A stretch of DNA of 51,857 nucleotides from a virus. Its lineage: Duplodnaviria; Heunggongvirae; Uroviricota; Caudoviricetes. How positions within the stretch are numbered: the stretch's first letter is position 1; every line of letters starts with the position of its first letter. The stretch covers positions 1-51,857 of IMG/VR virus record IMGVR_UViG_2925891887_000006; one strand, 5' to 3'. Shown here piece after piece: positions 1 to 51,857 of this stretch. Below the pieces are notes generated by a model that was given only the letters and a program-made list of their open reading frames with translations, did not search any database and had not been told where the DNA came from. Both the position numbers and the translations under genes were made by a program.

Positions 1-1206
1 TTACTTAGCGCATATTATTTTTTCTGCTAGAAAGCTAACTAAAGGAATATAGAAACTAACTAATTCTTCTGATTCAGTTAGAGGGATGTGACAATCCTCA
101 CGATTGTATTTGTCTGATGAGTGTACAAGTGCGTTTCTTATATGTTTCAGTACATGGGCTGTATTAGGAATCATATGCTCATTATTCTTAATATTTATGG
201 ATAAATTCTCGCCAAATATTTTTCTTGCTTTTGTGTAATGTTTCTCACCAATACTTTCTTCAAAATTTTCAATGAACTGCTTCAATTCATCCGGTTCAAT
301 ATATTTTTTAAGTACTCTAATCAACATGTCTTTTTCATCGGATTTATCATTATGTTTTTTGACAGTGTTTATTATTGACTCGATATCTGCTAATGATCCG
401 CTAAAATTTGTTGATTGTATGTTAGATCTTAGTTTAGCTTGTAACTCTTCTTCCGAAACACTTAGGAAGTTATATTCTAAAACATGATAATATGATAGGA
501 ATGATTGGCTTGGGAACTGGCTACTAACGGCAACTTTATAATAATTAACTAGATTTATATCATAGCTAGCAAAAGGAATATTGAGTTCAACTTCATCTTC
601 AGAAGTATATGCTATATTTAAAGAGCGGCGTTGTTTATATAGTTCCCAAGCTTGGCCGTAATCAACTGCTAGCTTGAATAAACAGCTATCGAAACATTTT
701 AATGCATCATCTAGCATTTTTTGCTGTTCGATTTTTCTCTTAAGATTATATTTTATTGTTATTGGAGTCCAAACAATAGTGTGGAAATAGACATATCCTA
801 AACGAACTCTATTAATCAGCCTTCTTTTTACAATTTTATCAATGAAGTTTTTGTAGTCTTCAGATTTAAAATGGCTAAGAGAAAATTCTTTGGTTGCTCT
901 TGATAGTTGTACTGTCTTTGATGAATTAGATTTGAATTCAAATGAAGGTGTTTCAAAAATATTTTGGTTTAATCGCTGAACAAAAACCTCAACTGTTCGA
1001 TAGCCAATCAATGTCCTCTTTTCAAGATCATATCGATATTGTCGGGATTTTGCAAAGTTAGATATTGCCTCATCATATCCTTCGTTGAATCTTACTTCCA
1101 CATCCTTGCCATCGATTTGTAAATATAATTTATCTTCTTGAACCTTACATTGAATGCCATTTGATTCGAAAACCTCTTTTACAAATTCAAAATTCATTTT
1201 TTTCAT
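1..1206 (-). CDS. Hypothetical 401-aa protein with C-terminal HEPN-like Rx4H motif (HIRNALVHS); candidate abortive-infection/defence cargo of the satellite
   Basis: Complete ORF with stop at 1..3; visibly AT-rich versus neighbours; lies distal to psu/delta where P4-like elements carry defence cargo. Confidence 0.6.
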   Translation of the reverse strand: MKKMNFEFVKEVFESNGIQCKVQEDKLYLQIDGKDVEVRFNEGYDEAISNFAKSRQYRYDLEKRTLIGYRTVEVFVQRLNQNIFETPSFEFKSNSSKTVQLSRATKEFSLSHFKSEDYKNFIDKIVKRRLINRVRLGYVYFHTIVWTPITIKYNLKRKIEQQKMLDDALKCFDSCLFKLAVDYGQAWELYKQRRSLNIAYTSEDEVELNIPFASYDINLVNYYKVAVSSQFPSQSFLSYYHVLEYNFLSVSEEELQAKLRSNIQSTNFSGSLADIESIINTVKKHNDKSDEKDMLIRVLKKYIEPDELKQFIENFEESIGEKHYTKARKIFGENLSINIKNNEHMIPNTAHVLKHIRNALVHSSDKYNREDCHIPLTESEELVSFYIPLVSFLAEKIICAK

Positions 1207-1908
1207 CCTTTTTCAATACACCGAAATGCAATACTTAATCTATCTAAACCATAACCTTTATAGAAGAATAAATATGAACATTGTTAACGGTCGAGGGAAA
1301 ATGCTCTAGTTCCTGCCTTCATGCTTCTCAAAGTGTCTTAGGTGTAAATAGCTGATATCTTGTGTGAAATGTTATCTTGTTGTAAATGGATTTGCAATGT
1401 TAACTCATGTAAAAAATAGATCATTGTCATAAAAAATGAAGTGTCTGCAAGTTAATAGGTCAGAACGCATGTAATCATAAACGGAACAAAAAACATAGCA
1501 GAAATAATGTCCGAGTTATCTACTGACATAACTAAAAAAATAATCTAAGTCTCGTCATTTCAGATAGCTTAGGAGGCTAATATCCATACCCGAATCATAG
1601 GATTTCCGTTGATAGGTAGCATATAAGAATGAGAGAAAATCAGCTGAGAGCGCATTAACCGATAGTGGTGGACTTATCCAGTTTGATTGATACAACGAAA
1701 CTGATAATGATAGTCGGTTAAGGTAGTTTAGCGCACAGCCCCGCACGCCTGCCCGCTTCGCTTAACAGACTGGTTTTCATGCATGCCATAAATCGTCTCA
1801 GTTACCACCATACAAAGGTTTTCGCCTCAAAAAAGGTGCATAAGACTCATGCGTTTTCATGCGCCATAGACATGCACTCATGCGCTCTCAGGCCAGCCAG
1901 GGAAAAGG

Positions 1909-1937
1909 TGTTAAAAATCCCGGCACTCGACCGGGAT
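1909..1937 (-). terminator. Intrinsic terminator downstream of ogr/delta
   Basis: Stem ATCCCGG/CCGGGAT with 7-nt loop at 1917..1937, followed on the minus strand by a T-run; about 20 nt after the delta stop. Confidence 0.5.
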
Positions 1938-1957
1938 TACGTGGGCGTTTTTTCTAA

Positions 1958-2239
1958 TCAGACAGGAATCTGCTGACGGCTTGACAGTTTTGACGCGGAG
2001 CCATAGCGATTGAGCGTTTGCTGTTGTTTTACCGGGGTTTGTGATTTGTCTGGTTCCTGTTCATTGCGCCGGGGTTTCATGATTATCTTATCCACACTCT
2101 CCAGTGCCGTAAATGTGCAGGAACATTCCAGATTCTGGCACTGATACCACGAGCGTTTAACTGACGGAGCTTCATAGGCTGCTGTTCTGGCGTGTGCAAC
2201 TGTACCGCATTCCGGACATTTAAGTGCCATTAATATCAC
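1958..2239 (-). CDS. Ogr/Delta-family zinc-finger late transcription activator
   Basis: CPECG...AHART...YQCQNLECSCTF matches the P2 Ogr / P4 Delta Cys4 pattern. Confidence 0.85.
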   Translation of the reverse strand: MILMALKCPECGTVAHARTAAYEAPSVKRSWYQCQNLECSCTFTALESVDKIIMKPRRNEQEPDKSQTPVKQQQTLNRYGSASKLSSRQQIPV

Positions 2240-2787
2240 TCCTGTATATCGTTAATGTCATTCAGGCGTTGCTGAAAACGCAGGTGTTGTGCCGGGGTGT
2301 AAGAGCCCTGGCAATCACGAATCATCCCGGGGTCAGGCATCAAACCGGATTCATCTAGGATCTCACGATAATCCCCGACAATTTCAGGCGGTGTTATTGC
2401 CAGCTGGCGAACCAGAGCACTGCGTAATATACGAAACGCAACGTCAACCCCTCCGCGTCCCTTCAGGAACGGAGCCAGTGCAGATGTCAGGGCTGCCCCA
2501 TTCGCCTGCATAAAATTGCTGAGAGCAGCTTCTGTGCAGGCCTCCATCAATAAATGCTGCGAGTAAATGCATTCGCGCGCAGCACAGTTAATTTGCCATT
2601 TCAGCACATCCAGACGTTCCCGCAGTAATTCGAGCTGTCGGGCATAATCTGCTGGTTTTTCTGTGGCAGTGAGGAGAGATGCTATCTGTTGTTCAACGGC
2701 TTTTCGGCTCTCACTATGTCCGGCCCACAGAATACGGGCATTCCGAAAACTGGTAAGTGCCTGGTCAGGTGTGCCTCGGGCCGTCAT
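2236..2787 (-). CDS. psu: Psu-like polarity suppression protein
   Basis: 183 aa; resembles P4 Psu as recalled (ALTSALAP, TPAQ segments); start overlaps sid stop. Confidence 0.6.
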   Translation of the reverse strand: MTARGTPDQALTSFRNARILWAGHSESRKAVEQQIASLLTATEKPADYARQLELLRERLDVLKWQINCAARECIYSQHLLMEACTEAALSNFMQANGAALTSALAPFLKGRGGVDVAFRILRSALVRQLAITPPEIVGDYREILDESGLMPDPGMIRDCQGSYTPAQHLRFQQRLNDINDIQE

Positions 2788-3527
2788 ACTGCTTTCTCCT
2801 TCTCAGCAAGTTCCTGACGAACCTTTATTTTATGCATAGCTGCCGGAGAGAGTTGATTACTGAAATCCAGACGCGCCGCATAATCCGGGGCAACTCCCGC
2901 CAGTTTAAACACCGGGTCCTGTTCAGGCATCGCATCGTTAGCCAGAGCCGGTCTGGTGATATGTTTATGAATAAAGTCTTTCAGCACTGTGTCCGGGTCA
3001 TTAACTGAATTCACCACACCCACAACGGCACTGGCTTCCCGGCCCATTGTGGATTTAAGCAGGCTCAGCGTCTGAATAAGCGCTTTTCCATGCGACTGCA
3101 TAAAATCTTCCCAGATTTGTTTTGCGCGAATATCTACAAGGATGTTATGCGCGTGGATATACTTTCCGGCTAATTCCGCAGCTTTCTGCGGCAAAAGTGC
3201 ATTTTCGCTTTCCTGAGCCGCCAGCAGCTCATCAAAATCCTCAAGCGTTTCTCGTCCCAGCGCAATTTCCGTGCGCAGTTTTTTCATTTCCTTTGAGACC
3301 ACGCCCTGACTTTCACGAAACAGCGTGCGCCACTCCTCATTCAGTGTGTTCGTCGTGGCTTCCATTTCAGCGCGACGCTGGCGGATTGTCGCAATATTAT
3401 CCGCTGCCGCTTTCTGCTGACGACGTGCTTCAAGCCATGCGTTTCTGGCTGTGTTCATGGTTTCCAGTGCCCGCTGCGTTACAGCCGGAAAAGTGGAAAG
3501 GTTGTTATTCACTGCGGTGTTGTTCAT
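2784..3527 (-). CDS. sid: Sid-like capsid size-determination (external scaffold) protein
   Basis: 247 aa, coiled-coil-like; EEWRTLFRESQGVVS resembles P4 Sid as recalled; position upstream of psu. Confidence 0.5.
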   Translation of the reverse strand: MNNTAVNNNLSTFPAVTQRALETMNTARNAWLEARRQQKAAADNIATIRQRRAEMEATTNTLNEEWRTLFRESQGVVSKEMKKLRTEIALGRETLEDFDELLAAQESENALLPQKAAELAGKYIHAHNILVDIRAKQIWEDFMQSHGKALIQTLSLLKSTMGREASAVVGVVNSVNDPDTVLKDFIHKHITRPALANDAMPEQDPVFKLAGVAPDYAARLDFSNQLSPAAMHKIKVRQELAEKEKAV

Positions 3528-3706
3528 GACTTCTCCTGTCGGGGTGGTTAGTTACGTCAATTGTGTCGTGGCTGACACAAGCACACTATCGGTGCTCAGT
3601 GTGTGGTGGCTGGCACAACGGGCGCTTGCGGTTATTCCGACGTGGCTATGAAAGCCAGCCAGATAAAAATGCCCACTGTTTCAGTCTGCTTTATGTCCCT
3701 GATGCG

Positions 3707-3894
3707 GTGGAACAGGTGAAACATGTGTTACACCTTTGTTTTATAAAGCATTTATATACACTGCACCGGTGGAACATCGCGGGTAACAAGGTGGAACAGC
3801 GGATTGGCTGGCGTTACATCTGTTCCACCTCACTATTTCAGAAGGTGGAACAGGTTCAGCCCTGTAAAATACGGTTGTTCCACCTGTTTCACCT
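3707..3894. repeat. Alpha-binding octamer iteron cluster (crr/ori-like): GGTGGAACA / TGTTCCACC, at least 6 copies in both orientations
   Basis: Copies at 3707, 3768, 3790, 3844 (plus) and 3821, 3877, 3886 (minus, last one TGTTTCACC variant), immediately downstream of the alpha gene. Confidence 0.65.
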
Positions 3895-3927
3895 GTTACC
3901 CTTAATAAATAAGACTCACGCAAAGTC

Positions 3928-6600
3928 TTAACCCGGCACCTCGCTGTTGAAGACATAGAGCCTGCGGGGATTCATCTCTGGCGGGCGAATGGTTGTCTGG
4001 AGTTTGCCATCAGTGGAGGGCAGCAGGTATCCACGATCTGCGCACAGACGCGCCACCTTGCGCGGGTCAAATCCCCTGCAGATTTCTTTCCAGCCGGACG
4101 GCATGACATAGAACGTAGTGACAGCTTCCGTGCCCTGCGCGGTACTGCCTTTCTCCACCCTGCGCCAGCCCACCATATTGCCGGGGCGGTTGCGCTCGTC
4201 ATACCAGTCTGCAAAGCGGCTGTACTGATTCGCGGTAAAGAAACTGCGAACCTGCTCCAGTGCGGCGATATCTTCCTGATTGGCGGTGTGCCCGCGATCT
4301 TTCAGCCATGCGTTCAGGCAGACGCGGGTTGCCCGCAGTGCTTCACCCTCAGGCCAGCCGGTGATACCCAGACGGGTTGCCAGTTCACCTGCCATCGCCA
4401 CCAGTGCAAAGCGGTTCACAGCCCGTCCCACCTGATTGCCTGCATCTTTCGGAGTCAGGGCGGCAGCATATTCCTTCATCAGCGATTTTGCCTGTGCCGT
4501 TAGTCCGTTAAGATCAGCGGTCAGTGCTTTCAGCCACTCCCGGAACGGCGAACCGTAGTAGCAGGACGTGGCCCATTCAAGATGCTCTGCCAGAGCCTTG
4601 CCGCTGTCGAAGCCGTGCAGCTCCTCAAAAACGCCAAACTTCCCGGAATCGCTGGGGATCTGGATCATCCTGACTTCCATCCCGGCAAAAGTACGCTCAC
4701 CGGCCTTTGCCGCATGTTCGGTCAGAGACAATTCGCCAGTTGAAAAGAACAACAGGCGCCACTGCTTACGGGTACGCAGCTCACCGTCCGTACCGGCACG
4801 GCCCTTGCCCTGACCGTTTGCCAGCATGTAGGCGATATTGCCTGCCTCGCGTCCGTCAACTTCCCGGATCTCATCAAGCATCATGGCGGCATCGTTGCGG
4901 CGGCTGGCGCATCCCTCCAGCGCGTTGCCGGTGGCCCGCCATGTCTGCCAGTAGTCAGGCCCGCCGCAGACGGAGGTTGCCGCTTTCATGGTGGTAGTCT
5001 TACCGTCTGTCGATTCCCCTTTGAGGTGGTAGCCGCCGCCGTCCATACCCACCAGCCGTAACAGTGGTGCAGCAAAGGCCAGGCTGACAGCAAATGCCAC
5101 GCGGGAGTTGCCGGTACAGTAGCGGGATACATGCTCCCGCCATTCCTCTGTTGTGCCCGACACGCGGAAATCACGCCCCTGCACGGAAGTGGTCTGGAGA
5201 ATGACACCCTCTGCACCTTCACCGCTGACCTCATCCTGCAGGACGTAAACCTGACCATGCCAGCCAGTACGACTGACGCAGGTCACGCGGCGTTCCGGTT
5301 TACACAGTGAGATATATTCCATCAGGCGTGCGCGTGCCTCACCGGTGGTGCTGATATAAGACAGCCCGTTAACCAGCAGTACCCGGCGCAGTTCCTCACC
5401 ACTGCCGCTCAGCATTTCCATCGGCATCGCCCAGCGGCGACACTCACCCCACGTATCTTCCCATTCCAGCAGTCGTCCGAAGTTACCGCCATCGGCATCG
5501 CAGGTGATTGCCGTCACACGCAGCGGGCTGCATATTTTGACGTTCTGGATCTCCGTCTCACCGTTGCGCTGTACCTGCTTTTCATACCAGAGATATTCCT
5601 GGGTAAGACGGAACCCGTGCGGCAGTTGCGTGCGGCCTTCCCCGCACAGTACCAGACCGTTGCGAAAGGCTTCACGGGCACGGGTAATACCATGCTCCCG
5701 ATGAAAGTCATTCCAGTCAGCCTTAATCTCTCCTGGTGGCAGCGTCATCCAGCCGCCAACAGATTTTGCCGCCCGTTCAGCAAAGGCTCTGCCGGGATTC
5801 TCCCCCCCGTCCTGAAAATCGTTATCACCGGCGATGATAATTTTTACCTCAGGCCAGCGTGCCCGCAGCGACTGCGCCACATTGGGCAGATTGCCCGCAG
5901 ATATGGCAGCCACTACGCATCCGGCAGTGAGCTGGCTTACCGTCAGCGCCGTAGCGTAACCTTCGGTAATCACCACCTGTACCGGTGGTTCAGACGGTAA
6001 CGGGCTGAGCGACACAAACGCGCCTTTCATCGTGCTGCCGGGCAGTATGCTTTTTTCACCCGTCGGGGCGATAAGCTGTGCACCGGTCACGGCTCCGGTA
6101 TTGGTCGTGAGTGGTAACAGCAGGGAACCGGCAGGAAAATCCTTACCGCTGATATGCTGCACGCTTCCGGTCAGAGAGGCCGGGTATCCGGCGAACCCTT
6201 TTCCTGTCAGATAGGCGCTTTCTCCCGTGTGGCTCTCTTTCATCAGCGCCGCCACGGTAAGACCCATGTCGCGTTTAGGGGCTTTTTGTCTGGCAGGCTT
6301 AACAGGCAGTTCCTGCACATCCGGCACATTAAGCATCTGCGCCACCTCCTGCGCAGCCTTTCTGACGCTGTAACCGGTTACGAGCTTAACCAGATCCAGA
6401 CCGTCACCATTGCCACACTGGCTGCAGATCCACGTCCCGCGCCCGTCAAGGTCATCAAGGCGAAAACGATCCTTGCCCCCACATTTCGGGCAGGGACCGT
6501 GCCTGCCGTTTTCAGGTACATCAATACGCAGCATCTGCAGAATAACGGGCCATTTCCCCCGCGCGGCGGCTGAAATCTGCGTAACCGTCTGTATTGTCAT
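3928..6600 (-). CDS. P4 alpha-type primase/helicase (N-terminal zinc ribbon, primase, P-loop helicase)
   Basis: 890 aa; CPKCGG...CSQCG zinc-binding motif; GESTDGKTT Walker A. Confidence 0.9.
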   Translation of the reverse strand: MTIQTVTQISAAARGKWPVILQMLRIDVPENGRHGPCPKCGGKDRFRLDDLDGRGTWICSQCGNGDGLDLVKLVTGYSVRKAAQEVAQMLNVPDVQELPVKPARQKAPKRDMGLTVAALMKESHTGESAYLTGKGFAGYPASLTGSVQHISGKDFPAGSLLLPLTTNTGAVTGAQLIAPTGEKSILPGSTMKGAFVSLSPLPSEPPVQVVITEGYATALTVSQLTAGCVVAAISAGNLPNVAQSLRARWPEVKIIIAGDNDFQDGGENPGRAFAERAAKSVGGWMTLPPGEIKADWNDFHREHGITRAREAFRNGLVLCGEGRTQLPHGFRLTQEYLWYEKQVQRNGETEIQNVKICSPLRVTAITCDADGGNFGRLLEWEDTWGECRRWAMPMEMLSGSGEELRRVLLVNGLSYISTTGEARARLMEYISLCKPERRVTCVSRTGWHGQVYVLQDEVSGEGAEGVILQTTSVQGRDFRVSGTTEEWREHVSRYCTGNSRVAFAVSLAFAAPLLRLVGMDGGGYHLKGESTDGKTTTMKAATSVCGGPDYWQTWRATGNALEGCASRRNDAAMMLDEIREVDGREAGNIAYMLANGQGKGRAGTDGELRTRKQWRLLFFSTGELSLTEHAAKAGERTFAGMEVRMIQIPSDSGKFGVFEELHGFDSGKALAEHLEWATSCYYGSPFREWLKALTADLNGLTAQAKSLMKEYAAALTPKDAGNQVGRAVNRFALVAMAGELATRLGITGWPEGEALRATRVCLNAWLKDRGHTANQEDIAALEQVRSFFTANQYSRFADWYDERNRPGNMVGWRRVEKGSTAQGTEAVTTFYVMPSGWKEICRGFDPRKVARLCADRGYLLPSTDGKLQTTIRPPEMNPRRLYVFNSEVPG

Positions 6601-6980
6601 ACTTCCCCCTGATACAACGTCACACCGGTACTGCAGCAGACATCAAAGGCCGCCGGAAGCGTGCGGTACATCTCCGCCATTACTTCACAACCGCGCGCGG
6701 TCAGTACCGGCGGCGCGGTCAGCAGTGACGGCTCCAGCATGTCAGTCAGCAGTGCCAGCGCGGCAGCGGCGCCCTGTGCTTCGCCGTACTCGTTAATCAG
6801 TGCGCACTCGATATGCAGCGCAATGGCCATTTCAATACGCTCCACCGTCAGGCTGTGCGGACCATACTGATCATTGCCAGTTTCGTTCAGCATTTTCTGC
6901 CGCCATGCTGAAGCAATAGCCCACCGGTAAAGCGCGGTGGTCATTTCTGCCGGGAAAATGGAAACCTGCGGCTGGTTCAT
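6597..6980 (-). CDS. Hypothetical protein, satellite early operon
   Basis: 127-aa ORF translationally coupled to alpha (4-nt overlap). Confidence 0.5.
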   Translation of the reverse strand: MNQPQVSIFPAEMTTALYRWAIASAWRQKMLNETGNDQYGPHSLTVERIEMAIALHIECALINEYGEAQGAAAALALLTDMLEPSLLTAPPVLTARGCEVMAEMYRTLPAAFDVCCSTGVTLYQGEV

Positions 6981-7261
6981 CTGGCACCTCCTTCAATCAG
7001 TGCGCAGCTGTGTGCAATATCCGTCAAATCTGCCCGCAGGTACTCCATCAGCGCGGCGACACCAGGCGCAAAGCCTGCGTCCAGTGCTCCGGCCTGAGAC
7101 GGGTATTCAGAAAAGAGAAGCTGGAGCATGTCGCAGGCATTTCTTGCGCGGGTCAGCTTTCCGAAACCGTCCTCTGACAACCCATAGGCAAAAGCACCGG
7201 TATTGTGTTTTTCAGGCAAAGTCTGGCCCTGAGCACCGTTGTGCCCGTTTGAAATATTCAT
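6977..7261 (-). CDS. Hypothetical protein, satellite early operon (epsilon position)
   Basis: 94-aa ORF overlapping the downstream gene start. Confidence 0.5.
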   Translation of the reverse strand: MNISNGHNGAQGQTLPEKHNTGAFAYGLSEDGFGKLTRARNACDMLQLLFSEYPSQAGALDAGFAPGVAALMEYLRADLTDIAHSCALIEGGAR

Positions 7262-7292
7262 TGTGGATTACTCCGTTTTCAGCGGTGTTTTG

Positions 7293-7652
7293 TCAGAGAA
7301 ACTTTGAATAGTGACCGTCATCAGGCTCAGCAGAACACCATATGCTACGCTCCCGCCAGCGGATAAATAGCACAGACGGATGCAGTGTCAGCGGGCCGGA
7401 ACCACTACCGCCTGCAGGAGCTGGTGCAGGCTTAAAGAGCGGTACATCAAACAGGCGCGTATATCGCTGTTCAAACCATGCCAGAGGGCAGGAAGAAAGC
7501 TGGTTGTCGCTGTCATGACGTATCAGCACTTCACAGCTGAATTCAGGATTAACCAGCGCCACAGAGGGCGAGGCTTCTATTAATCGGATAATCGTGACCG
7601 TCCAGCCACGTTCATGCTGCCAGCGTTCGCCGGGATGCGGATAATTACGCAT
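7293..7652 (-). CDS. Hypothetical protein, satellite early operon
   Basis: ORF-track frame; start placed at internal Met (MRNYPHPGERW) to limit overlap. Confidence 0.4.
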   Translation of the reverse strand: MRNYPHPGERWQHERGWTVTIIRLIEASPSVALVNPEFSCEVLIRHDSDNQLSSCPLAWFEQRYTRLFDVPLFKPAPAPAGGSGSGPLTLHPSVLFIRWRERSIWCSAEPDDGHYSKFL

Positions 7653-7821
7653 GTTCACCTCCGCAGGGAATGCGCCCGGCAAAGCTCAGTACATAGTCCG
7701 GGGCAAGTCTGCGCCGCGCTGATCGCTCGTTATCTGCGGTGATCCTTAACATTACCGGACGGGCATTACGTTGACTGCGGTTGATCGCCGCAAATAACCA
7801 GGTACACTTCTGTTTAGCCAT
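7645..7821 (-). CDS. Small basic protein, Icd/Kil-like (possible host cell-division inhibitor)
   Basis: 58 aa from internal Met MAKQKCTWLF; first gene of the leftward satellite operon. Confidence 0.45.
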   Translation of the reverse strand: MAKQKCTWLFAAINRSQRNARPVMLRITADNERSARRRLAPDYVLSFAGRIPCGGEHA

Positions 7822-7937
7822 CTTCGTTACCTCATATAACGTGCTGGTCAGACGCCTCGGTGGTGCTGCAAACACTCCGGGGCGTTGCTATTTTGTTTTT
7901 CTGTGTGTAATGTGTCATTACACATAAATACATTACA

Positions 7938-8132
7938 ATGGGTGTAATTGACGTGTCAACACACAAAAATGAAAGACGTGGGAATCCGCCATTCCAGTTC
8001 CGACTTGACCCTGAACTGCGTGAACTGATGGAACAAGCACAACAGCAGGATGGCGATGAATCGCTAGCGGCTTGGATCAAGCGCATTCTACGCAAAGAGT
8101 TACAAAGCCGAGGTTTAGAACCAAAGAATTGA
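7938..8132 (+). CDS. Ribbon-helix-helix (Arc/CopG-like) DNA-binding protein, candidate satellite repressor
   Basis: 64 aa; FQFRLDPELRELMEQA...AWIKRILRKEL fits a beta-strand plus two helices; divergent from the early operon, start embedded in palindromes. Confidence 0.5.
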   Translation: MGVIDVSTHKNERRGNPPFQFRLDPELRELMEQAQQQDGDESLAAWIKRILRKELQSRGLEPKN

Positions 8133-8181
8133 TTAATACGTTGGGGAGGCTTTTTTCTCCCCAGCTTTGTTAATATTGTCA

Positions 8182-8397
8182 TTACACTACTTCCTCCAAT
8201 CCTGCTGATTGAGCTTTAACCCACTGCCTAATTTCTTGTGCATCGTAAACAGATACCCGTTTTGAAATGCGTATAGATTTGGGAAATTCAGGATTGTTCT
8301 TTTCCCAGCGCCAGAGAGTAACCGTACTTATTTGCAAAAAGTCAGCAGTAGCTCGTGGGCGGGCATGTCCAGTGATAGGATAAGTTTTTAATGTCAT
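8182..8397 (-). CDS. alpA: AlpA/Vis-family transcriptional regulator
   Basis: 71 aa with HTH; typical partner of P4-type integrases. Confidence 0.8.
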   Translation of the reverse strand: MTLKTYPITGHARPRATADFLQISTVTLWRWEKNNPEFPKSIRISKRVSVYDAQEIRQWVKAQSAGLEEVV

Positions 8398-8499
8398 GAA
8401 ATTACCTGCCGTGTTATGTAATGAACACGGCAGATACTATGGGGATATCAAAATGCTGTGAAGGTAGTGTAATCAACTCTACCTGTAGATTGTTTCAGT

Positions 8500-9381
8500 C
8501 TACCCCTTTTGTTTTAATCCCGCATGATTAACCGCTAATCGTAATTTTCTTAAGATTTCTTGTTCATTAGTGATAAATATTGGAGGTAGCTCTCCTAAAT
8601 GTTTAATTATGGCGTTAGTCCACTTTTCAGGACTTATCTCTTTTCTTTCACCACGACATTCGCTTGGGTATTTTGCTAATATATATATGGCTGCATTTAA
8701 TAACCCCCCCCTATTTTTTGCATGATGCTCAGCAGTGTTATTTAATCGCTTGGGGATTTTAGGTTCAGATGAAATTCTTTTCGTAAGTAAACTTGGCATA
8801 GGAATTCCAGTTTTTACTGATTTCCATATTAACTCTAAATCTCTTCGCATGATAAGAAGATCTTCAAATGGAATATCAATGACCTTATTTCCTTCATATG
8901 AGGCCGTTGCCATCAAAACATTATCTCGTATTTTTACCGGTTTAAGCCTGAATTCATAATCTGGATCTATAGCTAATCCATTTTTTATGTCACTTATCAT
9001 ATCATCGGCGTACCAAATACCACAGGCAAATCCTATAATTTGAAGCCCATTTTCAAAATGTTCAAAGGAGTCATCTTTAAGGTCATACCATATTGTTGAA
9101 AATTCCATCTCTAGTGATTGATTAGTTAATACGGGATGAATTAAGTCAATTTCCATTTTCTGATTTTTATAGAGGAAATTAACATTAAATCTAACTGCAA
9201 GTCCATCCGCCTTGAATGCGATATTAAAAGCGCCTATTTCGTATAGGTGTAATAAATCATCAATCTCGCATTCTAATAGTCTTGAAGCGCGTTCAAATGA
9301 ACAATATTCTAATGGTGGTATTTTTTTGTCAATCCATAGATTTCCTAAGAATATAGTTTCATTCTCTTTTGAATGCTGCAT
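8500..9381 (-). CDS. Hypothetical AT-rich 293-aa protein between int and alpA (accessory cargo)
   Basis: Long ORF, low GC versus flanking int and alpA, no recognisable motif. Confidence 0.6.
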   Translation of the reverse strand: MQHSKENETIFLGNLWIDKKIPPLEYCSFERASRLLECEIDDLLHLYEIGAFNIAFKADGLAVRFNVNFLYKNQKMEIDLIHPVLTNQSLEMEFSTIWYDLKDDSFEHFENGLQIIGFACGIWYADDMISDIKNGLAIDPDYEFRLKPVKIRDNVLMATASYEGNKVIDIPFEDLLIMRRDLELIWKSVKTGIPMPSLLTKRISSEPKIPKRLNNTAEHHAKNRGGLLNAAIYILAKYPSECRGERKEISPEKWTNAIIKHLGELPPIFITNEQEILRKLRLAVNHAGLKQKG

Positions 9382-9411
9382 TATGACCTCTGTTTTAAAT
9401 TATAAGAAAAT

Positions 9412-10746
9412 TTAATTGATAATGTTAATACCTGATAAGTCATAAGGAGCATGAAATTCGTCCTTATTTAGTTCCAGATAATTAGACCACCATTGCATCA
9501 TTCTGCGGCGTTCCTGCATGTGCTGCGCAAGATGCACATATGCTGCCCGCACTTCGTTTCTTTCTTGGTGACTCATCTGCCGTTCAACTGCATCGCGTGA
9601 CCAGAGTCCTGATTCGGTCAGTGCAGAGCAGGCCATCGCCCTGAACCCATGCAAGCAAACATCACTTTGAGTGTCGTAACCCATCGTTCGCAGTGCTTTA
9701 TTAACTGTGTTTTCGCTCATCGGTTTATATGGGTTGCTGTCACCGGGGAAAACCAGCAGATATTCACCACTGATTTTCCTTATATCCTCCAGTACCCCGA
9801 TAGCCTGACTAGATAGCGGGACATAATGAGCAGCCCCCATCTTTGCACCCCGCTCTGAGAATTTAACCCCTGCGATCTCTTCACGTTGTCCTGGTATCGT
9901 CCATAGCCCATTTTCAATGTCGATCTCCTCCCATCTGGCATGTCGTAGTTCGCTGGATCGCACAAAAGTGTGCAGGGAAAATAGAACTGCTAGGCGAGTC
10001 AATGGTCTTCCCGTGTAACTTCTCGTTTTCGCTAACAGTTCAGGTAAACGTTCGAGAGGTAGTGCGGGGCGATGTCGTACTTTGGGGGTCGTAATTGCAC
10101 CTTTTAGATCGTGGGCAGGGTTGTAATCGACAATTCCACGTTGCACGGCATAACGGAAGATGCTCGTCATAGTGGTTTTTACCCGGCTCGTTGTGGCACC
10201 AATTCCTTTCTCAGTCATCTCAACCAGCATCGGCATCAAGTCACGGGTTTTGAGCGTATCGATAGGCTTTGAACCGATGGCAGGAAAGAGGTGGTTTTCC
10301 ATTTCTCGGAGAATTTTTTTACGGGTGATCTCTTTCCACTCAGGATGCCCTATCGTTCTACTATGCCACTCTCTGGCAACACTCTCGAACGTGGGGGAAA
10401 TTGGGTCTTCCTTTTTGGGTTTCTTTGCTTCGCGAGGATCACGACCATCGGCTAGTAGTTGCCTGGCTTCATCACGCCGTTTCCGCGCTGTTGCAAGTGA
10501 GACATCTGGGTAGACCCCTAATGCCAATGTCACTTGTTTTCCATCAAAACGATAATTCATACGCCAGTATTTTCCACCAGTCTTTCGTACCAGTAGATAC
10601 AAACTCCCTCCATCGGTAAGTTTGTAATCATTGGTCTTCGGCTTGGCGTTTTCTATCTGTTTGGGGGAAAGCACATTAATGGCCATATCTGTACTCATTT
10701 TGGTAGATTGATGGTATCTGCATATCGAACTGGGGAATACCATCAC
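9412..10746 (-). CDS. int: Tyrosine integrase, P4-type
   Basis: 444-aa ORF (true start may be an internal Met); N-terminal arm-binding-like region and C-terminal catalytic region; adjacent to att core copy. Confidence 0.9.
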   Translation of the reverse strand: MMVFPSSICRYHQSTKMSTDMAINVLSPKQIENAKPKTNDYKLTDGGSLYLLVRKTGGKYWRMNYRFDGKQVTLALGVYPDVSLATARKRRDEARQLLADGRDPREAKKPKKEDPISPTFESVAREWHSRTIGHPEWKEITRKKILREMENHLFPAIGSKPIDTLKTRDLMPMLVEMTEKGIGATTSRVKTTMTSIFRYAVQRGIVDYNPAHDLKGAITTPKVRHRPALPLERLPELLAKTRSYTGRPLTRLAVLFSLHTFVRSSELRHARWEEIDIENGLWTIPGQREEIAGVKFSERGAKMGAAHYVPLSSQAIGVLEDIRKISGEYLLVFPGDSNPYKPMSENTVNKALRTMGYDTQSDVCLHGFRAMACSALTESGLWSRDAVERQMSHQERNEVRAAYVHLAQHMQERRRMMQWWSNYLELNKDEFHAPYDLSGINIIN

Positions 10747-10872
10747 TTATACCATCACGAGGTTGTAATGTCATGAAATTAACTGAAATGAAAATCAGGC
10801 CGATTCGGTGATAACTTACTGTTTTTTTAAGTGGTTATGTAATGAAGTGAAATGTAGAGAAAGGTCTTTAAA

Positions 10873-10885
10873 GTGTCCCCTGCAG
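10873..10885. repeat. att core copy (GTGTCCCCTGCAG) at the satellite/prophage junction
   Basis: 13/13 identical to the 3' end of argW at 50777..50789. Confidence 0.6.
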
Positions 10886-10958
10886 ACATCTACTTGACGC
10901 GGCAGGGGATTGATTGGAATGGTGTTTTTTAGATGTGAAAAATATTTTACCCGCTATT

Positions 10959-11159
10959 TTACCCATTGGCGCGGCTTAAGAGCTTATTTTTGAATTCACA
11001 ATGGTCACGATATAACCATCTTGCTCGACCGTGGATAACTTTGGCTTTAGGCAGGTCGCCGGACTTAATCCGGTCGTAGATGAAGGTTTTACCGAAGCCA
11101 GTATCAGCCATGATGAATTTCAAATCAACCAGGGAATCAGGCTGTAGTTCGTGTTGCAT
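10959..11159 (-). CDS. torI: TorI-type excisionase (Xis)
   Basis: 66 aa; matches E. coli TorI as recalled; sits at the prophage end opposite int. Confidence 0.75.
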   Translation of the reverse strand: MQHELQPDSLVDLKFIMADTGFGKTFIYDRIKSGDLPKAKVIHGRARWLYRDHCEFKNKLLSRANG

Positions 11160-11200
11160 GAGTGCTATCTCCGAATAGGGAATCGAACCTGCAAATCAGG

Positions 11201-11221
11201 CAATAAAAAACCGCCATCAGG
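11201..11221 (-). terminator. Putative intrinsic terminator
   Basis: Short GC hairpin followed by T6 on the minus strand, just after the 54-aa gene. Confidence 0.35.
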
Positions 11222-11386
11222 CGTCTTGGTGTTCTTTCAGTTCTTCAATTCGAATATTGGTTACGTCTGCATGCGCTATCTGCGCCCATATCATCCAGTG
11301 GTTATAGCAGTCGTTGATGTTCTCGGCTTCGATAACTCTGTTGAATGGTTCTCCATTCCATTCACCTGTGACTCGGAAGTGCATTT
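11222..11386 (-). CDS. Small hypothetical phage protein (54 aa, MHFRVTGEWNGEPF...)
   Basis: Hand-translated; below the ORF-track size cutoff; GGAG 9 nt upstream of ATG. Confidence 0.45.
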
Positions 11387-11542
11387 ATCATCTCCATAAA
11401 ACAAAACCCGCCGTAGCGAGTTCAGATAAAAGAAATCCCCGCGAGTGCGAGGATTGTTATTGTCTTTGCTTCGTGCATTTGTCGCACTTTCTGCACCATC
11501 CAGATAGGCACATCCGTCCGCAATTAACACATATAGGCCACA

Positions 11543-11986
11543 TCATTTTTCCTCTTTTGGTTTATGAATCTGAACTGGCAAGTTGTAAGTTTGGCTTACA
11601 GGTTGGTTACTCTGAAGCATGGCGGCGCGGCAGGCGTTCCAGCCATCAACATAATCAAACGTATTGCTATCGTCTGGCTCGATTTCATCTGGCACTATCA
11701 GCACCGGCTGGACGGTGACATTGGCAAAGGCAGCACGCAACCCGGTTTTAATTTCTTCGATTTCATCAGAGCCAAGCGATGAGTCAGAAAGCGCATGGTG
11801 AAATGCGTAAGCCATGTCGTCGTTGATTTCTACAGGCACACTATCAGCCTTGCGGCGCTCCTGTAGCTCGCGCAGAGCCGCTACAACATAATGGCTATTG
11901 TGCTGGTCAGCCCACAGAATGAGCCGAATCAACGTTGCATTTGAAACGTATTCGTCTGTTAGTTTGCTATTGGTAAAAGTGGTCAT
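11543..11986 (-). CDS. Hypothetical early-left protein
   Basis: 147-aa ORF overlapping the upstream HNH stop. Confidence 0.55.
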   Translation of the reverse strand: MTTFTNSKLTDEYVSNATLIRLILWADQHNSHYVVAALRELQERRKADSVPVEINDDMAYAFHHALSDSSLGSDEIEEIKTGLRAAFANVTVQPVLIVPDEIEPDDSNTFDYVDGWNACRAAMLQSNQPVSQTYNLPVQIHKPKEEK

Positions 11987-12348
11987 GCCGTAGCCCCTTC
12001 TTGATATTTTTCAAACCAGAACACAACTGGGTCAGATTTCATTTCAACCAATCCCATACGAACCAGCGCTTTGCCTTTCCCGGACGCAAGGAATTCACGA
12101 CGACCATCACTGATAATTCGCCGATAATCTTCCAGACTACTGCAATGCTTGTGCAGATTGCATGGGTGGCATGCCGGAACCATGTTGGATATATCGTCAC
12201 GTTCCTGGTGAAGCATATTTCCATCAAAACGGATGACCGGTTTTACATGGTCTGCATGCCACTTTTCGCCAAGTTCGCAGCCGCAATAAGCGCAGCGACC
12301 ACCGAACTTCATGCGCAGTTCTGCGCGTTGTTTTTTCGTCAGTGACAT
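11983..12348 (-). CDS. HNH endonuclease
   Basis: CAYCG...HADHVKP...CHPCN motif. Confidence 0.75.
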   Translation of the reverse strand: MSLTKKQRAELRMKFGGRCAYCGCELGEKWHADHVKPVIRFDGNMLHQERDDISNMVPACHPCNLHKHCSSLEDYRRIISDGRREFLASGKGKALVRMGLVEMKSDPVVFWFEKYQEGATA

Positions 12349-12349
12349 A

Positions 12350-12568
12350 TCAGCTTTCCTTATACGGATTAATTTTATTGTGTAGTGTGTTGAATGGTCC
12401 CCATATCACATCGGTATATAACTCAATAATAGGTTCAATTATTTTCACGATTATCCAGACAAAAATTAGCGGGGATATCGGTATCATCAACACGATAAAC
12501 AGAATGAGAAACAAAAATTCTGTCGCTCTACTTTTTCGCGGATATTCTTTTCTGAATAATGTAGTCAT
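12350..12568 (-). CDS. Small membrane protein
   Basis: 72 aa with one long hydrophobic segment; AT-rich. Confidence 0.45.
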   Translation of the reverse strand: MTTLFRKEYPRKSRATEFLFLILFIVLMIPISPLIFVWIIVKIIEPIIELYTDVIWGPFNTLHNKINPYKES

Positions 12569-12600
12569 TTCTTACCGCCCTTTCGGGCGGCCTCCTGACA

Positions 12601-12813
12601 TTAATCGTTGTGATAACTCATAGCTTCATTTGCAGCATCAACTGGATCAACATCCCACCAGCAATAATTTGGTTCGACTCCTTCAGGTGTCCACGGCTCT
12701 AATTCATTTTTTGCCGCATTCTCGTCGCCAGTAATTTTAAAAATCTGCTCAGAAAATTTCCTCACCCACTCGTTATATTTTTCCGCATTAATGGTTTTCT
12801 GTGTATTTAACAT
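12601..12813 (-). CDS. Hypothetical protein
   Basis: 70-aa ORF, AT-rich. Confidence 0.45.
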   Translation of the reverse strand: MLNTQKTINAEKYNEWVRKFSEQIFKITGDENAAKNELEPWTPEGVEPNYCWWDVDPVDAANEAMSYHND

Positions 12814-12863
12814 AGATATACCTCCAGTTAAGGATTTGATTTTATTTACAGTGCTAAATTTAT

Positions 12864-13220
12864 TTATTCAGTTCTGGATTTCGTCGCCCTGCGTATCCGC
12901 GCTTTCGCGTTACGCTCAATCTGAATTAACTTTTCTATATTTTTCCGTCTTTCCTGTTCCTCCTGGCGCAATAGCCTTACATCATCTGCCAGTCTGGTTT
13001 CTCTTTTCGCCACAGAGAGCATCCAGTCAAACGGCTCCACAACTGCACCGCAGATTTTACAGCGGACCTGACGCTCTTTTTCGTCAACCCGGACAGAAGC
13101 GTGATGGCAGTATGGTCTTTCCGATGGCTCATAAAGAAAATTAACCTGATTACGTGGGTCATCCTCTTTTACCGGAAATAAAACAATATTACTTAACTCA
13201 TCTTCTGGTTTTATTTCCAC
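12864..13220 (-). CDS. Hypothetical protein with putative zinc ribbon
   Basis: 118 aa; C-x-H...CKIC pattern. Confidence 0.5.
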   Translation of the reverse strand: MEIKPEDELSNIVLFPVKEDDPRNQVNFLYEPSERPYCHHASVRVDEKERQVRCKICGAVVEPFDWMLSVAKRETRLADDVRLLRQEEQERRKNIEKLIQIERNAKARIRRATKSRTE

Positions 13221-13221
13221 G

Positions 13222-13755
13222 TCACTCTCCTTTGATGCGAATGCCAGCGACGCCGTGATTCATGTGGAATCCAAGCCTTGCCTGAGCTTCCTCTCTTGCT
13301 CTTACAGCATCAGAGAATTTAATGAAGCTACCAATGTGCTTGTGCTTACCATTTTCGCGTATGTAGGCAATCCATCTTTTATGGCTAGGATTCCAGGTAA
13401 CACCTGTGCAGCCTCCAATGTTGTCCTTTCGTATCGAAGAGTTCTTTTGGTTTCCCTGATTATCAACAAGGCGCAGATTCTCTATTCGGTTATCAGTTCG
13501 GTCGTGGTTAATGTGATCAACCTGCATGTCTGTTGGTATATCGCCATGAACAAGACACCACGCTAATCTATGAGCCTTATATCGACTCCCTTTGATTTGA
13601 ATTTCTACATAACCTTGAGCGCTGATTCCTCCGGCCCGCTTCCCTGCAATTCGAGTATTCCAAACCTTGCATGTGCGGCTGTCAGAAAACGAACTTGGTT
13701 CGCGCTTCTTCCAGAAAAAAATCCTTCCCATCGTAGTGAAGGTGTTCCTCAACAA
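13222..13755 (-). CDS. HNH homing-endonuclease-like protein with AP2-like domain
   Basis: HRLAW...DHINHDRTDNRIENLR; paralogue of CDS 25099..25623. Confidence 0.75.
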   Translation of the reverse strand: MLRNTFTTMGRIFFWKKREPSSFSDSRTCKVWNTRIAGKRAGGISAQGYVEIQIKGSRYKAHRLAWCLVHGDIPTDMQVDHINHDRTDNRIENLRLVDNQGNQKNSSIRKDNIGGCTGVTWNPSHKRWIAYIRENGKHKHIGSFIKFSDAVRAREEAQARLGFHMNHGVAGIRIKGE

Positions 13756-13984
13756 ATTCCTTTGTGATTACCTTTGCTTTACGCTGCGCCTGTTTGTCGA
13801 TGTTGCTCACTGTTTGCCTCCTTTGCGCCACATCGCATTCAGATATTTGTTTTGATTCACTGACGGAAAAGAATTTCTCTTAAGCAATTCCTCTCTCGGT
13901 GGCATTGGCTTTACGCGTTGGCGAATAATCATTTCTGCCGGAAGAATGCCGGGATTGTATGCAAGTCCTCTCATGGTAAATTCC

Positions 13985-14281
13985 TCAGTCATTACTGATA
14001 GCGCCATAGCGTGAGCGGTAATTACGCAGGCGCGGGTCGATATATTCAGGGAAGTGGGTATATGTGGCTTTGCGGAATGGTCGGATTGATGTTTCGTTTA
14101 TTCGGTCTTTTTCCTGTTTTTCTGCGAGTTGTATATCGCGTCGGTACTTCCGTTCTGCTTTTGTTTCTGGTGTCAGGGCAAGAAACGTGTCGAAAATGTT
14201 TTTGATATTTTCCAGCACCTCCGACTTGGAGCTACCGGAGCAGTTGCGCGGGTCATCCGCACCATACAGAGGCGCTGGCAT
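13985..14281 (-). CDS. Hypothetical protein
   Basis: 98-aa ORF. Confidence 0.45.
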
Positions 14282-14304
14282 AATGGGAGCCTTATTTTCA
14301 GTAA

Positions 14305-14892
14305 TCAGAAAGGAGGGTAATCGTTCTGGCTGTAACCATAATCATCTGCATGATTCTGGCTTACGTTTTTAGAGCGATTGTCTTTATCTTTGAGGCTGGC
14401 AACCATGTTGGCGATAGTTTCTGGTTGCTTGCCTTCCGCCTTTTCTTTAAGGGTTTGACCTGTTTGTGCAATAAACGGGATGCGTATTTCCATCTGGTAG
14501 CTGTCTGCGCCAGTCTTTTTGTTTGTGGTTAATACTTTCTGGAGCACTAACCCGATTTTCTTTCCATGAAATTCAGGAGCAACAAATTTACTGGCGGAAA
14601 CCATATGTTGCGTTAATTGTCCAATCCCGGCACACCCCATTATGGCGTGGACGACATTTGCGCCAAATTTATTTTCCGTTCCGTCATTTTTCTGAACACA
14701 AACGCTAAGATATTGGATTTTACGTCCGTCGTCGGATTCGCCAGAAAACTCAATAAATTTGGCTCCTTTTTCTGATTGCTTTAGTTCTGCTTCAGTAATG
14801 GTAATGATATGAGCGCCAGTTTCGTTAATAAAACCACCTTGCCCTGCGGTCAGTGCTGCTTCTTCGTTATAAGTAAAAATCACGTTGCTCAT
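14305..14892 (-). CDS. DUF669-like SSB-type protein with acidic C-terminal tip (DYPPF)
   Basis: 195 aa; translationally coupled to the Sak4-like ATPase; C-terminus resembles the SSB tail. Confidence 0.55.
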   Translation of the reverse strand: MSNVIFTYNEEAALTAGQGGFINETGAHIITITEAELKQSEKGAKFIEFSGESDDGRKIQYLSVCVQKNDGTENKFGANVVHAIMGCAGIGQLTQHMVSASKFVAPEFHGKKIGLVLQKVLTTNKKTGADSYQMEIRIPFIAQTGQTLKEKAEGKQPETIANMVASLKDKDNRSKNVSQNHADDYGYSQNDYPPF

Positions 14893-15569
14893 GCGGCGTT
14901 TTCCTTAATTTGATGAACATTATTGATGCCGTAGTAATCACAAACAGTGGCATCGACGAAAGAGAGATCGTTATCAATCTCATTGGAGCCAAACATTCCC
15001 ATTGGGGATTTAACAGTGTCTGCACCGTTGTTTTTTGTGGTGAAAAAGAACTGGTCATCACGGGTAAGGGTGCGAAGAACTATAGTAAACATGCCTTCGA
15101 CAGTGATTTTCTCGTCCAGCATTTTGCCGATAGTTTTCATTTTCACGCGCCCCATAGGGGTTTCTTCGGTGTGTGCAAGAAAATAGACTCTCAGGTCATC
15201 AGGTGCATCCTGTGCAGCCTTAATCACCTCCCATGCGTGGCGGCCTATCTCAGTAAATTTATCAAACGATTTTTCTTCTGAGCGGCGCATAAACTCATTG
15301 CTCATCACATACTGGAAGTCATCAACAATAACGATTCTTTTCCCGTATTCGTGAGCACGCTTAATTACGGCAACTATTACGTCCCATTTGTCAGTGGTAA
15401 CTACGGTTCCTTTTTTTGCTCTGGCATCCCATGCAAGCCAGTCTTTTGATTTAAATGGTAGCGGCTTGCCTATTGGTTTTATAAGTATTGCTTCCTCTGG
15501 ATTGATATTTCTCATGCTGGTTGATTTTCCGGTGCCAGATTCACCGAGTATTAATGTCGCAGTTCCCAT
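14889..15569 (-). CDS. Sak4-like RecA-fold ATPase (single-strand annealing/recombination)
   Basis: Walker A GESGTGKS near the N-terminus. Confidence 0.75.
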   Translation of the reverse strand: MGTATLILGESGTGKSTSMRNINPEEAILIKPIGKPLPFKSKDWLAWDARAKKGTVVTTDKWDVIVAVIKRAHEYGKRIVIVDDFQYVMSNEFMRRSEEKSFDKFTEIGRHAWEVIKAAQDAPDDLRVYFLAHTEETPMGRVKMKTIGKMLDEKITVEGMFTIVLRTLTRDDQFFFTTKNNGADTVKSPMGMFGSNEIDNDLSFVDATVCDYYGINNVHQIKENAA

Positions 15570-15577
15570 AATTTGCC

Positions 15578-15778
15578 TCAGAATGGTAATTCGGATGGGA
15601 CGGAAAGAAACTCGCGCTCATTCATTCGCTCTCTTTGAGCCTGCCATAAACAAAGTTGTTTCTTTGATTTATCTCCCGCTTTACGCCAGTAACGAGCCTC
15701 AGCAATGTGATATTCTCTTTTTAATCGACTTAATTCTGGAGTTTTCGCCAGTTCTACCGGAATCATTTTGACCTCCAT
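15578..15778 (-). CDS. Hypothetical protein
   Basis: 66-aa ORF. Confidence 0.4.
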   Translation of the reverse strand: MEVKMIPVELAKTPELSRLKREYHIAEARYWRKAGDKSKKQLCLWQAQRERMNEREFLSVPSELPF

Positions 15779-15868
15779 TTTCTGTAGGCTTCGATGGCCT
15801 CACGAAACATCTTTTCATCGCCAATAAAAGTGGCGATAGTGAATTTAGTCTGGATAGCCATAAGTGTT

Positions 15869-16009
15869 TTATCCATTTTTGGGAACTCCTGGCTGATTAA
15901 GTACGTCGATGAGTCGTTTCCATCCGTCACGTAATTTGCGGGTGATTCGTTCAAGTAAAGATTCGGAAGGGCAGCCAGCAACAGGCCACCCTGCAATGGC
16001 ATATTGCAT
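15869..16009 (-). CDS. Small hypothetical protein (46 aa, MQYAIAGWPV...)
   Basis: AAGGAG 7 nt upstream of the internal ATG; stop overlaps the next small ORF. Confidence 0.4.
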   Translation of the reverse strand: MQYAIAGWPVAGCPSESLLERITRKLRDGWKRLIDVLNQPGVPKNG

Positions 16010-16070
16010 GGTGTGCTCCTTATTTATACATAACGAAAACGCCTCGAGTGAAGCGTTATTGGTATGCATA

Positions 16071-16094
16071 TAAAAAGGCCCTCACACTGGAGGG
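16071..16094 (-). terminator. Intrinsic terminator inside the early-left operon
   Basis: GCCCTC-cagtgt-GAGGGC hairpin followed by CTTTTTAT on the minus strand. Confidence 0.55.
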
Positions 16095-16190
16095 CAAAGA
16101 AGATTTCCAATAATCAGAACAAGTCGGCTCCTGTTTAGTCACGAGCGACATTGCTCCGTGTATTCACTCGTTGGAATGAATACGCAGTGC

Positions 16191-16379
16191 TTATTCGTCA
16201 TGCATTTCAGGTAATTCTTCGTATTCGACGCCCCATACGAGTTTACACCAACTAACTCGCTCATATCTTTTACAGAAATCAGACCACATAACTTGTGTTC
16301 CATCATGGTTTGTTATTACTTCTGTAATATCACCAACACTAACAAAACTGGTATTAGAAGCAGTTATTTTTACTTTCAT
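16191..16379 (-). CDS. Hypothetical protein
   Basis: 62-aa ORF. Confidence 0.4.
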   Translation of the reverse strand: MKVKITASNTSFVSVGDITEVITNHDGTQVMWSDFCKRYERVSWCKLVWGVEYEELPEMHDE

Positions 16380-16675
16380 TATTCATCACCTATGGCTTTT
16401 TTGATAGCTTCGAGAGCCTTATTAACAGCTCCATACCATTCTGGATATGTTGTCTTTGTTCTATTTTTGGTTTGCTTAAGTAATAACTGAAGTGCTTCGA
16501 GAAGGTCAGGTGCTGCCGCTATTAGATTGGCATCTTCAATGCATTGAACTTCCTCACAGATTGCAATATACGAACGCCAGCCTGTGCCATTTTCAAGTGA
16601 GTCTGCCTGGATGATTTTAATCTCATCGCCATCCATCATTATTTCCCACTTACCTTCAGTACCTTTAAATTCCAT
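16379..16675 (-). CDS. Hypothetical protein
   Basis: 98-aa ORF. Confidence 0.5.
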   Translation of the reverse strand: MEFKGTEGKWEIMMDGDEIKIIQADSLENGTGWRSYIAICEEVQCIEDANLIAAAPDLLEALQLLLKQTKNRTKTTYPEWYGAVNKALEAIKKAIGDE

Positions 16676-16714
16676 GTTAGCCTCTGTTGTTTATGCCAAA
16701 AATAAAGGCCACCA

Positions 16715-16966
16715 TCAGGCAGCCTTGTTGTAAATGTTGCAGGTATCAAGTAAGTAATTAGATGGAGCGCCATAAATTATGAATTCATCGTTTGTCGGGT
16801 CCATCTCCATCTCTTGGCCTATTGCCATTCTTGCGTCAGTGTCATCAGAGGCGAAGCATAAAACAGCCCACGCACCCATTGTTTTAAAAAGAACTGCAAT
16901 TGGCTGTGGTTTTACTGAATTTGCGTTAGCGCGAAAATCACAAATCGCACTTTCATGAAACTCCAT
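16715..16966 (-). CDS. Hypothetical protein
   Basis: 83-aa ORF; hairpin plus T-run at its 3' end. Confidence 0.5.
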   Translation of the reverse strand: MEFHESAICDFRANANSVKPQPIAVLFKTMGAWAVLCFASDDTDARMAIGQEMEMDPTNDEFIIYGAPSNYLLDTCNIYNKAA

Positions 16967-17020
16967 ATATCACCTCAAATAAGTGGTTTGCTGCGAAAGT
17001 AAATACGCTTAAGTTACCTG

Positions 17021-17158
17021 TTATTTATCCCACCAAGTTCCGTATTTATCTATCCAGTTACACCAATCATCGACACTCCATTTTGTTGTGTCGCATTTTG
17101 GCAATTGGCATGAATATCTACCTTCTTTGTAAAGTCGGCGTTTGACTTTCTTGAGCAT
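17021..17158 (-). CDS. Small Cys/Trp-rich protein (45 aa)
   Basis: Hand-translated MLKKVKRRLYKEGRYSCQLPKCDTTKW... Confidence 0.35.
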   Translation of the reverse strand: MLKKVKRRLYKEGRYSCQLPKCDTTKWSVDDWCNWIDKYGTWWDK

Positions 17159-17343
17159 GACTACCTCAATCGTAATAAGCTAGAATTGATTTTCCGCGTT
17201 GCTTCTGGCGGCCTGAGCAGGTCACACCCATTTCACTGCGTGGCTTGCGGTAGTAAAGATTGTGCCTGTCTTTTAACCACATCAGGCTCGGTGGTTCTCG
17301 TGTACACCTACAGCGAGAAAAATAGTAAAATCCTCTCACCCCC

Positions 17344-17706
17344 TTATTTTGTCAGGGTGGTATCTCCTTCAGTTATGACCATTCGCCTTAATACTTTCCT
17401 TAAGTCGATGTAAAGTTGAAGGTCTCCATTTGCTGCGGCATCAGCCATTTTTTGCCTGACAAGCAGTAATGTTTCATACGGCTCAATAAGAATATCGTCA
17501 TGAGTAATTAGGTGAAGCGTTGCCGCATCAACTATTCCTAGAGCTGCGCCAAGTATCAAAAATTCCCTGCTATTTTTGTCGCATGAGGAGATAAGCGTAT
17601 TTAGCGCATACCTAATATTCTTTATAGCTGTTGTTAATGCTGCAATTTCTTCTATGGCGTCTTCTCCAATGAGCTTTTTAAGCTCATATTTTTCTTCCTG
17701 ACCCAT
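17344..17706 (-). CDS. Hypothetical early-left protein
   Basis: Start set at internal Met MGQEEKYE, with GAGG RBS, directly after the N-like gene stop. Confidence 0.5.
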   Translation of the reverse strand: MGQEEKYELKKLIGEDAIEEIAALTTAIKNIRYALNTLISSCDKNSREFLILGAALGIVDAATLHLITHDDILIEPYETLLLVRQKMADAAANGDLQLYIDLRKVLRRMVITEGDTTLTK

Positions 17707-17708
17707 AA

Positions 17709-17981
17709 TTACCTCGCCGTCAGTTGTTTTGATTTCCGGTAGCCTGCCGCGTAAATGGCTACGTTTGGCAGGCAAATACTTCCACTGCATTCATCTGCCT
17801 TCTTGCAGCGAAGGCTTCCGAGTGATGCTGCTTTATCTGCTCTGACGCAACCAGAGAGCTTTAGCTCAATTTTTCGCGCCAGTCGCTGCTCTTGCATTGC
17901 CTGTTCACGTTGAGCCTGTCTGCGTGCTCTGCGGCGATTTCTGGCGTTATCGTCAGCCAGATATGTAATGACTACTGTCAT
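17709..17981 (-). CDS. N-like antitermination protein (arginine-rich motif)
   Basis: NARNRRRARRQAQREQ near the N-terminus; first gene downstream of nutL. Confidence 0.55.
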   Translation of the reverse strand: MTVVITYLADDNARNRRRARRQAQREQAMQEQRLARKIELKLSGCVRADKAASLGSLRCKKADECSGSICLPNVAIYAAGYRKSKQLTAR

Positions 17982-18293
17982 GTTGACCTCCGATGAAACA
18001 ACTTTGGAATTTTTTTATTACAAAGTTGTTTCCTTCCCCGCCAATTAGACGGGGATGGAAGAGCATTTATGAGCCTTTATGGACTCTGCTCGATCAGTTC
18101 TATTTAATTAATCTCTCAATTGAATGTAAGTATTCACATAAATCCTCCTACCTCTTGTGCAGCTTTCTTGAATATGGTGGCGGCTGCACAACGCCTATGG
18201 AATTGACTTTGGCGGTGACGCGCCGGGTGCTTATCTTCCGGTTGCCGTCGTGCAGCTGCACTTCACGTCACCCCAAAGCCAACTACTCTTTGG

Positions 18294-18336
18294 TTCCCGC
18301 ATTTCGGCGGGACAATCCCATCAATGTTAAAGAGCC
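18294..18336 (-). promoter_or_regulatory. nutL (boxA GCTCTTTAACA plus boxB hairpin)
   Basis: boxB TCCCGCCGAAATGCGGGA on the minus strand matches the nutR hairpin; boxA-like element at 18325..18336. Confidence 0.65.
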
Positions 18337-18383
18337 TGCCAATCTTTTCCGTTTGGCTTCCAGCGTCCTGCTGATGGCTAAAG

Positions 18384-18424
18384 AATACTGTAGGTATTTT
18401 ATTGTGTAAATACCTAAGGTATTT
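18384..18424. promoter_or_regulatory. OL operator palindromes (PL region)
   Basis: AATACTGTAGGTATT and AAATACCTAAGGTATTT, same AATAC...GTATT half-sites as OR. Confidence 0.5.
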
Positions 18425-18555
18425 ATTTTTGATGAAATAATGATAAACAAATGAATACAAAGGATATTTATTTTTTTCGGTGTCTGCTTGTTCAGTGCTT
18501 TTTATGCGGGATAGGTGAAGTGGATCCCGATAGCTATTGCTGCCGGGATTATGGG

Positions 18556-18924
18556 TTAGTCAGCGAAGGTTAAGACGAGAATTACCTTAATGATGTCTGC
18601 TACAACAGACACGGCCATAGATAAACCAAAGACGATCCAAGCCATAGAGATGTCTTCACTACCATCGTATAGGGTTCCGTAATCACTGGTGTAAGGCGTA
18701 AATGTCGCGCCTTGATACAATAGGTATAAGCTTGATCCATAGAGGATAAATGCAGATATCCCTTGTATTGCTATGATCACTAGAATCATGAAACGAGCTG
18801 ATCTATGCGCCCAAGCCTGGCTTATTTTTTCTGATAGAGATTTCGCAATAAAAGCATGCGCTAAGCCGTAAATTGTTGAGATTGCCAACATCCCCAAAAA
18901 GCTTGCTATAGCGGTTCCAACCAT
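18556..18924 (-). CDS. Membrane protein (about 3 TM segments) co-transcribed downstream of cI (rex-like position)
   Basis: 122 aa with three long hydrophobic stretches; between cI and OL/PL. Confidence 0.6.
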   Translation of the reverse strand: MVGTAIASFLGMLAISTIYGLAHAFIAKSLSEKISQAWAHRSARFMILVIIAIQGISAFILYGSSLYLLYQGATFTPYTSDYGTLYDGSEDISMAWIVFGLSMAVSVVADIIKVILVLTFAD

Positions 18925-18942
18925 AAGCGCCCCCTTGCGTGA

Positions 18943-19659
18943 TCAAACCAGTCTGAGTTTTGTCTCAATTGCAACGCCTATAATCTTGCAGTTTCCATTG
19001 ATTGGCACGAGAGGCCATGCAGGATTAAGTCCCTTGAGGTATTTATTTCCGCCGTCGATTATCAGCTTCTTGAATGTTGCTTCGTTAGAGTCAGAAAGTT
19101 TTGCTATGACCAAGCTGCCGTTGATCGCCTCCCTTCCGGTATCGAAAAGAACGAATGTTCCCTCTGGAATGCTTAACCCAACCGGTGCCGTCATTGAATC
19201 ACCTTCCACTTTAAGCCAGAACGCATTACCTTGAATATGCGCGTCAGACTCAAGCCAAACATCTATGTCTTTAATGGTGTATGGTTCGCATGCTTCACAC
19301 CACGAGCCAGCCTGGATACTGCTTAACACCGGATACCTCTTTCCTGCTCTGTATTCCCCTGCATACCTTACGTTGGCATCGCTCTTAAGGCTTTCTGCCT
19401 GTTCTGCAACCTTGGCAGCAATTGACTGGCTAAAATCAGCAATTGAGACTTGCAACAATCGTGCAAAACCAGATGCAACCTCAACGTTTAGCGCATTTCT
19501 GCCATTAAGATAATGCCCTACCGCTCCTTGGGTGATACCCAGTTCATCAGCGATTGAGTATTGGGTTATTCCCAATTCTTTCTTTTTTGACTCATACAAA
19601 GCCTTAAGCCGCTTAGCGTCTTCCAGCTGTTCTGTCGTCAGTGATTTTTTATTTTCCAT
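18943..19659 (-). CDS. cI: CI-type repressor (HTH plus S24 LexA-like autopeptidase)
   Basis: N-terminal HTH; C-terminal GDSM and Lys of the Ser-Lys dyad. Confidence 0.9.
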   Translation of the reverse strand: MENKKSLTTEQLEDAKRLKALYESKKKELGITQYSIADELGITQGAVGHYLNGRNALNVEVASGFARLLQVSIADFSQSIAAKVAEQAESLKSDANVRYAGEYRAGKRYPVLSSIQAGSWCEACEPYTIKDIDVWLESDAHIQGNAFWLKVEGDSMTAPVGLSIPEGTFVLFDTGREAINGSLVIAKLSDSNEATFKKLIIDGGNKYLKGLNPAWPLVPINGNCKIIGVAIETKLRLV

Positions 19660-19694
19660 AGCTTAATTCTAATAGCTAAGGTACTTAAACTAAA

Positions 19695-19735
19695 AATACC
19701 CTGAGTATTGATTGCTTTGAATACCTGTAGTATTC
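19695..19735. promoter_or_regulatory. OR operator palindromes (PR/PRM region)
   Basis: AATACCCTGAGTATT and GAATACCTGTAGTATTC between divergent cI and cro. Confidence 0.55.
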
Positions 19736-19759
19736 TTTGTTCATGGTTAATAACGGAGA

Positions 19760-19960
19760 GTGCATATGATTCGAATGACACTTGCCGATTACGCCAAAAT
19801 CCATGGACAGGCTAAAGCAGCCAGTGACTTTGGTGTAATCCAGTGCGCTATCAGCAAGGCCATTCTGGCAGGCCGTAACATCATGGTTACGGTAAAGCCT
19901 GATGGCAGTGTGATTGGAGAGGAAGTTCGTCCTTTCCCAAGCAACAAGAAAAACAAATAG
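19760..19960 (+). CDS. cro: Cro repressor
   Basis: Strong similarity to lambda Cro as recalled (GQ.K.A.D.GV.Q.AI.KAI.AGR...DGSV..EEV.PFPSNKK). Confidence 0.85.
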
Positions 19961-19966
19961 TAACAC

Positions 19967-20011
19967 CGCTCTTTAACAGTCATGGTCCACATTCCCGCCG
20001 AAATGCGGGAA
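19967..20011 (+). promoter_or_regulatory. nutR (boxA CGCTCTTTAACA plus boxB hairpin)
   Basis: boxA at 19967..19978; boxB TTCCCGCCGAAATGCGGGAA at 19992..20011, directly after cro. Confidence 0.7.
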
Positions 20012-20068
20012 TACAACGCGCATAAGTTGATGCGCATAACTTCTTATTAGTTAAGGAAATACTTACAT

Positions 20069-20347
20069 ATGCAACTTACAAGTACTCGCAAGAAAGCGAA
20101 TGCAATTACAAGCAACATCCTGAATCGAATTGCTGTACGTGGTCAGCGAAAGGTTGCCGACGCGTTAGGGATTAATGAATCGCAAATTTCGCGATGGAAA
20201 GACAGCTTCATCCCAAAGATGGCCATGCTTCTGGCTGTGCTGGAGTGGGGTGTTGAAGACGAGGAATTAGCGGAGCTGGCAAAGAAAGTAGCCATGGTGC
20301 TGACAAAAGAAAAGCCTCAAGACTGCGGCAACAGTTTTGAGGCCTGA
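20069..20347 (+). CDS. cII: CII transcriptional activator
   Basis: Matches lambda CII as recalled (SQISRWK...IPK..MLLAVLEWGV). Confidence 0.85.
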   Translation: MQLTSTRKKANAITSNILNRIAVRGQRKVADALGINESQISRWKDSFIPKMAMLLAVLEWGVEDEELAELAKKVAMVLTKEKPQDCGNSFEA

Positions 20348-20381
20348 TGTAGAAAGACTGGATCAATCCACAGGAGTAATT

Positions 20382-20543
20382 ATGACAAAACGTCGTAAGA
20401 AATACCAGGAAAAAGAAGAGATTCGACACCCTGATTCACCTGAGGGATTAGTGGTAGCCGCAGCAAATAACAGGGCGTTCGCAGAGCGCCTTGTTGGTGT
20501 TTACAGACTAGCCAAAGCAGGAGTGAAACATGGGCGTCGTTAA
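20382..20543 (+). CDS. Small basic hypothetical protein
   Basis: Internal Met MTKRRKKYQEK of ORF 20337..20543. Confidence 0.35.
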   Translation: MTKRRKKYQEKEEIRHPDSPEGLVVAAANNRAFAERLVGVYRLAKAGVKHGRR

Positions 20544-21420
20544 GTTAGCTGATTACAGGCATAACCCTGTACAACATCAGGAGGCATCCAGTATGGGGTA
20601 TGTCTCTATACACCGCCAGTTTATGGACAGCAGGCTCTATAAGGACTCTCAGGCAGTACATCTTTGGCTTCACTTAATCCTCAAGGCTAATCACGAATCT
20701 ACTGTCGTCAATACGGATATCGGTCCGATAACTGTTGATCGCGGTCAGATGATAACTGGACGCCCGTCGCTGGTCAGAGAAACATTCATCCCCGACAACA
20801 AAGTTCGGAGCTTATTACGGACTTTTGAGTCGAAAGGGATGCTTAATATTTGCTCGATGGGGAAGAAATTTAGCCTGTTTACAATCGTTAAATATGACGA
20901 TTTTCAGGCAAAAAATTGTCCAACGGTTGTCCAACGGTTGTCCAACGCAAACACCAGTAATGGCGCGGCTCTCAGCGGAGATTGTCCAACGGTTGTCCAA
21001 CGGTTGTCCATAAACAATAATATAAATAATATCTCTAATACTGACGTATTAGAGAGTGCCACAGCAGACAAAAAGTCTGACAAGAAAAAACCTTCCGTTA
21101 GCTGTCAGGATGTTGTCGATGCTTACCACGAAATCCTTCCTGAAGCGCCAAGAATCCGCGCACTGAATGACAAGCGTAAAAACCAGATCCGAACGTTCTG
21201 GCGCAAAGCCGGAGTGATAACCCGCCAGCTTGACGGGCATGGGTTCACAATGCAGGACTGGAGAAATTATTTGAGCTACGTAGGCGAAAATTGCCGATGG
21301 ATGTTCGAAGAGCGTCCAAACCATCAACGCGGAACTGTCTGGCACAAAAAGGGATTTGATTTCCTGCTTAACGATAATACCTACCTGAAAGTTCGTGAGG
21401 GTGAACACGATGACCGATAA
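20530..21420 (+). CDS. Replication initiator (lambda O / P22 gp18-like) with ori iterons inside the gene
   Basis: 296 aa; internal peptide repeat NCPTVVQRLS reflects the DNA iterons; followed by a helicase gene. Confidence 0.8.
   Translation: MGVVKLADYRHNPVQHQEASSMGYVSIHRQFMDSRLYKDSQAVHLWLHLILKANHESTVVNTDIGPITVDRGQMITGRPSLVRETFIPDNKVRSLLRTFESKGMLNICSMGKKFSLFTIVKYDDFQAKNCPTVVQRLSNANTSNGAALSGDCPTVVQRLSINNNINNISNTDVLESATADKKSDKKKPSVSCQDVVDAYHEILPEAPRIRALNDKRKNQIRTFWRKAGVITRQLDGHGFTMQDWRNYLSYVGENCRWMFEERPNHQRGTVWHKKGFDFLLNDNTYLKVREGEHDDR
20916..21014 (+). repeat. Origin iterons: TTGTCCAACGG x3, spacer, x3, then AT-rich tract
   Basis: Copies at 20916, 20927, 20938, 20982, 20993, 21004, followed by ATAAACAATAATATAAATAATAT. 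Confidence 0.75.
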
Positions 21421-22846
21421 TTTTTATGCGCCGCCCCATAGCATCGAGGCAGAGCAGGCGGTGATTGGTGGATTGCTTCTGGATGATGACAGCAGTGAGC
21501 GCGTCCGGAAGGTTCTGGCGATGCTGAAGCCTGATTCATTTTACAGCCGGCCACACAAAATCATTTTCGAAGAAATAACCAGAATGCACCGTGAGCAAAA
21601 GCCAGTAGATGGCCTGACGCTTTTCGATGAACTGGAGCGTAAATCGTTAACGGCGTCTGTTGGCGGTTTTGCTTATATCGCTGAGATCGCAAAGAACACG
21701 CCAAGCGCAGCAAACATCGTTGCCTATGCAATGCAGGTTCGCGAAACCGCAATGGAACGCTACGCCATCAACCGCATGACTGAAGCGACGGAATTGCTCT
21801 ATTCCCGCAACGGAATGACTGCAACGCAGAAGTACGAAGCTATTCAGTCGATTTTCACGCAACTGACAGACCATGCAAAAACCGGATCGCGTCGCGGCCT
21901 TCGCTCATTTGGTGAGGTCATGGAAGACTGGGTTAGCGACCTTGAGAAGCGATTTGACCCGTCAGGCGAACAACGGGGAATGAGCACAGGGATCCCATCG
22001 CTGGACAGGATGCTGTCACCGAAAGGTCTGGTGAAAGGCTCTCTGTTTGTCATTGGCGCTCGCCCTAAGATGGGGAAAACGACGCTATACAGCCAGATGG
22101 CAATCAACTGCGCAGTGCATGAGAAAAAGCCCGCTCTGATGTTCAGCCTTGAAATGCCCGGTGACCAGATACTGGAAAAACTGGTAGGACAGAAGTCAGG
22201 TGTTAACCCGAATATTTTTTACCTTCCAGCGACAAATGACGCTGATGACGGCTATCAGGGTGATTACGATGGTGACTTCAACAGGGCGATCGAAACAGCC
22301 AATCGCTTGAGTGAAATCGACCTGCTTTACATCGACGACACGCCGGGATTATCTCTGGCTCAAATCGTCAGTGAAAGCCGTCGAATCAAGCGAGAAAAAG
22401 GATGTGTTGGCATGATTCTGGTCGATTACCTGACACTAATGACCGCTGAGAAGGCCGATCGCAACGACCTTGCTTACGGCATGATCACCAAAGGACTGAA
22501 GAACCTTGCCAAAGAGCTTGATTGCGTTGTTGTGCTTCTGACACAGCTTAACCGCGCATTGGAAAGCCGAACCAATAAACGCCCATTACCAAGTGACTCG
22601 CGCGATACAGGACAGATTGAACAGGATTGCGATTATTGGGTGGGGATCCATCGTGAAGGTGCTTTTGATGACAGTGTTCCACCTGGTGAAACCGAACTAA
22701 TCCTTCGTCTCAATCGTCATGGCAATACCGGCACGGTGTATTGCATTCAGGCAAATGGCGCTATTTATGACACAGACCAACAGTCTGCTGAAATGCGCCG
22801 CCGTGAACGCGAGGAACCGCAGTCCAAGAAGAAAGGAGGATTCTGA
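21395..22846 (+). CDS. Replicative DNA helicase (DnaB-like, P22 gp12-type)
   Basis: Walker A GARPKMGKTT; DnaB-like N- and C-domains. Confidence 0.9.
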   Translation: MRVNTMTDNFYAPPHSIEAEQAVIGGLLLDDDSSERVRKVLAMLKPDSFYSRPHKIIFEEITRMHREQKPVDGLTLFDELERKSLTASVGGFAYIAEIAKNTPSAANIVAYAMQVRETAMERYAINRMTEATELLYSRNGMTATQKYEAIQSIFTQLTDHAKTGSRRGLRSFGEVMEDWVSDLEKRFDPSGEQRGMSTGIPSLDRMLSPKGLVKGSLFVIGARPKMGKTTLYSQMAINCAVHEKKPALMFSLEMPGDQILEKLVGQKSGVNPNIFYLPATNDADDGYQGDYDGDFNRAIETANRLSEIDLLYIDDTPGLSLAQIVSESRRIKREKGCVGMILVDYLTLMTAEKADRNDLAYGMITKGLKNLAKELDCVVVLLTQLNRALESRTNKRPLPSDSRDTGQIEQDCDYWVGIHREGAFDDSVPPGETELILRLNRHGNTGTVYCIQANGAIYDTDQQSAEMRRREREEPQSKKKGGF

Positions 22847-22876
22847 TGACCATCTACATCACTGAGCTAATAACAG

Positions 22877-22903
22877 GGGCTATTTACACAGTAGCCCTTT
22901 TTT
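22877..22903 (+). terminator. Intrinsic terminator after the replication module
   Basis: GGGCTA-9 nt-TAGCCC followed by TTTTTT. Confidence 0.6.
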
Positions 22904-22930
22904 ATTGGATTAAGAACGAGGGGGATCCTG

Positions 22931-23143
22931 ATGGACACCGTTAACGGAATGTGTTCAGACGCGCCGCGTGCCAAAAAATGTAAATGCGGAAAATCACCGA
23001 CAATATTCGACATGGAGAACGGGTGCCAAATCTACTGCGCTAACCACGCTGTTGTGGCGGCCGCGAATTATCGCAGTGCGGTAACGGAGTGGAATAACCT
23101 GAAATCTGTTAGAGAGGGAAGTCATGAAAAAACTAACCTTTGA
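22931..23143 (+). CDS. Cys-rich hypothetical protein
   Basis: 70-aa ORF. Confidence 0.45.
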   Translation: MDTVNGMCSDAPRAKKCKCGKSPTIFDMENGCQIYCANHAVVAAANYRSAVTEWNNLKSVREGSHEKTNL

Positions 23144-23564
23144 AATTCGATCTCCAGCACATCAGCAAAACGCTATTCACGCAGTACAGCAAATCCTTCC
23201 AGACCCAACCAAACCAATCGTAGTAACCATTCAGGAACGCAACCGCAGCTTAGACCAGAATCGAAAGCTTTGGGCTTGCCTTGGTGACGTCTCTCGTCAG
23301 GTTGAATGGCATGGTCGCTGGCTGGATGCAGAAAGCTGGAAGTGCGTTTTTACAGCAGCATTAAAGCAGCAGGACGTTGTTCCTAACCTTGCCGGGAATG
23401 GCTTTGTGGTAATAGGCCAGTCAACCAGCAGGATGCGTGTAAGCGAATTTGCGGAGCTATTAGAGCTTATACAGGCATTCGGTACAGAGCGTGGCGTTAA
23501 GTGGTCAGACGAAGCGCGACTGGCTCTCGAATGGAAAGCGCGATGGGGAGATCGGGCTGCATGA
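23124..23564 (+). CDS. ninB: NinB (Orf-family recombination mediator)
   Basis: 146 aa; lambda NinB-like. Confidence 0.8.
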   Translation: MKKLTFEIRSPAHQQNAIHAVQQILPDPTKPIVVTIQERNRSLDQNRKLWACLGDVSRQVEWHGRWLDAESWKCVFTAALKQQDVVPNLAGNGFVVIGQSTSRMRVSEFAELLELIQAFGTERGVKWSDEARLALEWKARWGDRAA

Positions 23565-24088
23565 CTATCAAATCAAATACGCCAGCACACGACAAGGACT
23601 GCTGGCAAACGCCGCTTTGGCTTTTTGATGCGCTGGATATTGAGTTTGGATTCTGGCTGGATTCAGCAGCGAGCGACAAAAATGCTCTGTGCGCTCACTG
23701 GCTAACTGAGGCCGACGACGCGCTCAATTCTGAGTGGGTAAGCCACGGTGCAATCTGGAATAACCCACCGTACAGCAATATCAGGCCGTGGGTGGAAAAA
23801 GCCGCTGAGCAGTGCATACAACAGCGACAGACGGTAGTTATGCTTGTGCCAGAGGATATGTCAGTCGGATGGTTCAGCAAGGCTCTGGAGAGTGTCGACG
23901 AAGTTCGCATTATCACTGATGGACGGATTAATTTTATCGAACCATCGACAGGGTTGGAGAAGAAGGGAAACAGCAAAGGCTCCATGCTGCTGATTTGGCG
24001 ACCGTTCATCAGTCCTCGACGGATGTTTACTACCGTATCCAAAGCGGCATTGATGGCGATCGGGCAGGGCGTCAGGAGGGCGGCATGA
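23561..24088 (+). CDS. Phage N6-adenine DNA methyltransferase (Dam-like, orphan)
   Basis: NPPY motif (IWNNPPYSN); ATGA overlap with ninB stop. Confidence 0.8.
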
Positions 24089-24267
24089 GGCGACAGCGAC
24101 GAAGTTTCACCGACATCATCTGCGAAAACTGCAAATACCTTCCAACGAAACGCTCCAGAAATAAACGCAAGCCAATCCCAAAAGAATCTGACGTAAAAAC
24201 CTTCAATTACACGGCTCACCTGTGGGATATCCGGTGGCTTAGAGAACGTGCGAGGAAAACAAGGTGA
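24085..24267 (+). CDS. ninE: NinE
   Basis: [23 protein letters not shown]... matches lambda NinE as recalled. Confidence 0.8.
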
Positions 24268-24437
24268 TTGACCCAAATCGAAGTTACGAACAAGGAAGTG
24301 TCGAGCGAGCTTTAACGTGCGCTAACTGCGGTCAGAAGCTGCATGTGCTGGAAGTTCACGTGTGCTCCGATTGCTGCGCAGAACTGATGAGCGATCCGAA
24401 TAGCTCAATGTACGAGGAAGAAGACGATGGTGATTAG
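24264..24437 (+). CDS. ninF: NinF (GTG start)
   Basis: Hand-translated [34 protein letters not shown]...; below ORF-track cutoff. Confidence 0.6.
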
Positions 24438-24819
24438 CCGATACGGACAAATAACGTTTAAACATTTTCAAGACAATCCAACATGGGCTGCTGCGGCTGG
24501 ATATGACTTTAATTATTTTGATTGTCTGTCAGTCGCATGTATTGCAACTACCAATGTTGCTAACAACATAATCGATGAATTCTTGGATTTTCCAGAATAT
24601 CAGGTCAGAGAGTTGCCTGCATTTTTTGTGAAAGTATCTGTTGCTACAGCTCTGTTATTTATTTTGTTATTCGCATATCCATTGCTTGCCGTATTTGTTT
24701 ATGTGAGATGCAAGCACTCACAAAAGGAATACAGCGGAGAGCATACCGATATTACCAGCACAAATATGCGAGTGTGGTTGAGGAGATGCCAAGAGAATTG
24801 GGGGAGACGTCATGGCTAA
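24427..24819 (+). CDS. Hypothetical protein with C-terminal TM segment (nin-region insert)
   Basis: 130 aa; AT-rich; hydrophobic stretch LPAFFVKVSVATALLFILLFAYPLLAVFVYV. Confidence 0.5.
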   Translation: MVISRYGQITFKHFQDNPTWAAAAGYDFNYFDCLSVACIATTNVANNIIDEFLDFPEYQVRELPAFFVKVSVATALLFILLFAYPLLAVFVYVRCKHSQKEYSGEHTDITSTNMRVWLRRCQENWGRRHG

Positions 24820-25102
24820 CCTACGCAAAGAAGCTCGCGGCAGAGAATGCCAGGTACGTATTTACGGCGTATGCAATGGTAATCCTGAAACTACAGTTCT
24901 GGCACATTACCGGATGGCTGGAATTTGCGGAACGGGAATGAAACCTGACGACCTGATCGGTGCATGGGCTTGTAGTGACTGCCACGCGGAGATCGACCGA
25001 CGCACAAGGATTCTCGACAACAAAGACGCCAGACTTTACCACCTCGAAGGCGTGATCAGGACGCAGGCGATACTGCTGAAGGAGGGAAAGATTAAGCCAT
25101 GA
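24812..25102 (+). CDS. YbcO-like (DUF1364) Cys-rich protein
   Basis: 96 aa with several Cys/His; resembles the gene that precedes rusA in lambdoid prophages. Confidence 0.55.
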   Translation: MANLRKEARGRECQVRIYGVCNGNPETTVLAHYRMAGICGTGMKPDDLIGAWACSDCHAEIDRRTRILDNKDARLYHLEGVIRTQAILLKEGKIKP

Positions 25103-25623
25103 ACGGTAAAAGATATCCAACACAAAAAGAAATCAATGAATTGTATGAATATAATAGCGAAACAGGTTTGTTTATATACAAGAGAAGAGAAAGTGTAAGA
25201 GAGTGCTGGAATTCAACATATGCCGGTAAGATTGCTGGTTCTATAGATGAAAAAGGATACGTTCGTATATCTGTAAATAAAAAAGTTTGTCGAGCTCATA
25301 GAATCGCATGGATATCCTTTTATGGAAGTGAACCTGATGGGGAAATTGACCACATAAATGGAATTAAAAGTGATAACAGAATATGCAATTTGCGCGTTGT
25401 AGATGATAAACAGAACTCAAGGAACAGAAAAAAGCCTATTAATAATCGCTCTGGAGTAATGGGTGTTGCCTACTATAAGAAGAATAAAAAGTGGGGCGCA
25501 TATATAAACAGTGATAATAAAAAGATATTTCTTGGATTATACGATGACATATCTCTAGCCGTTAATGCCAGAAAATTGGCGGAATCACGATTGGGGTATC
25601 ACCATAATCATGGGAGAGGATAA
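25099..25623 (+). CDS. HNH homing-endonuclease-like protein with AP2-like domain
   Basis: HRIAW...DHINGIKSDNRICNLR; AT-rich; paralogue of 13222..13755. Confidence 0.75.
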   Translation: MNGKRYPTQKEINELYEYNSETGLFIYKRRESVRECWNSTYAGKIAGSIDEKGYVRISVNKKVCRAHRIAWISFYGSEPDGEIDHINGIKSDNRICNLRVVDDKQNSRNRKKPINNRSGVMGVAYYKKNKKWGAYINSDNKKIFLGLYDDISLAVNARKLAESRLGYHHNHGRG

Positions 25624-25986
25624 ATGGCAGAATACAGATTCACACTTCCGTACCCACCGTCGCTGAACACCTACTGGCGAAGACGGGGAAGCCAATACTA
25701 CATCAGCGATAAAGGCCAGAAATACCGAAAAGACGTTCAGCAAATCATCCGCCAACTCAAGTTAGACATTTTCACCAAATCACGACTCCGCATCAAAGTC
25801 ATCGCAGACGTTCCAGACTCCCGCCGCCGCGACCTCGATAACATCCTGAAGGGTTTACTCGACTCCCTTATCCACGCCGGATTTGCGGAAGACGACGAGC
25901 AATTCGATGACATTCGCGTAATTCGTGGTGTGAAAGTACCAGGCGGACGGCTTGGAATAAAAATCACCGAACTGGAGAACGCATGA
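25624..25986 (+). CDS. rusA: RusA Holliday-junction resolvase
   Basis: 120 aa; RusA family pattern. Confidence 0.85.
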   Translation: MAEYRFTLPYPPSLNTYWRRRGSQYYISDKGQKYRKDVQQIIRQLKLDIFTKSRLRIKVIADVPDSRRRDLDNILKGLLDSLIHAGFAEDDEQFDDIRVIRGVKVPGGRLGIKITELENA

Positions 25987-26171
25987 ACGCCACAATTCAA
26001 ACGATACCAGAGCTTCTTATCCAGACACGAGGCAATCAGACCGAAGTGGCGAGGATGCTTTCCTGCGCAAGAGGAACAGTGCTCAAGTACAACCGAGACA
26101 GCAAAGGTGAGCGTCACGTAATAGTTAACGGCGTCCTGATGGTCAAACAGGGCAAGAGGGGTAGACCATGA
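25983..26171 (+). CDS. ninH: NinH
   Basis: GNQTEVAR...SRGTV.KY motif as in lambda NinH. Confidence 0.7.
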   Translation: MNATIQTIPELLIQTRGNQTEVARMLSCARGTVLKYNRDSKGERHVIVNGVLMVKQGKRGRP

Positions 26172-26791
26172 GACTCGAAAGTGTAGCTAAATTTCATTCG
26201 CCAAAAAGCCCGATGATGAGCGACTCACCACGGGCCACGGCTTCTGACTCCCTTTCCGGTACTGATGTGATGGCTGCTATGGGGATGGCACAATCACAAG
26301 CCGGATTCGGAATGGCTGCATTCTGCGGTAAGCATGAACTCAGCCAGAACGACAAACAAAAGGCTATCAACTATCTGATGCAATTTGCACACAAGGTATC
26401 GGGGAAATACCGTGGTGTGGCAAAGCTCGAAGGAAATACTAAGGCAAAGGTACTGCAAGTGCTCGCAACATTCGCTTATGCGGATTATTGCCGTAGTGCC
26501 GCGACGCCGGGCGCAAGATGCAGAGATTGCCACGGTACAGGCCGTGCGGTTGATATAGCCAAAACAGAGCAGTGGGGGAGAGTTGTTGAGAAAGAGTGCG
26601 GAAGATGCAAAGGTGTCGGCTATTCAAGGATGCCAGCAAGCGCCGCATATCGCGCTGTAACGATGCTAATCCCCAACCTTACCCAACCCACATGGTCACG
26701 CACTGTTAAGCCGCTGTATGACGCTCTGGTGGTGCAATGCCACAAAGAAGAGTCAATCGCAGACAACATTTTGAATGCGGTCACACGTTAG
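26168..26791 (+). CDS. Q: Late antiterminator Q (lambda type)
   Basis: 207 aa; essentially the lambda Q sequence as recalled. Confidence 0.9.
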   Translation: MRLESVAKFHSPKSPMMSDSPRATASDSLSGTDVMAAMGMAQSQAGFGMAAFCGKHELSQNDKQKAINYLMQFAHKVSGKYRGVAKLEGNTKAKVLQVLATFAYADYCRSAATPGARCRDCHGTGRAVDIAKTEQWGRVVEKECGRCKGVGYSRMPASAAYRAVTMLIPNLTQPTWSRTVKPLYDALVVQCHKEESIADNILNAVTR

Positions 26792-26833
26792 CAGCATGAT
26801 TGCCACGGATGGCAACATATTAACGGCATGATA

Positions 26834-26862
26834 TTGACTTTTTGAATAAAGTTGGGTAAATT
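26834..26862 (+). promoter_or_regulatory. Late promoter PR' (-35 TTGACT, 17-bp spacer, -10 TAAATT), overlapping qut
   Basis: Sequence matches the lambda PR' region as recalled. Confidence 0.7.
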
Positions 26863-27004
26863 TGACCCAACGATGGGTTAATTCGCTCGTTGTGGTAGTG
26901 AGATAAAAAGAGGCGGCGCTTACTACCGATTCCGCCTAGTTGGTCACTTCGACGTATCGTCTGGAACTCCAACCATCGCAGGCTGAGAGGTCTGCAAAAT
27001 GCAA

Positions 27005-27061
27005 TCCCGAAACAGTTCGCAGGTAATAGTTAGAGCCTGCATAACGGTTTCGGGATTTTTT
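27005..27061 (+). terminator. tR' terminator (end of the short 6S-type late leader)
   Basis: TCCCGAAAC...GTTTCGGGA hairpin followed by TTTTTTAT. Confidence 0.75.
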
Positions 27062-27513
27062 ATATCTGTGCAACAGGTAAGAGCATTGAACCCGCAGACC
27101 TCGCGGAATTGGTGAAAGGTGCCGCGCAGTGCTCTTATCGTTGTGGTGAAGCTCAATGGCGAGCTAGCAGATAGGCGACAGTGAAAATACTAGTCATGTA
27201 GCTGACCGCCGCGCGTACTGCAATCGGCAGCGCACCGATGGAAGCCGGTTCGATTCCGGCCGCCACAACCCAAACTGAGCCGTAGCCACTGGCTATCCTG
27301 AATTCATCAGTGATAGTTACGCTGCTGCCTTCTACACATGATCTTCGTGAAAGCGGGTGGCAGGAGGTCGCGCTAACAACCTCCTGCCGTTTTGCCCGTG
27401 CATATCGGTCACGAACAAATCTGATTACTAAACACAGTAGCCTGGATTTGTTCTATCAGTAATCGACCTTATTCCTAATTAAATAGAGCAAATCCCCTTA
27501 TTGGGGGTAAGAC

Positions 27514-27837
27514 ATGAAGATGCCAGAAAAACATGACCTGTTAGCCGCGATTCTCGCGGCAAAGGAACAAGGCATCGGGGCAATCCTTGCGTTTGCAATG
27601 GCGTACCTTCGCGGCAGATATAATGGCGGTGCGTTTACAAAAACAGTAATCGACGCAACGATGTGCGCCATTATCGCCTGGTTCATTCGTGACCTTCTCG
27701 ACTTCGCCGGACTAAGTAGCAATCTCGCTTATATAACGAGCGTGTTCATCGGCTACATCGGTACTGACTCGATTGGTTCGCTTATCAAACGCTTCGCTGC
27801 TAAAAAAGCCGGAGTAGAAGATGGTGGAAATCAATAA
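27514..27837 (+). CDS. S: Holin S (lambda type, dual-start MKM)
   Basis: 107 aa; near-identical to lambda S as recalled. Confidence 0.9.
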
Positions 27838-28297
27838 TCAACGTAAGGCGTTCCTCGATATGCTGGCGTGGTCAGAGGGAACTGATAACGGACGACAGAA
27901 AACCAGAAATCATGGTTATGACGTCATTGTAGGCGGAGAGCTATTCACTGATTACTCCGATCACCCTCGCAAACTTGTCACGCTAAACCCAAAACTCAAA
28001 TCAACAGCAGCCGGACGTTACCAGCTTCTTTCCCGTTGGTGGGATGCCTATCGTAAGCAGCTTGGCCTGAAAGACTTCTCTCCGAAAAGCCAGGACGCTG
28101 TTGCGCTGCAGCAGATTAAAGAGCGTGGCGCTTTACCGATGATTGACCGCGGTGATATTCGTCAGGCAATTGACCGTTGCAGTAATATCTGGGCTTCACT
28201 TCCGGGGGCTGGTTATGGTCAGTTCGAGCATAAGGCTGACAGCCTGATTGCAAAATTCAAAGAGGCTGGCGGAACGGTCAGAGAGATTGATGTATGA
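27821..28297 (+). CDS. R: Endolysin R (lytic transglycosylase)
   Basis: 158 aa; lambda R-like. Confidence 0.9.
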
Positions 28298-28731
28298 GCA
28301 GAGTAACCGCGATTATCTCTGCTCTGGTTATCTGCATCATCGTCTGCCTGTCATGGGCTGTTAATCATTACCGTGATAACGCCATGACCTACAAAGAGCA
28401 GCGCGATAAGGCCACATCCACAATCGCTGACATGCAGAAGCGTCAACGTGATGTAGCAGAACTTGACGCCAGATACACAAAGGAGCTTGCTGATGCTAAC
28501 GCGACTATCGAAAGCCTCCGTGCTGATGTTTCTGCTGGGCGTAAGCGCCTGCAAGTCGCCGCCACCTGTGCAAAGTCAACGACCGGAGCCAGCAGCATGG
28601 GCGATGGAGAAAGCCCAAGACTTACAGCAGATGCTGAACTCAATTATTACCGTCTCCGAAGTGGAATCGACAGGATAACCGCGCAGGTTAACTACCTGCA
28701 GGAGTACATCAGGACTCAGTGCCTGAAATAA
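28294..28731 (+). CDS. Rz: Rz i-spanin
   Basis: N-terminal TM then coiled coil; lambda Rz-like. Confidence 0.85.
28463..28678 (+). CDS. Rz1: Rz1 o-spanin lipoprotein, embedded in Rz in the +1 frame
   Basis: Lipobox-like LLGVSAC followed by a Pro-rich segment; start codon uncertain (28463 or 28493). Confidence 0.6.
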
Positions 28732-28896
28732 TTTTTTTGCAAATCACAAAGTCCATTTAATGAGCCTCGCGAAAAGCGGGGCTTTTTTATATCTGAATTT
28801 CACAGCGCATCTCACGCGCATATTAACGAGAGCCTTTCAGTAAGCGAGCCTGAGAAAAGCCGTTATAGGTGGCGACCTCTCTCGGGCGGCTTTTCT

Positions 28897-29451
28897 GTGA
28901 GACAGGCTCACTTTCTAAAAGGTAAAGACGCTATGAATCATCAATTGGCTAATCTCGATTTCCGGGACATGGTGGTTGTTTCTGGTGATCGCGTGATCAC
29001 AACCTCCCGCAAGGTAGCAGCTTACTTCGACAAGCAGCATCACCACATCATTCAGAAAATCGAAAAGCTAGACTGTTCGGATGAATTTCTAACCAGCAAC
29101 TTTTCGCGGGTTACCTATGAACACAAGGGTAATCAGTATGTTGAATATGAAATTTCCAAAGACGGCGCGATGTACATCATCATGTCGTTTACCGGCAAAA
29201 AAGCTGCCGCCATCAAAGAGGCGTTTATCAAAGCATTTAATTGGATGCGTGACAGGCTGATGGAGTTGGCTCACTCATACCAAAGAGAGCACAACGAGTT
29301 AATGCTGGAGTTCATGAAGGAAAAGGATGTTGCCAGTATGTCAGGACGCTTGCTGAACCGCTGGGGCAGGATCAAAAAACCGCAACTCATAGCAAGAATC
29401 GAAAGGCTTGAGCAGCAGGCGCAAATATCGATCCCCGGACTGCCAAAGTGA
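28897..29451 (+). CDS. Rha-family phage regulatory protein
   Basis: Rha-like N-terminal domain (DMVVVSGDRVITTSRKVAAYFDKQHHHI); probable start at internal Met MNHQ. Confidence 0.65.
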   Translation: MRQAHFLKGKDAMNHQLANLDFRDMVVVSGDRVITTSRKVAAYFDKQHHHIIQKIEKLDCSDEFLTSNFSRVTYEHKGNQYVEYEISKDGAMYIIMSFTGKKAAAIKEAFIKAFNWMRDRLMELAHSYQREHNELMLEFMKEKDVASMSGRLLNRWGRIKKPQLIARIERLEQQAQISIPGLPK

Positions 29452-29794
29452 CCATTCCAAAGCCCATCTACTGGTGGGCTTGATAATGAAACCGTGATTT
29501 ACATCCCTCACAATCCAGGTATGTAAAAGCTGGATCATGCGAGAACGGATTTAACTAAATCTGTGCGCCACCAGTTAACGGCAGTACCACGAAACAACCC
29601 AAGCCAGTAAGTGGGGAAATAACACTGGCAGCCACTGAAAGATGAACCTCCTGCCTTATGGCAAAAAAGATTCTTTGTGGTGGCGGACTGATGGAAAAAC
29701 ATCGGATAGAATCAAGCAGTGGCTAGGGTAGCTCCCGAAAAGCGGACTCGTCACCGCCTGCCACTGAATCTATGGCGAACAACTAGACGAGGTT

Positions 29795-30013
29795 GTGATG
29801 GATGATAACGGAAACCAATGGATCAATGTTGAACACCGACTACCAGAAAGCAAAGAAGGAATGTGGTCTAAAGAGGTTATAGCTCTTACTGATACTGGTG
29901 ACGTGTTCAAACTATCATGTATGGGCTCTTACTGGCAGAGAACCAAGGCATTCATCGATTCAGGAGCAAGCAAGGTTACACACTGGATGCCGCTTAATTA
30001 CCCAGATGATTAA
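29795..30013 (+). CDS. DUF551-like protein
   Basis: W..V..RLPE near the N-terminus and THWMPL near the C-terminus. Confidence 0.55.
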   Translation: MMDDNGNQWINVEHRLPESKEGMWSKEVIALTDTGDVFKLSCMGSYWQRTKAFIDSGASKVTHWMPLNYPDD

Positions 30014-30160
30014 AACGGATGAAAAATGAAAGGTCGCTCAGGCGGCCTTTTTTATTGCCATCACAAAAGCCATTCCTTACTGAGTGGCTTTGATAATGGC
30101 TTATACCCTACACGGGATAACTTAACTGATATCCCTTTTAACGGATAAACGGAGCCAACA

Positions 30161-30403
30161 ATGGCAGAGATTATTCCCATGACTGAAGAACAGAAATTCC
30201 AGTTAGAGATTTACAAACTGGTCATGAACCAGAACGCAGCCGCAGAGGAAGCATTTCAGTTCATTGGCACTGACGAACTGAAGCTTGAGCTATTCAAAAT
30301 TCACTTCCAGTCAGGCGGCGCTAATTCGGATATCACGATCCGCACATTCGAAGCAGTGCGTAAATCTAAGGAAGCGTTAGACCTGTTCACTACCGGAGCG
30401 TAA
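30161..30403 (+). CDS. Hypothetical protein
   Basis: 80-aa ORF. Confidence 0.45.
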   Translation: MAEIIPMTEEQKFQLEIYKLVMNQNAAAEEAFQFIGTDELKLELFKIHFQSGGANSDITIRTFEAVRKSKEALDLFTTGA

Positions 30404-30482
30404 ACATGGCAACTCAGGGCTTCGACAACCCATCCAAATTCCGCGATGAATGGGATAAGCAAGCAGAAGGGAAATAATCAAT

Positions 30483-30971
30483 ATGGCAGCACCAAAGGGC
30501 AACCGATTTTGGGAGGCCCGCAGTAGTCATGGGCGAAATCCTAAATTCGAATCGCCTGAGGCGCTGTGGGCTGCTTGTTGTGAATACTTCGAGTGGGCTG
30601 ATGATAACCCACTATGGGAGGGTAAGGTATTTTCATATCAGGGAGAAATAATTAAGGCTAATGTCCCTAAGATGCGAGCCATGACTATTTCAGGATTGTG
30701 TACCTTCCTTGATATCACCAGGCAAACATGGGGAACCTTCCGGTCAATGGAAGGTTTTTCTGACGTCACATCACGAGCGGAAGACATCATCTACGACCAG
30801 AAATTCTCTGGCGCAGCCGCTGACCTTCTCAACGCTAACATCATCGCCCGTGATTTGGGCCTCAAAGAGCAGTCGCAAGTTGAAGACGTGACACCTGATA
30901 AGGGAGATCGCGATAAGCGACGCTCTCGTATCAAGGAGCTATTCAACCGTGGAACTGGACGCGATTCTTGA
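30483..30971 (+). CDS. Terminase small subunit (P22 gp3-like)
   Basis: 162 aa; immediately precedes and overlaps the large terminase. Confidence 0.8.
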
Positions 30972-32448
30972 TAACCTGAGCGACGAAGAGCAAATAGAAT
31001 TGCTCGAGCTACTCGAAGAAGAAGAGAACTACCGTAACACACACCTGCTATATGAATTTACGCCATACAGCAAACAGCGTGAGTTCATCGACGCCGGACA
31101 TGACTATCCAGAGCGATGTTTTATGGCTGGTAACCAGCTTGGTAAGTCATTTACTGGTGCTGCTGAAGTCGCGTTTCACCTTACAGGGCGTTATCCGGGA
31201 ACAAAAGGCTATCCTGCTGATGGTAAATATGGTGGGGAGTGGAAAGGTAAGCGTTTCTATGAGCCTGTTGTCTTCTGGATTGGCGGCGAGACAAACGAGA
31301 CTGTAACCAAAACGACTCAACGCATCCTGTGTGGTCGTATCGAAGAGAATGATGAGCCAGGCTACGGTTCCATACCTAAAGAAGACATCATTAGCTGGAA
31401 GAAGTCTCCTTTCTTTCCGAACCTTGTTGATCATCTTCTGGTTAAGCATCACACGGCTGATGGCGTTGAAGATGGCATTTCAATCTGCTACTTCAAGCCA
31501 TACTCGCAAGGCCGTGCTCGCTGGCAGGGTGACACAATCCACGGCGTGTGGTTTGACGAAGAGCCACCATACAGCATTTATGGCGAAGGTCTTACCCGTA
31601 CCAACAAATACGGGCAATTCTCAATTCTGACGTTTACCCCGCTGATGGGGATGTCTGACGTTGTTACCAAGTTCCTGAAGAATCCCAGCAAGTCGCAGAA
31701 AGTGGTCAACATGACCATCTATGACGCTGAGCACTACACCGAAGAGCAGAAAGAGCAAATCATCGCATCCTATCCTGAGCATGAGAGAGAGGCGCGTGCT
31801 CGCGGTATTCCTACGATGGGTAGCGGTCGAATCTTCCAGATACCGGAAGAGACGATTAAGTGTCAGCCGTTCGAGTGTCCTGATCACTTTTACGTAATTG
31901 GCGGGATGGATTTCGGATGGGATCACCCTCAGGCGCAGGTTCAGCTTTGGTGGGATAAGGACGCAGACACAATCTACGTTTCACGCGTGTGGAAGGCGAA
32001 AGAAAAAACAGCCGTTCAGGCGTGGGGAGCCGTTAAATCATGGGCGCATAAAGTGCCAACCGCATGGCCTCATGACGGAAACCAGCATGAGAAGGGCGGC
32101 GGTGAGCAGCTCAAAGGGCAGTATGCAGACGCTGGTTTTATGATGTTGCAGGAGCATGCGACATGGCCTGATGGCGGTAATGCTGTGGAGCCTGGCATCA
32201 CTGAATTGCGCGACATGATGCTCGATGGTCGCTTCAAAGTATTCAACACCTGTGAGCCATTCTTTGAGGAGTTCCGCCTCTATCACCGTGATGAAAACGG
32301 GAAGATCGTCAAGCTTAACGACGACGTTCTCTCAGCCGTTCGCTATGCATACATGATGCGCCGCTTCGCCAAAATGATGCGCGACATCAAAAAACCAAAA
32401 GAGAAAAAGATACCAGCCCCAATCAGGCCCATCGCACGGAGAACTTAA
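30949..32448 (+). CDS. Terminase large subunit (P22 gp2-like)
   Basis: 499 aa; ATPase and nuclease regions. Confidence 0.9.
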
Positions 32449-34614
32449 ATGGCCGACGAAAACAGACTCAATTCCATTCTGTGTAAGTTTGACGCAGACT
32501 GGATGGCGAGCGATGAAGCCAGAACCGAGGCGACAAATGACCTGTTTTTTAGCCGAGTGTCGCAATGGGATGACTGGCTATCAAACTACACCACCCTGCA
32601 ATATCGCGGACAATTCGATGTTGTTCGCCCAGTGGTCAGGAAACTGGTCGCAGAGATGCGCCGGAACCCTATCGACGTTCTCTTCCGGCCCAAAGACGGC
32701 GCTAATCCTGATGCAGCCGATGTGTTGATGGGGATGTATCGTACTGATATGCGCCATAACACGGCAAAGATTGCCGTTAACGTTGGCGTTCGTGAGCAGA
32801 TAGAGTCCGGCGTTGGTGCATGGCGTCTGGTCACACAGTACGAAGACAACGATCCAACAAGCAACAATCAGGTAATCAGACGCCTGCCAATCCATGAGGC
32901 CTGCTCACACGTCATATGGGACGCCAACAGCAAGCAGATGGATAAGAGCGACGCTAAGCACTGCACGGTGATTAACGCCTTGTCACGCAATGGCTGGAAA
33001 GAGTTCGCAGAGGATTACGGTATTGATCCGGACACCTTGCCATCTTTCCAGAATCCGAACGACACATGGCTGTTTCCGTGGGTATCGAATGATGTCGTCT
33101 ACGTCGCTGAGTATTACGAGGTAGAAGAGAAGAAGGAGAAAGTCTTCATCTACCGCGACCCGCTGACAGGTGAGCCGGTCAGCTATTACCAGCAGGATAT
33201 CAAAGACGTCATCGACGACCTGGCTAATCGTGGATTCATTAAGGTAGCAGAGCGCAAGGTGAAGCGTCGGCGTGTGTATAAGTCGATCATCACCTGCACG
33301 CAGATACTGAAAGACCGCGAGAAGATAGCTGGAGAGCATATCCCAATCGTTCCAGTGTATGGCGAATGGTCATTCGCTGGTGACAAGGAGTGCTACGAAG
33401 GAGTGGTAAGGCTGACGAAAGACGGTCAGCGCCTTCGTAACATGATCATGTCATTCAACGCCGATATTGTTGGTCGTTCACCGAAGAAGAAACCGACCTT
33501 CTTCCCTGAGCAAATCGAAGGCTACGAATACATGTACGGTGGAAATGATGACTATCCGTACTATCTCCAGAACAGGACTGATGAAAACGGTAACGACCTG
33601 CCGATTGGTCCAATCTCCTACATGGAAAACCCTGAAGTGCCGCAAGCCAACGCTTACATGCTTGAGGCTGCCACCAACGCAGTGAAAGAGGTGGCTAGTC
33701 TTGGCGTGGATGCACAGGCAGCAAACTCTCAGGTCTCTTTCGATACCGTCAATCAACTGAACATGCGGTCAGACCTTGAGACATACGTGTTTCAGGATAA
33801 CCTGGCTACCGCAATGCGGCGTGATGGCGAGATTTATGCCTCAATGGTCAATGATATTTATGACATCCCTCGTCATGTAACGCTGACACTTGAAGATGGA
33901 AGCGAGAAAGACGTTCAACTCTACGCGCAAGTTGTCGATTACCAGTCCGGTAATGTGGTCACACTCAACGACATTCGCGGTCGCTACGAGTGCTATATAG
34001 GAGTTGGACCATCCTTCCAGAGCATGAAGGAACAGAACCGCGCAGAGATTCAGGAGTTACTCACCAAGGTTCCGCAAGGTACTCCAGAGTTCCAGATGCT
34101 GATGCTGCAATACTTCACGCTGCTTGACGGTAAAGGCGTCGAGATGATGCGAGAGTATGCGAACAAGCAACTGGTGATGATGGGGCTGAAGAAACCAGAA
34201 ACACCTGAAGAGATGGAGATGGTGCAGCAGGCACAACAACAGCCGCAGCAGCCATCAGCAGAGCAAATTCAGGCGCAGGGTATCCTTCTGCAAGGTCAGG
34301 CTGAATTGCTCAAGGCAGAGAACCAACAGGCGCAGATTCAGGTTGAAGCTGCCAAGGTTGAAGCCCAAAACCAACTCAACGCCGCGAAGATTGCAGAAAT
34401 CTTCAACAATATGGACCTCGACAAGCAGGCAGAACTGCGTGAGTACCTCAAGCTCGTAGGTCAATTCCAGCAACAGCGCAGCAAAGATGCTCGTGCTAAC
34501 GCTGAGCTGCTTCTTAAAGATGCAGACCAGACTCATTCACAACGCATGGATTTCGCGAATCTTATGCGTCAAGTTCAAATCCCCTCCGGCGGAGTAGCCG
34601 AGACACCTCAATAA
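32449..34614 (+). CDS. Portal protein (P22 gp1-like)
   Basis: 721 aa; long stretches match the P22 portal as recalled. Confidence 0.9.
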
Positions 34615-34627
34615 GAGAGAGTTAATC

Positions 34628-35539
34628 ATGGAACAAACCACCGACATTCAGGCTTCTGAAGAATTAACCCTGCCCGGCAATCATGCAGCGGCATCTGTTG
34701 ATGGCTTAGTTGTCGATAATGCCAACGACAACGCAGGTCAGGAAGAAGGCTTCGAGATTGTCCTGAAAGACGATGAGAAACCAAAACAAGACCCGGCAAC
34801 TAATGCTGAATTTGCCCGTCGCCGCATAGAACGCAAACGCCAGCGTGAGCTTGAGCAGCAGATGGAAGCGGTTAAGCGTGGAGAGTTGCCGGAGCACCTG
34901 CGGGTGAACCCTGAGTTACCAAAACAACCAGACCCTAACGATTATCTTTCCGAAGATGCACTGGCTAAGTACGACTATGACCAGAGCCGCGCCCTGGCTG
35001 CCTTCCAGCAGGCAAACAGTGAATGGCAGATCAAGGCTATGGACGCACGAAGCCAGGCTGTAGCCGAGCAGGGCCGCAAAACTCAGGAGTTCACCCAGCA
35101 ATCAGCGCAATACGTCGAGGCAGCCCGTAAGCACTACGACGCAGCGGAAAAGCTCAATATCCCTGACTATCAGGAGAAAGAGGATGCATTCATGCAACTG
35201 GTGCCGCCAGCAGTCGGTGCCGACATCATGCGCCTCTTCCCGGAGAAATCCGCTGCTCTCATGTATCACCTTGGTGCTAATCCTGAGAAAACACGCCAGT
35301 TGCTGGCGATGGACGGGCAATCCGCGCTGATTGAACTCACTCGACTGTCAGAACGTTTAACTCTCAAGCCTCGAGCCAAGCCTGTTTCAGAAGCCCCGTT
35401 ACCTGATGAACCCATTCAGGGACACGCTGTTGCTGCAAATATCTCTGCGATTGAAAAGCAGATGGAAGCGGCAGCAAACAAAGGGGATGTAGAGACATAC
35501 CGCAAGCTCAAGGCGCAACTGAATAAAGGAATTCGATAA
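34628..35539 (+). CDS. Scaffolding protein (P22 gp8-like)
   Basis: 303 aa, charged and helical; between portal and coat. Confidence 0.8.
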
Positions 35540-36834
35540 TGGCATTAAATGAAGGTCAACTGGTCACGTATGCTCTGGATGAAATCATCGAAACCATCCA
35601 GAACCTGACGCCAATGGCGTCCAAAGTGACAAAATACACCCCTCCGGCAGAATCCATGCAGCGTTCAAGCAACACCGTGTGGATGCCTGTTGAGCAGGAA
35701 GCGCCAACCCAGACTGGCTGGGATTTAACTGGCAACGCAACAGGGATTCTGGAACTCTCCGTGAAATGCAACATGGGCGATCCGGATAACGATTTCTTCG
35801 AGCTTCGTGCAGATGACCTGCGTGATGAGCGTTCTTACCGTCGCCGCATCCAGGCATCCGCCAAAAAACTGGCGAATAACATTGAGTCAGCGATTGCCAA
35901 ACAGGCAACTGAAATGGGCTCGCTTGTTGTTCACGATACCCGCGCAATTGGTCCATCTACTGGACTGTCTGGCTGGGATTTTGTGTCTGATGCAGAGCGC
36001 CTGATGTTCTCCCGTGAGCTAAACCGCGATATGGGCATCAGTTACTTCCTGAACCCTGACGATTACCGCAAAGCAGGACGCAACCTGGTAGATGGTGACA
36101 TCTTCGGGCGCGTTCCTGAAGAAGCGTATCGCAACGGTACCATTCAGCGTCAGATTGCTGGCTTTGATGAAATTCTTCGCTCACCGAAACTTCCGGCTGT
36201 TACCAAGTCAACCGCTACTGGTGTAACTGTTTCTGGTGCGCAGAAGTTTAAGCCGCAGGCATACACCCTTGATACCGATAGTAACAAAGAGAACGTCGAT
36301 AACCGTGTTGCAACGGTGACCGTATCCTCCACCACCGGGTTTAAGCGCGGCGACAAAATCAGCTTCACTGGTGTGAAATTCCTGTCTCAGATGGCGAAGA
36401 ACGTGCTGACTGATGATGCGACTTTCTCAATCACCCGTGTGATCGATGGTACTCACATCGAAATCACGCCGAAGCCGATTGCGCTTGATGACGCGTCACT
36501 GACAAAAGAAGAGAAGGCTTACGCTAATGTAAACACCTCTCTTGCTGATACCACTCCGGTAAACGTTCTGAACGTGGCAACAACCACCGCTAACGTGTTC
36601 TGGGCTGATGACTCAATCCGCCTGCTGTCTCAACCGATCCCGGTAACCCATGAACTGTTTGCTGGCATGAAAACGTCTTCCTTCAGCATTCCTGGTATTG
36701 GTGTTAACGGCATCTTCGCAACGCAGGGTGATATCAACACTCTGTCTGGTAAGTGCCGTATTGCTGTGTGGTATTCAGCATGTGCTGTACGACCAGAGGC
36801 AATTGGTGTTGGTCTGCCTAACCAGACCGCGTGA
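35539..36834 (+). CDS. Major coat protein (P22 gp5-like)
   Basis: 431 aa; matches P22 coat as recalled. Confidence 0.9.
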
Positions 36835-36842
36835 TAACCAGA

Positions 36843-36866
36843 GGGAGCTTAGGCTCCCTTTTCTAT
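36843..36866 (+). terminator. Intrinsic terminator after the coat gene
   Basis: GGGAGC-TTAG-GCTCCC followed by TTTTCTATT. Confidence 0.65.
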
Positions 36867-36877
36867 TGGAGATACCA

Positions 36878-37483
36878 ATGAGCATAATGATTTTTCAGGC
36901 TGGCGGAGATACCAAAATCTGGGGGCGCAAGCTGAAAACGAAAACCGTTGATCCTGATGATGTAGCTGTGCACTTAGCAAATGGCTGGTATAAGCACCCT
37001 GACGATGTTCCTGATGCTCCTCTTGTTGGTGATCAAATTGGGAGTGTTGGCGGAGGTGAAACTTCCCCAGTTGATATGGGCGAAGTGTCCGACGGTTATC
37101 ACACTTTTAACGAGCTTTACGCTCACCGAGTGCGCCTCTTCTCATCGCTGATGCATGCTTACGCTGAGCTTTCGTGGTGGTCTCGCAAACACAGTGACGG
37201 TGAAGAGTGGGATGGCTGGATCATTGCTGGTATCACCACTCCAGAAGGCGAAATCACTTATCACCTACCTGTTGAAGAAATCGAGTTCCTTCCTGAAGGT
37301 ACTGAGCTTGAGTTCGGGAAAGAGTGGGATGGTCATGAAGCAAATGATGTTCTTGGACGACTCCTGAGTTTGCGTCCGGCTATTGCAGAGCCAGAGCCAG
37401 AGCCAGAGCCAGAAGAAAAACAGCGTAAAAAGCCTGGTCGAAAACCTAAGGCGGCAGCAGATGAACCTGACAACGAAGGGTGA
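36878..37483 (+). CDS. Hypothetical acidic protein with (EP)n repeat tail, post-coat moron
   Basis: Start at Met [10 protein letters not shown] after the terminator; GAGCCA x4 hexamer repeat at 37388..37411. Confidence 0.5.
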
Positions 37484-37961
37484 TTTAGTCCTTGCGGCAT
37501 TACGTAAGCTCGGTGTGGCATCAAATGCCACGTTAACAGATGTCGAACCGCAGTCTATGGAAGACGGCGTCAACGACCTTGAAATGATGATGGCTGAATG
37601 GCTTGGCGGTGATGCGTCACCTGGTATCAACGTTGGCTACATTTTTGCTGATGCAGATGTCGCTCCGGATCCGGGCGATGAGCACGGTTTATCAAATAAC
37701 GCTATCAATGCCGTCATTTTTAACCTTGCCTGCCGCATTGCTCCAGATTATGCGCTGGAAGCGTCTGCAAAACTTATAACCACTGCCAGATACGGGAAAG
37801 AGCGACTCGTCAAACTGTCTGCAATGGACAGAGCAAAAGCCGCTAAATGTAAGTCCGGTTATCCAAACCGTATGCCTGTCGGTAGCGGTAACCAGTTGGC
37901 GAAGTGGAATGGTTGGAATTACTTCCACCGGAAGGAACCTTGCGATAACGGGGGCGAATAA
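37461..37961 (+). CDS. Head-completion/tail accessory protein (P22 gp4-like)
   Basis: 166 aa from internal ATG ([10 protein letters not shown]...); matches gp4 as recalled. Confidence 0.8.
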
Positions 37962-39380
37962 ATGCCTATTCAGCAACTTCCGCTTATGAAAGGTGTCGGC
38001 AAAGACTTCCGAAATGCCGACTATATCGACTATCTGCCAGTGAATATGCTGGCTACACCCAAAGAAATCCTGAACAGCAGCGGATATCTTCGCTCATTCC
38101 CGGGCATTGCCAAACGTTCTGATGTGAACGGTATATCGCGCGGCGTCGAGTACAACATGGCGCAGAGTGCTGTTTATCGCGTGTGTGGTGGCAAGCTGTA
38201 TAAGGGCGAAAGTGAAGTCGGTGATGTTGCCGGAAGTGGTCGTGTATCAATGGCGCATGGTCGGACATCTCAGGCTGTAGGCGTTAATGGTCAACTGGTC
38301 GAGTATCGCTATGATGGCACGGTTAAAACCGTCTCAAACTGGCCTACAGACAGCGGATTCACGCAGTATGAGTTAGGCTCAGTCCGTGACATTACGCGTT
38401 TACGTGGGCGTTATGCGTGGTCAAAAGACGGCACTGATTCATGGTTCATCACTGACCTTGAAGACGAATCGCATCCTGACCGCTACAGCGCACAATATCG
38501 CGCAGAATCGCAGCCGGACGGCATCATCGGAATCGGAACATGGCGAGACTTCATCGTCTGCTTTGGTTCATCGACGATTGAATATTTTTCCCTGACAGGT
38601 GCAACCACCGTTGGTGCCGCTTTGTATGTCGCCCAGCCATCACTGATGGTGCAGAAAGGCATTGCCGGAACCTACTGCAAAACGCCGTTTGCTGACTCGT
38701 ATGCGTTCATCAGCAATCCGGCAACAGGCGCGCCGTCTGTGTACGTCATCGGCTCCGGTCAGGTATCACCAATCTCCAGCGCGAGCATTGAGAAAATCCT
38801 CCGCTCCTACACTGCTGATGAACTGGCTGATGGCGTGATGGAGTCTCTGCGATTTGATGCGCATGAGCTGCTGATTATCCACCTTCCTCGCCATGTTCTC
38901 GTGTACGACGCATCTTCAAGCGCCAATGGTCCGCAATGGTGCGTACTGAAAACAGGACTGTATGACGATGTGTACCGCGCTATCGACTTCATTTACGAAG
39001 GCAATCAGATAACGTGCGGCGATAAGCTGGAATCGGTGACCGGGAAATTGCAGTTCGACATCAGCAGCCAGTACGACAAGCAACAGGAACACCTTCTGTT
39101 TACTCCACTGTTCAAAGCGGATAACGCCAGAGTTTTCGACCTTGAAGTTGAATCTTCAACTGGCGTTGCGCAGTACGCCGACCGCCTGTTCCTCTCTGCA
39201 ACCACTGACGGCATAAATTACGGGCGTGAGCAGATGATTGAGCAGAATGAACCGTTCGTTTACGACAAACGCGTTTTGTGGAAGCGAGTAGGGCGCATCA
39301 GGAAAAATGTTGGCTTCAAATTGCGCGTTATCACGAAGTCACCTGTCACTCTGTCTGGTGCTCAGATAAGGATTGAGTAA
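37962..39380 (+). CDS. Tail accessory protein (P22 gp10-like)
   Basis: 472 aa; near-identical to gp10 as recalled. Confidence 0.9.
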
Positions 39381-40228
39381 TGGCGGATTCGAATCTCAAT
39401 AAGCCGGTAATCACTCAGGCTACACGGCTCGATACATCAATCCTTCCACGCAATATCTTCTCGCAGTCGTATCTGCTTTACGTTATCGCACAGGGCACTG
39501 ATGTTGGTAACGTGGCTAACAAAGCCAACGAGGCCGGACAGGGCGCTTATGACGCACAAGTCAGGAACGATGAGCAGGATGTGATTCTGGTCGATCACGA
39601 AATTCGACTGGCATCGGCTGAAGCGAAGATACAGGACCACGAAACAAGGATCACTAACGCAGAAGCGGCGATAGTCAACCTTGATTCACGATTAACGACA
39701 GCAGAAAACGATATTGATTATCTGACGGATGAAGTTGCCGCCATTCAAAACACGCTTTCAGACCATGAAACGCGCATTAATGCTCTGGAGTATGCCACTA
39801 CGCGCAAGAAGTCAGAGGTTGTTTACTCTGGCGTATCTGTAACCATCCCGACAGCGCCGACCAACCTTGTTAGCCTGCTGAAAACGCTCACGCCGTCATC
39901 CGGCACGTTGGCACCATTCTTCGACACCGTTAACAACAAGATGGTTGTGTTCAACGAGAACAAAACCCTGTTCTTCAAGCTGTCGATTGTCGGGACGTGG
40001 CCCAGCGGAACCACCAACAGATCAATGCAGCTAACCTTTTCCGGCTCTGTTCCTGACACGTTGGTCAGCAGTCGTAATGCGGCGACAACAACCGACAACA
40101 TCCTGTTAGCTACGTTCTTCAGCGTGGATAAAGACGGCTTTCTTGCCACAAATGGCAGTACGTTAACCATCCAGTCAAATGGTGCGGCGTTTACTGCCAC
40201 AACCATCAAGATAATCGCGGAGCAGTAA
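39380..40228 (+). CDS. Tail needle (P22 gp26-like) with extended C-terminal knob-type domain
   Basis: N-terminal 60 aa match gp26; C-terminal part differs and is longer than P22 gp26. Confidence 0.8.
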
Positions 40229-40683
40229 TGATTCAGTTCAAACCAACGCGAAATATCGACCTGATCGAAGCAGTCGGAAATCACCCTGACATTATTGCCG
40301 GGAGCAACAACGGCGATGGATACGACTACAAGCCTGAATGCCATTACTTTGAGGTGAACGTGCACGGGCAGTTCGGCGGCATTGTTTACTATCAGGAGAT
40401 TCAGCCGCTTACATTAGATTGCCACGCCATGTACCTGCCAGAGATTCGCGGCTTCAGCAAGGAAATCGGGCTGGCGTTCTGGCGATACATTCTGACTAAC
40501 ACCACCGTTCAGTGCGTCACATCGTTCGCTGCACGCAAATTCCGCCACGGTCAGATGTACTGCGCAATGATTGGCCTTAAGCGTGTAGGAACCATCAAGA
40601 AATACTTCAAAGGCGTGGATGACGTGACGTTTTACAGCGCCACACGCGAAGAACTAATCGACTTCCTGAATCACGGGAGATAG
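40228..40683 (+). CDS. Virion assembly protein at the gp14 position
   Basis: 151 aa; call is by synteny between tail needle and ejection proteins. Confidence 0.5.
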   Translation: MIQFKPTRNIDLIEAVGNHPDIIAGSNNGDGYDYKPECHYFEVNVHGQFGGIVYYQEIQPLTLDCHAMYLPEIRGFSKEIGLAFWRYILTNTTVQCVTSFAARKFRHGQMYCAMIGLKRVGTIKKYFKGVDDVTFYSATREELIDFLNHGR

Positions 40684-40685
40684 CC

Positions 40686-41381
40686 ATGTTATATGCATTT
40701 AAGCTGGGCAAAAAACTGCGCGGCGAGGAACCTTGGTGCCCTGAAAAAGGCGGGAAAGGTGGTAGCTCTGATAAAAGCGCAAAGTATGCAGCAGAAGCCC
40801 AGAAGTATGCTGCAGACCTGCAAAATCAGCAGTGGCAGACGATCATGAAAAACCTTGCTCCGTTCACGCCACTCGCTCAGCAGTACGTATCACAATTGCA
40901 GAATCTTTCCTCTCTTCAGGGGCAAGGTCAGGCACTTAACCAGTATTACAACTCTCAGCAGTACAAAGATCTTGCTGGTCAGGCTCGCTATCAGAGTCTG
41001 GCTGCAGCGGAAGCAACAGGTGGATTGGGTTCCACTGCAACCGGTAATCAGTTAGCAACAATCGCACCAACGCTTGGTCAGCAGTGGCTGTCTGGTCAGA
41101 TGAACAACTACCAGAATCTGGCAAATATTGGTCTTGGCGCACTGCAAGGTCAGGCAAACGCCGGGCAGACATATGCCAACAACATGAGTCAGATTTCGCA
41201 GCAAAGTGCGGCTCTTGCCGCTGCTAATGCCAATAAACCATCAGGTCTTCAGACAGCAATTAGCGGCGGAGCTTCAGGGGCTATGACTGGCGCTGCTCTT
41301 GGCTCTATTGTTCCAGGACTTGGCACTGGATTAGGTGCGGCAATTGGCGGCGGACTTGGCCTGCTTGGCTCGTTGTTTTAA
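40686..41381 (+). CDS. Ejection protein (P22 gp7-like)
   Basis: 231 aa; Q/G/A-rich low-complexity composition typical of gp7. Confidence 0.75.
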   Translation: MLYAFKLGKKLRGEEPWCPEKGGKGGSSDKSAKYAAEAQKYAADLQNQQWQTIMKNLAPFTPLAQQYVSQLQNLSSLQGQGQALNQYYNSQQYKDLAGQARYQSLAAAEATGGLGSTATGNQLATIAPTLGQQWLSGQMNNYQNLANIGLGALQGQANAGQTYANNMSQISQQSAALAAANANKPSGLQTAISGGASGAMTGAALGSIVPGLGTGLGAAIGGGLGLLGSLF

Positions 41382-41390
41382 GGGGTAATC

Positions 41391-42722
41391 ATGGCTACTT
41401 GGCAAGGAACAAACGGCGGATTGTTGGCTGGTATCGGCGGCGTCAACTCAAACGCTCCGAGCGTAAATGACATCGGCAATACGCTTCAGCTTATCAGGCA
41501 GAACAATGATATTGAGCGTTCAGGCGCTAACAATGTTGGGCTGACTGCTTTGCAAGGCCTTTCAGGTATTGCAGGGGTGTTTCAGCAGGAAAAGCAGGCT
41601 CAGCGGCAGAAAGAATTTCAGCAGGCGTACGCTAATGCTTATGCGTCTGGTGATCGCAGTGCTTTGCGTCAGTTGGCTACTCAATATCCAGACCAGATTG
41701 AATCCGTTCGTAAAGGCATGGGATTCATTGATGAAGATCAGCGTAATTCTATCGGCACCTTAGCGGCTGGCGCACGCCTTGCGTCATCGTCTCCAGAAGC
41801 AATGCAATCATGGCTGCAAAACAACGCCGGTGAGTTAGCTCGTGTTGGCGTTAATCCTCAGGACGTCGCTCAGATGTACCAACAGAACCCGCGGCAGTTC
41901 GGCGAATTTGTCGATCACCTGGGGATGAACAGTCTCGGACCCGAAAAATACTTTGATCTACAGGATAAAATGCAGGGTCGCCAGGTTACCATGCGCGGTC
42001 AGGATCTGGATTCGCAAACCGCCGCTCGGAATCAGGCAATCACAATGCGCGGGCAAGATATCCAGGCGAATTTAGGTCAGCAGCGCATTAATCTGGACGC
42101 AGAAACAAACCGCATTAACAACGAAAATAAGCGCCTTGACCGGATGCTATCAGCAGAAACTAACGACCTGAAGCGCCAGGAAATACAGAGCCGCATAGCA
42201 GCCAACAACCAGCAGTTGCAGCAGAAGCAGCAAGCGCTAAATGATGGCTACAAAGACGGCATCAACACCCTCACAACCAGCATGTTCACTCTGAACGATA
42301 TCGTTAGTTCTCCTTCACTTAAGAGCATTACAGGCTTACGTGGAGTAATCCCCAACGTTCCAGGCTCACAGGCTGCAGACACTCAGGCACGACTTGATAC
42401 CTTTAAATCCCAAGCATACCTGACAGCGGTTCAGGCCATGCGAGGCATGGGCGCACTTTCTGATGCCGAGGGCAAAAAGCTCGACCAGGCTGTTGGTTCG
42501 CTGCAGAACTCGCAGAGCGAGGAGTCCTTTCGTCGCAACGCTGGCGTCATCCTGAACACGCTCAACCAGAAGCGTAATGAGGCGGTTGGTAAGTACGTTC
42601 AGCAAAACGGTATCAAGCGAGTGGAAGCGCCTCAGGCTTCTATAGATTACCTGAAGCAGCACCCCGAGCTGTCAATCGACTTCATTAATCGCTACGGATA
42701 TCTTCCATCTTTGGGGCAGTAA
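41391..42722 (+). CDS. Ejection protein (P22 gp20-like)
   Basis: 443 aa; synteny and composition. Confidence 0.75.
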   Translation: MATWQGTNGGLLAGIGGVNSNAPSVNDIGNTLQLIRQNNDIERSGANNVGLTALQGLSGIAGVFQQEKQAQRQKEFQQAYANAYASGDRSALRQLATQYPDQIESVRKGMGFIDEDQRNSIGTLAAGARLASSSPEAMQSWLQNNAGELARVGVNPQDVAQMYQQNPRQFGEFVDHLGMNSLGPEKYFDLQDKMQGRQVTMRGQDLDSQTAARNQAITMRGQDIQANLGQQRINLDAETNRINNENKRLDRMLSAETNDLKRQEIQSRIAANNQQLQQKQQALNDGYKDGINTLTTSMFTLNDIVSSPSLKSITGLRGVIPNVPGSQAADTQARLDTFKSQAYLTAVQAMRGMGALSDAEGKKLDQAVGSLQNSQSEESFRRNAGVILNTLNQKRNEAVGKYVQQNGIKRVEAPQASIDYLKQHPELSIDFINRYGYLPSLGQ

Positions 42723-45491
42723 ATGGCTAATTACCGTGATTTGTTAGAGCAGGCTGGCGCACGTTACGGTGTGCCAGAAGGGTTGATGACTGCACTGGGT
42801 GCCAAGGAGTCTTCTTACAACCCTGCCGCAGTAAGCTCCGCCGGGGCTGTAGGATTGACTCAGGTCATGCCTGGGACATGGCGTGATATGGGTTATACCG
42901 ATGAGCAAATGCAAAACCCAGAATATCAGGCTGACGCTGGTGCGCGCTATCTGGCAAAGATGTACCAGCAGTTTGGTAACTGGCGTGACGCTCTTCAGGC
43001 TTATCACGACGGTCCCGGCAACGTTATGAAGGCAAAGCGTGGTGAATATACGCCAGGACCTGAAGGCCGCGGTTACGTTGATGAACGCTTTGCTCAATGG
43101 GCGGGTGACCCGGTGACAGACTCAACAGTCGAACAGCGCGCCACCTCTGCAAAGGTACATCCTCAGCAAGACCCTAACAACCCGTTTGCACAACTGGAAG
43201 CACAGTCATCCGAACAAGTATCGGCATCAGGCGTGCAGTCAGACCCAAATAATCCATTTGCTCAGATTGAGCAGCAGGCAGCCAGTCAGCAGCCACCTCA
43301 ACCCGTAAGTTCTGCCGCACCGAAACCTGTTCAGCAACAAACAGTTAATCAGGCCAATAATGAACCAGCACGTGAAGAACCATCATTGATGCAACAAGCT
43401 GGCGATTGGCTCACAGGTGGTCAAAGTGCAGGGCAAATTGCAGAGCAGGCTGGTCGTGGTCTGGTAAACATACCATTTGACGTATTGCAGGGTGGCGCGA
43501 GTCTGATTAATGCAATCAGTCAGGGGCTTGGTGGGCCAAAAGTATTGGATGATGTCTATCGTCCAGTCGACCGACCGACAGATCCTTACGCGCAAGCTGG
43601 AGAGTCAATAGGCGGTTATCTTGTTCCTGGAGCAGGTGTAACTGGAAACATGGTCATTGGTTCTCTCGCTGACGCGGCGAATCAACGGGGTGATTTTGCC
43701 GAAAATGCCGCTATTAATGCCGGACTTAACATTGCTACGCATGGCCTGATAAATGGCGTTACCCATGGTGTTCGTGGTGCATCAAATATAATTAGTGGCA
43801 ATAAAACATCTGCACAGAGAGCGACCACTGCGGCAACAGAAACATCACCATTCTCCGGTACTGCGCCAACAGAAACATCACCATTCTCCGGTGATGCCGC
43901 TGCAGCAACAAATCCTGCGGTTCATGCCGCAGAGGCAAGAGCAGCACAAGGTGTACCAATGACGCCTGCGACGAGGGACCCAGAGGAGGTCGTCCGCACA
44001 GTAGCAGCACAAAAAAGGCCAAATCTCGCTTCATCGCTTGATGAACTAGATATCAATCCTCAGGCTGAAGTTCTGGAGTCTGCTGAAAGGCTTAATGTTG
44101 ATTCATTACTCCCTTCACACTTTTCCGGGAACGAGCAATACAAGGCAGTTGAGCAAGCAATCAAGTCCCGTGCGGGTTCTGCTCTACGGGTGCAGGAAAA
44201 TGAAGCAATCAGGCAACTAGCACAGGGCGCGGGGGAGATAATTGATCGCGTTTCCGGTGCAAAAGATGCTCTTGGTATGAGCGACAAGTTTATTGATACG
44301 ATCAATGGAAGAATGTCTGCGCTGATGAAACGAAGCGACCAGCTTTATCGCAATGTTGAAAAGGCGATGCCTGCAGGTGCAAAAATTGATGCGCCATCAA
44401 CAAGGTCAATGCTCAAACAGGTGGCAGAAGATCTTGGCGGGATGAAAAACCTTGACCCTATTGAAAAGAGAGTCTTTCGGGCAGTTAATCCAGGCAAGAA
44501 CGGCGCATTAACTTATGCAAATCTCAATAAGCAACGACGACTTGTTGGTGATGCACTTCATAAGAAGTCTGGACCATATAAAGATGCTGATCGCGCTGCT
44601 TTATCGAGGCTTTACGGTTCGCTCGCCGATGATCAAAAGACGGCGCTGTCAGAGACAAATGCATTACGTGATTTTGAAGTTGCTCAGAGGCTTGTTCAGA
44701 TGCGAAAAAGCATGGAAGAGCAAATGATTAATCTAACTGGCAGAACGCTGAACGGTGATGTTTCTCGCAAAGCAACTACAGCACTACAGGCAATGTCGAA
44801 AGGCGATGCCAAAGGATTTCGTGAATTGATGCAAAACACGCCGTCCAGGAAGCTAAGAACCGAGCTACTGGGAACAGGTCTTCGGGATATGCTTTCGAAC
44901 GGAAAACGTGGCGCTGATTTTAATCCTGCAGGGTTTGCTGACTGGTATCAAAACATGTTAGCAAACGGGCAGATGCGCAATCTTGCCCGACATTTACCAA
45001 AAGAGACTATGTCAGGTCTGAACGATGTATATAAGGTCGCAAAGGCTATCAAAGATGCAAAATCTTACGAGATAACTACAGGAAGACTAAACGAGTTCGT
45101 CAAACGGTTTAATCGCGTCACTGCGGCAAATGAATTTGTTGCTAACCATGCCCAACGCATTGGCACTGCGGTTGGTTCAACTGTGTCAGGACCGTTCAGT
45201 GCAGTAGGTGCTGTTGCTGGGTCAGAAATTGGGGCAAAAGTCGCCAGCAAAATCAGGGCGATGGGCGGCGCTGCATCAATGGAATCTGCAGAAAAGCTAA
45301 TTAGCTCACCAGAATTCCAGAAAGCAGCAAGGCTGGCAGTAAAACAAGCACCAGAAAGCATCGTTGATACAACTGTAAGACGCTCTTCTGCTTGGCGCTC
45401 GTTTTACAACTCACTTCCAGAATCAGATAAGAAAACCATATCAAGGCTAGGCATCATGTACTGGATGAACAGTGATGATAACCAGAAGTAA
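42723..45491 (+). CDS. Ejection protein (gp16-like) fused to N-terminal lytic transglycosylase (SLT) domain
   Basis: 922 aa; N-terminal [27 protein letters not shown] is an SLT signature. Confidence 0.8.
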
Positions 45492-45673
45492 CGGAAAGCC
45501 ACGGATGGTTAGCTGCTGTCTTTTTTATATAGCTCTTTGAGCGTATCAAAGACAATTTTCTTAACCATATCAGATTGTTGGTCTGCAATACGCGATGCTA
45601 TTGGTAGCGATGAATTCAATCGCTTGTCGAGAGCTGGTATTGTCGCCTCGTTAAGCGGTATGAATGAATAGCT

Positions 45674-46057
45674 TTATCTAATGTTGCTGCTACTGTTGCA
45701 TGTGACGGTGTTTCCAAATCCTGAATTGCAGTTTGTATATGTGTCAACGCGCGTTGGGTAAGGTTGAGTTATAACAGGCTGGCGCGCTTTTTGCTCGATC
45801 GCTTGCATTGTGTTTACAGCCTGATAATTCAATAAAGCCTGCTGGAATGCTTGGCTTTGCGCTATTTGTTGGGCTTGTTCTTGGCTTTGTAATTGAACAT
45901 AAAGATTCTGAAGCTCAAGTCTTGCCTGTGCGTCACTTATCTTGCCTTCATCTACACCTTGCCCGAGCATCTTTGCAGCAAGGACATACAGCTTAGGTGT
46001 TGGTGCTGATGCCATGCGTGAGTCGTTCTTCACACTGGCATCAAGGCAATTAGCCAT
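45674..46057 (-). CDS. Hypothetical Q-rich protein; same frame continues after its TAA into an Mnt-C-terminus-like segment (45509..45673)
   Basis: 127-aa ORF; downstream in-frame 54 codons end ...VKKIVFDTLKELYKK, resembling the C-terminal region of P22 Mnt as recalled. Confidence 0.35.
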   Translation of the reverse strand: MANCLDASVKNDSRMASAPTPKLYVLAAKMLGQGVDEGKISDAQARLELQNLYVQLQSQEQAQQIAQSQAFQQALLNYQAVNTMQAIEQKARQPVITQPYPTRVDTYTNCNSGFGNTVTCNSSSNIR

Positions 46058-46069
46058 ATCGCTAAGCTT

Positions 46070-47017
46070 TTGATAGCGTTGTTCGCAACTTGCTTGATAG
46101 TCACTTACTTTTGCGCATCCAACCAGCAGAAGCTTGGTAAGGTTGCTGATAACGAGACTATTTCAAAACTTCAGTCATATCGTGATGAGCTTGTTCGCAA
46201 TGCTGGCCCTGATGGTCCGGTAAATCTGGATTTGAAGCAATTAAGCGACCTGCGCAGCCAGTTCAGAATGGACGTGAAGGGTGAGCGACCAGTGTTACCA
46301 AACCGTTCCGATGCCGCCATTCAGCGCGTTTACAAGGCAATGACTGACGATATCAATGGTGCCATTGGTCAGAATCTTGGCAACGATACTCTACGTAAAT
46401 ATCAGCAGGCCAATGCCGTCTACGCTGACGAAGCGGCGAAACTAAAGAATACCAGGCTGAAGAATGTTCTCATGAAAGGCGACCTGACGCCGGAAGTTGT
46501 CAACAACATGCTATTCAGCAAGAACAAATCGGAAATTAAGACGCTGTATAACTCAGTTGGTCGTGTTGGCAGGGCGCAAATGCGCAATGGCATCATTGGA
46601 AAGGCGATGGAGAAATCAGGTGGTTCCCCTGACCAGTTCCTTCGACAGCTTAACATCCTGCAAAACCAGACTGGCATCACATTTAAAGGTCAGGATGCTG
46701 CTTATCTGAAAGGATTGAAAAACTACCTGCAATCCACGCAGCAGGCTGCAAAAGCGGCAGTAACAACACCAACAGGGCAGCAAACCATCCCGTTCATTAT
46801 CGGATATGGGACGGCAATGAACCCGGCGACAACTGGTGCAGCAGTAAGCTACGGACTTCTTACTCGCGCCTATGAGAGCGAACTATTCAGAAATGCAATG
46901 CTCCGAATGGCAAATACCCCACGCGGATCAACAGCGTTTGAGAAAGCCATGCAGCAGGCGCAAAAGGCCATTAACGCCCTGACTCAGGGTGCCAAGTCTG
47001 ATGCGTTGTCATGGTAA
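46070..47017 (+). CDS. Partial paralogue of the ejection-protein C-terminal region (possible gene remnant; no ATG start)
   Basis: 315-aa ORF starting at TTG; motif SDAAIQRVYKAMTDD parallels [17 protein letters not shown] in the 922-aa protein. Confidence 0.35.
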   Translation: MIALFATCLIVTYFCASNQQKLGKVADNETISKLQSYRDELVRNAGPDGPVNLDLKQLSDLRSQFRMDVKGERPVLPNRSDAAIQRVYKAMTDDINGAIGQNLGNDTLRKYQQANAVYADEAAKLKNTRLKNVLMKGDLTPEVVNNMLFSKNKSEIKTLYNSVGRVGRAQMRNGIIGKAMEKSGGSPDQFLRQLNILQNQTGITFKGQDAAYLKGLKNYLQSTQQAAKAAVTTPTGQQTIPFIIGYGTAMNPATTGAAVSYGLLTRAYESELFRNAMLRMANTPRGSTAFEKAMQQAQKAINALTQGAKSDALSW

Positions 47018-47208
47018 TGTAGATGTAAATTACAGTTAAAAATTAAATTGCTATGGAGTTGATTGAGCTTTTTGCTTACATTAATGCAAATTTTCTGCAT
47101 TAATGTGTGTTTAATATGAATAGAAGATCATTTTTCAAATCAATAGCGTCATTTGTAGCATTAACTCCATTATCTTCTTTATCAAACATGTCTAATAGGA
47201 TTGCACAC

Positions 47209-49341
47209 ATGACTAATATAACACCAAATGTGGTTATAGGAATGCCTTCGCAACTTTTCACTATGGCGCGTTCTTTTAAAGCCGTAGCCAATGGCAAAAT
47301 TTATATCGGTAAAATTGACACTGACCCGGTAAATCCAGAAAACCAGATCCAGGTTTATGTGGAGAACGAAGATGGCTCTCATGTTCCTGTTTCTCAACCA
47401 ATCATCATTAACGCTGCTGGTTATCCGGTATATAACGGACAGATTGCCAAATTCGTTACCGTGCAAGGCCATTCTATGGCTGTATACGATGCGTATGGAG
47501 CGCAGCAGTTCTATTTTCCTAATGTGCTGAAGTATGATCCTGATCAGTTAAGGCAGGAGCTTTCTGCAAAAAGAGGCTCATCACTAATCACATACACAAA
47601 TCCAAATGGCCCAGGAGTTCCTATGCCTTTGGATGTGCGCGTTGGGCAAACTTATTTTATGTCTGATTATGGTGTATCCCCATCTTCGACGGCAGAAGAG
47701 AATACTGCAAGGATTAACTCGGTATTTTCGTCACTAGGCGGGAAACCTTTCATTACCCAATTTGTTTTTGATTGCAAAGGGGTTGTGCTAATAAACGGTT
47801 CTTTACTGCTAAAAAACAATATGGATATATTGATTCACGTAGGAACAGAGATTAGAAACGTTGCTGGCACAAACAGACCTGTATTTATCAGTGAGTATTG
47901 GTTCAAGACCATATCAAGCCCTTCAGATTTGACTCAAAAATCTGATTATCTCGGGATTCGTGGTGGCGGCATTATAAATTATAACAAATCAGGCACTGCC
48001 CCTGGAGGGCTTAATACCCATGCTGTCTGTATAGCCGGTGTTAAAAGGTTAAAACTTGGTGGTAATTTAAAAGTCGGTGGTGCGTTTAAATACGCGTATC
48101 TCGTTGCGAATATCGATTATTTAGATGCTCAAAACTTGGAGTTTGATAACGGGTCAGATGGGCTTCACCTCCAACCTCCAATTTACCATGCTTATGTGCG
48201 AAATCTACGAGGGCATACTGGCGATGATTTATTTGCAATGACTGGCGGTGATTACAGTTCATATGATTTAGGTACTCGTGGAGACTTCTCGTTTATCGAT
48301 GTTGAGGGGCTATTTAATGACAATACCCTTTGCGCTGTAAAACTTGCTGGCAATGCAGGTGTGGAATTTAAACACGTAACAGTACGCGGCATTCACGGAA
48401 CATGTCAGCATGCTCCGGTAAGAATTTGGGCTGATCATAACCTAACAAAAACAACGGTTAAATACGCAGGATTTGATGATATATCCGCTATTCCTGGAAA
48501 GGGCCATGCACTGTGTGAAATTTACGACCGTGGCCTGGGCGAAGTGTTTGCTGATCAAGTGGTAGTGGAGGGTGTATCTACTAACTTAACTAATATATCC
48601 ACGCCTGTTGTTGACGTTAGGGGGTCTGTTGGTGTCACTGTTTATAACTTAGACATGGATGTGCCAAGAAATTCTAAGTTTGGATTCGCATGTGGTGATG
48701 GATCTGGAAATGATAAATCAAGAATCTTTAACGTTAATATCAAGTCAAAAAATACTTCGTTAAGTGCTGACCAATACAGTTCATTATGTCTGGTTACTCG
48801 TGGCGTTGTGGACAACGTAATTCTCAGCGGAGCGGTGGACCATAAATCGGCGGCGACCCTTGTTCAGCATCGTGGAGGAACCCTGAAGAACATAACCGTT
48901 AATAATATTACATATTCAAACGGTCACGTATTTAGGCAGTTTGTGGCTAATTCTGATAACTCAACTCCTACGCTGCACCTAAATAATCTAATTGGCACAA
49001 ATAGCGGGAAACTTGCTTTATTCCATAAAGGAGGTGTAGTTTCAGCAAATAATGTTACACTGCTATCAACAAGTGGAAATCCGATAGAGACTACAGAGTC
49101 TGGGATTGTGGATATTTATGGTTCTATTAACTACGGGAATTCTCTAATACCATCAACTAAAGAGGATGGATTTTATTACAGAGCTTATGGATTTGGCCTA
49201 GCAGTTGATGCTTCAAATCTCCAAAGATACGGTGTTCAGTTTTGCAAAAATTCAAATCCTTCATTTTCAACAGGAGTTGGGTTAATAGCTTTTGCTGAAG
49301 GTACAGGATGGAAGAATATAGTAACAGGAAATTTGGGATAG
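47209..49341 (+). CDS. Tailspike protein with P22-like head-binding domain and divergent receptor-binding domain
   Basis: From MTNITPNVV: [34 protein letters not shown] matches the P22 gp9 N-terminal domain; remainder AT-rich and divergent. Confidence 0.85.
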
Positions 49342-49455
49342 ATATTAATTGTGATTCTTAATAATAGTATTTTCTGAAGAAACTTACTTAAATAATCAAG
49401 CACAAAGCCTTGCACTGGTTTGCAAGGCTTTGTGTCATTCGCTAGTTAAGGTTTA

Positions 49456-50613
49456 TCACTCCACCTTTTCATCAAGCCAGTCCGCCCACCACTGCATCAT
49501 TTCTCTGCGCTTATCGAGATACTGAGCATGGTTGTAAATCCCGCGCACAGATCCGCCGTTGGCATGTGCAAGTTGCACTTCAATAGCGTCAGCAGGCCAT
49601 TCGTGCTCGTTCATAATCGTGCTGAATTCATGCCTGAATCCGTGACCGCTTTCCAGACCTTCATAGCCGATTTGTTTGATCACAAGCAATACCGCGTTCT
49701 CGCAGATTGGCTTCTTCTTATCGTTGCGCCCGGCAAAAACAAACTCTGATACTGGTTTAGTGATGGAGCTTAGCGTAGTGAGAAGTTCAACCACCTGGTC
49801 TGACATCGGGACCACATGAATTTTGCGTCCTTTCATCACACTGGCGTCGATGGTGATAATCCTGTTTTCAAAATCGACGTTCTTCCATAGCATGGAACGA
49901 AGCTCTTTCGTTCTTAGGGCAGTGTAGCGTAAAACTTTGGTCGCAATGAGCGATACGATACTTCCTGAAAATGTTGCCAGTGCTTTGTTGAATGCCGGGA
50001 TCTGGTCTGCAGGAAGAAACGGGAAGTTCTTCTTGCGGTATCCCTTCATGGCGTCAGCAAGGTCAGGTGCCGGGTTATATTTAGCCCTACCAGTGACAAT
50101 AGCGTAACGAAAAACCTCGCCGCATCTTCTGCGGGCTTTGTTGGCTCGCTCCATTGCACCGCGATCTTCAAATCTGCGGATTACTTCCAGCAGTTGCATC
50201 GGCTCAATATCCTGAATCTCAAGGCCGCCGATGATGGGTAAAATGTCGTCATCAAACATTTTGGCAAGTTCAGTTGCATAGCCTACTGACCAGACTTGCT
50301 TCTTGTGCTCGTACCATTCCTTGTAAATCGCACTAAAGGAATTGTTGTTAGACGAAGCCTTTTTCGCTTTTACCGGATCGATGCCAACCGAGATGTCTTT
50401 CCTCGCGGTCCATGCTTTATCTCTTGCCTCCTGCAAAGTCATTAGCGGATATTTTCCTACGGTCAGGATTTTCTCCTTACCGTCAATCTTGTAGCGAAGC
50501 TGCCATACCTTTTTCCCTGACACAGGGACATAAAGGTACAGGCCATTACCATCGAGAAGGCGGTATGGTTTTTCTTTCGGCTTTGCTGCTTCAATCTGCT
50601 TAACGGTGAGCAT
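49456..50613 (-). CDS. intS: Tyrosine integrase, IntS type, adjacent to argW
   Basis: Start at MLTVKQIEAAK (internal Met of ORF 49456..50649); matches E. coli IntS as recalled. Confidence 0.85.
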   Translation of the reverse strand: MLTVKQIEAAKPKEKPYRLLDGNGLYLYVPVSGKKVWQLRYKIDGKEKILTVGKYPLMTLQEARDKAWTARKDISVGIDPVKAKKASSNNNSFSAIYKEWYEHKKQVWSVGYATELAKMFDDDILPIIGGLEIQDIEPMQLLEVIRRFEDRGAMERANKARRRCGEVFRYAIVTGRAKYNPAPDLADAMKGYRKKNFPFLPADQIPAFNKALATFSGSIVSLIATKVLRYTALRTKELRSMLWKNVDFENRIITIDASVMKGRKIHVVPMSDQVVELLTTLSSITKPVSEFVFAGRNDKKKPICENAVLLVIKQIGYEGLESGHGFRHEFSTIMNEHEWPADAIEVQLAHANGGSVRGIYNHAQYLDKRREMMQWWADWLDEKVE

Positions 50614-50774
50614 GGGTAAAAATCCGGTGGGTAAAATTATTTTATCCACTTTTTACCCGTCATGGAGTGCGGCTGTCAACGATCTGACGCGAACCATGAC
50701 GAACTGCGAATCTACGGAAGGCTTGATATTCAGGGGATTTTGCGGACTGGTACGGATGAGAGCGAACTGATAAA

Positions 50775-50849
50775 TGGTGTCCCCTGCAGGAATCGAACCT
50801 GCAATTAGCCCTTAGGAGGGGCTCGTTATATCCATTTAACTAAGAGGAC
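50775..50849 (-). tRNA. argW: tRNA-Arg (anticodon CCU)
   Basis: Minus-strand GTCCTCTTAGTTAAATGGATATAACGAGCCCCTCCTAAGGGCTAATTGCAGGTTCGATTCCTGCAGGGGACACCA; cloverleaf with CCU anticodon and encoded CCA. Confidence 0.92.
50777..50789. repeat. att core within the 3' end of argW (GTGTCCCCTGCAG)
   Basis: Identical 13-mer at 10873..10885. Confidence 0.6.
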
Positions 50850-50924
50850 AATGCGGCATGAGTATACCCGCTAATGGACTGCGGGGTAAGTACGCTGCCG
50901 CTCGATTGCTTAAACCCTCGCCAT

Positions 50925-51857
50925 TTATGCTGGGTTTTTATCATTTTTCTTAATGTTTTCCGCACGTTCTGCTTTTTGGCGTGCTTCTGCTTTACGCTTG
51001 TTGCTCATGTCGTTACGAATCTGTGCATGACTCATTAACGCGAAGATAAAGGTGCCGCCGCAGATGTTCCCCGCTAAAGTAGGTAGTGCGAAGGGCCAGA
51101 TGAAATCGCTCCAGTGCAGCGTGCCGTTAAACACCAGATAGAGGATTTCAACAGAACCGACAACGATGTGGGTGGTGTCACCCAGTGCAATAAGCCAGGT
51201 CATCAATATAATCACCACAATCTTTGCCGCACCCGCAGCAGGAAACATCCAAACCATAGTGGCGATCAGCCAGCCGGAAATGATCGCGTTGGCAAACATC
51301 TCGCTGGGGGTGTTCTTCATCACATCCATGCCGATTTTGACAAATGCATCGCGAGTTTCTTCATTGAAGATAGGCATATATTCAAATGCCCATGCAGCAA
51401 TACCTGTCCCGAGAATATTACCCAGCAGCACGACGCCCCATAATCGCATAAGTAAGCCGACGTTGCTCATTGTCGGTTTTTGCATGACGGGTAGTACCGC
51501 AGTCACGGTGTTTTCGGTAAATAATTGCTGGCGGGCCATAATGACGATAATAAAACCAAAGGTATAACCGAGATTCTCCAGTAAGAAGCTGCCTGGCACT
51601 CCTTCCAGTTCGACATGAAATATCCCTTTTGCCAGTAGCGAAGCGCCCATCGACAGACCCGCCGCAATGGCTGACCACAGTAGCGCCATTGCGTCGCGTT
51701 CCAGCTCTTTTTCACCATCCTGGCGGATATGCTCATGAATTGCCATCGCCCGGGAGGGGAGTCGGTCTTCATCTATTTCTATTTTTTTGCCGCGCTCTTT
51801 TTCTTCGCTCTCAACTTCAATTTCGTCGCTGTGTTGATCAATTTTGTCGTTGTCCAT
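50925..51857 (-). CDS. yfdC: Inner-membrane formate/nitrite-transporter-family protein YfdC (host gene)
   Basis: 310-aa multi-TM ORF; matches E. coli YfdC as recalled and the known yfdC-argW-intS synteny. Confidence 0.8.
   Translation of the reverse strand: MDNDKIDQHSDEIEVESEEKERGKKIEIDEDRLPSRAMAIHEHIRQDGEKELERDAMALLWSAIAAGLSMGASLLAKGIFHVELEGVPGSFLLENLGYTFGFIIVIMARQQLFTENTVTAVLPVMQKPTMSNVGLLMRLWGVVLLGNILGTGIAAWAFEYMPIFNEETRDAFVKIGMDVMKNTPSEMFANAIISGWLIATMVWMFPAAGAAKIVVIILMTWLIALGDTTHIVVGSVEILYLVFNGTLHWSDFIWPFALPTLAGNICGGTFIFALMSHAQIRNDMSNKRKAEARQKAERAENIKKNDKNPA

Follow-up and report, generated by a model that had tools for sequence, protein, structure and literature searches.

The window analysed here, 51,857 nucleotides of viral DNA (Caudoviricetes; IMG/VR record IMGVR_UViG_2925891887_000006), contains an open reading frame (ORF) for a protein of 201 residues, located between the gene for a P22-type coat protein and that for the head-completion protein gp4 (Table 1). 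The ORF runs from an ATG at 36878 to a TGA at 37481-37483, and its predicted product of 22.4 kDa is acidic (pI 4.66), as a sequence-only reading of the same DNA had noted. Below, we describe the elements surrounding the ORF, the layout and relatives of its product, the hexanucleotide array and alleles of the locus, and the roles that the protein may play.

Table 1. Positions in the window of the features discussed in the text.
Feature	Position	Strand	Evidence
P22-type coat protein gene (left flank, common to both alleles)	35539..36834	+	Pfam P22_CoatProtein, E 1.6e-165
GC-rich hairpin (9-bp stem, TTAG loop) and interrupted U-tract, of intrinsic-terminator shape	36840..36868	+	fold energy; same element in relatives
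Shine-Dalgarno sequence GGAG of the ORF	36868..36871	+	sequence reading; ATG 6 nt downstream
ORF, 201 aa, long (WDGH) allele of the P22-like "gene 6 / orf186 / orf69" slot	36878..37483	+	PHROG 3769, tblastn, public contigs, pN/pS
N-terminal domain, aa 1-45: beta-hairpin and helix; invariant G9, G36, W37, P41; slot-specific	36878..37012	+	pLDDT 80-88, phrog_1175
Disordered acidic linker, aa 46-67	37013..37078	+	pLDDT <50 at residues 48-63
WDGH domain, aa 68-165, motif W150-D151-G152-H153	37079..37372	+	PF25311; pLDDT ~95
Right-hand mosaic junction; long and short alleles ~96-100% identical from here	37383		short-allele matches begin at query 549-570, window 37383-37404
(GAGCCA)4 hexanucleotide VNTR encoding (EP)4, E171-P178	37388..37411	+	TRF; 100% matches
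Basic patch RKKPGRKPK, aa 183-191, AT-hook-like	37424..37450	+	conserved across lineages; disordered in model
gp4 head-completion (tail accessory) gene, start inside the end of the ORF	37461..37961	+	Pfam P22_Tail-4, E 1.2e-58, aligned from residue 2

The interval between the coat gene and gp4

The order of coat gene, ORF and gp4 is the same in P22, epsilon34 and a Xenorhabdus prophage, and in every locus examined the slot is occupied and the stop of the ORF overlaps the start of gp4. In the window gp4 has 166 residues from the ATG at 37461, a 501-nt gene that RefSeq gives identically, and the overlap comprises the final 23 nt of the ORF. The gp4 Shine-Dalgarno sequence (TAAGG, 37447-37451) is embedded in the last codons of the basic patch of the ORF, and because the ORF ends 23 nt inside gp4, translation of gp4 is probably coupled to it. 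The sequence-only reading had described the repeat-bearing C-terminus as overlapping the gp4 start; the end of the ORF does so, and the repeat itself lies 50 nt upstream of the gp4 ATG. Other placements of this start were rejected. Starting at the TTG at 37383 would place the repeat within gp4, but this codon is only a mechanical ORF start, and the N-terminally extended gp4 annotated in phages IME10 and Dewey, in which the repeat reads as (QS)n, uses an ATG that is ATT in the window. In addition, Pfam aligns gp4 from the 166-residue start and the conserved frame across the repeat is that of Glu-Pro (EP), which argues against a (QS)n frame within gp4.

The hairpin that follows the coat gene starts 6 nt past its stop codon (36832-36834) and consists of AGAGGGAGC-TTAG-GCTCCCTTT at 36840-36861, continuing into TTTTCTATT. 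Its shape is that of an intrinsic terminator, a 9-bp stem with a 6-bp GC-rich core and a 4-nt loop followed by UUUUCUAUU, and the 61-nt hairpin region folds with an energy of -19.4 kcal/mol (z = -2.8 versus shuffles). A consensus terminator scanner made no call at this position, having overlooked the hairpin because the stem extension uses up the T-run. While hairpin and U-tract are thus both in place, their earlier description as a strong intrinsic terminator was generous, since the U-tract is interrupted (UUUUCUAUU, compared with UUUUUUAU in relatives). A search of positions 36500-37700 against Rfam returned only a chance match to a lncRNA (E 0.5).

A hairpin also follows the coat gene in P22, epsilon34, the Xenorhabdus prophage, IME10 and Dewey, with its position kept and its stem sequences different (GGGAGC/GCUCCC here versus GGGGC/GCCCC in P22). 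The P22 record BK000583 annotates it as a stem_loop and itself notes the parallel with HK97 and lambda, so that the element resembles the stem-loops of lambdoid late operons (P22, HK97, lambda), in which a GC-rich hairpin and U-tract stand directly after the major capsid gene. It is found whether the long allele of the ORF, the short allele or P22 orf69 comes next, and is a conserved 3' element of the coat gene rather than, as had been proposed, a terminator boundary belonging to the ORF. Late transcription would have to read through this hairpin, because the essential genes for gp4, gp10 and gp26 and others beyond lie downstream, and the sole promoter-like match that a consensus scan found among them is weak (38288-38315). 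Since all these essential virion genes need read-through, the hairpin would not insulate the ORF; more likely, it would stabilise or attenuate the coat/scaffold message. The ORF lies within the late operon, beginning 10 nt past the hairpin and U-tract with a Shine-Dalgarno sequence of its own.

Domain layout and relatives of the protein

The protein could not be placed in a family by the sequence-only reading, but database searches do so readily. It matches Pfam PF25311 (WDGH) over residues 68-165 and model positions 1-97 of 97 (E 1.4e-39; 134.7 bits versus a cutoff of 27) and PHROG 3769 over its full length (E 6e-100), while phrog_1175 matches residues 1-44. By tblastn it is a homologue of epsilon34 gene 6 and L/ST64T orf186, with 61% identity over residues 1-165, and also of ORF54 of ST104, all from P22-like phages of Salmonella; WDGH is common to the ORF and these long alleles of P22-like phages. 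The likeness to the three, and to P22 orf69, further includes a location flanked by the coat gene and gene 4, the overlap with the gene 4 start and the N-terminal domain (N-domain). The identical 201-residue protein occurs on 126 public contigs, whereas the 1929 members of its cluster (P0001) cannot serve as a measure of abundance, since gp4 proteins are included among them. In RefSeq the protein already goes under the name WDGH domain protein. Neither PADLOC nor NCBIfam returned a match for the ORF, and a literature search on WDGH, PF25311 and P22 orf69 found nothing relevant.

Overall, the protein is modular. The N-domain and a disordered linker are followed by WDGH, which is optional, and then by an acidic spacer of (Glu-Pro)n, a basic patch resembling an AT-hook and a final acidic stretch. 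An AlphaFold model is confident for both the N-domain and WDGH, and a comparison of this model with solved structures found none similar. The profile search with the N-domain reached 421 clusters, the 120 listed being proteins of 44-82 residues, with those named coming from Enterobacterales. The WDGH family is far larger, with 3,612 representatives at 50% identity, and the ORF keeps all of its near-invariant residues (D72, G73, H75, Y81, H83, R84, H105, D107, G108, Y128, H129, W150, D151, G152, H153 and R161). In two alignments the DGYHTF..LY.HR block (D72-G73-Y74-H75-T76-F77...Y81-H83-R84) and the W-D-G-H motif are invariant or nearly so. Judged from these alignments, the many invariant His, Asp and Arg residues would suit an enzyme as well as a binder.

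The basic patch takes the forms RKKPG[RP]KPKA, KRGRKPKA and KKRGRP[TA]KV across lineages, the first of which is common to the ORF and its P22-like relatives. The canonical AT-hook core R-G-R-P is absent from the window (K-K-P-G-R-K-P-K), where Pfam AT_hook gives no match, and canonical KKRGRP[TA]K is found in two homologues (P0033 and P0045). Conservation of the patch may be partly due to the ribosome-binding site of gp4 embedded in it. For the ORF as a whole, pN and pS relative to epsilon34 are 0.25 and 0.89; the corresponding values are 0.17 and 0.94 for WDGH and 0.33 and 0.89 for the N-domain, given in place of dN/dS because synonymous sites are saturated versus epsilon34 and Xenorhabdus. 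By this comparison, both domains are under purifying selection on their amino-acid sequence.

A polymorphic GAGCCA array and two alleles

The sequence-only reading had drawn attention to four in-frame GAGCCA units encoding (EP)4, and all four are present and perfect. TRF calls the repeat at 37386-37413 (4.7 copies, 100% matches), and by a rough estimate only ~1e-6 such arrays would be expected by chance in 52 kb. When repeat number was compared among related E. coli prophages, as that reading had suggested, individual sequences contained 1, 2, 3, 4, 5, 8, 8, 16 and 33 units, all of them pure GAGCCA, amid flanks that are at least 96% identical, identifying the array as a variable-number tandem repeat (VNTR). 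Across a sample of 48 genomes, match lengths range from 371 to 563 bp in 6-bp steps, and copy number is broadly distributed, with most arrays at 1-7 units and a long tail above that. Between the array and the start of gp4 the spacing does not vary. Homologues from Serratia, Klebsiella, Enterobacter and Hafnia also have EP spacers of varied length; at the same site epsilon34 reads "RPKEPATKE" and P22 "VEADDVKP", in contrast to the perfect (GAGCCA)n of the E. coli lineage. No mention of this copy-number polymorphism was found in the literature checked, and record MG197996 carries only an unexplained "repeat_region" annotation.

It had also been proposed that in-frame slippage would vary the length of the tail. 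The variation in length is borne out by the range of 1 to 33 units, and the polymorphism in the population suggests that the array would change in length by replication slippage. Such slippage, always being in frame, would therefore only lengthen or shorten the proline-rich spacer and never turn the gene off. Consistent with this, phase-variable on/off switching was not seen: the unit is 6 nt long, and the ORF is intact in 14 of 14 sequenced variants. In composition the region recalls the proline-rich spacer of TonB, (Glu-Pro)n(Lys-Pro)m, in which an acidic EP run is likewise followed by a basic Pro/Lys-rich stretch and which is expected to be extended; the likeness is compositional only, as the ORF has no homology to TonB, no membrane anchor and no periplasmic context.

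The array begins where the long and short alleles of the ORF become alike again. Of 216 E. coli genomes that carry this type of prophage, 41 have the long allele and 173 the short allele, which lacks WDGH. The module thus occurs in about one in five of these E. coli prophages; in the others, as in P22, the N-domain is joined straight to the spacer and tail. Isolated phages IME10, Dewey, Louie, HZ41 and APC_JM3.2 also lack the WDGH part, and the matches of isolated phages to the window span only the flanks. One coat protein accession (WP_001196946.1) is paired with both alleles. These observations agree with the earlier suggestion of an extra, variably present segment beside the coat gene. Absence from close relatives, which that suggestion held would count against it, applies to the WDGH part and not to the slot itself, which is always occupied.

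RefSeq lists some long alleles as truncated or pseudogene coding sequences, suggesting that the ORF is disrupted in these genomes. All five translate as intact ORFs of 195-199 residues, with differences confined to the number of EP units and a few substitutions, and the calls are therefore annotation artefacts. The array misleads annotation in this and another way, relatives carrying a spurious N-terminally extended gp4 or truncated and "pseudogene" calls on intact ORFs.

The dimorphism seen here is that described for P22-like phages, whose gene 6 homologues vary in length, with an internal deletion in the P22 copy, and whose gene is non-essential in P22 (PMC2629481, citing Eppler 1991). In this respect the gene itself is ordinary, as its slot, length variation and dispensability have already been described for P22-like phages.

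Possible roles of the ORF and its WDGH domain

Taken together, we lean towards regarding the ORF as the long allele of an accessory gene between the coat gene and head-completion gene 4 of P22-like phages, dispensable and late, in which WDGH would have a counter-defence function. Its product would be a dispensable accessory factor made late in infection and not a component of the capsid. Several other readings of the locus were weighed against this one. The sequence-only reading had called the gene a moron, that is, an autonomously transcribed prophage gene benefiting the lysogen, and the WDGH segment is indeed extra DNA relative to most relatives, with a terminator-shaped hairpin just upstream. 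However, the 43-nt gap between the coat gene and the ORF is filled by this hairpin and the Shine-Dalgarno sequence, and a consensus scan, although a weak test, found nothing resembling a sigma-70 site from 35654 to 38287. Downstream of the ORF, the stop codon of which falls inside gp4, there is no terminator, its G+C content (49.8%) matches that of its neighbours (51.1% and 49.7%), and the hairpin is there irrespective of allele, making a true moron very improbable.

The same reading had also raised capsid decoration. More broadly, the product could be an optional virion-associated protein, either a Dec-like decoration or internal head cargo, for instance tethered to DNA by its basic tail and delivered to the next host. 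A late-operon position between coat and head-completion genes and an AT-hook-like tail with a canonical RGRP core in some lineages are in keeping with this; late expression would suit an injected counter-defence protein, and optional decoration proteins such as Dec are likewise missing from some relatives. Nevertheless, this role is rather improbable, given that the same coat protein is found with both alleles, that WDGH occurs in non-structural contexts, both in early or accessory regions of unrelated phages (the WDGH genes of Klebsiella phage SopranoGao and Bacillus phage Izhevsk sit among small accessory genes) and downstream of lysis genes in a Serratia prophage, and that no similarity of the ORF to Dec-like decoration proteins was found in sequence or fold. 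Moreover, gels of epsilon34 (long allele) and P22 (short allele) virions differ only in gp13, the tailspike and a 15-kDa Dec band, with no extra epsilon34 band attributable to the gene 6 product (PMC2629481).

The slot might instead serve mainly gene expression, with a short ORF on which ribosomes load again past the hairpin and are brought to the gp4 start, and with WDGH and the EP array as tolerated passengers. The constant occupancy of the slot, the overlap of its stop with the gp4 start, the gp4 Shine-Dalgarno sequence within the basic patch, the dispensability of the gene in P22 and a repeat length that seems unconstrained from 1 to 33 units all fit such a role. Yet amino-acid sequence is under purifying selection in both domains while synonymous sites are saturated, the N-domain keeps its invariant residues and confident fold across 421 clusters, and WDGH is strongly conserved over its 3,612 representatives; in addition, gp4 cannot strictly require coupling if P22 stays viable when the gene is removed. 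We therefore consider expression as the main purpose of the slot fairly improbable. An adaptive contingency locus, in which the length of the array adjusts how far the basic tail extends from the globular part and is under selection in each host separately, appears distinctly improbable. Pure arrays of extreme range between near-identical flanks, and EP spacers that arise repeatedly and independently in several enterobacterial lineages, speak for it, but the array is always in frame, excluding on/off switching, and the broad distribution of copy number is the expectation for neutral slippage. A similar rod in TonB, of EP and KP repeats, can also be shortened with little effect.

For the preferred reading of the ORF as an accessory gene, what WDGH contributes is suggested by its partners in other proteins. 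A Pfam census of 150 WDGH representatives found Sequestin in 6, Lar in 3, an Acb2/Tad1-hairpin in 1 and a Tad2-like domain in 1, an anti-defence partner accompanying only ~7% of the sampled WDGH proteins. Verified fusions are Tad2-like with WDGH and Sequestin (P0102), WDGH with Sequestin (P0075, P0082 and P0109) and Lar with WDGH (P0243). Because WDGH is fused elsewhere to these four modules, a counter-defence role is our best guess, as yet unproven and with fusion partners as circumstantial evidence; WDGH would bind or cleave a small ligand resembling a nucleotide, and would do so in counter-defence or in manipulation of the host. Association of the same type revealed Sequestin, which was found via fusions to Tad2 and Acb4 (10.1101/2025.07.12.664507). 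In contrast to these immune-signal sponges, the ORF has no sponge domain and no sequence or fold similarity to any sponge; WDGH is the only domain that Pfam detects in it, and it has no homology to a characterised anti-defence family. Identity of WDGH with Acb5 was also considered and rejected, as Acb5 is described otherwise (as short tetramers, mainly from Streptomyces phages, whose key residues are W38, R10 and H61; 10.1101/2025.07.12.664507).

Elsewhere WDGH is either stand-alone or fused, whereas here it lies inside a late-operon gene together with a slot-specific N-domain and a repeat and basic tail. Known counter-defence genes are mostly expressed early, and a late-operon position beside head genes is unusual for them. 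A further possibility is that WDGH is an unrecognised counter-defence domain, binding or cleaving a bacterial immune signalling nucleotide or alleviating restriction, that is made late as a tethered module with a globular head, a hypervariable EP rod and an AT-hook-like tail, and that could ride the DNA into the capsid to act at the start of the next infection. This more elaborate proposal is unlikely. The core of N-domain and tail exists without WDGH, and the slot has a function beyond what the anti-defence idea explains.

These findings bear on both the array and the domain. In a common E. coli prophage, the (GAGCCA)n array provides a marker of high polymorphism that can serve for typing and for determining rates of slippage. 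WDGH is a very large phage domain family without a structural relative that is repeatedly fused to four anti-defence modules, which makes it a concrete and cheaply testable counter-defence candidate; alleles with and without it form a natural pair in P22, L and epsilon34, where they are amenable to genetics.

A gene slot in the late region of a P22-like prophage

The ORF lies in the late region of a P22-like (Lederbergvirus-type) prophage, and the 666-nt stretch around it matches the E. coli MS6192 chromosome at 100% identity. GGAG stands 6 nt upstream of its ATG, and the product has 201 aa and a pI of 4.66. The features described in the sequence-only reading are all present. The end of the ORF reaches 23 nt past the gp4 ATG; the GAGCCA repeat itself does not overlap gp4.

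Features of the window and their positions
Feature	Position	Strand	Remark
P4-alpha-like primase	3928-6600	minus	Zn-ribbon, Toprim and DUF927 domains
Tyrosine integrase	9412-10746	minus	
tRNA-Arg(CCT) 3' end, partial copy	10874-10885		TGTCCCCTGCAG
tRNA-Arg(CCT) 3' end, partial copy	11180-11195		GGAATCGAACCTGCAA
ORF with 11-mer arrays	20530-21420		No Pfam match
11-mer arrays	20916-21010		TTGTCCAACGG, two perfect arrays (2.9 and 2.6 copies)
DnaB-type helicase	21395-22846		
Portal	32449-34614		
Scaffold	34628-35539		
Coat	35539-36834		
Post-coat hairpin	36840-36861		5 nt past coat stop
ORF in question	36878-37483	plus	
GAGCCA array	37388-37411		Four perfect units
gp4	37461-37961		
gp10	37962-39380		
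Promoter-like match	38288-38315		Weak, inside gp10
Needle	39380-40228		
Ejection protein, 922 aa	42723-45491		N-terminal SLT transglycosylase domain
33-bp tandem duplication	43827-43892		96% matches; in frame (11 aa), within ejection protein gene
Tyrosine integrase	49456-50649	minus	
tRNA-Arg(CCT)	50775-50849		

The protein, which the sequence-only reading could not place in a family, matches Pfam PF25311 ('WDGH domain'; residues 68-165, E 1.4e-39) and PHROG 3769 (E 6e-100), both over the full length, and tblastn recovers homologues at the equivalent position in Salmonella P22-like phages with 60-62% identity over residues 1-165. These are named orf186 (L, ST64T), gene 6 (epsilon34, g341c) and ORF54 (ST104). 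The epsilon34 genome paper remarks on marked length differences among gene 6 homologues (PMC2629481), and the phage L genome paper lists orf186 as 'function unknown'. The gene is thus known but uncharacterised. Its product is under purifying selection: in the comparison with epsilon34, synonymous sites are saturated (pS 0.89-0.94) while non-synonymous differences are low (pN 0.17 in the WDGH domain, 0.33 in the N-domain, residues 1-45), and AlphaFold2 is confident for residues 1-40 (pLDDT 80-88) and 70-160 (about 95), and shows residues 48-63 (linker) and those from 186 onwards (tail) as disordered.

Elsewhere in the window, the two integrases, the primase and the tRNA-Arg(CCT) gene with its partial copies (within 1-11200 and 49456-50849) look like the marks of a satellite or island-like element that integrated at a single tRNA site, in tandem with the P22-like prophage. 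The 11-mer arrays, in an ORF just upstream of the helicase gene, are probably replication-origin iterons inside an initiator gene.

Two alleles and a variable in-frame array

The closest phage genomes by DNA (IME10, Dewey, Louie, HZ41, APC_JM3.2 and CurroJimenez) align with the region in its flanks only. When translated, they carry a 74-138-aa ORF in which the N-domain (MTHMIFRHGDMKKWKG...GWF.HPDDL) is joined directly to (EP)n and a tail as in the window ORF. The prophage region was found in 216 of 5,426 complete E. coli genomes, 41 with the long (WDGH) allele and 173 with the short one. P22 orf69 has the short design; epsilon34 gene 6 has the long one. The alleles regain high identity from position 37383, where the array has its left edge. 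Homologues combine N-domain type and WDGH presence in a shuffled manner: long forms from Hafnia and Klebsiella have the kind of N-domain seen in the short E. coli allele. An N-domain profile search returned 421 clusters; the 120 listed matches are 44-82 aa long, from Enterobacterales where named, and contain no Pfam domain.

The slippage suggested by the sequence-only reading is borne out in that unit number differs between relatives and all variants sequenced keep the frame. Long-allele relatives at least 96% identical elsewhere have 1, 2 or 3 units; short-allele loci counted by sequence have 1, 2, 3, 4, 5, 8, 8, 16 and 33, all GAGCCA. Across 48 short-allele genomes, drawn at even steps along the ranking, match lengths run from 371 to 563 bp in 6-bp steps, mostly corresponding to 1-7 units. 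Even the 33-unit array is pure, which favours an origin in frequent slippage over one in old duplications. In all variants sequenced, the distance to the gp4 ribosome-binding site is constant.

Homologues from Serratia, Klebsiella, Enterobacter, Hafnia and Erwinia also have EP runs of unequal length ahead of a basic patch; in one lineage a GT dipeptide repeat takes their place. Since such runs recur across lineages, a low-complexity acidic spacer of poorly constrained length before the basic patch seems to belong to the design of the slot. The patch is AT-hook-like, with the canonical KKRGRP core in two homologues and KKPGRKPK in the window; its conservation may be due partly to the Shine-Dalgarno of gp4, TAAGG, which lies within it.

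In Dewey (L001, 2819-3412) and IME10 (L002, 2819-3424), gp4 is annotated with a 31-35-aa N-terminal extension whose start codon is an ATG immediately left of the array (ATT in the window) and in which the repeat is translated as (QS)n; the genuine short ORF, in the EP frame, is missing from the annotation or mis-called. In RefSeq E. coli genomes (loci L010-L014), PGAP calls the long allele a truncated CDS from M67 or later, or two 'incomplete' pseudogene fragments; translation gives intact full-length ORFs of 195-199 aa. The 90%-identity cluster of the window protein (P0001) includes many 166-aa gp4 proteins, inflating its member count to 1929, apparently a clustering artefact of overlapping genes.

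The post-coat hairpin and the moron and virion readings

The hairpin, AGAGGGAGC-TTAG-GCTCCCTTT followed directly by TTTTCTATT, lies in a region folding at -19.4 kcal/mol (z = -2.8); a consensus scanner missed it only because extending the stem to its maximum uses up the T-run. Every lineage examined has a GC-rich hairpin and U-tract after its coat gene, the stems differing between lineages (GGGAGC/GCTCCC in E. coli, GGGGC/GCCCC in P22 and epsilon34, GGGGGC/GCTCCC in Xenorhabdus), and the P22 record annotates its stem-loop as 'similar in location to stem-loops in HK97 and lambda'. Because the hairpin precedes short and long alleles alike, it is not the ORF's own boundary, contrary to the sequence-only reading. 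Essential genes (gp4, gp10, gp26 and the others) are located downstream, where a promoter scan gave only one weak match, so late transcription presumably has to read past the hairpin. Such hairpins are usually read as stabilising or attenuating the abundant coat/scaffold message.

The ORF does not fit the proposal of a moron: the scan found no promoter belonging to it, it has no terminator of its own, and its base composition is unremarkable. A capsid decoration role had also been suggested. A structural role is unlikely, however, because an identical coat protein (WP_001196946.1) occurs with either allele, virion gels of epsilon34 and P22 differ only in gp13, tailspike and the Dec band (PMC2629481), no decoration-like fold was detected, and in Klebsiella phage SopranoGao and Bacillus phage Izhevsk the WDGH genes have small accessory genes as neighbours. 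The product could conceivably still be a packaged protein of low copy number.

WDGH as a candidate counter-defence module

The WDGH family is large, with 3,612 representatives at 50% identity (E <= 1e-3), with many His, Asp, Arg, Tyr and Trp among its near-invariant residues. Among the best 150 of these, Pfam domains co-occurring with WDGH were Sequestin (PF21825; six), Lar restriction-alleviation (three) and, once each, Acb2/Tad1 hairpin, Tad2-like, YodL, three exonuclease or RNase H-type families and two zinc-ribbon families. We verified Tad2-like + WDGH + Sequestin in P0102, whose gene follows the lysis genes in a Serratia prophage, WDGH + Sequestin in P0075, P0082 and P0109, and Lar + WDGH in P0243. 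Sequestin, a 3'cADPR sponge, was identified through its fusion to Tad2 and Acb4 in a preprint that does not mention WDGH (10.1101/2025.07.12.664507). By the same fusion logic, this association makes WDGH a candidate counter-defence module, although such a role leaves both the late-operon position and the existence of a WDGH-less core unexplained.

In Izhevsk (L020, 3962-5162), a NADAR-superfamily gene directly follows the WDGH gene (Izhevsk_116). This superfamily is linked to ADP-ribose chemistry, and the neighbour is a possible functional neighbourhood for WDGH.

The ORF adds one more member to a gene slot and a domain family that are known but uncharacterised. Its modestly new aspects are the in-frame VNTR at a mosaic junction, which is striking, and the link of WDGH to anti-defence modules, which is testable.

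Follow-up and report, generated by a model that had tools for sequence, protein, structure and literature searches.

The interval between the ejection genes and the tailspike gene of this P22-like E. coli prophage (45492-47017 of the window, as we call the whole 51,857-nt stretch of DNA that was analysed) is very probably non-functional debris, a pile of four dead gene fragments in alternating orientation. To judge from the alignments, different P22-like (Lederbergvirus) genomes very probably recombined here illegitimately, through microhomology, on at least two occasions, and left this debris behind. Scarring of this kind is ordinary for such a slot; the unusual item is the leader of the neighbouring tailspike gene.

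By Pfam and PHROG, genes for gp7-, gp20- and gp16-type proteins are followed here by the scar and then by the tailspike, which is the immI position between gene 16 and gene 9. In P22-like phages the slot between the last ejection gene and the tailspike is called the 'ant moron', or immI, and is a recognised hot spot with degraded genes in other phages of this group (PMC2629481). The immI-type location given in the original prediction was thus borne out, and so was its view of the region as a recombination scar; the Mnt C-terminal remnant and the ejection-protein fragment also proved genuine. The third ejection protein, of gp16 type, is intact (42723..45491, plus strand, 922 aa). It has an SLT lytic transglycosylase domain at its N-terminus (Pfam, 3.4e-25) and matches PHROG 21143 and PHROG 770 (4e-160 for the latter). 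This is the predicted functional gp16-type gene, lying upstream of the scar, and the window from 42001 to 45593 has 97.8% nucleotide identity with Sf101.

The first fragment (45509..45598, minus strand) is the remnant of an Sf101-type mnt gene, made up of its last ~28 codons and stop (Pfam Repressor_Mnt, 8.2e-13). Only the C-terminal tetramerisation helix is kept; the ribbon-helix-helix domain is gone. The second fragment (45585..45671, plus strand) holds the last 28 codons of a third gp16 allele, ending in AIRDAIGSDEFNRLSRAGIVASLSGMNE and a TAG stop. E. coli FHI_NMBU_03 has a 704-aa gp16 gene whose 3' end shows 95-98% identity to this fragment; compared with intact copies, the fragment has a 6-bp deletion. 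The third (45674..46133, minus strand) is a 5'-truncated lipoprotein gene, 98.3% identical to nt 3992-4451 of locus L006 of E. coli GPEC1292, where the intact gene occupies 3992-4477. The fourth (46117..47017, plus strand) is the 3' part of an Sf6-type gp16 gene, 298 codons and the stop, with 96-97% identity to Sf6 gene 13 (96.6% for Sf6 itself), IME10 and Gally, and 99.4% to MS6192.

The fourth fragment makes up most of the 315-aa ORF (46070-47017, plus strand), which, as had been described, begins 13 nt from the ATG of the 127-aa ORF and has no ATG start, its mechanical start being TTG. Homology begins inside the ORF, at 46117; positions 46070-46116 are merely the antisense of the lipoprotein fragment. 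Residues 17-314 match PHROG 770, 'DNA transfer protein', at positions 344-665 of 668 (2.7e-117). With this partial profile, the internal beginning of homology and no ATG, the ORF falls short of a full-length member of the gp16 family. It had also been proposed as a paralogue of the 922-aa protein. The pairwise BLASTP comparison of the two was not significant (E=0.1) and alone does not carry that claim, but the profile comparison does: because both proteins match PHROG 770 despite the pairwise result, the kinship of the 315-aa ORF with the ejection-protein family is, at profile level, real but distant.

Two joints connect these pieces. In the younger one (46117..46133) the homologies of the lipoprotein and Sf6-type fragments overlap on 17 nt, and the microhomology ATCCAACC(A/T)GCAGAAGC agrees at 16 of 17 positions between the 5' end of the lipoprotein gene and the middle of the Sf6-type gp16 gene. 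This joint occurs in 0 of 5,426 complete E. coli genomes, and an exact-match scan of the one-genome-per-species GTDB set gave none. The older joint, between mnt and gp16, has a microhomology of about 9 bp, GC(C/A)ATACGC, and is fully covered in at least six E. coli genomes (PK8217, WCHEC050613 and four ETEC).

Both parental arms are found in E. coli as well, so that the comparison with related prophages suggested in the original prediction recovered the two arms together with the older joint. The left arm, window 43327-46133, corresponds to E. coli PK8217 with 98.3% identity over 2,813 bp, and the right arm, window 46117-51230, to E. coli MS6192 with 99.4% over 5,114 bp, each in one continuous alignment. 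The right arm takes in the tailspike, intS, tRNA-Arg(CCU) (argW) and yfdC. No single record matched the exact left parent, in which an intact lipoprotein gene would come after the 922-aa gp16.

We infer the following sequence and setting for the recombination events. In an older event, the 3' end of mnt would have been fused to the final 28 codons of a gp16 gene. The resulting scar was inherited; in other E. coli prophages that share it, an intact lipoprotein gene and a complete mnt-arc-ant module still come after it. The younger event, apparently unique to this genome, would have fused codon ~10 of the lipoprotein gene to the middle of gp16 of an MS6192-like prophage, crossing 16/17 bp of chance identity. 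Lost in it would have been the signal sequence of the lipoprotein, the mnt, arc and ant genes and the earlier tailspike; the right arm, which adjoins argW/yfdC, would have brought in the 3' half of gp16, the spacer with a palindrome, the leader, the tailspike and intS. The tailspike and the integration module were apparently exchanged en bloc with an arm of resident-prophage type. The partners may have been an incoming phage and a prophage already resident at argW, or the exchange may have preceded integration, and a phage Rad52-like recombinase may have assisted it; such recombinases tolerate short diverged homology (PMC3945230). Tandem duplication was considered as the source of the block order mnt'-lipoprotein'-gp16' and dropped: the layout of mnt', gp16' and lipoprotein gene is inherited, and therefore one further event is enough.

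The spacer that follows the debris (47018-47208, 27.7% GC) contains a perfect 11-bp inverted repeat, ACATTAATGCA-N7-TGCATTAATGT, exactly where it had been reported, at 47078-47106. Each arm holds the self-complementary CATTAATG, and the leader ATG follows the palindrome at a distance of 9 nt. The 51.9-kb window has just two places with a perfect 11-bp inverted repeat whose loop does not exceed 10 nt. In first-order Markov simulations the mean per window was 0.1, and for the local AT-rich spacer of 191 bp the figure was 0.3%; the palindrome therefore exceeds chance. It is identical in 17 E. coli genomes and 4 IMG/VR contigs and degenerate in the nearest diverged allele (L046), where ~14 of the corresponding 44 bp are substituted and no other repeat makes up for the loss.

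What could such a palindrome do? It might form an RNA hairpin that serves as a weak terminator or attenuator, metering late transcription into the tailspike, or that tunes initiation at the leader ATG, a reading we consider doubtful. The 12-pair stem, with an energy of about -12.8 kcal/mol and followed by TGTTTAAT, was scored as weakly terminator-like by the scan, and the other perfect 11-bp repeat of the window is a terminator-like hairpin after the tailspike gene (49402-49433). The ant moron of P22 is also thought to influence read-through into the tailspike gene (PMC2629481). An intrinsic terminator has a G+C-rich stem-loop and, right behind it, a U tract. Here, however, the stem is AU-rich with 3 G-C pairs only, the U tract is poor (5/8 T), the fold of the 86-nt context is unexceptional (z=-1.4), and the hairpin is kept neither in L046 nor in leader variants c to e.

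It is unlikely that the palindrome is instead a protein-binding operator of a promoter before the tailspike leader. Its statistical rarity would agree with this function, and GTTGAT(T/C/A) stands 57-60 nt before the leader ATG in 5/5 leader variants, with a -10-like hexamer 17 nt on. Here this hexamer (TAATGC, 47082-47087) lies within the left arm, which is a typical operator layout, and two unrelated viral contigs contain these arms as well, in one case with an additional half-site. For Mnt and Arc, the operator is an inverted repeat that overlaps a pair of divergent promoters beside the cognate repressor gene. Against the operator reading, no Mnt, Arc or other candidate repressor was found, mnt, arc and ant being missing from the window; the -10-like hexamer is poor, and a scan for promoter-like sites on both strands of 45400-47300 gave none (3.5 expected). 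The lone promoter-like site of phage JEP4 is no more than AT-rich shuffles give, and the substitutions in L046 did not keep the repeat. An Rfam scan of 45300-47400 gave no family and a sub-threshold chance match only.

The tailspike itself (47209..49341, plus strand) is 710 aa long when read from its conventional ATG, has a head-binding domain of P22 type (Pfam Head_binding, 1e-65) and is preceded by a Shine-Dalgarno-like AGGA 8-9 nt before ATG 47209, and PGAP places the start of the MS6192 tailspike at the same conventional ATG. The 31-codon leader in frame with it (47116..47208, plus strand) is coding and is the most interesting lead beside the scar. Five diverged variants indicate purifying selection (dN/dS 0.2-0.3, Fisher p=0.001), and the leader frame is the sole frame open in all of them. 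An artefact of an antisense ORF, whose frame shares wobble positions with the leader frame, was rejected as the source of this signal, because the antisense frame has stops in variants b, d and e. Tailspikes of at least eight different lengths are linked to this leader, and the isolated phage JEP4 has it too.

Tat signals combine the consensus (S/T)-R-R-x-F-L-K with an h-region of weak hydrophobicity and a c-region that has a basic residue. On direct reading the leader is of this type: it has the twin-arginine-type motif RRxFFK, its core is only weakly hydrophobic, and towards the end there is a basic residue. The motif N/D/K-R-R-x-[FL]-[FL]-K is invariant in 5/5 variants; Ser, Thr and Ala abound in the core, and the basic residue near the end is R or K. 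The Tat profiles (Pfam PF10518 and the NCBIfam Tat-signal model, whose accession we take to be TIGR01409) gave no match to three leader variants at E<=10; the signals of CueO and SufI, used as positive controls, scored 25.9 and 16.4 bits. In the literature, we found no signal peptide or Tat signal described on P22-like tailspikes, and the JEP4 paper makes no mention of tailspikes.

It is possible, and we put this forward tentatively, that one tailspike frame gives two proteins: the virion form from ATG 47209 and a minor long form from ATG 47116. Through its twin-arginine-type leader, the latter would bring the folded depolymerase via Tat to the periplasm, where it could trim the O-antigen or another surface glycan of the lysogen or infected cell, as a receptor-destroying or conversion function, with the palindrome and the GTTGAT element ~57-60 nt upstream belonging to its control region. 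If the leader does export a tailspike isoform, this would be a new prophage route to remodel host surface glycans with the receptor-destroying enzyme of the virion. Neither this prophage nor MS6192 has gtr/oac conversion genes. As a general rule, replacement of these genes by an exported tailspike was rejected, because acetyltransferase or acyltransferase genes do follow the tailspike at other loci that have the leader.

Two observations speak against the reading of the scar as dead debris. Both long fragments are open-framed and 98-99% identical to intact genes, and for this reason decay cannot prove them dead. Transcription of the late operon must also cross the plus-strand fragments en route to the tailspike; therefore the gp16 fragment is probably transcribed, and translation from a non-ATG or internal start is possible. 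Nevertheless, the 127-aa and 315-aa ORFs probably yield no useful protein.

The minus-strand, Q-rich 127-aa ORF is present at 45674-46057, as predicted, and starts at an internal ATG of the lipoprotein fragment. The intact lipoprotein has 161 aa, is widespread in prophages and belongs to PHROG 6067 (1.6e-110), a family of unknown function. Intact copies start MKKSLLIIPLLLVGC, and their signal peptide leads into the lipobox as MKKSLLIIPLLL(V/A)GC. The window copy is without the first ~10 codons: the start codon and MKKSLLIIP are gone, and LLLVGC onward is kept. Before LLLVGC there is no ATG, GTG or TTG, and the preceding codons are gp16 antisense, so that the start codon, the n- and h-regions and the lipobox L-x-G-C expected of a lipoprotein are not found together. 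The lipoprotein gave no match in Pfam, PADLOC or PDB sequences, and in NCBIfam only GspK below threshold (18.9 bits vs a cut-off of 130).

The suggestion that the 127-aa part could be a functional new gene riding on old immI regulatory signals is very improbable. Its frame is open, an ATG is present, and it is 98% identical to the matching part of the intact gene; its product would be soluble and Q-rich, without a signal peptide. However, it is what was left of a lipoprotein gene after a cut at codon ~10; the start codon, the signal-peptide n- and h-regions and the upstream mnt promoter region are all gone. At intact loci mnt and further genes of the same orientation precede the lipoprotein gene, and the promoter region is still farther upstream, whereas the DNA upstream of the ORF is now the antisense of the gp16 fragment and has no promoter-like site. 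The arrangement is found in no other complete E. coli genome, and hence there is no sign of selection for it.

Beyond the TAA at 45674-45676 the frame of this ORF does continue, open for 54 codons that end in SDMVKKIVFDTLKELYKKDSS and a stop. This tail matches Pfam Repressor_Mnt (PF11423, E=8e-13, residues 26-50) and shares 19/26 identities with P22 Mnt; the original prediction had seen this Mnt-like continuation correctly. Its interpretation as one interrupted Mnt-like frame did not hold. The 127-aa ORF is unrelated to Mnt, being the 3' 460 nt of a lipoprotein gene, and the 54 codons are not a single Mnt frame either: the first 26 come from another gp16 allele, whose 3' end they read in antisense, and the frame they share with the Mnt tail is therefore a coincidence. 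A tblastn alignment of Mnt that extended to 54 aa had prompted us to consider the 80 bp at 45594-45673 as a diverged mnt allele; this was rejected, as identity in the additional residues is no higher than chance and the DNA matches the opposite-strand gp16 3' end at 95-98%. That the TAA is a sequencing error or a recent nonsense mutation within one longer Mnt-like gene has practically no chance of being right and is already refuted by the alignments: the frame is continuous through it and ends in a genuine Mnt C-terminus, but the TAA is the native stop of the lipoprotein gene in every homologue examined (GPEC1292, Gally, PK8217 and others), the 26 codons right after it are gp16 antisense, and intact Mnt proteins of such type have 83-97 aa with an N-terminal Arc/RHH domain that is missing here.

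The true mnt remnant is identical in its final 23 residues to Sf101 gp14, a full Arc+Mnt protein with an Arc/RHH domain (Pfam). At the remnant this DNA-binding domain is absent, nucleotide homology ending at ~45598, and in E. coli WCHEC050613 PGAP calls the same remnant an Arc-family pseudogene. Nowhere in the window did tblastn detect an intact mnt, arc or ant, with queries including two arc and two ant proteins of E. coli prophages.

In itself the scar matters only as a clean, dated example of mosaic formation in temperate phages, which displays two nested joints with visible microhomology, identifiable parental arms and the leftovers of four genes. For annotation, the lesson is that both sizeable ORFs (127 aa and 315 aa) should be called pseudogene fragments, not hypothetical proteins.

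Compared with known systems, the region occupies the same slot as the immI or 'ant moron' of P22 (sieA-hkcC-mnt-arc-ant-sar, between gene 16 and gene 9), which is degraded in HK620 and Scho1 and holds degraded genes and unrelated morons expressed in the lysogen (PMC2629481). The region described here shows the same tendency to carry such genes, and of mnt it contains a true C-terminal remnant. In contrast to P22, no functional immI component is left here, and there are fragments of four genes instead; two of these are pieces of ejection genes, which normally lie outside the moron. The younger joint is not seen elsewhere.

For the mosaic joints of temperate phages, both illegitimate recombination and relaxed homologous recombination via Rad52-like recombinases have been discussed (PMC3945230). 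As in such joints, the two described here lie at short imperfect identities (16/17 bp and about 9 bp) and connect sequences that have nothing else in common; as no essential gene was broken, the dispensable remains are tolerated. One arm runs on into the flanking DNA of the host, which is what an exchange with a resident prophage would be expected to give. The homology is, however, far shorter than the hundreds of diverged base pairs of the published experiments (PMC3945230). From 46117 rightwards the layout is the same as in the Sf6/MS6192 type, where gp16 is directly followed by the tailspike with no immI; unlike in that type, only the 3' half of this gp16 is present, and the functional gp16 would be the other allele upstream.

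For the leader only, an analogue is WceF of Pantoea stewartii, a Tat-signal-bearing trimeric beta-helix glycanase with a tailspike fold, and the Tat pathway exports folded proteins (PMC7949094). The Tat HMMs do not recognise the leader described here. In both cases a tailspike-fold enzyme stands behind a twin-arginine-type signal, putative here; in contrast to WceF, a bacterial gene product with no head-binding domain, the leader of this prophage precedes a virion head-binding domain and the conventional internal start is kept.

The window holds a P22-like (Lederbergvirus) prophage that looks complete. At the right end lie the tailspike gene (47209-49341), an intS-type integrase gene on the minus strand (49456-50649) and tRNA-Arg(CCU) (50775-50849) followed by yfdC, an order that matches the argW site occupied by the equivalent prophage of E. 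coli MS6192. Between the convergent tailspike and integrase genes lies a perfect 14-bp stem (CACAAAGCCTTGCA / TGCAAGGCTTTGTG, 6-nt loop; 49401-49434), probably a bidirectional terminator. Three ejection proteins (231, 443 and 922 aa) are encoded 5' of the slot; the last, with an SLT transglycosylase domain at its N-terminus, is a member of the gp16 "DNA transfer protein" family. In P22-like phages the slot between the gp16-type gene and the tailspike is the immI region or "ant moron", which is highly variable and holds degraded genes in some phages (PMC2629481). The usual order in E. coli prophages is gp16 (plus), lipoprotein (minus), mnt (minus) and tailspike (plus), to which some add further morons and arc-ant. 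Assorted morons adjoin the lipoprotein gene in other prophages (WCHEC050613, locus L009, 4275-5566; L008 4122-4436; L002 5112-5531), including a Rap1a/Tai-family immunity protein, an XhlA-family protein, a second small secreted protein and a second lipoprotein; PADLOC defence models matched none of the morons in these three slots.

When set against phages and 5,426 complete E. coli genomes, the region at 45492-47017 resolves into four gene fragments. Fragment 1 (45509-~45598, minus strand) preserves the final ~28 codons of an mnt gene of Sf101 type; the intact Sf101 Mnt-type protein (97 aa) has both Arc and Mnt Pfam domains, and only the C-terminal helix is retained here. Fragment 2 (45585-45671, plus strand) comprises the last 28 codons and stop of a third gp16 allele (...AIRDAIGSDEFNRLSRAGIVASLSGMNEYE*), present intact in E. 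coli FHI_NMBU_03, and meets the mnt piece at a short identity, GC(C/A)ATACGC. Relative to PK8217, WCHEC050613 and FHI_NMBU_03, it has a 6-bp deletion of one ATGAAT unit of GGTATGAATGAATATGAATAG (45655-45671), consistent with slippage in a fragment freed from selection. Fragment 3 (45674-46133, minus strand) is the 3' 460 nt of a gene for a 161-aa lipoprotein (PHROG 6067). Intact copies start MKKSLLIIPLLLVGC, while the remnant retains LLLVGC with no start codon or n-region upstream, and the DNA preceding the gene in intact loci is gone. Fragment 4 (46117-47017, plus strand) corresponds to the 3' part of an Sf6-type gp16 gene, its final 298 codons, and matches Sf6 gene 13 at 96-97%.

How do these fragments account for the open reading frames of the region? 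The frames of the original prediction are present: a minus-strand ORF of 127 aa, a TAA followed by 54 open codons with a Mnt-like C-terminus (a likeness backed by Pfam Repressor_Mnt, E=8e-13), and, 13 nt from the 127-aa ORF, a plus-strand ORF of 315 aa that has no ATG. The idea of an interrupted Mnt gene was mistaken, however. The TAA is the lipoprotein gene's own stop, found in all intact homologues, and the continuity of the frame into the Mnt tail is accidental, because fragment 2, read in antisense, supplies the first 26 of those 54 codons. Nor is the 127-aa ORF the possible new gene suggested earlier, being fragment 3 read from an internal ATG. The 315-aa ORF opens with 16 codons that read fragment 3 in antisense; its proposed paralogy with the 922-aa protein was not significant by BLASTP (E=0.1), although both match PHROG 770, "DNA transfer protein", strongly. 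No intact mnt, arc or ant occurs anywhere in the window, no Rfam family matched in the region, and no sigma-70-like promoter was predicted on either strand of 45400-47300. The lipoprotein gene has also lost its start and upstream DNA, and we take both ORFs to be pseudogene fragments. Late transcription has to pass through the plus-strand fragments on its way to the tailspike, so their low-level translation is possible.

The suspicion of a recombination scar proved right, and both joints could be traced to relatives. The older one, mnt'|gp16'|lipoprotein, where PGAP annotates an Arc-family pseudogene, recurs in PK8217, WCHEC050613 and four ETEC genomes, in each of which the lipoprotein gene that follows is intact and the mnt-arc-ant module complete; this joint is inherited. 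The younger joint unites two continuous arms: the left (43327-46133) aligns with PK8217 at 98.3%, and the right (46117-51230) with MS6192 at 99.4%, through the tailspike, intS, argW and yfdC. In their 17-nt overlap, the lipoprotein 5' end (ATCCAACCAGCAGAAGC) and mid-gp16 (ATCCAACCTGCAGAAGC) are identical at 16 of 17 positions. Neither the 5,426 complete E. coli genomes nor a one-genome-per-species set contains this joint. Taken together, these observations argue for a single recent microhomology-mediated exchange, which would have replaced all DNA rightward of codon ~10 of the lipoprotein gene. It would have removed the signal sequence, mnt, arc, ant and the former tailspike, and brought in the right arm of an MS6192-like prophage from mid-gp16 on. 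The leftover gp16 half-gene is harmless baggage, because the left arm supplies a complete gp16. It is documented that infecting temperate phages exchange DNA with resident prophages where homology is short and diverged, for the most part by means of Rad52-like recombinases of phage origin (PMC3945230). PGAP marks the MS6192 gp16 gene (L011 2190-4013) as incomplete, with its N-terminus missing; this prophage may already have been defective, which fits the role of resident donor of the tailspike arm. In another IMG/VR contig (2681813316_000024; L090 ~2700-2790), the same Sf101-type gp16 end is followed by a still shorter mnt remnant of ~10 codons, beyond which different DNA leads up to a variant-e leader; this indicates a joint that arose independently within the same few bases of mnt. 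The scar is real but ordinary and sits in a known hot spot.

The predicted perfect 11-bp inverted repeat is present at 47078-47106. It belongs to the MS6192-type spacer carried by 17 E. coli genomes and four IMG/VR contigs; the spacer (47005-47230) is 98.7-100% identical over all 17 and 100% in four of them. Chance origin of the palindrome is unlikely. Apart from it, the window has one perfect 11-bp repeat, namely the strong hairpin past the tailspike stop (49402-49433). That it has a role is favoured by its overlap with a -10-like hexamer 17 nt past a GTTGAT element, and by exact copies of its arms (ACATTAATGCA / TGCATTAATGT) in two unrelated IMG/VR contigs (L094 11632-11660, L098 754-785), which hint at a putative recurring binding-site motif; in L094 the repeat is longer (TACATTAATGCATA...TATGCATTAATGTA), with an extra ATGCATTTAATGTA close by. 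The palindrome may be an operator, a weak attenuator or a by-product of mutation, and three observations tell against a conserved role. No cognate repressor was identified in the prophage; the hairpin is AU-rich (about -12.8 kcal/mol) and its U tract is poor; and L046 (93.5% overall), the nearest of the diverged alleles, has ~14 substitutions in the same 44 bp and no compensating repeat. All five variants of the leader preceding the tailspike have GTTGAT(T/C/A) 57-60 nt 5' of the leader ATG (window 47059-47087; counterparts in L046, L093, L036, L082 and L040), with the hexamer TAATGC, TACTAC, TAAAAT or CATGAT 17 nt after it. This pairing could be a predicted dedicated tailspike promoter; it was not significant against AT-rich shuffles.

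The leader (47116-47208) is a 31-codon ORF (31-32 codons across loci) with no stop before the conventional tailspike start, ATG 47209, which has AGGA 8-9 nt upstream. Its five diverged variants, MNRRSFFK... (two forms), (M/V)NRRLFFK..., MDRRLFFK... and MKRRTLLK... (besides the window, L012 2509-2601, L093 3509-3601, L040/L090, L046 and L082), are all in frame with the head-binding domain. The dN/dS is 0.2-0.3, and the most diverged alignable pair has pS 0.61 versus pN 0.22 (Fisher p=0.001). Of all frames, that of the leader alone stays open in every variant; the antisense frame that shares its wobble positions meets stops in three of them. These values are sequence-level evidence that the leader is coding and under purifying selection.

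The leader was found only in some of the P22-like (pro)phages of E. coli. Among the 80 best tailspike loci in IMG/VR, 12 have it, as do ~45 of 5,426 E. coli genomes; 34 loci from other species of Enterobacterales all lack it. It is also present in the isolated phage JEP4, whose GenBank CDS begins at the leader ATG. The tailspikes behind it have at least eight lengths (615-910 aa). In JEP4 (L093 3319-3357) and five further loci (L012, L036, L054, L069, L082), an Sf6-type tailspike gene survives as a 12-codon stub with its first six codons (ATGACAGATATTATAAAT...), followed by ~170 nt of very AT-rich DNA and then the leader with a new head-binding domain; this is another scar, and it shows that the leader module came in as one block.

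By eye, the motif, weakly hydrophobic core and near-end basic residue fit a twin-arginine signal. Pfam and NCBIfam Tat models did not match the leader and did match two control signals. A literature search found no paper on such a leader for a P22-like tailspike, and it merits its own follow-up, apart from the scar. A long, exported isoform of the leader-bearing tailspikes is putative. WceF, a Tat-exported enzyme with a tailspike fold, is a bacterial precedent for export of this fold by the Tat route (PMC7949094).
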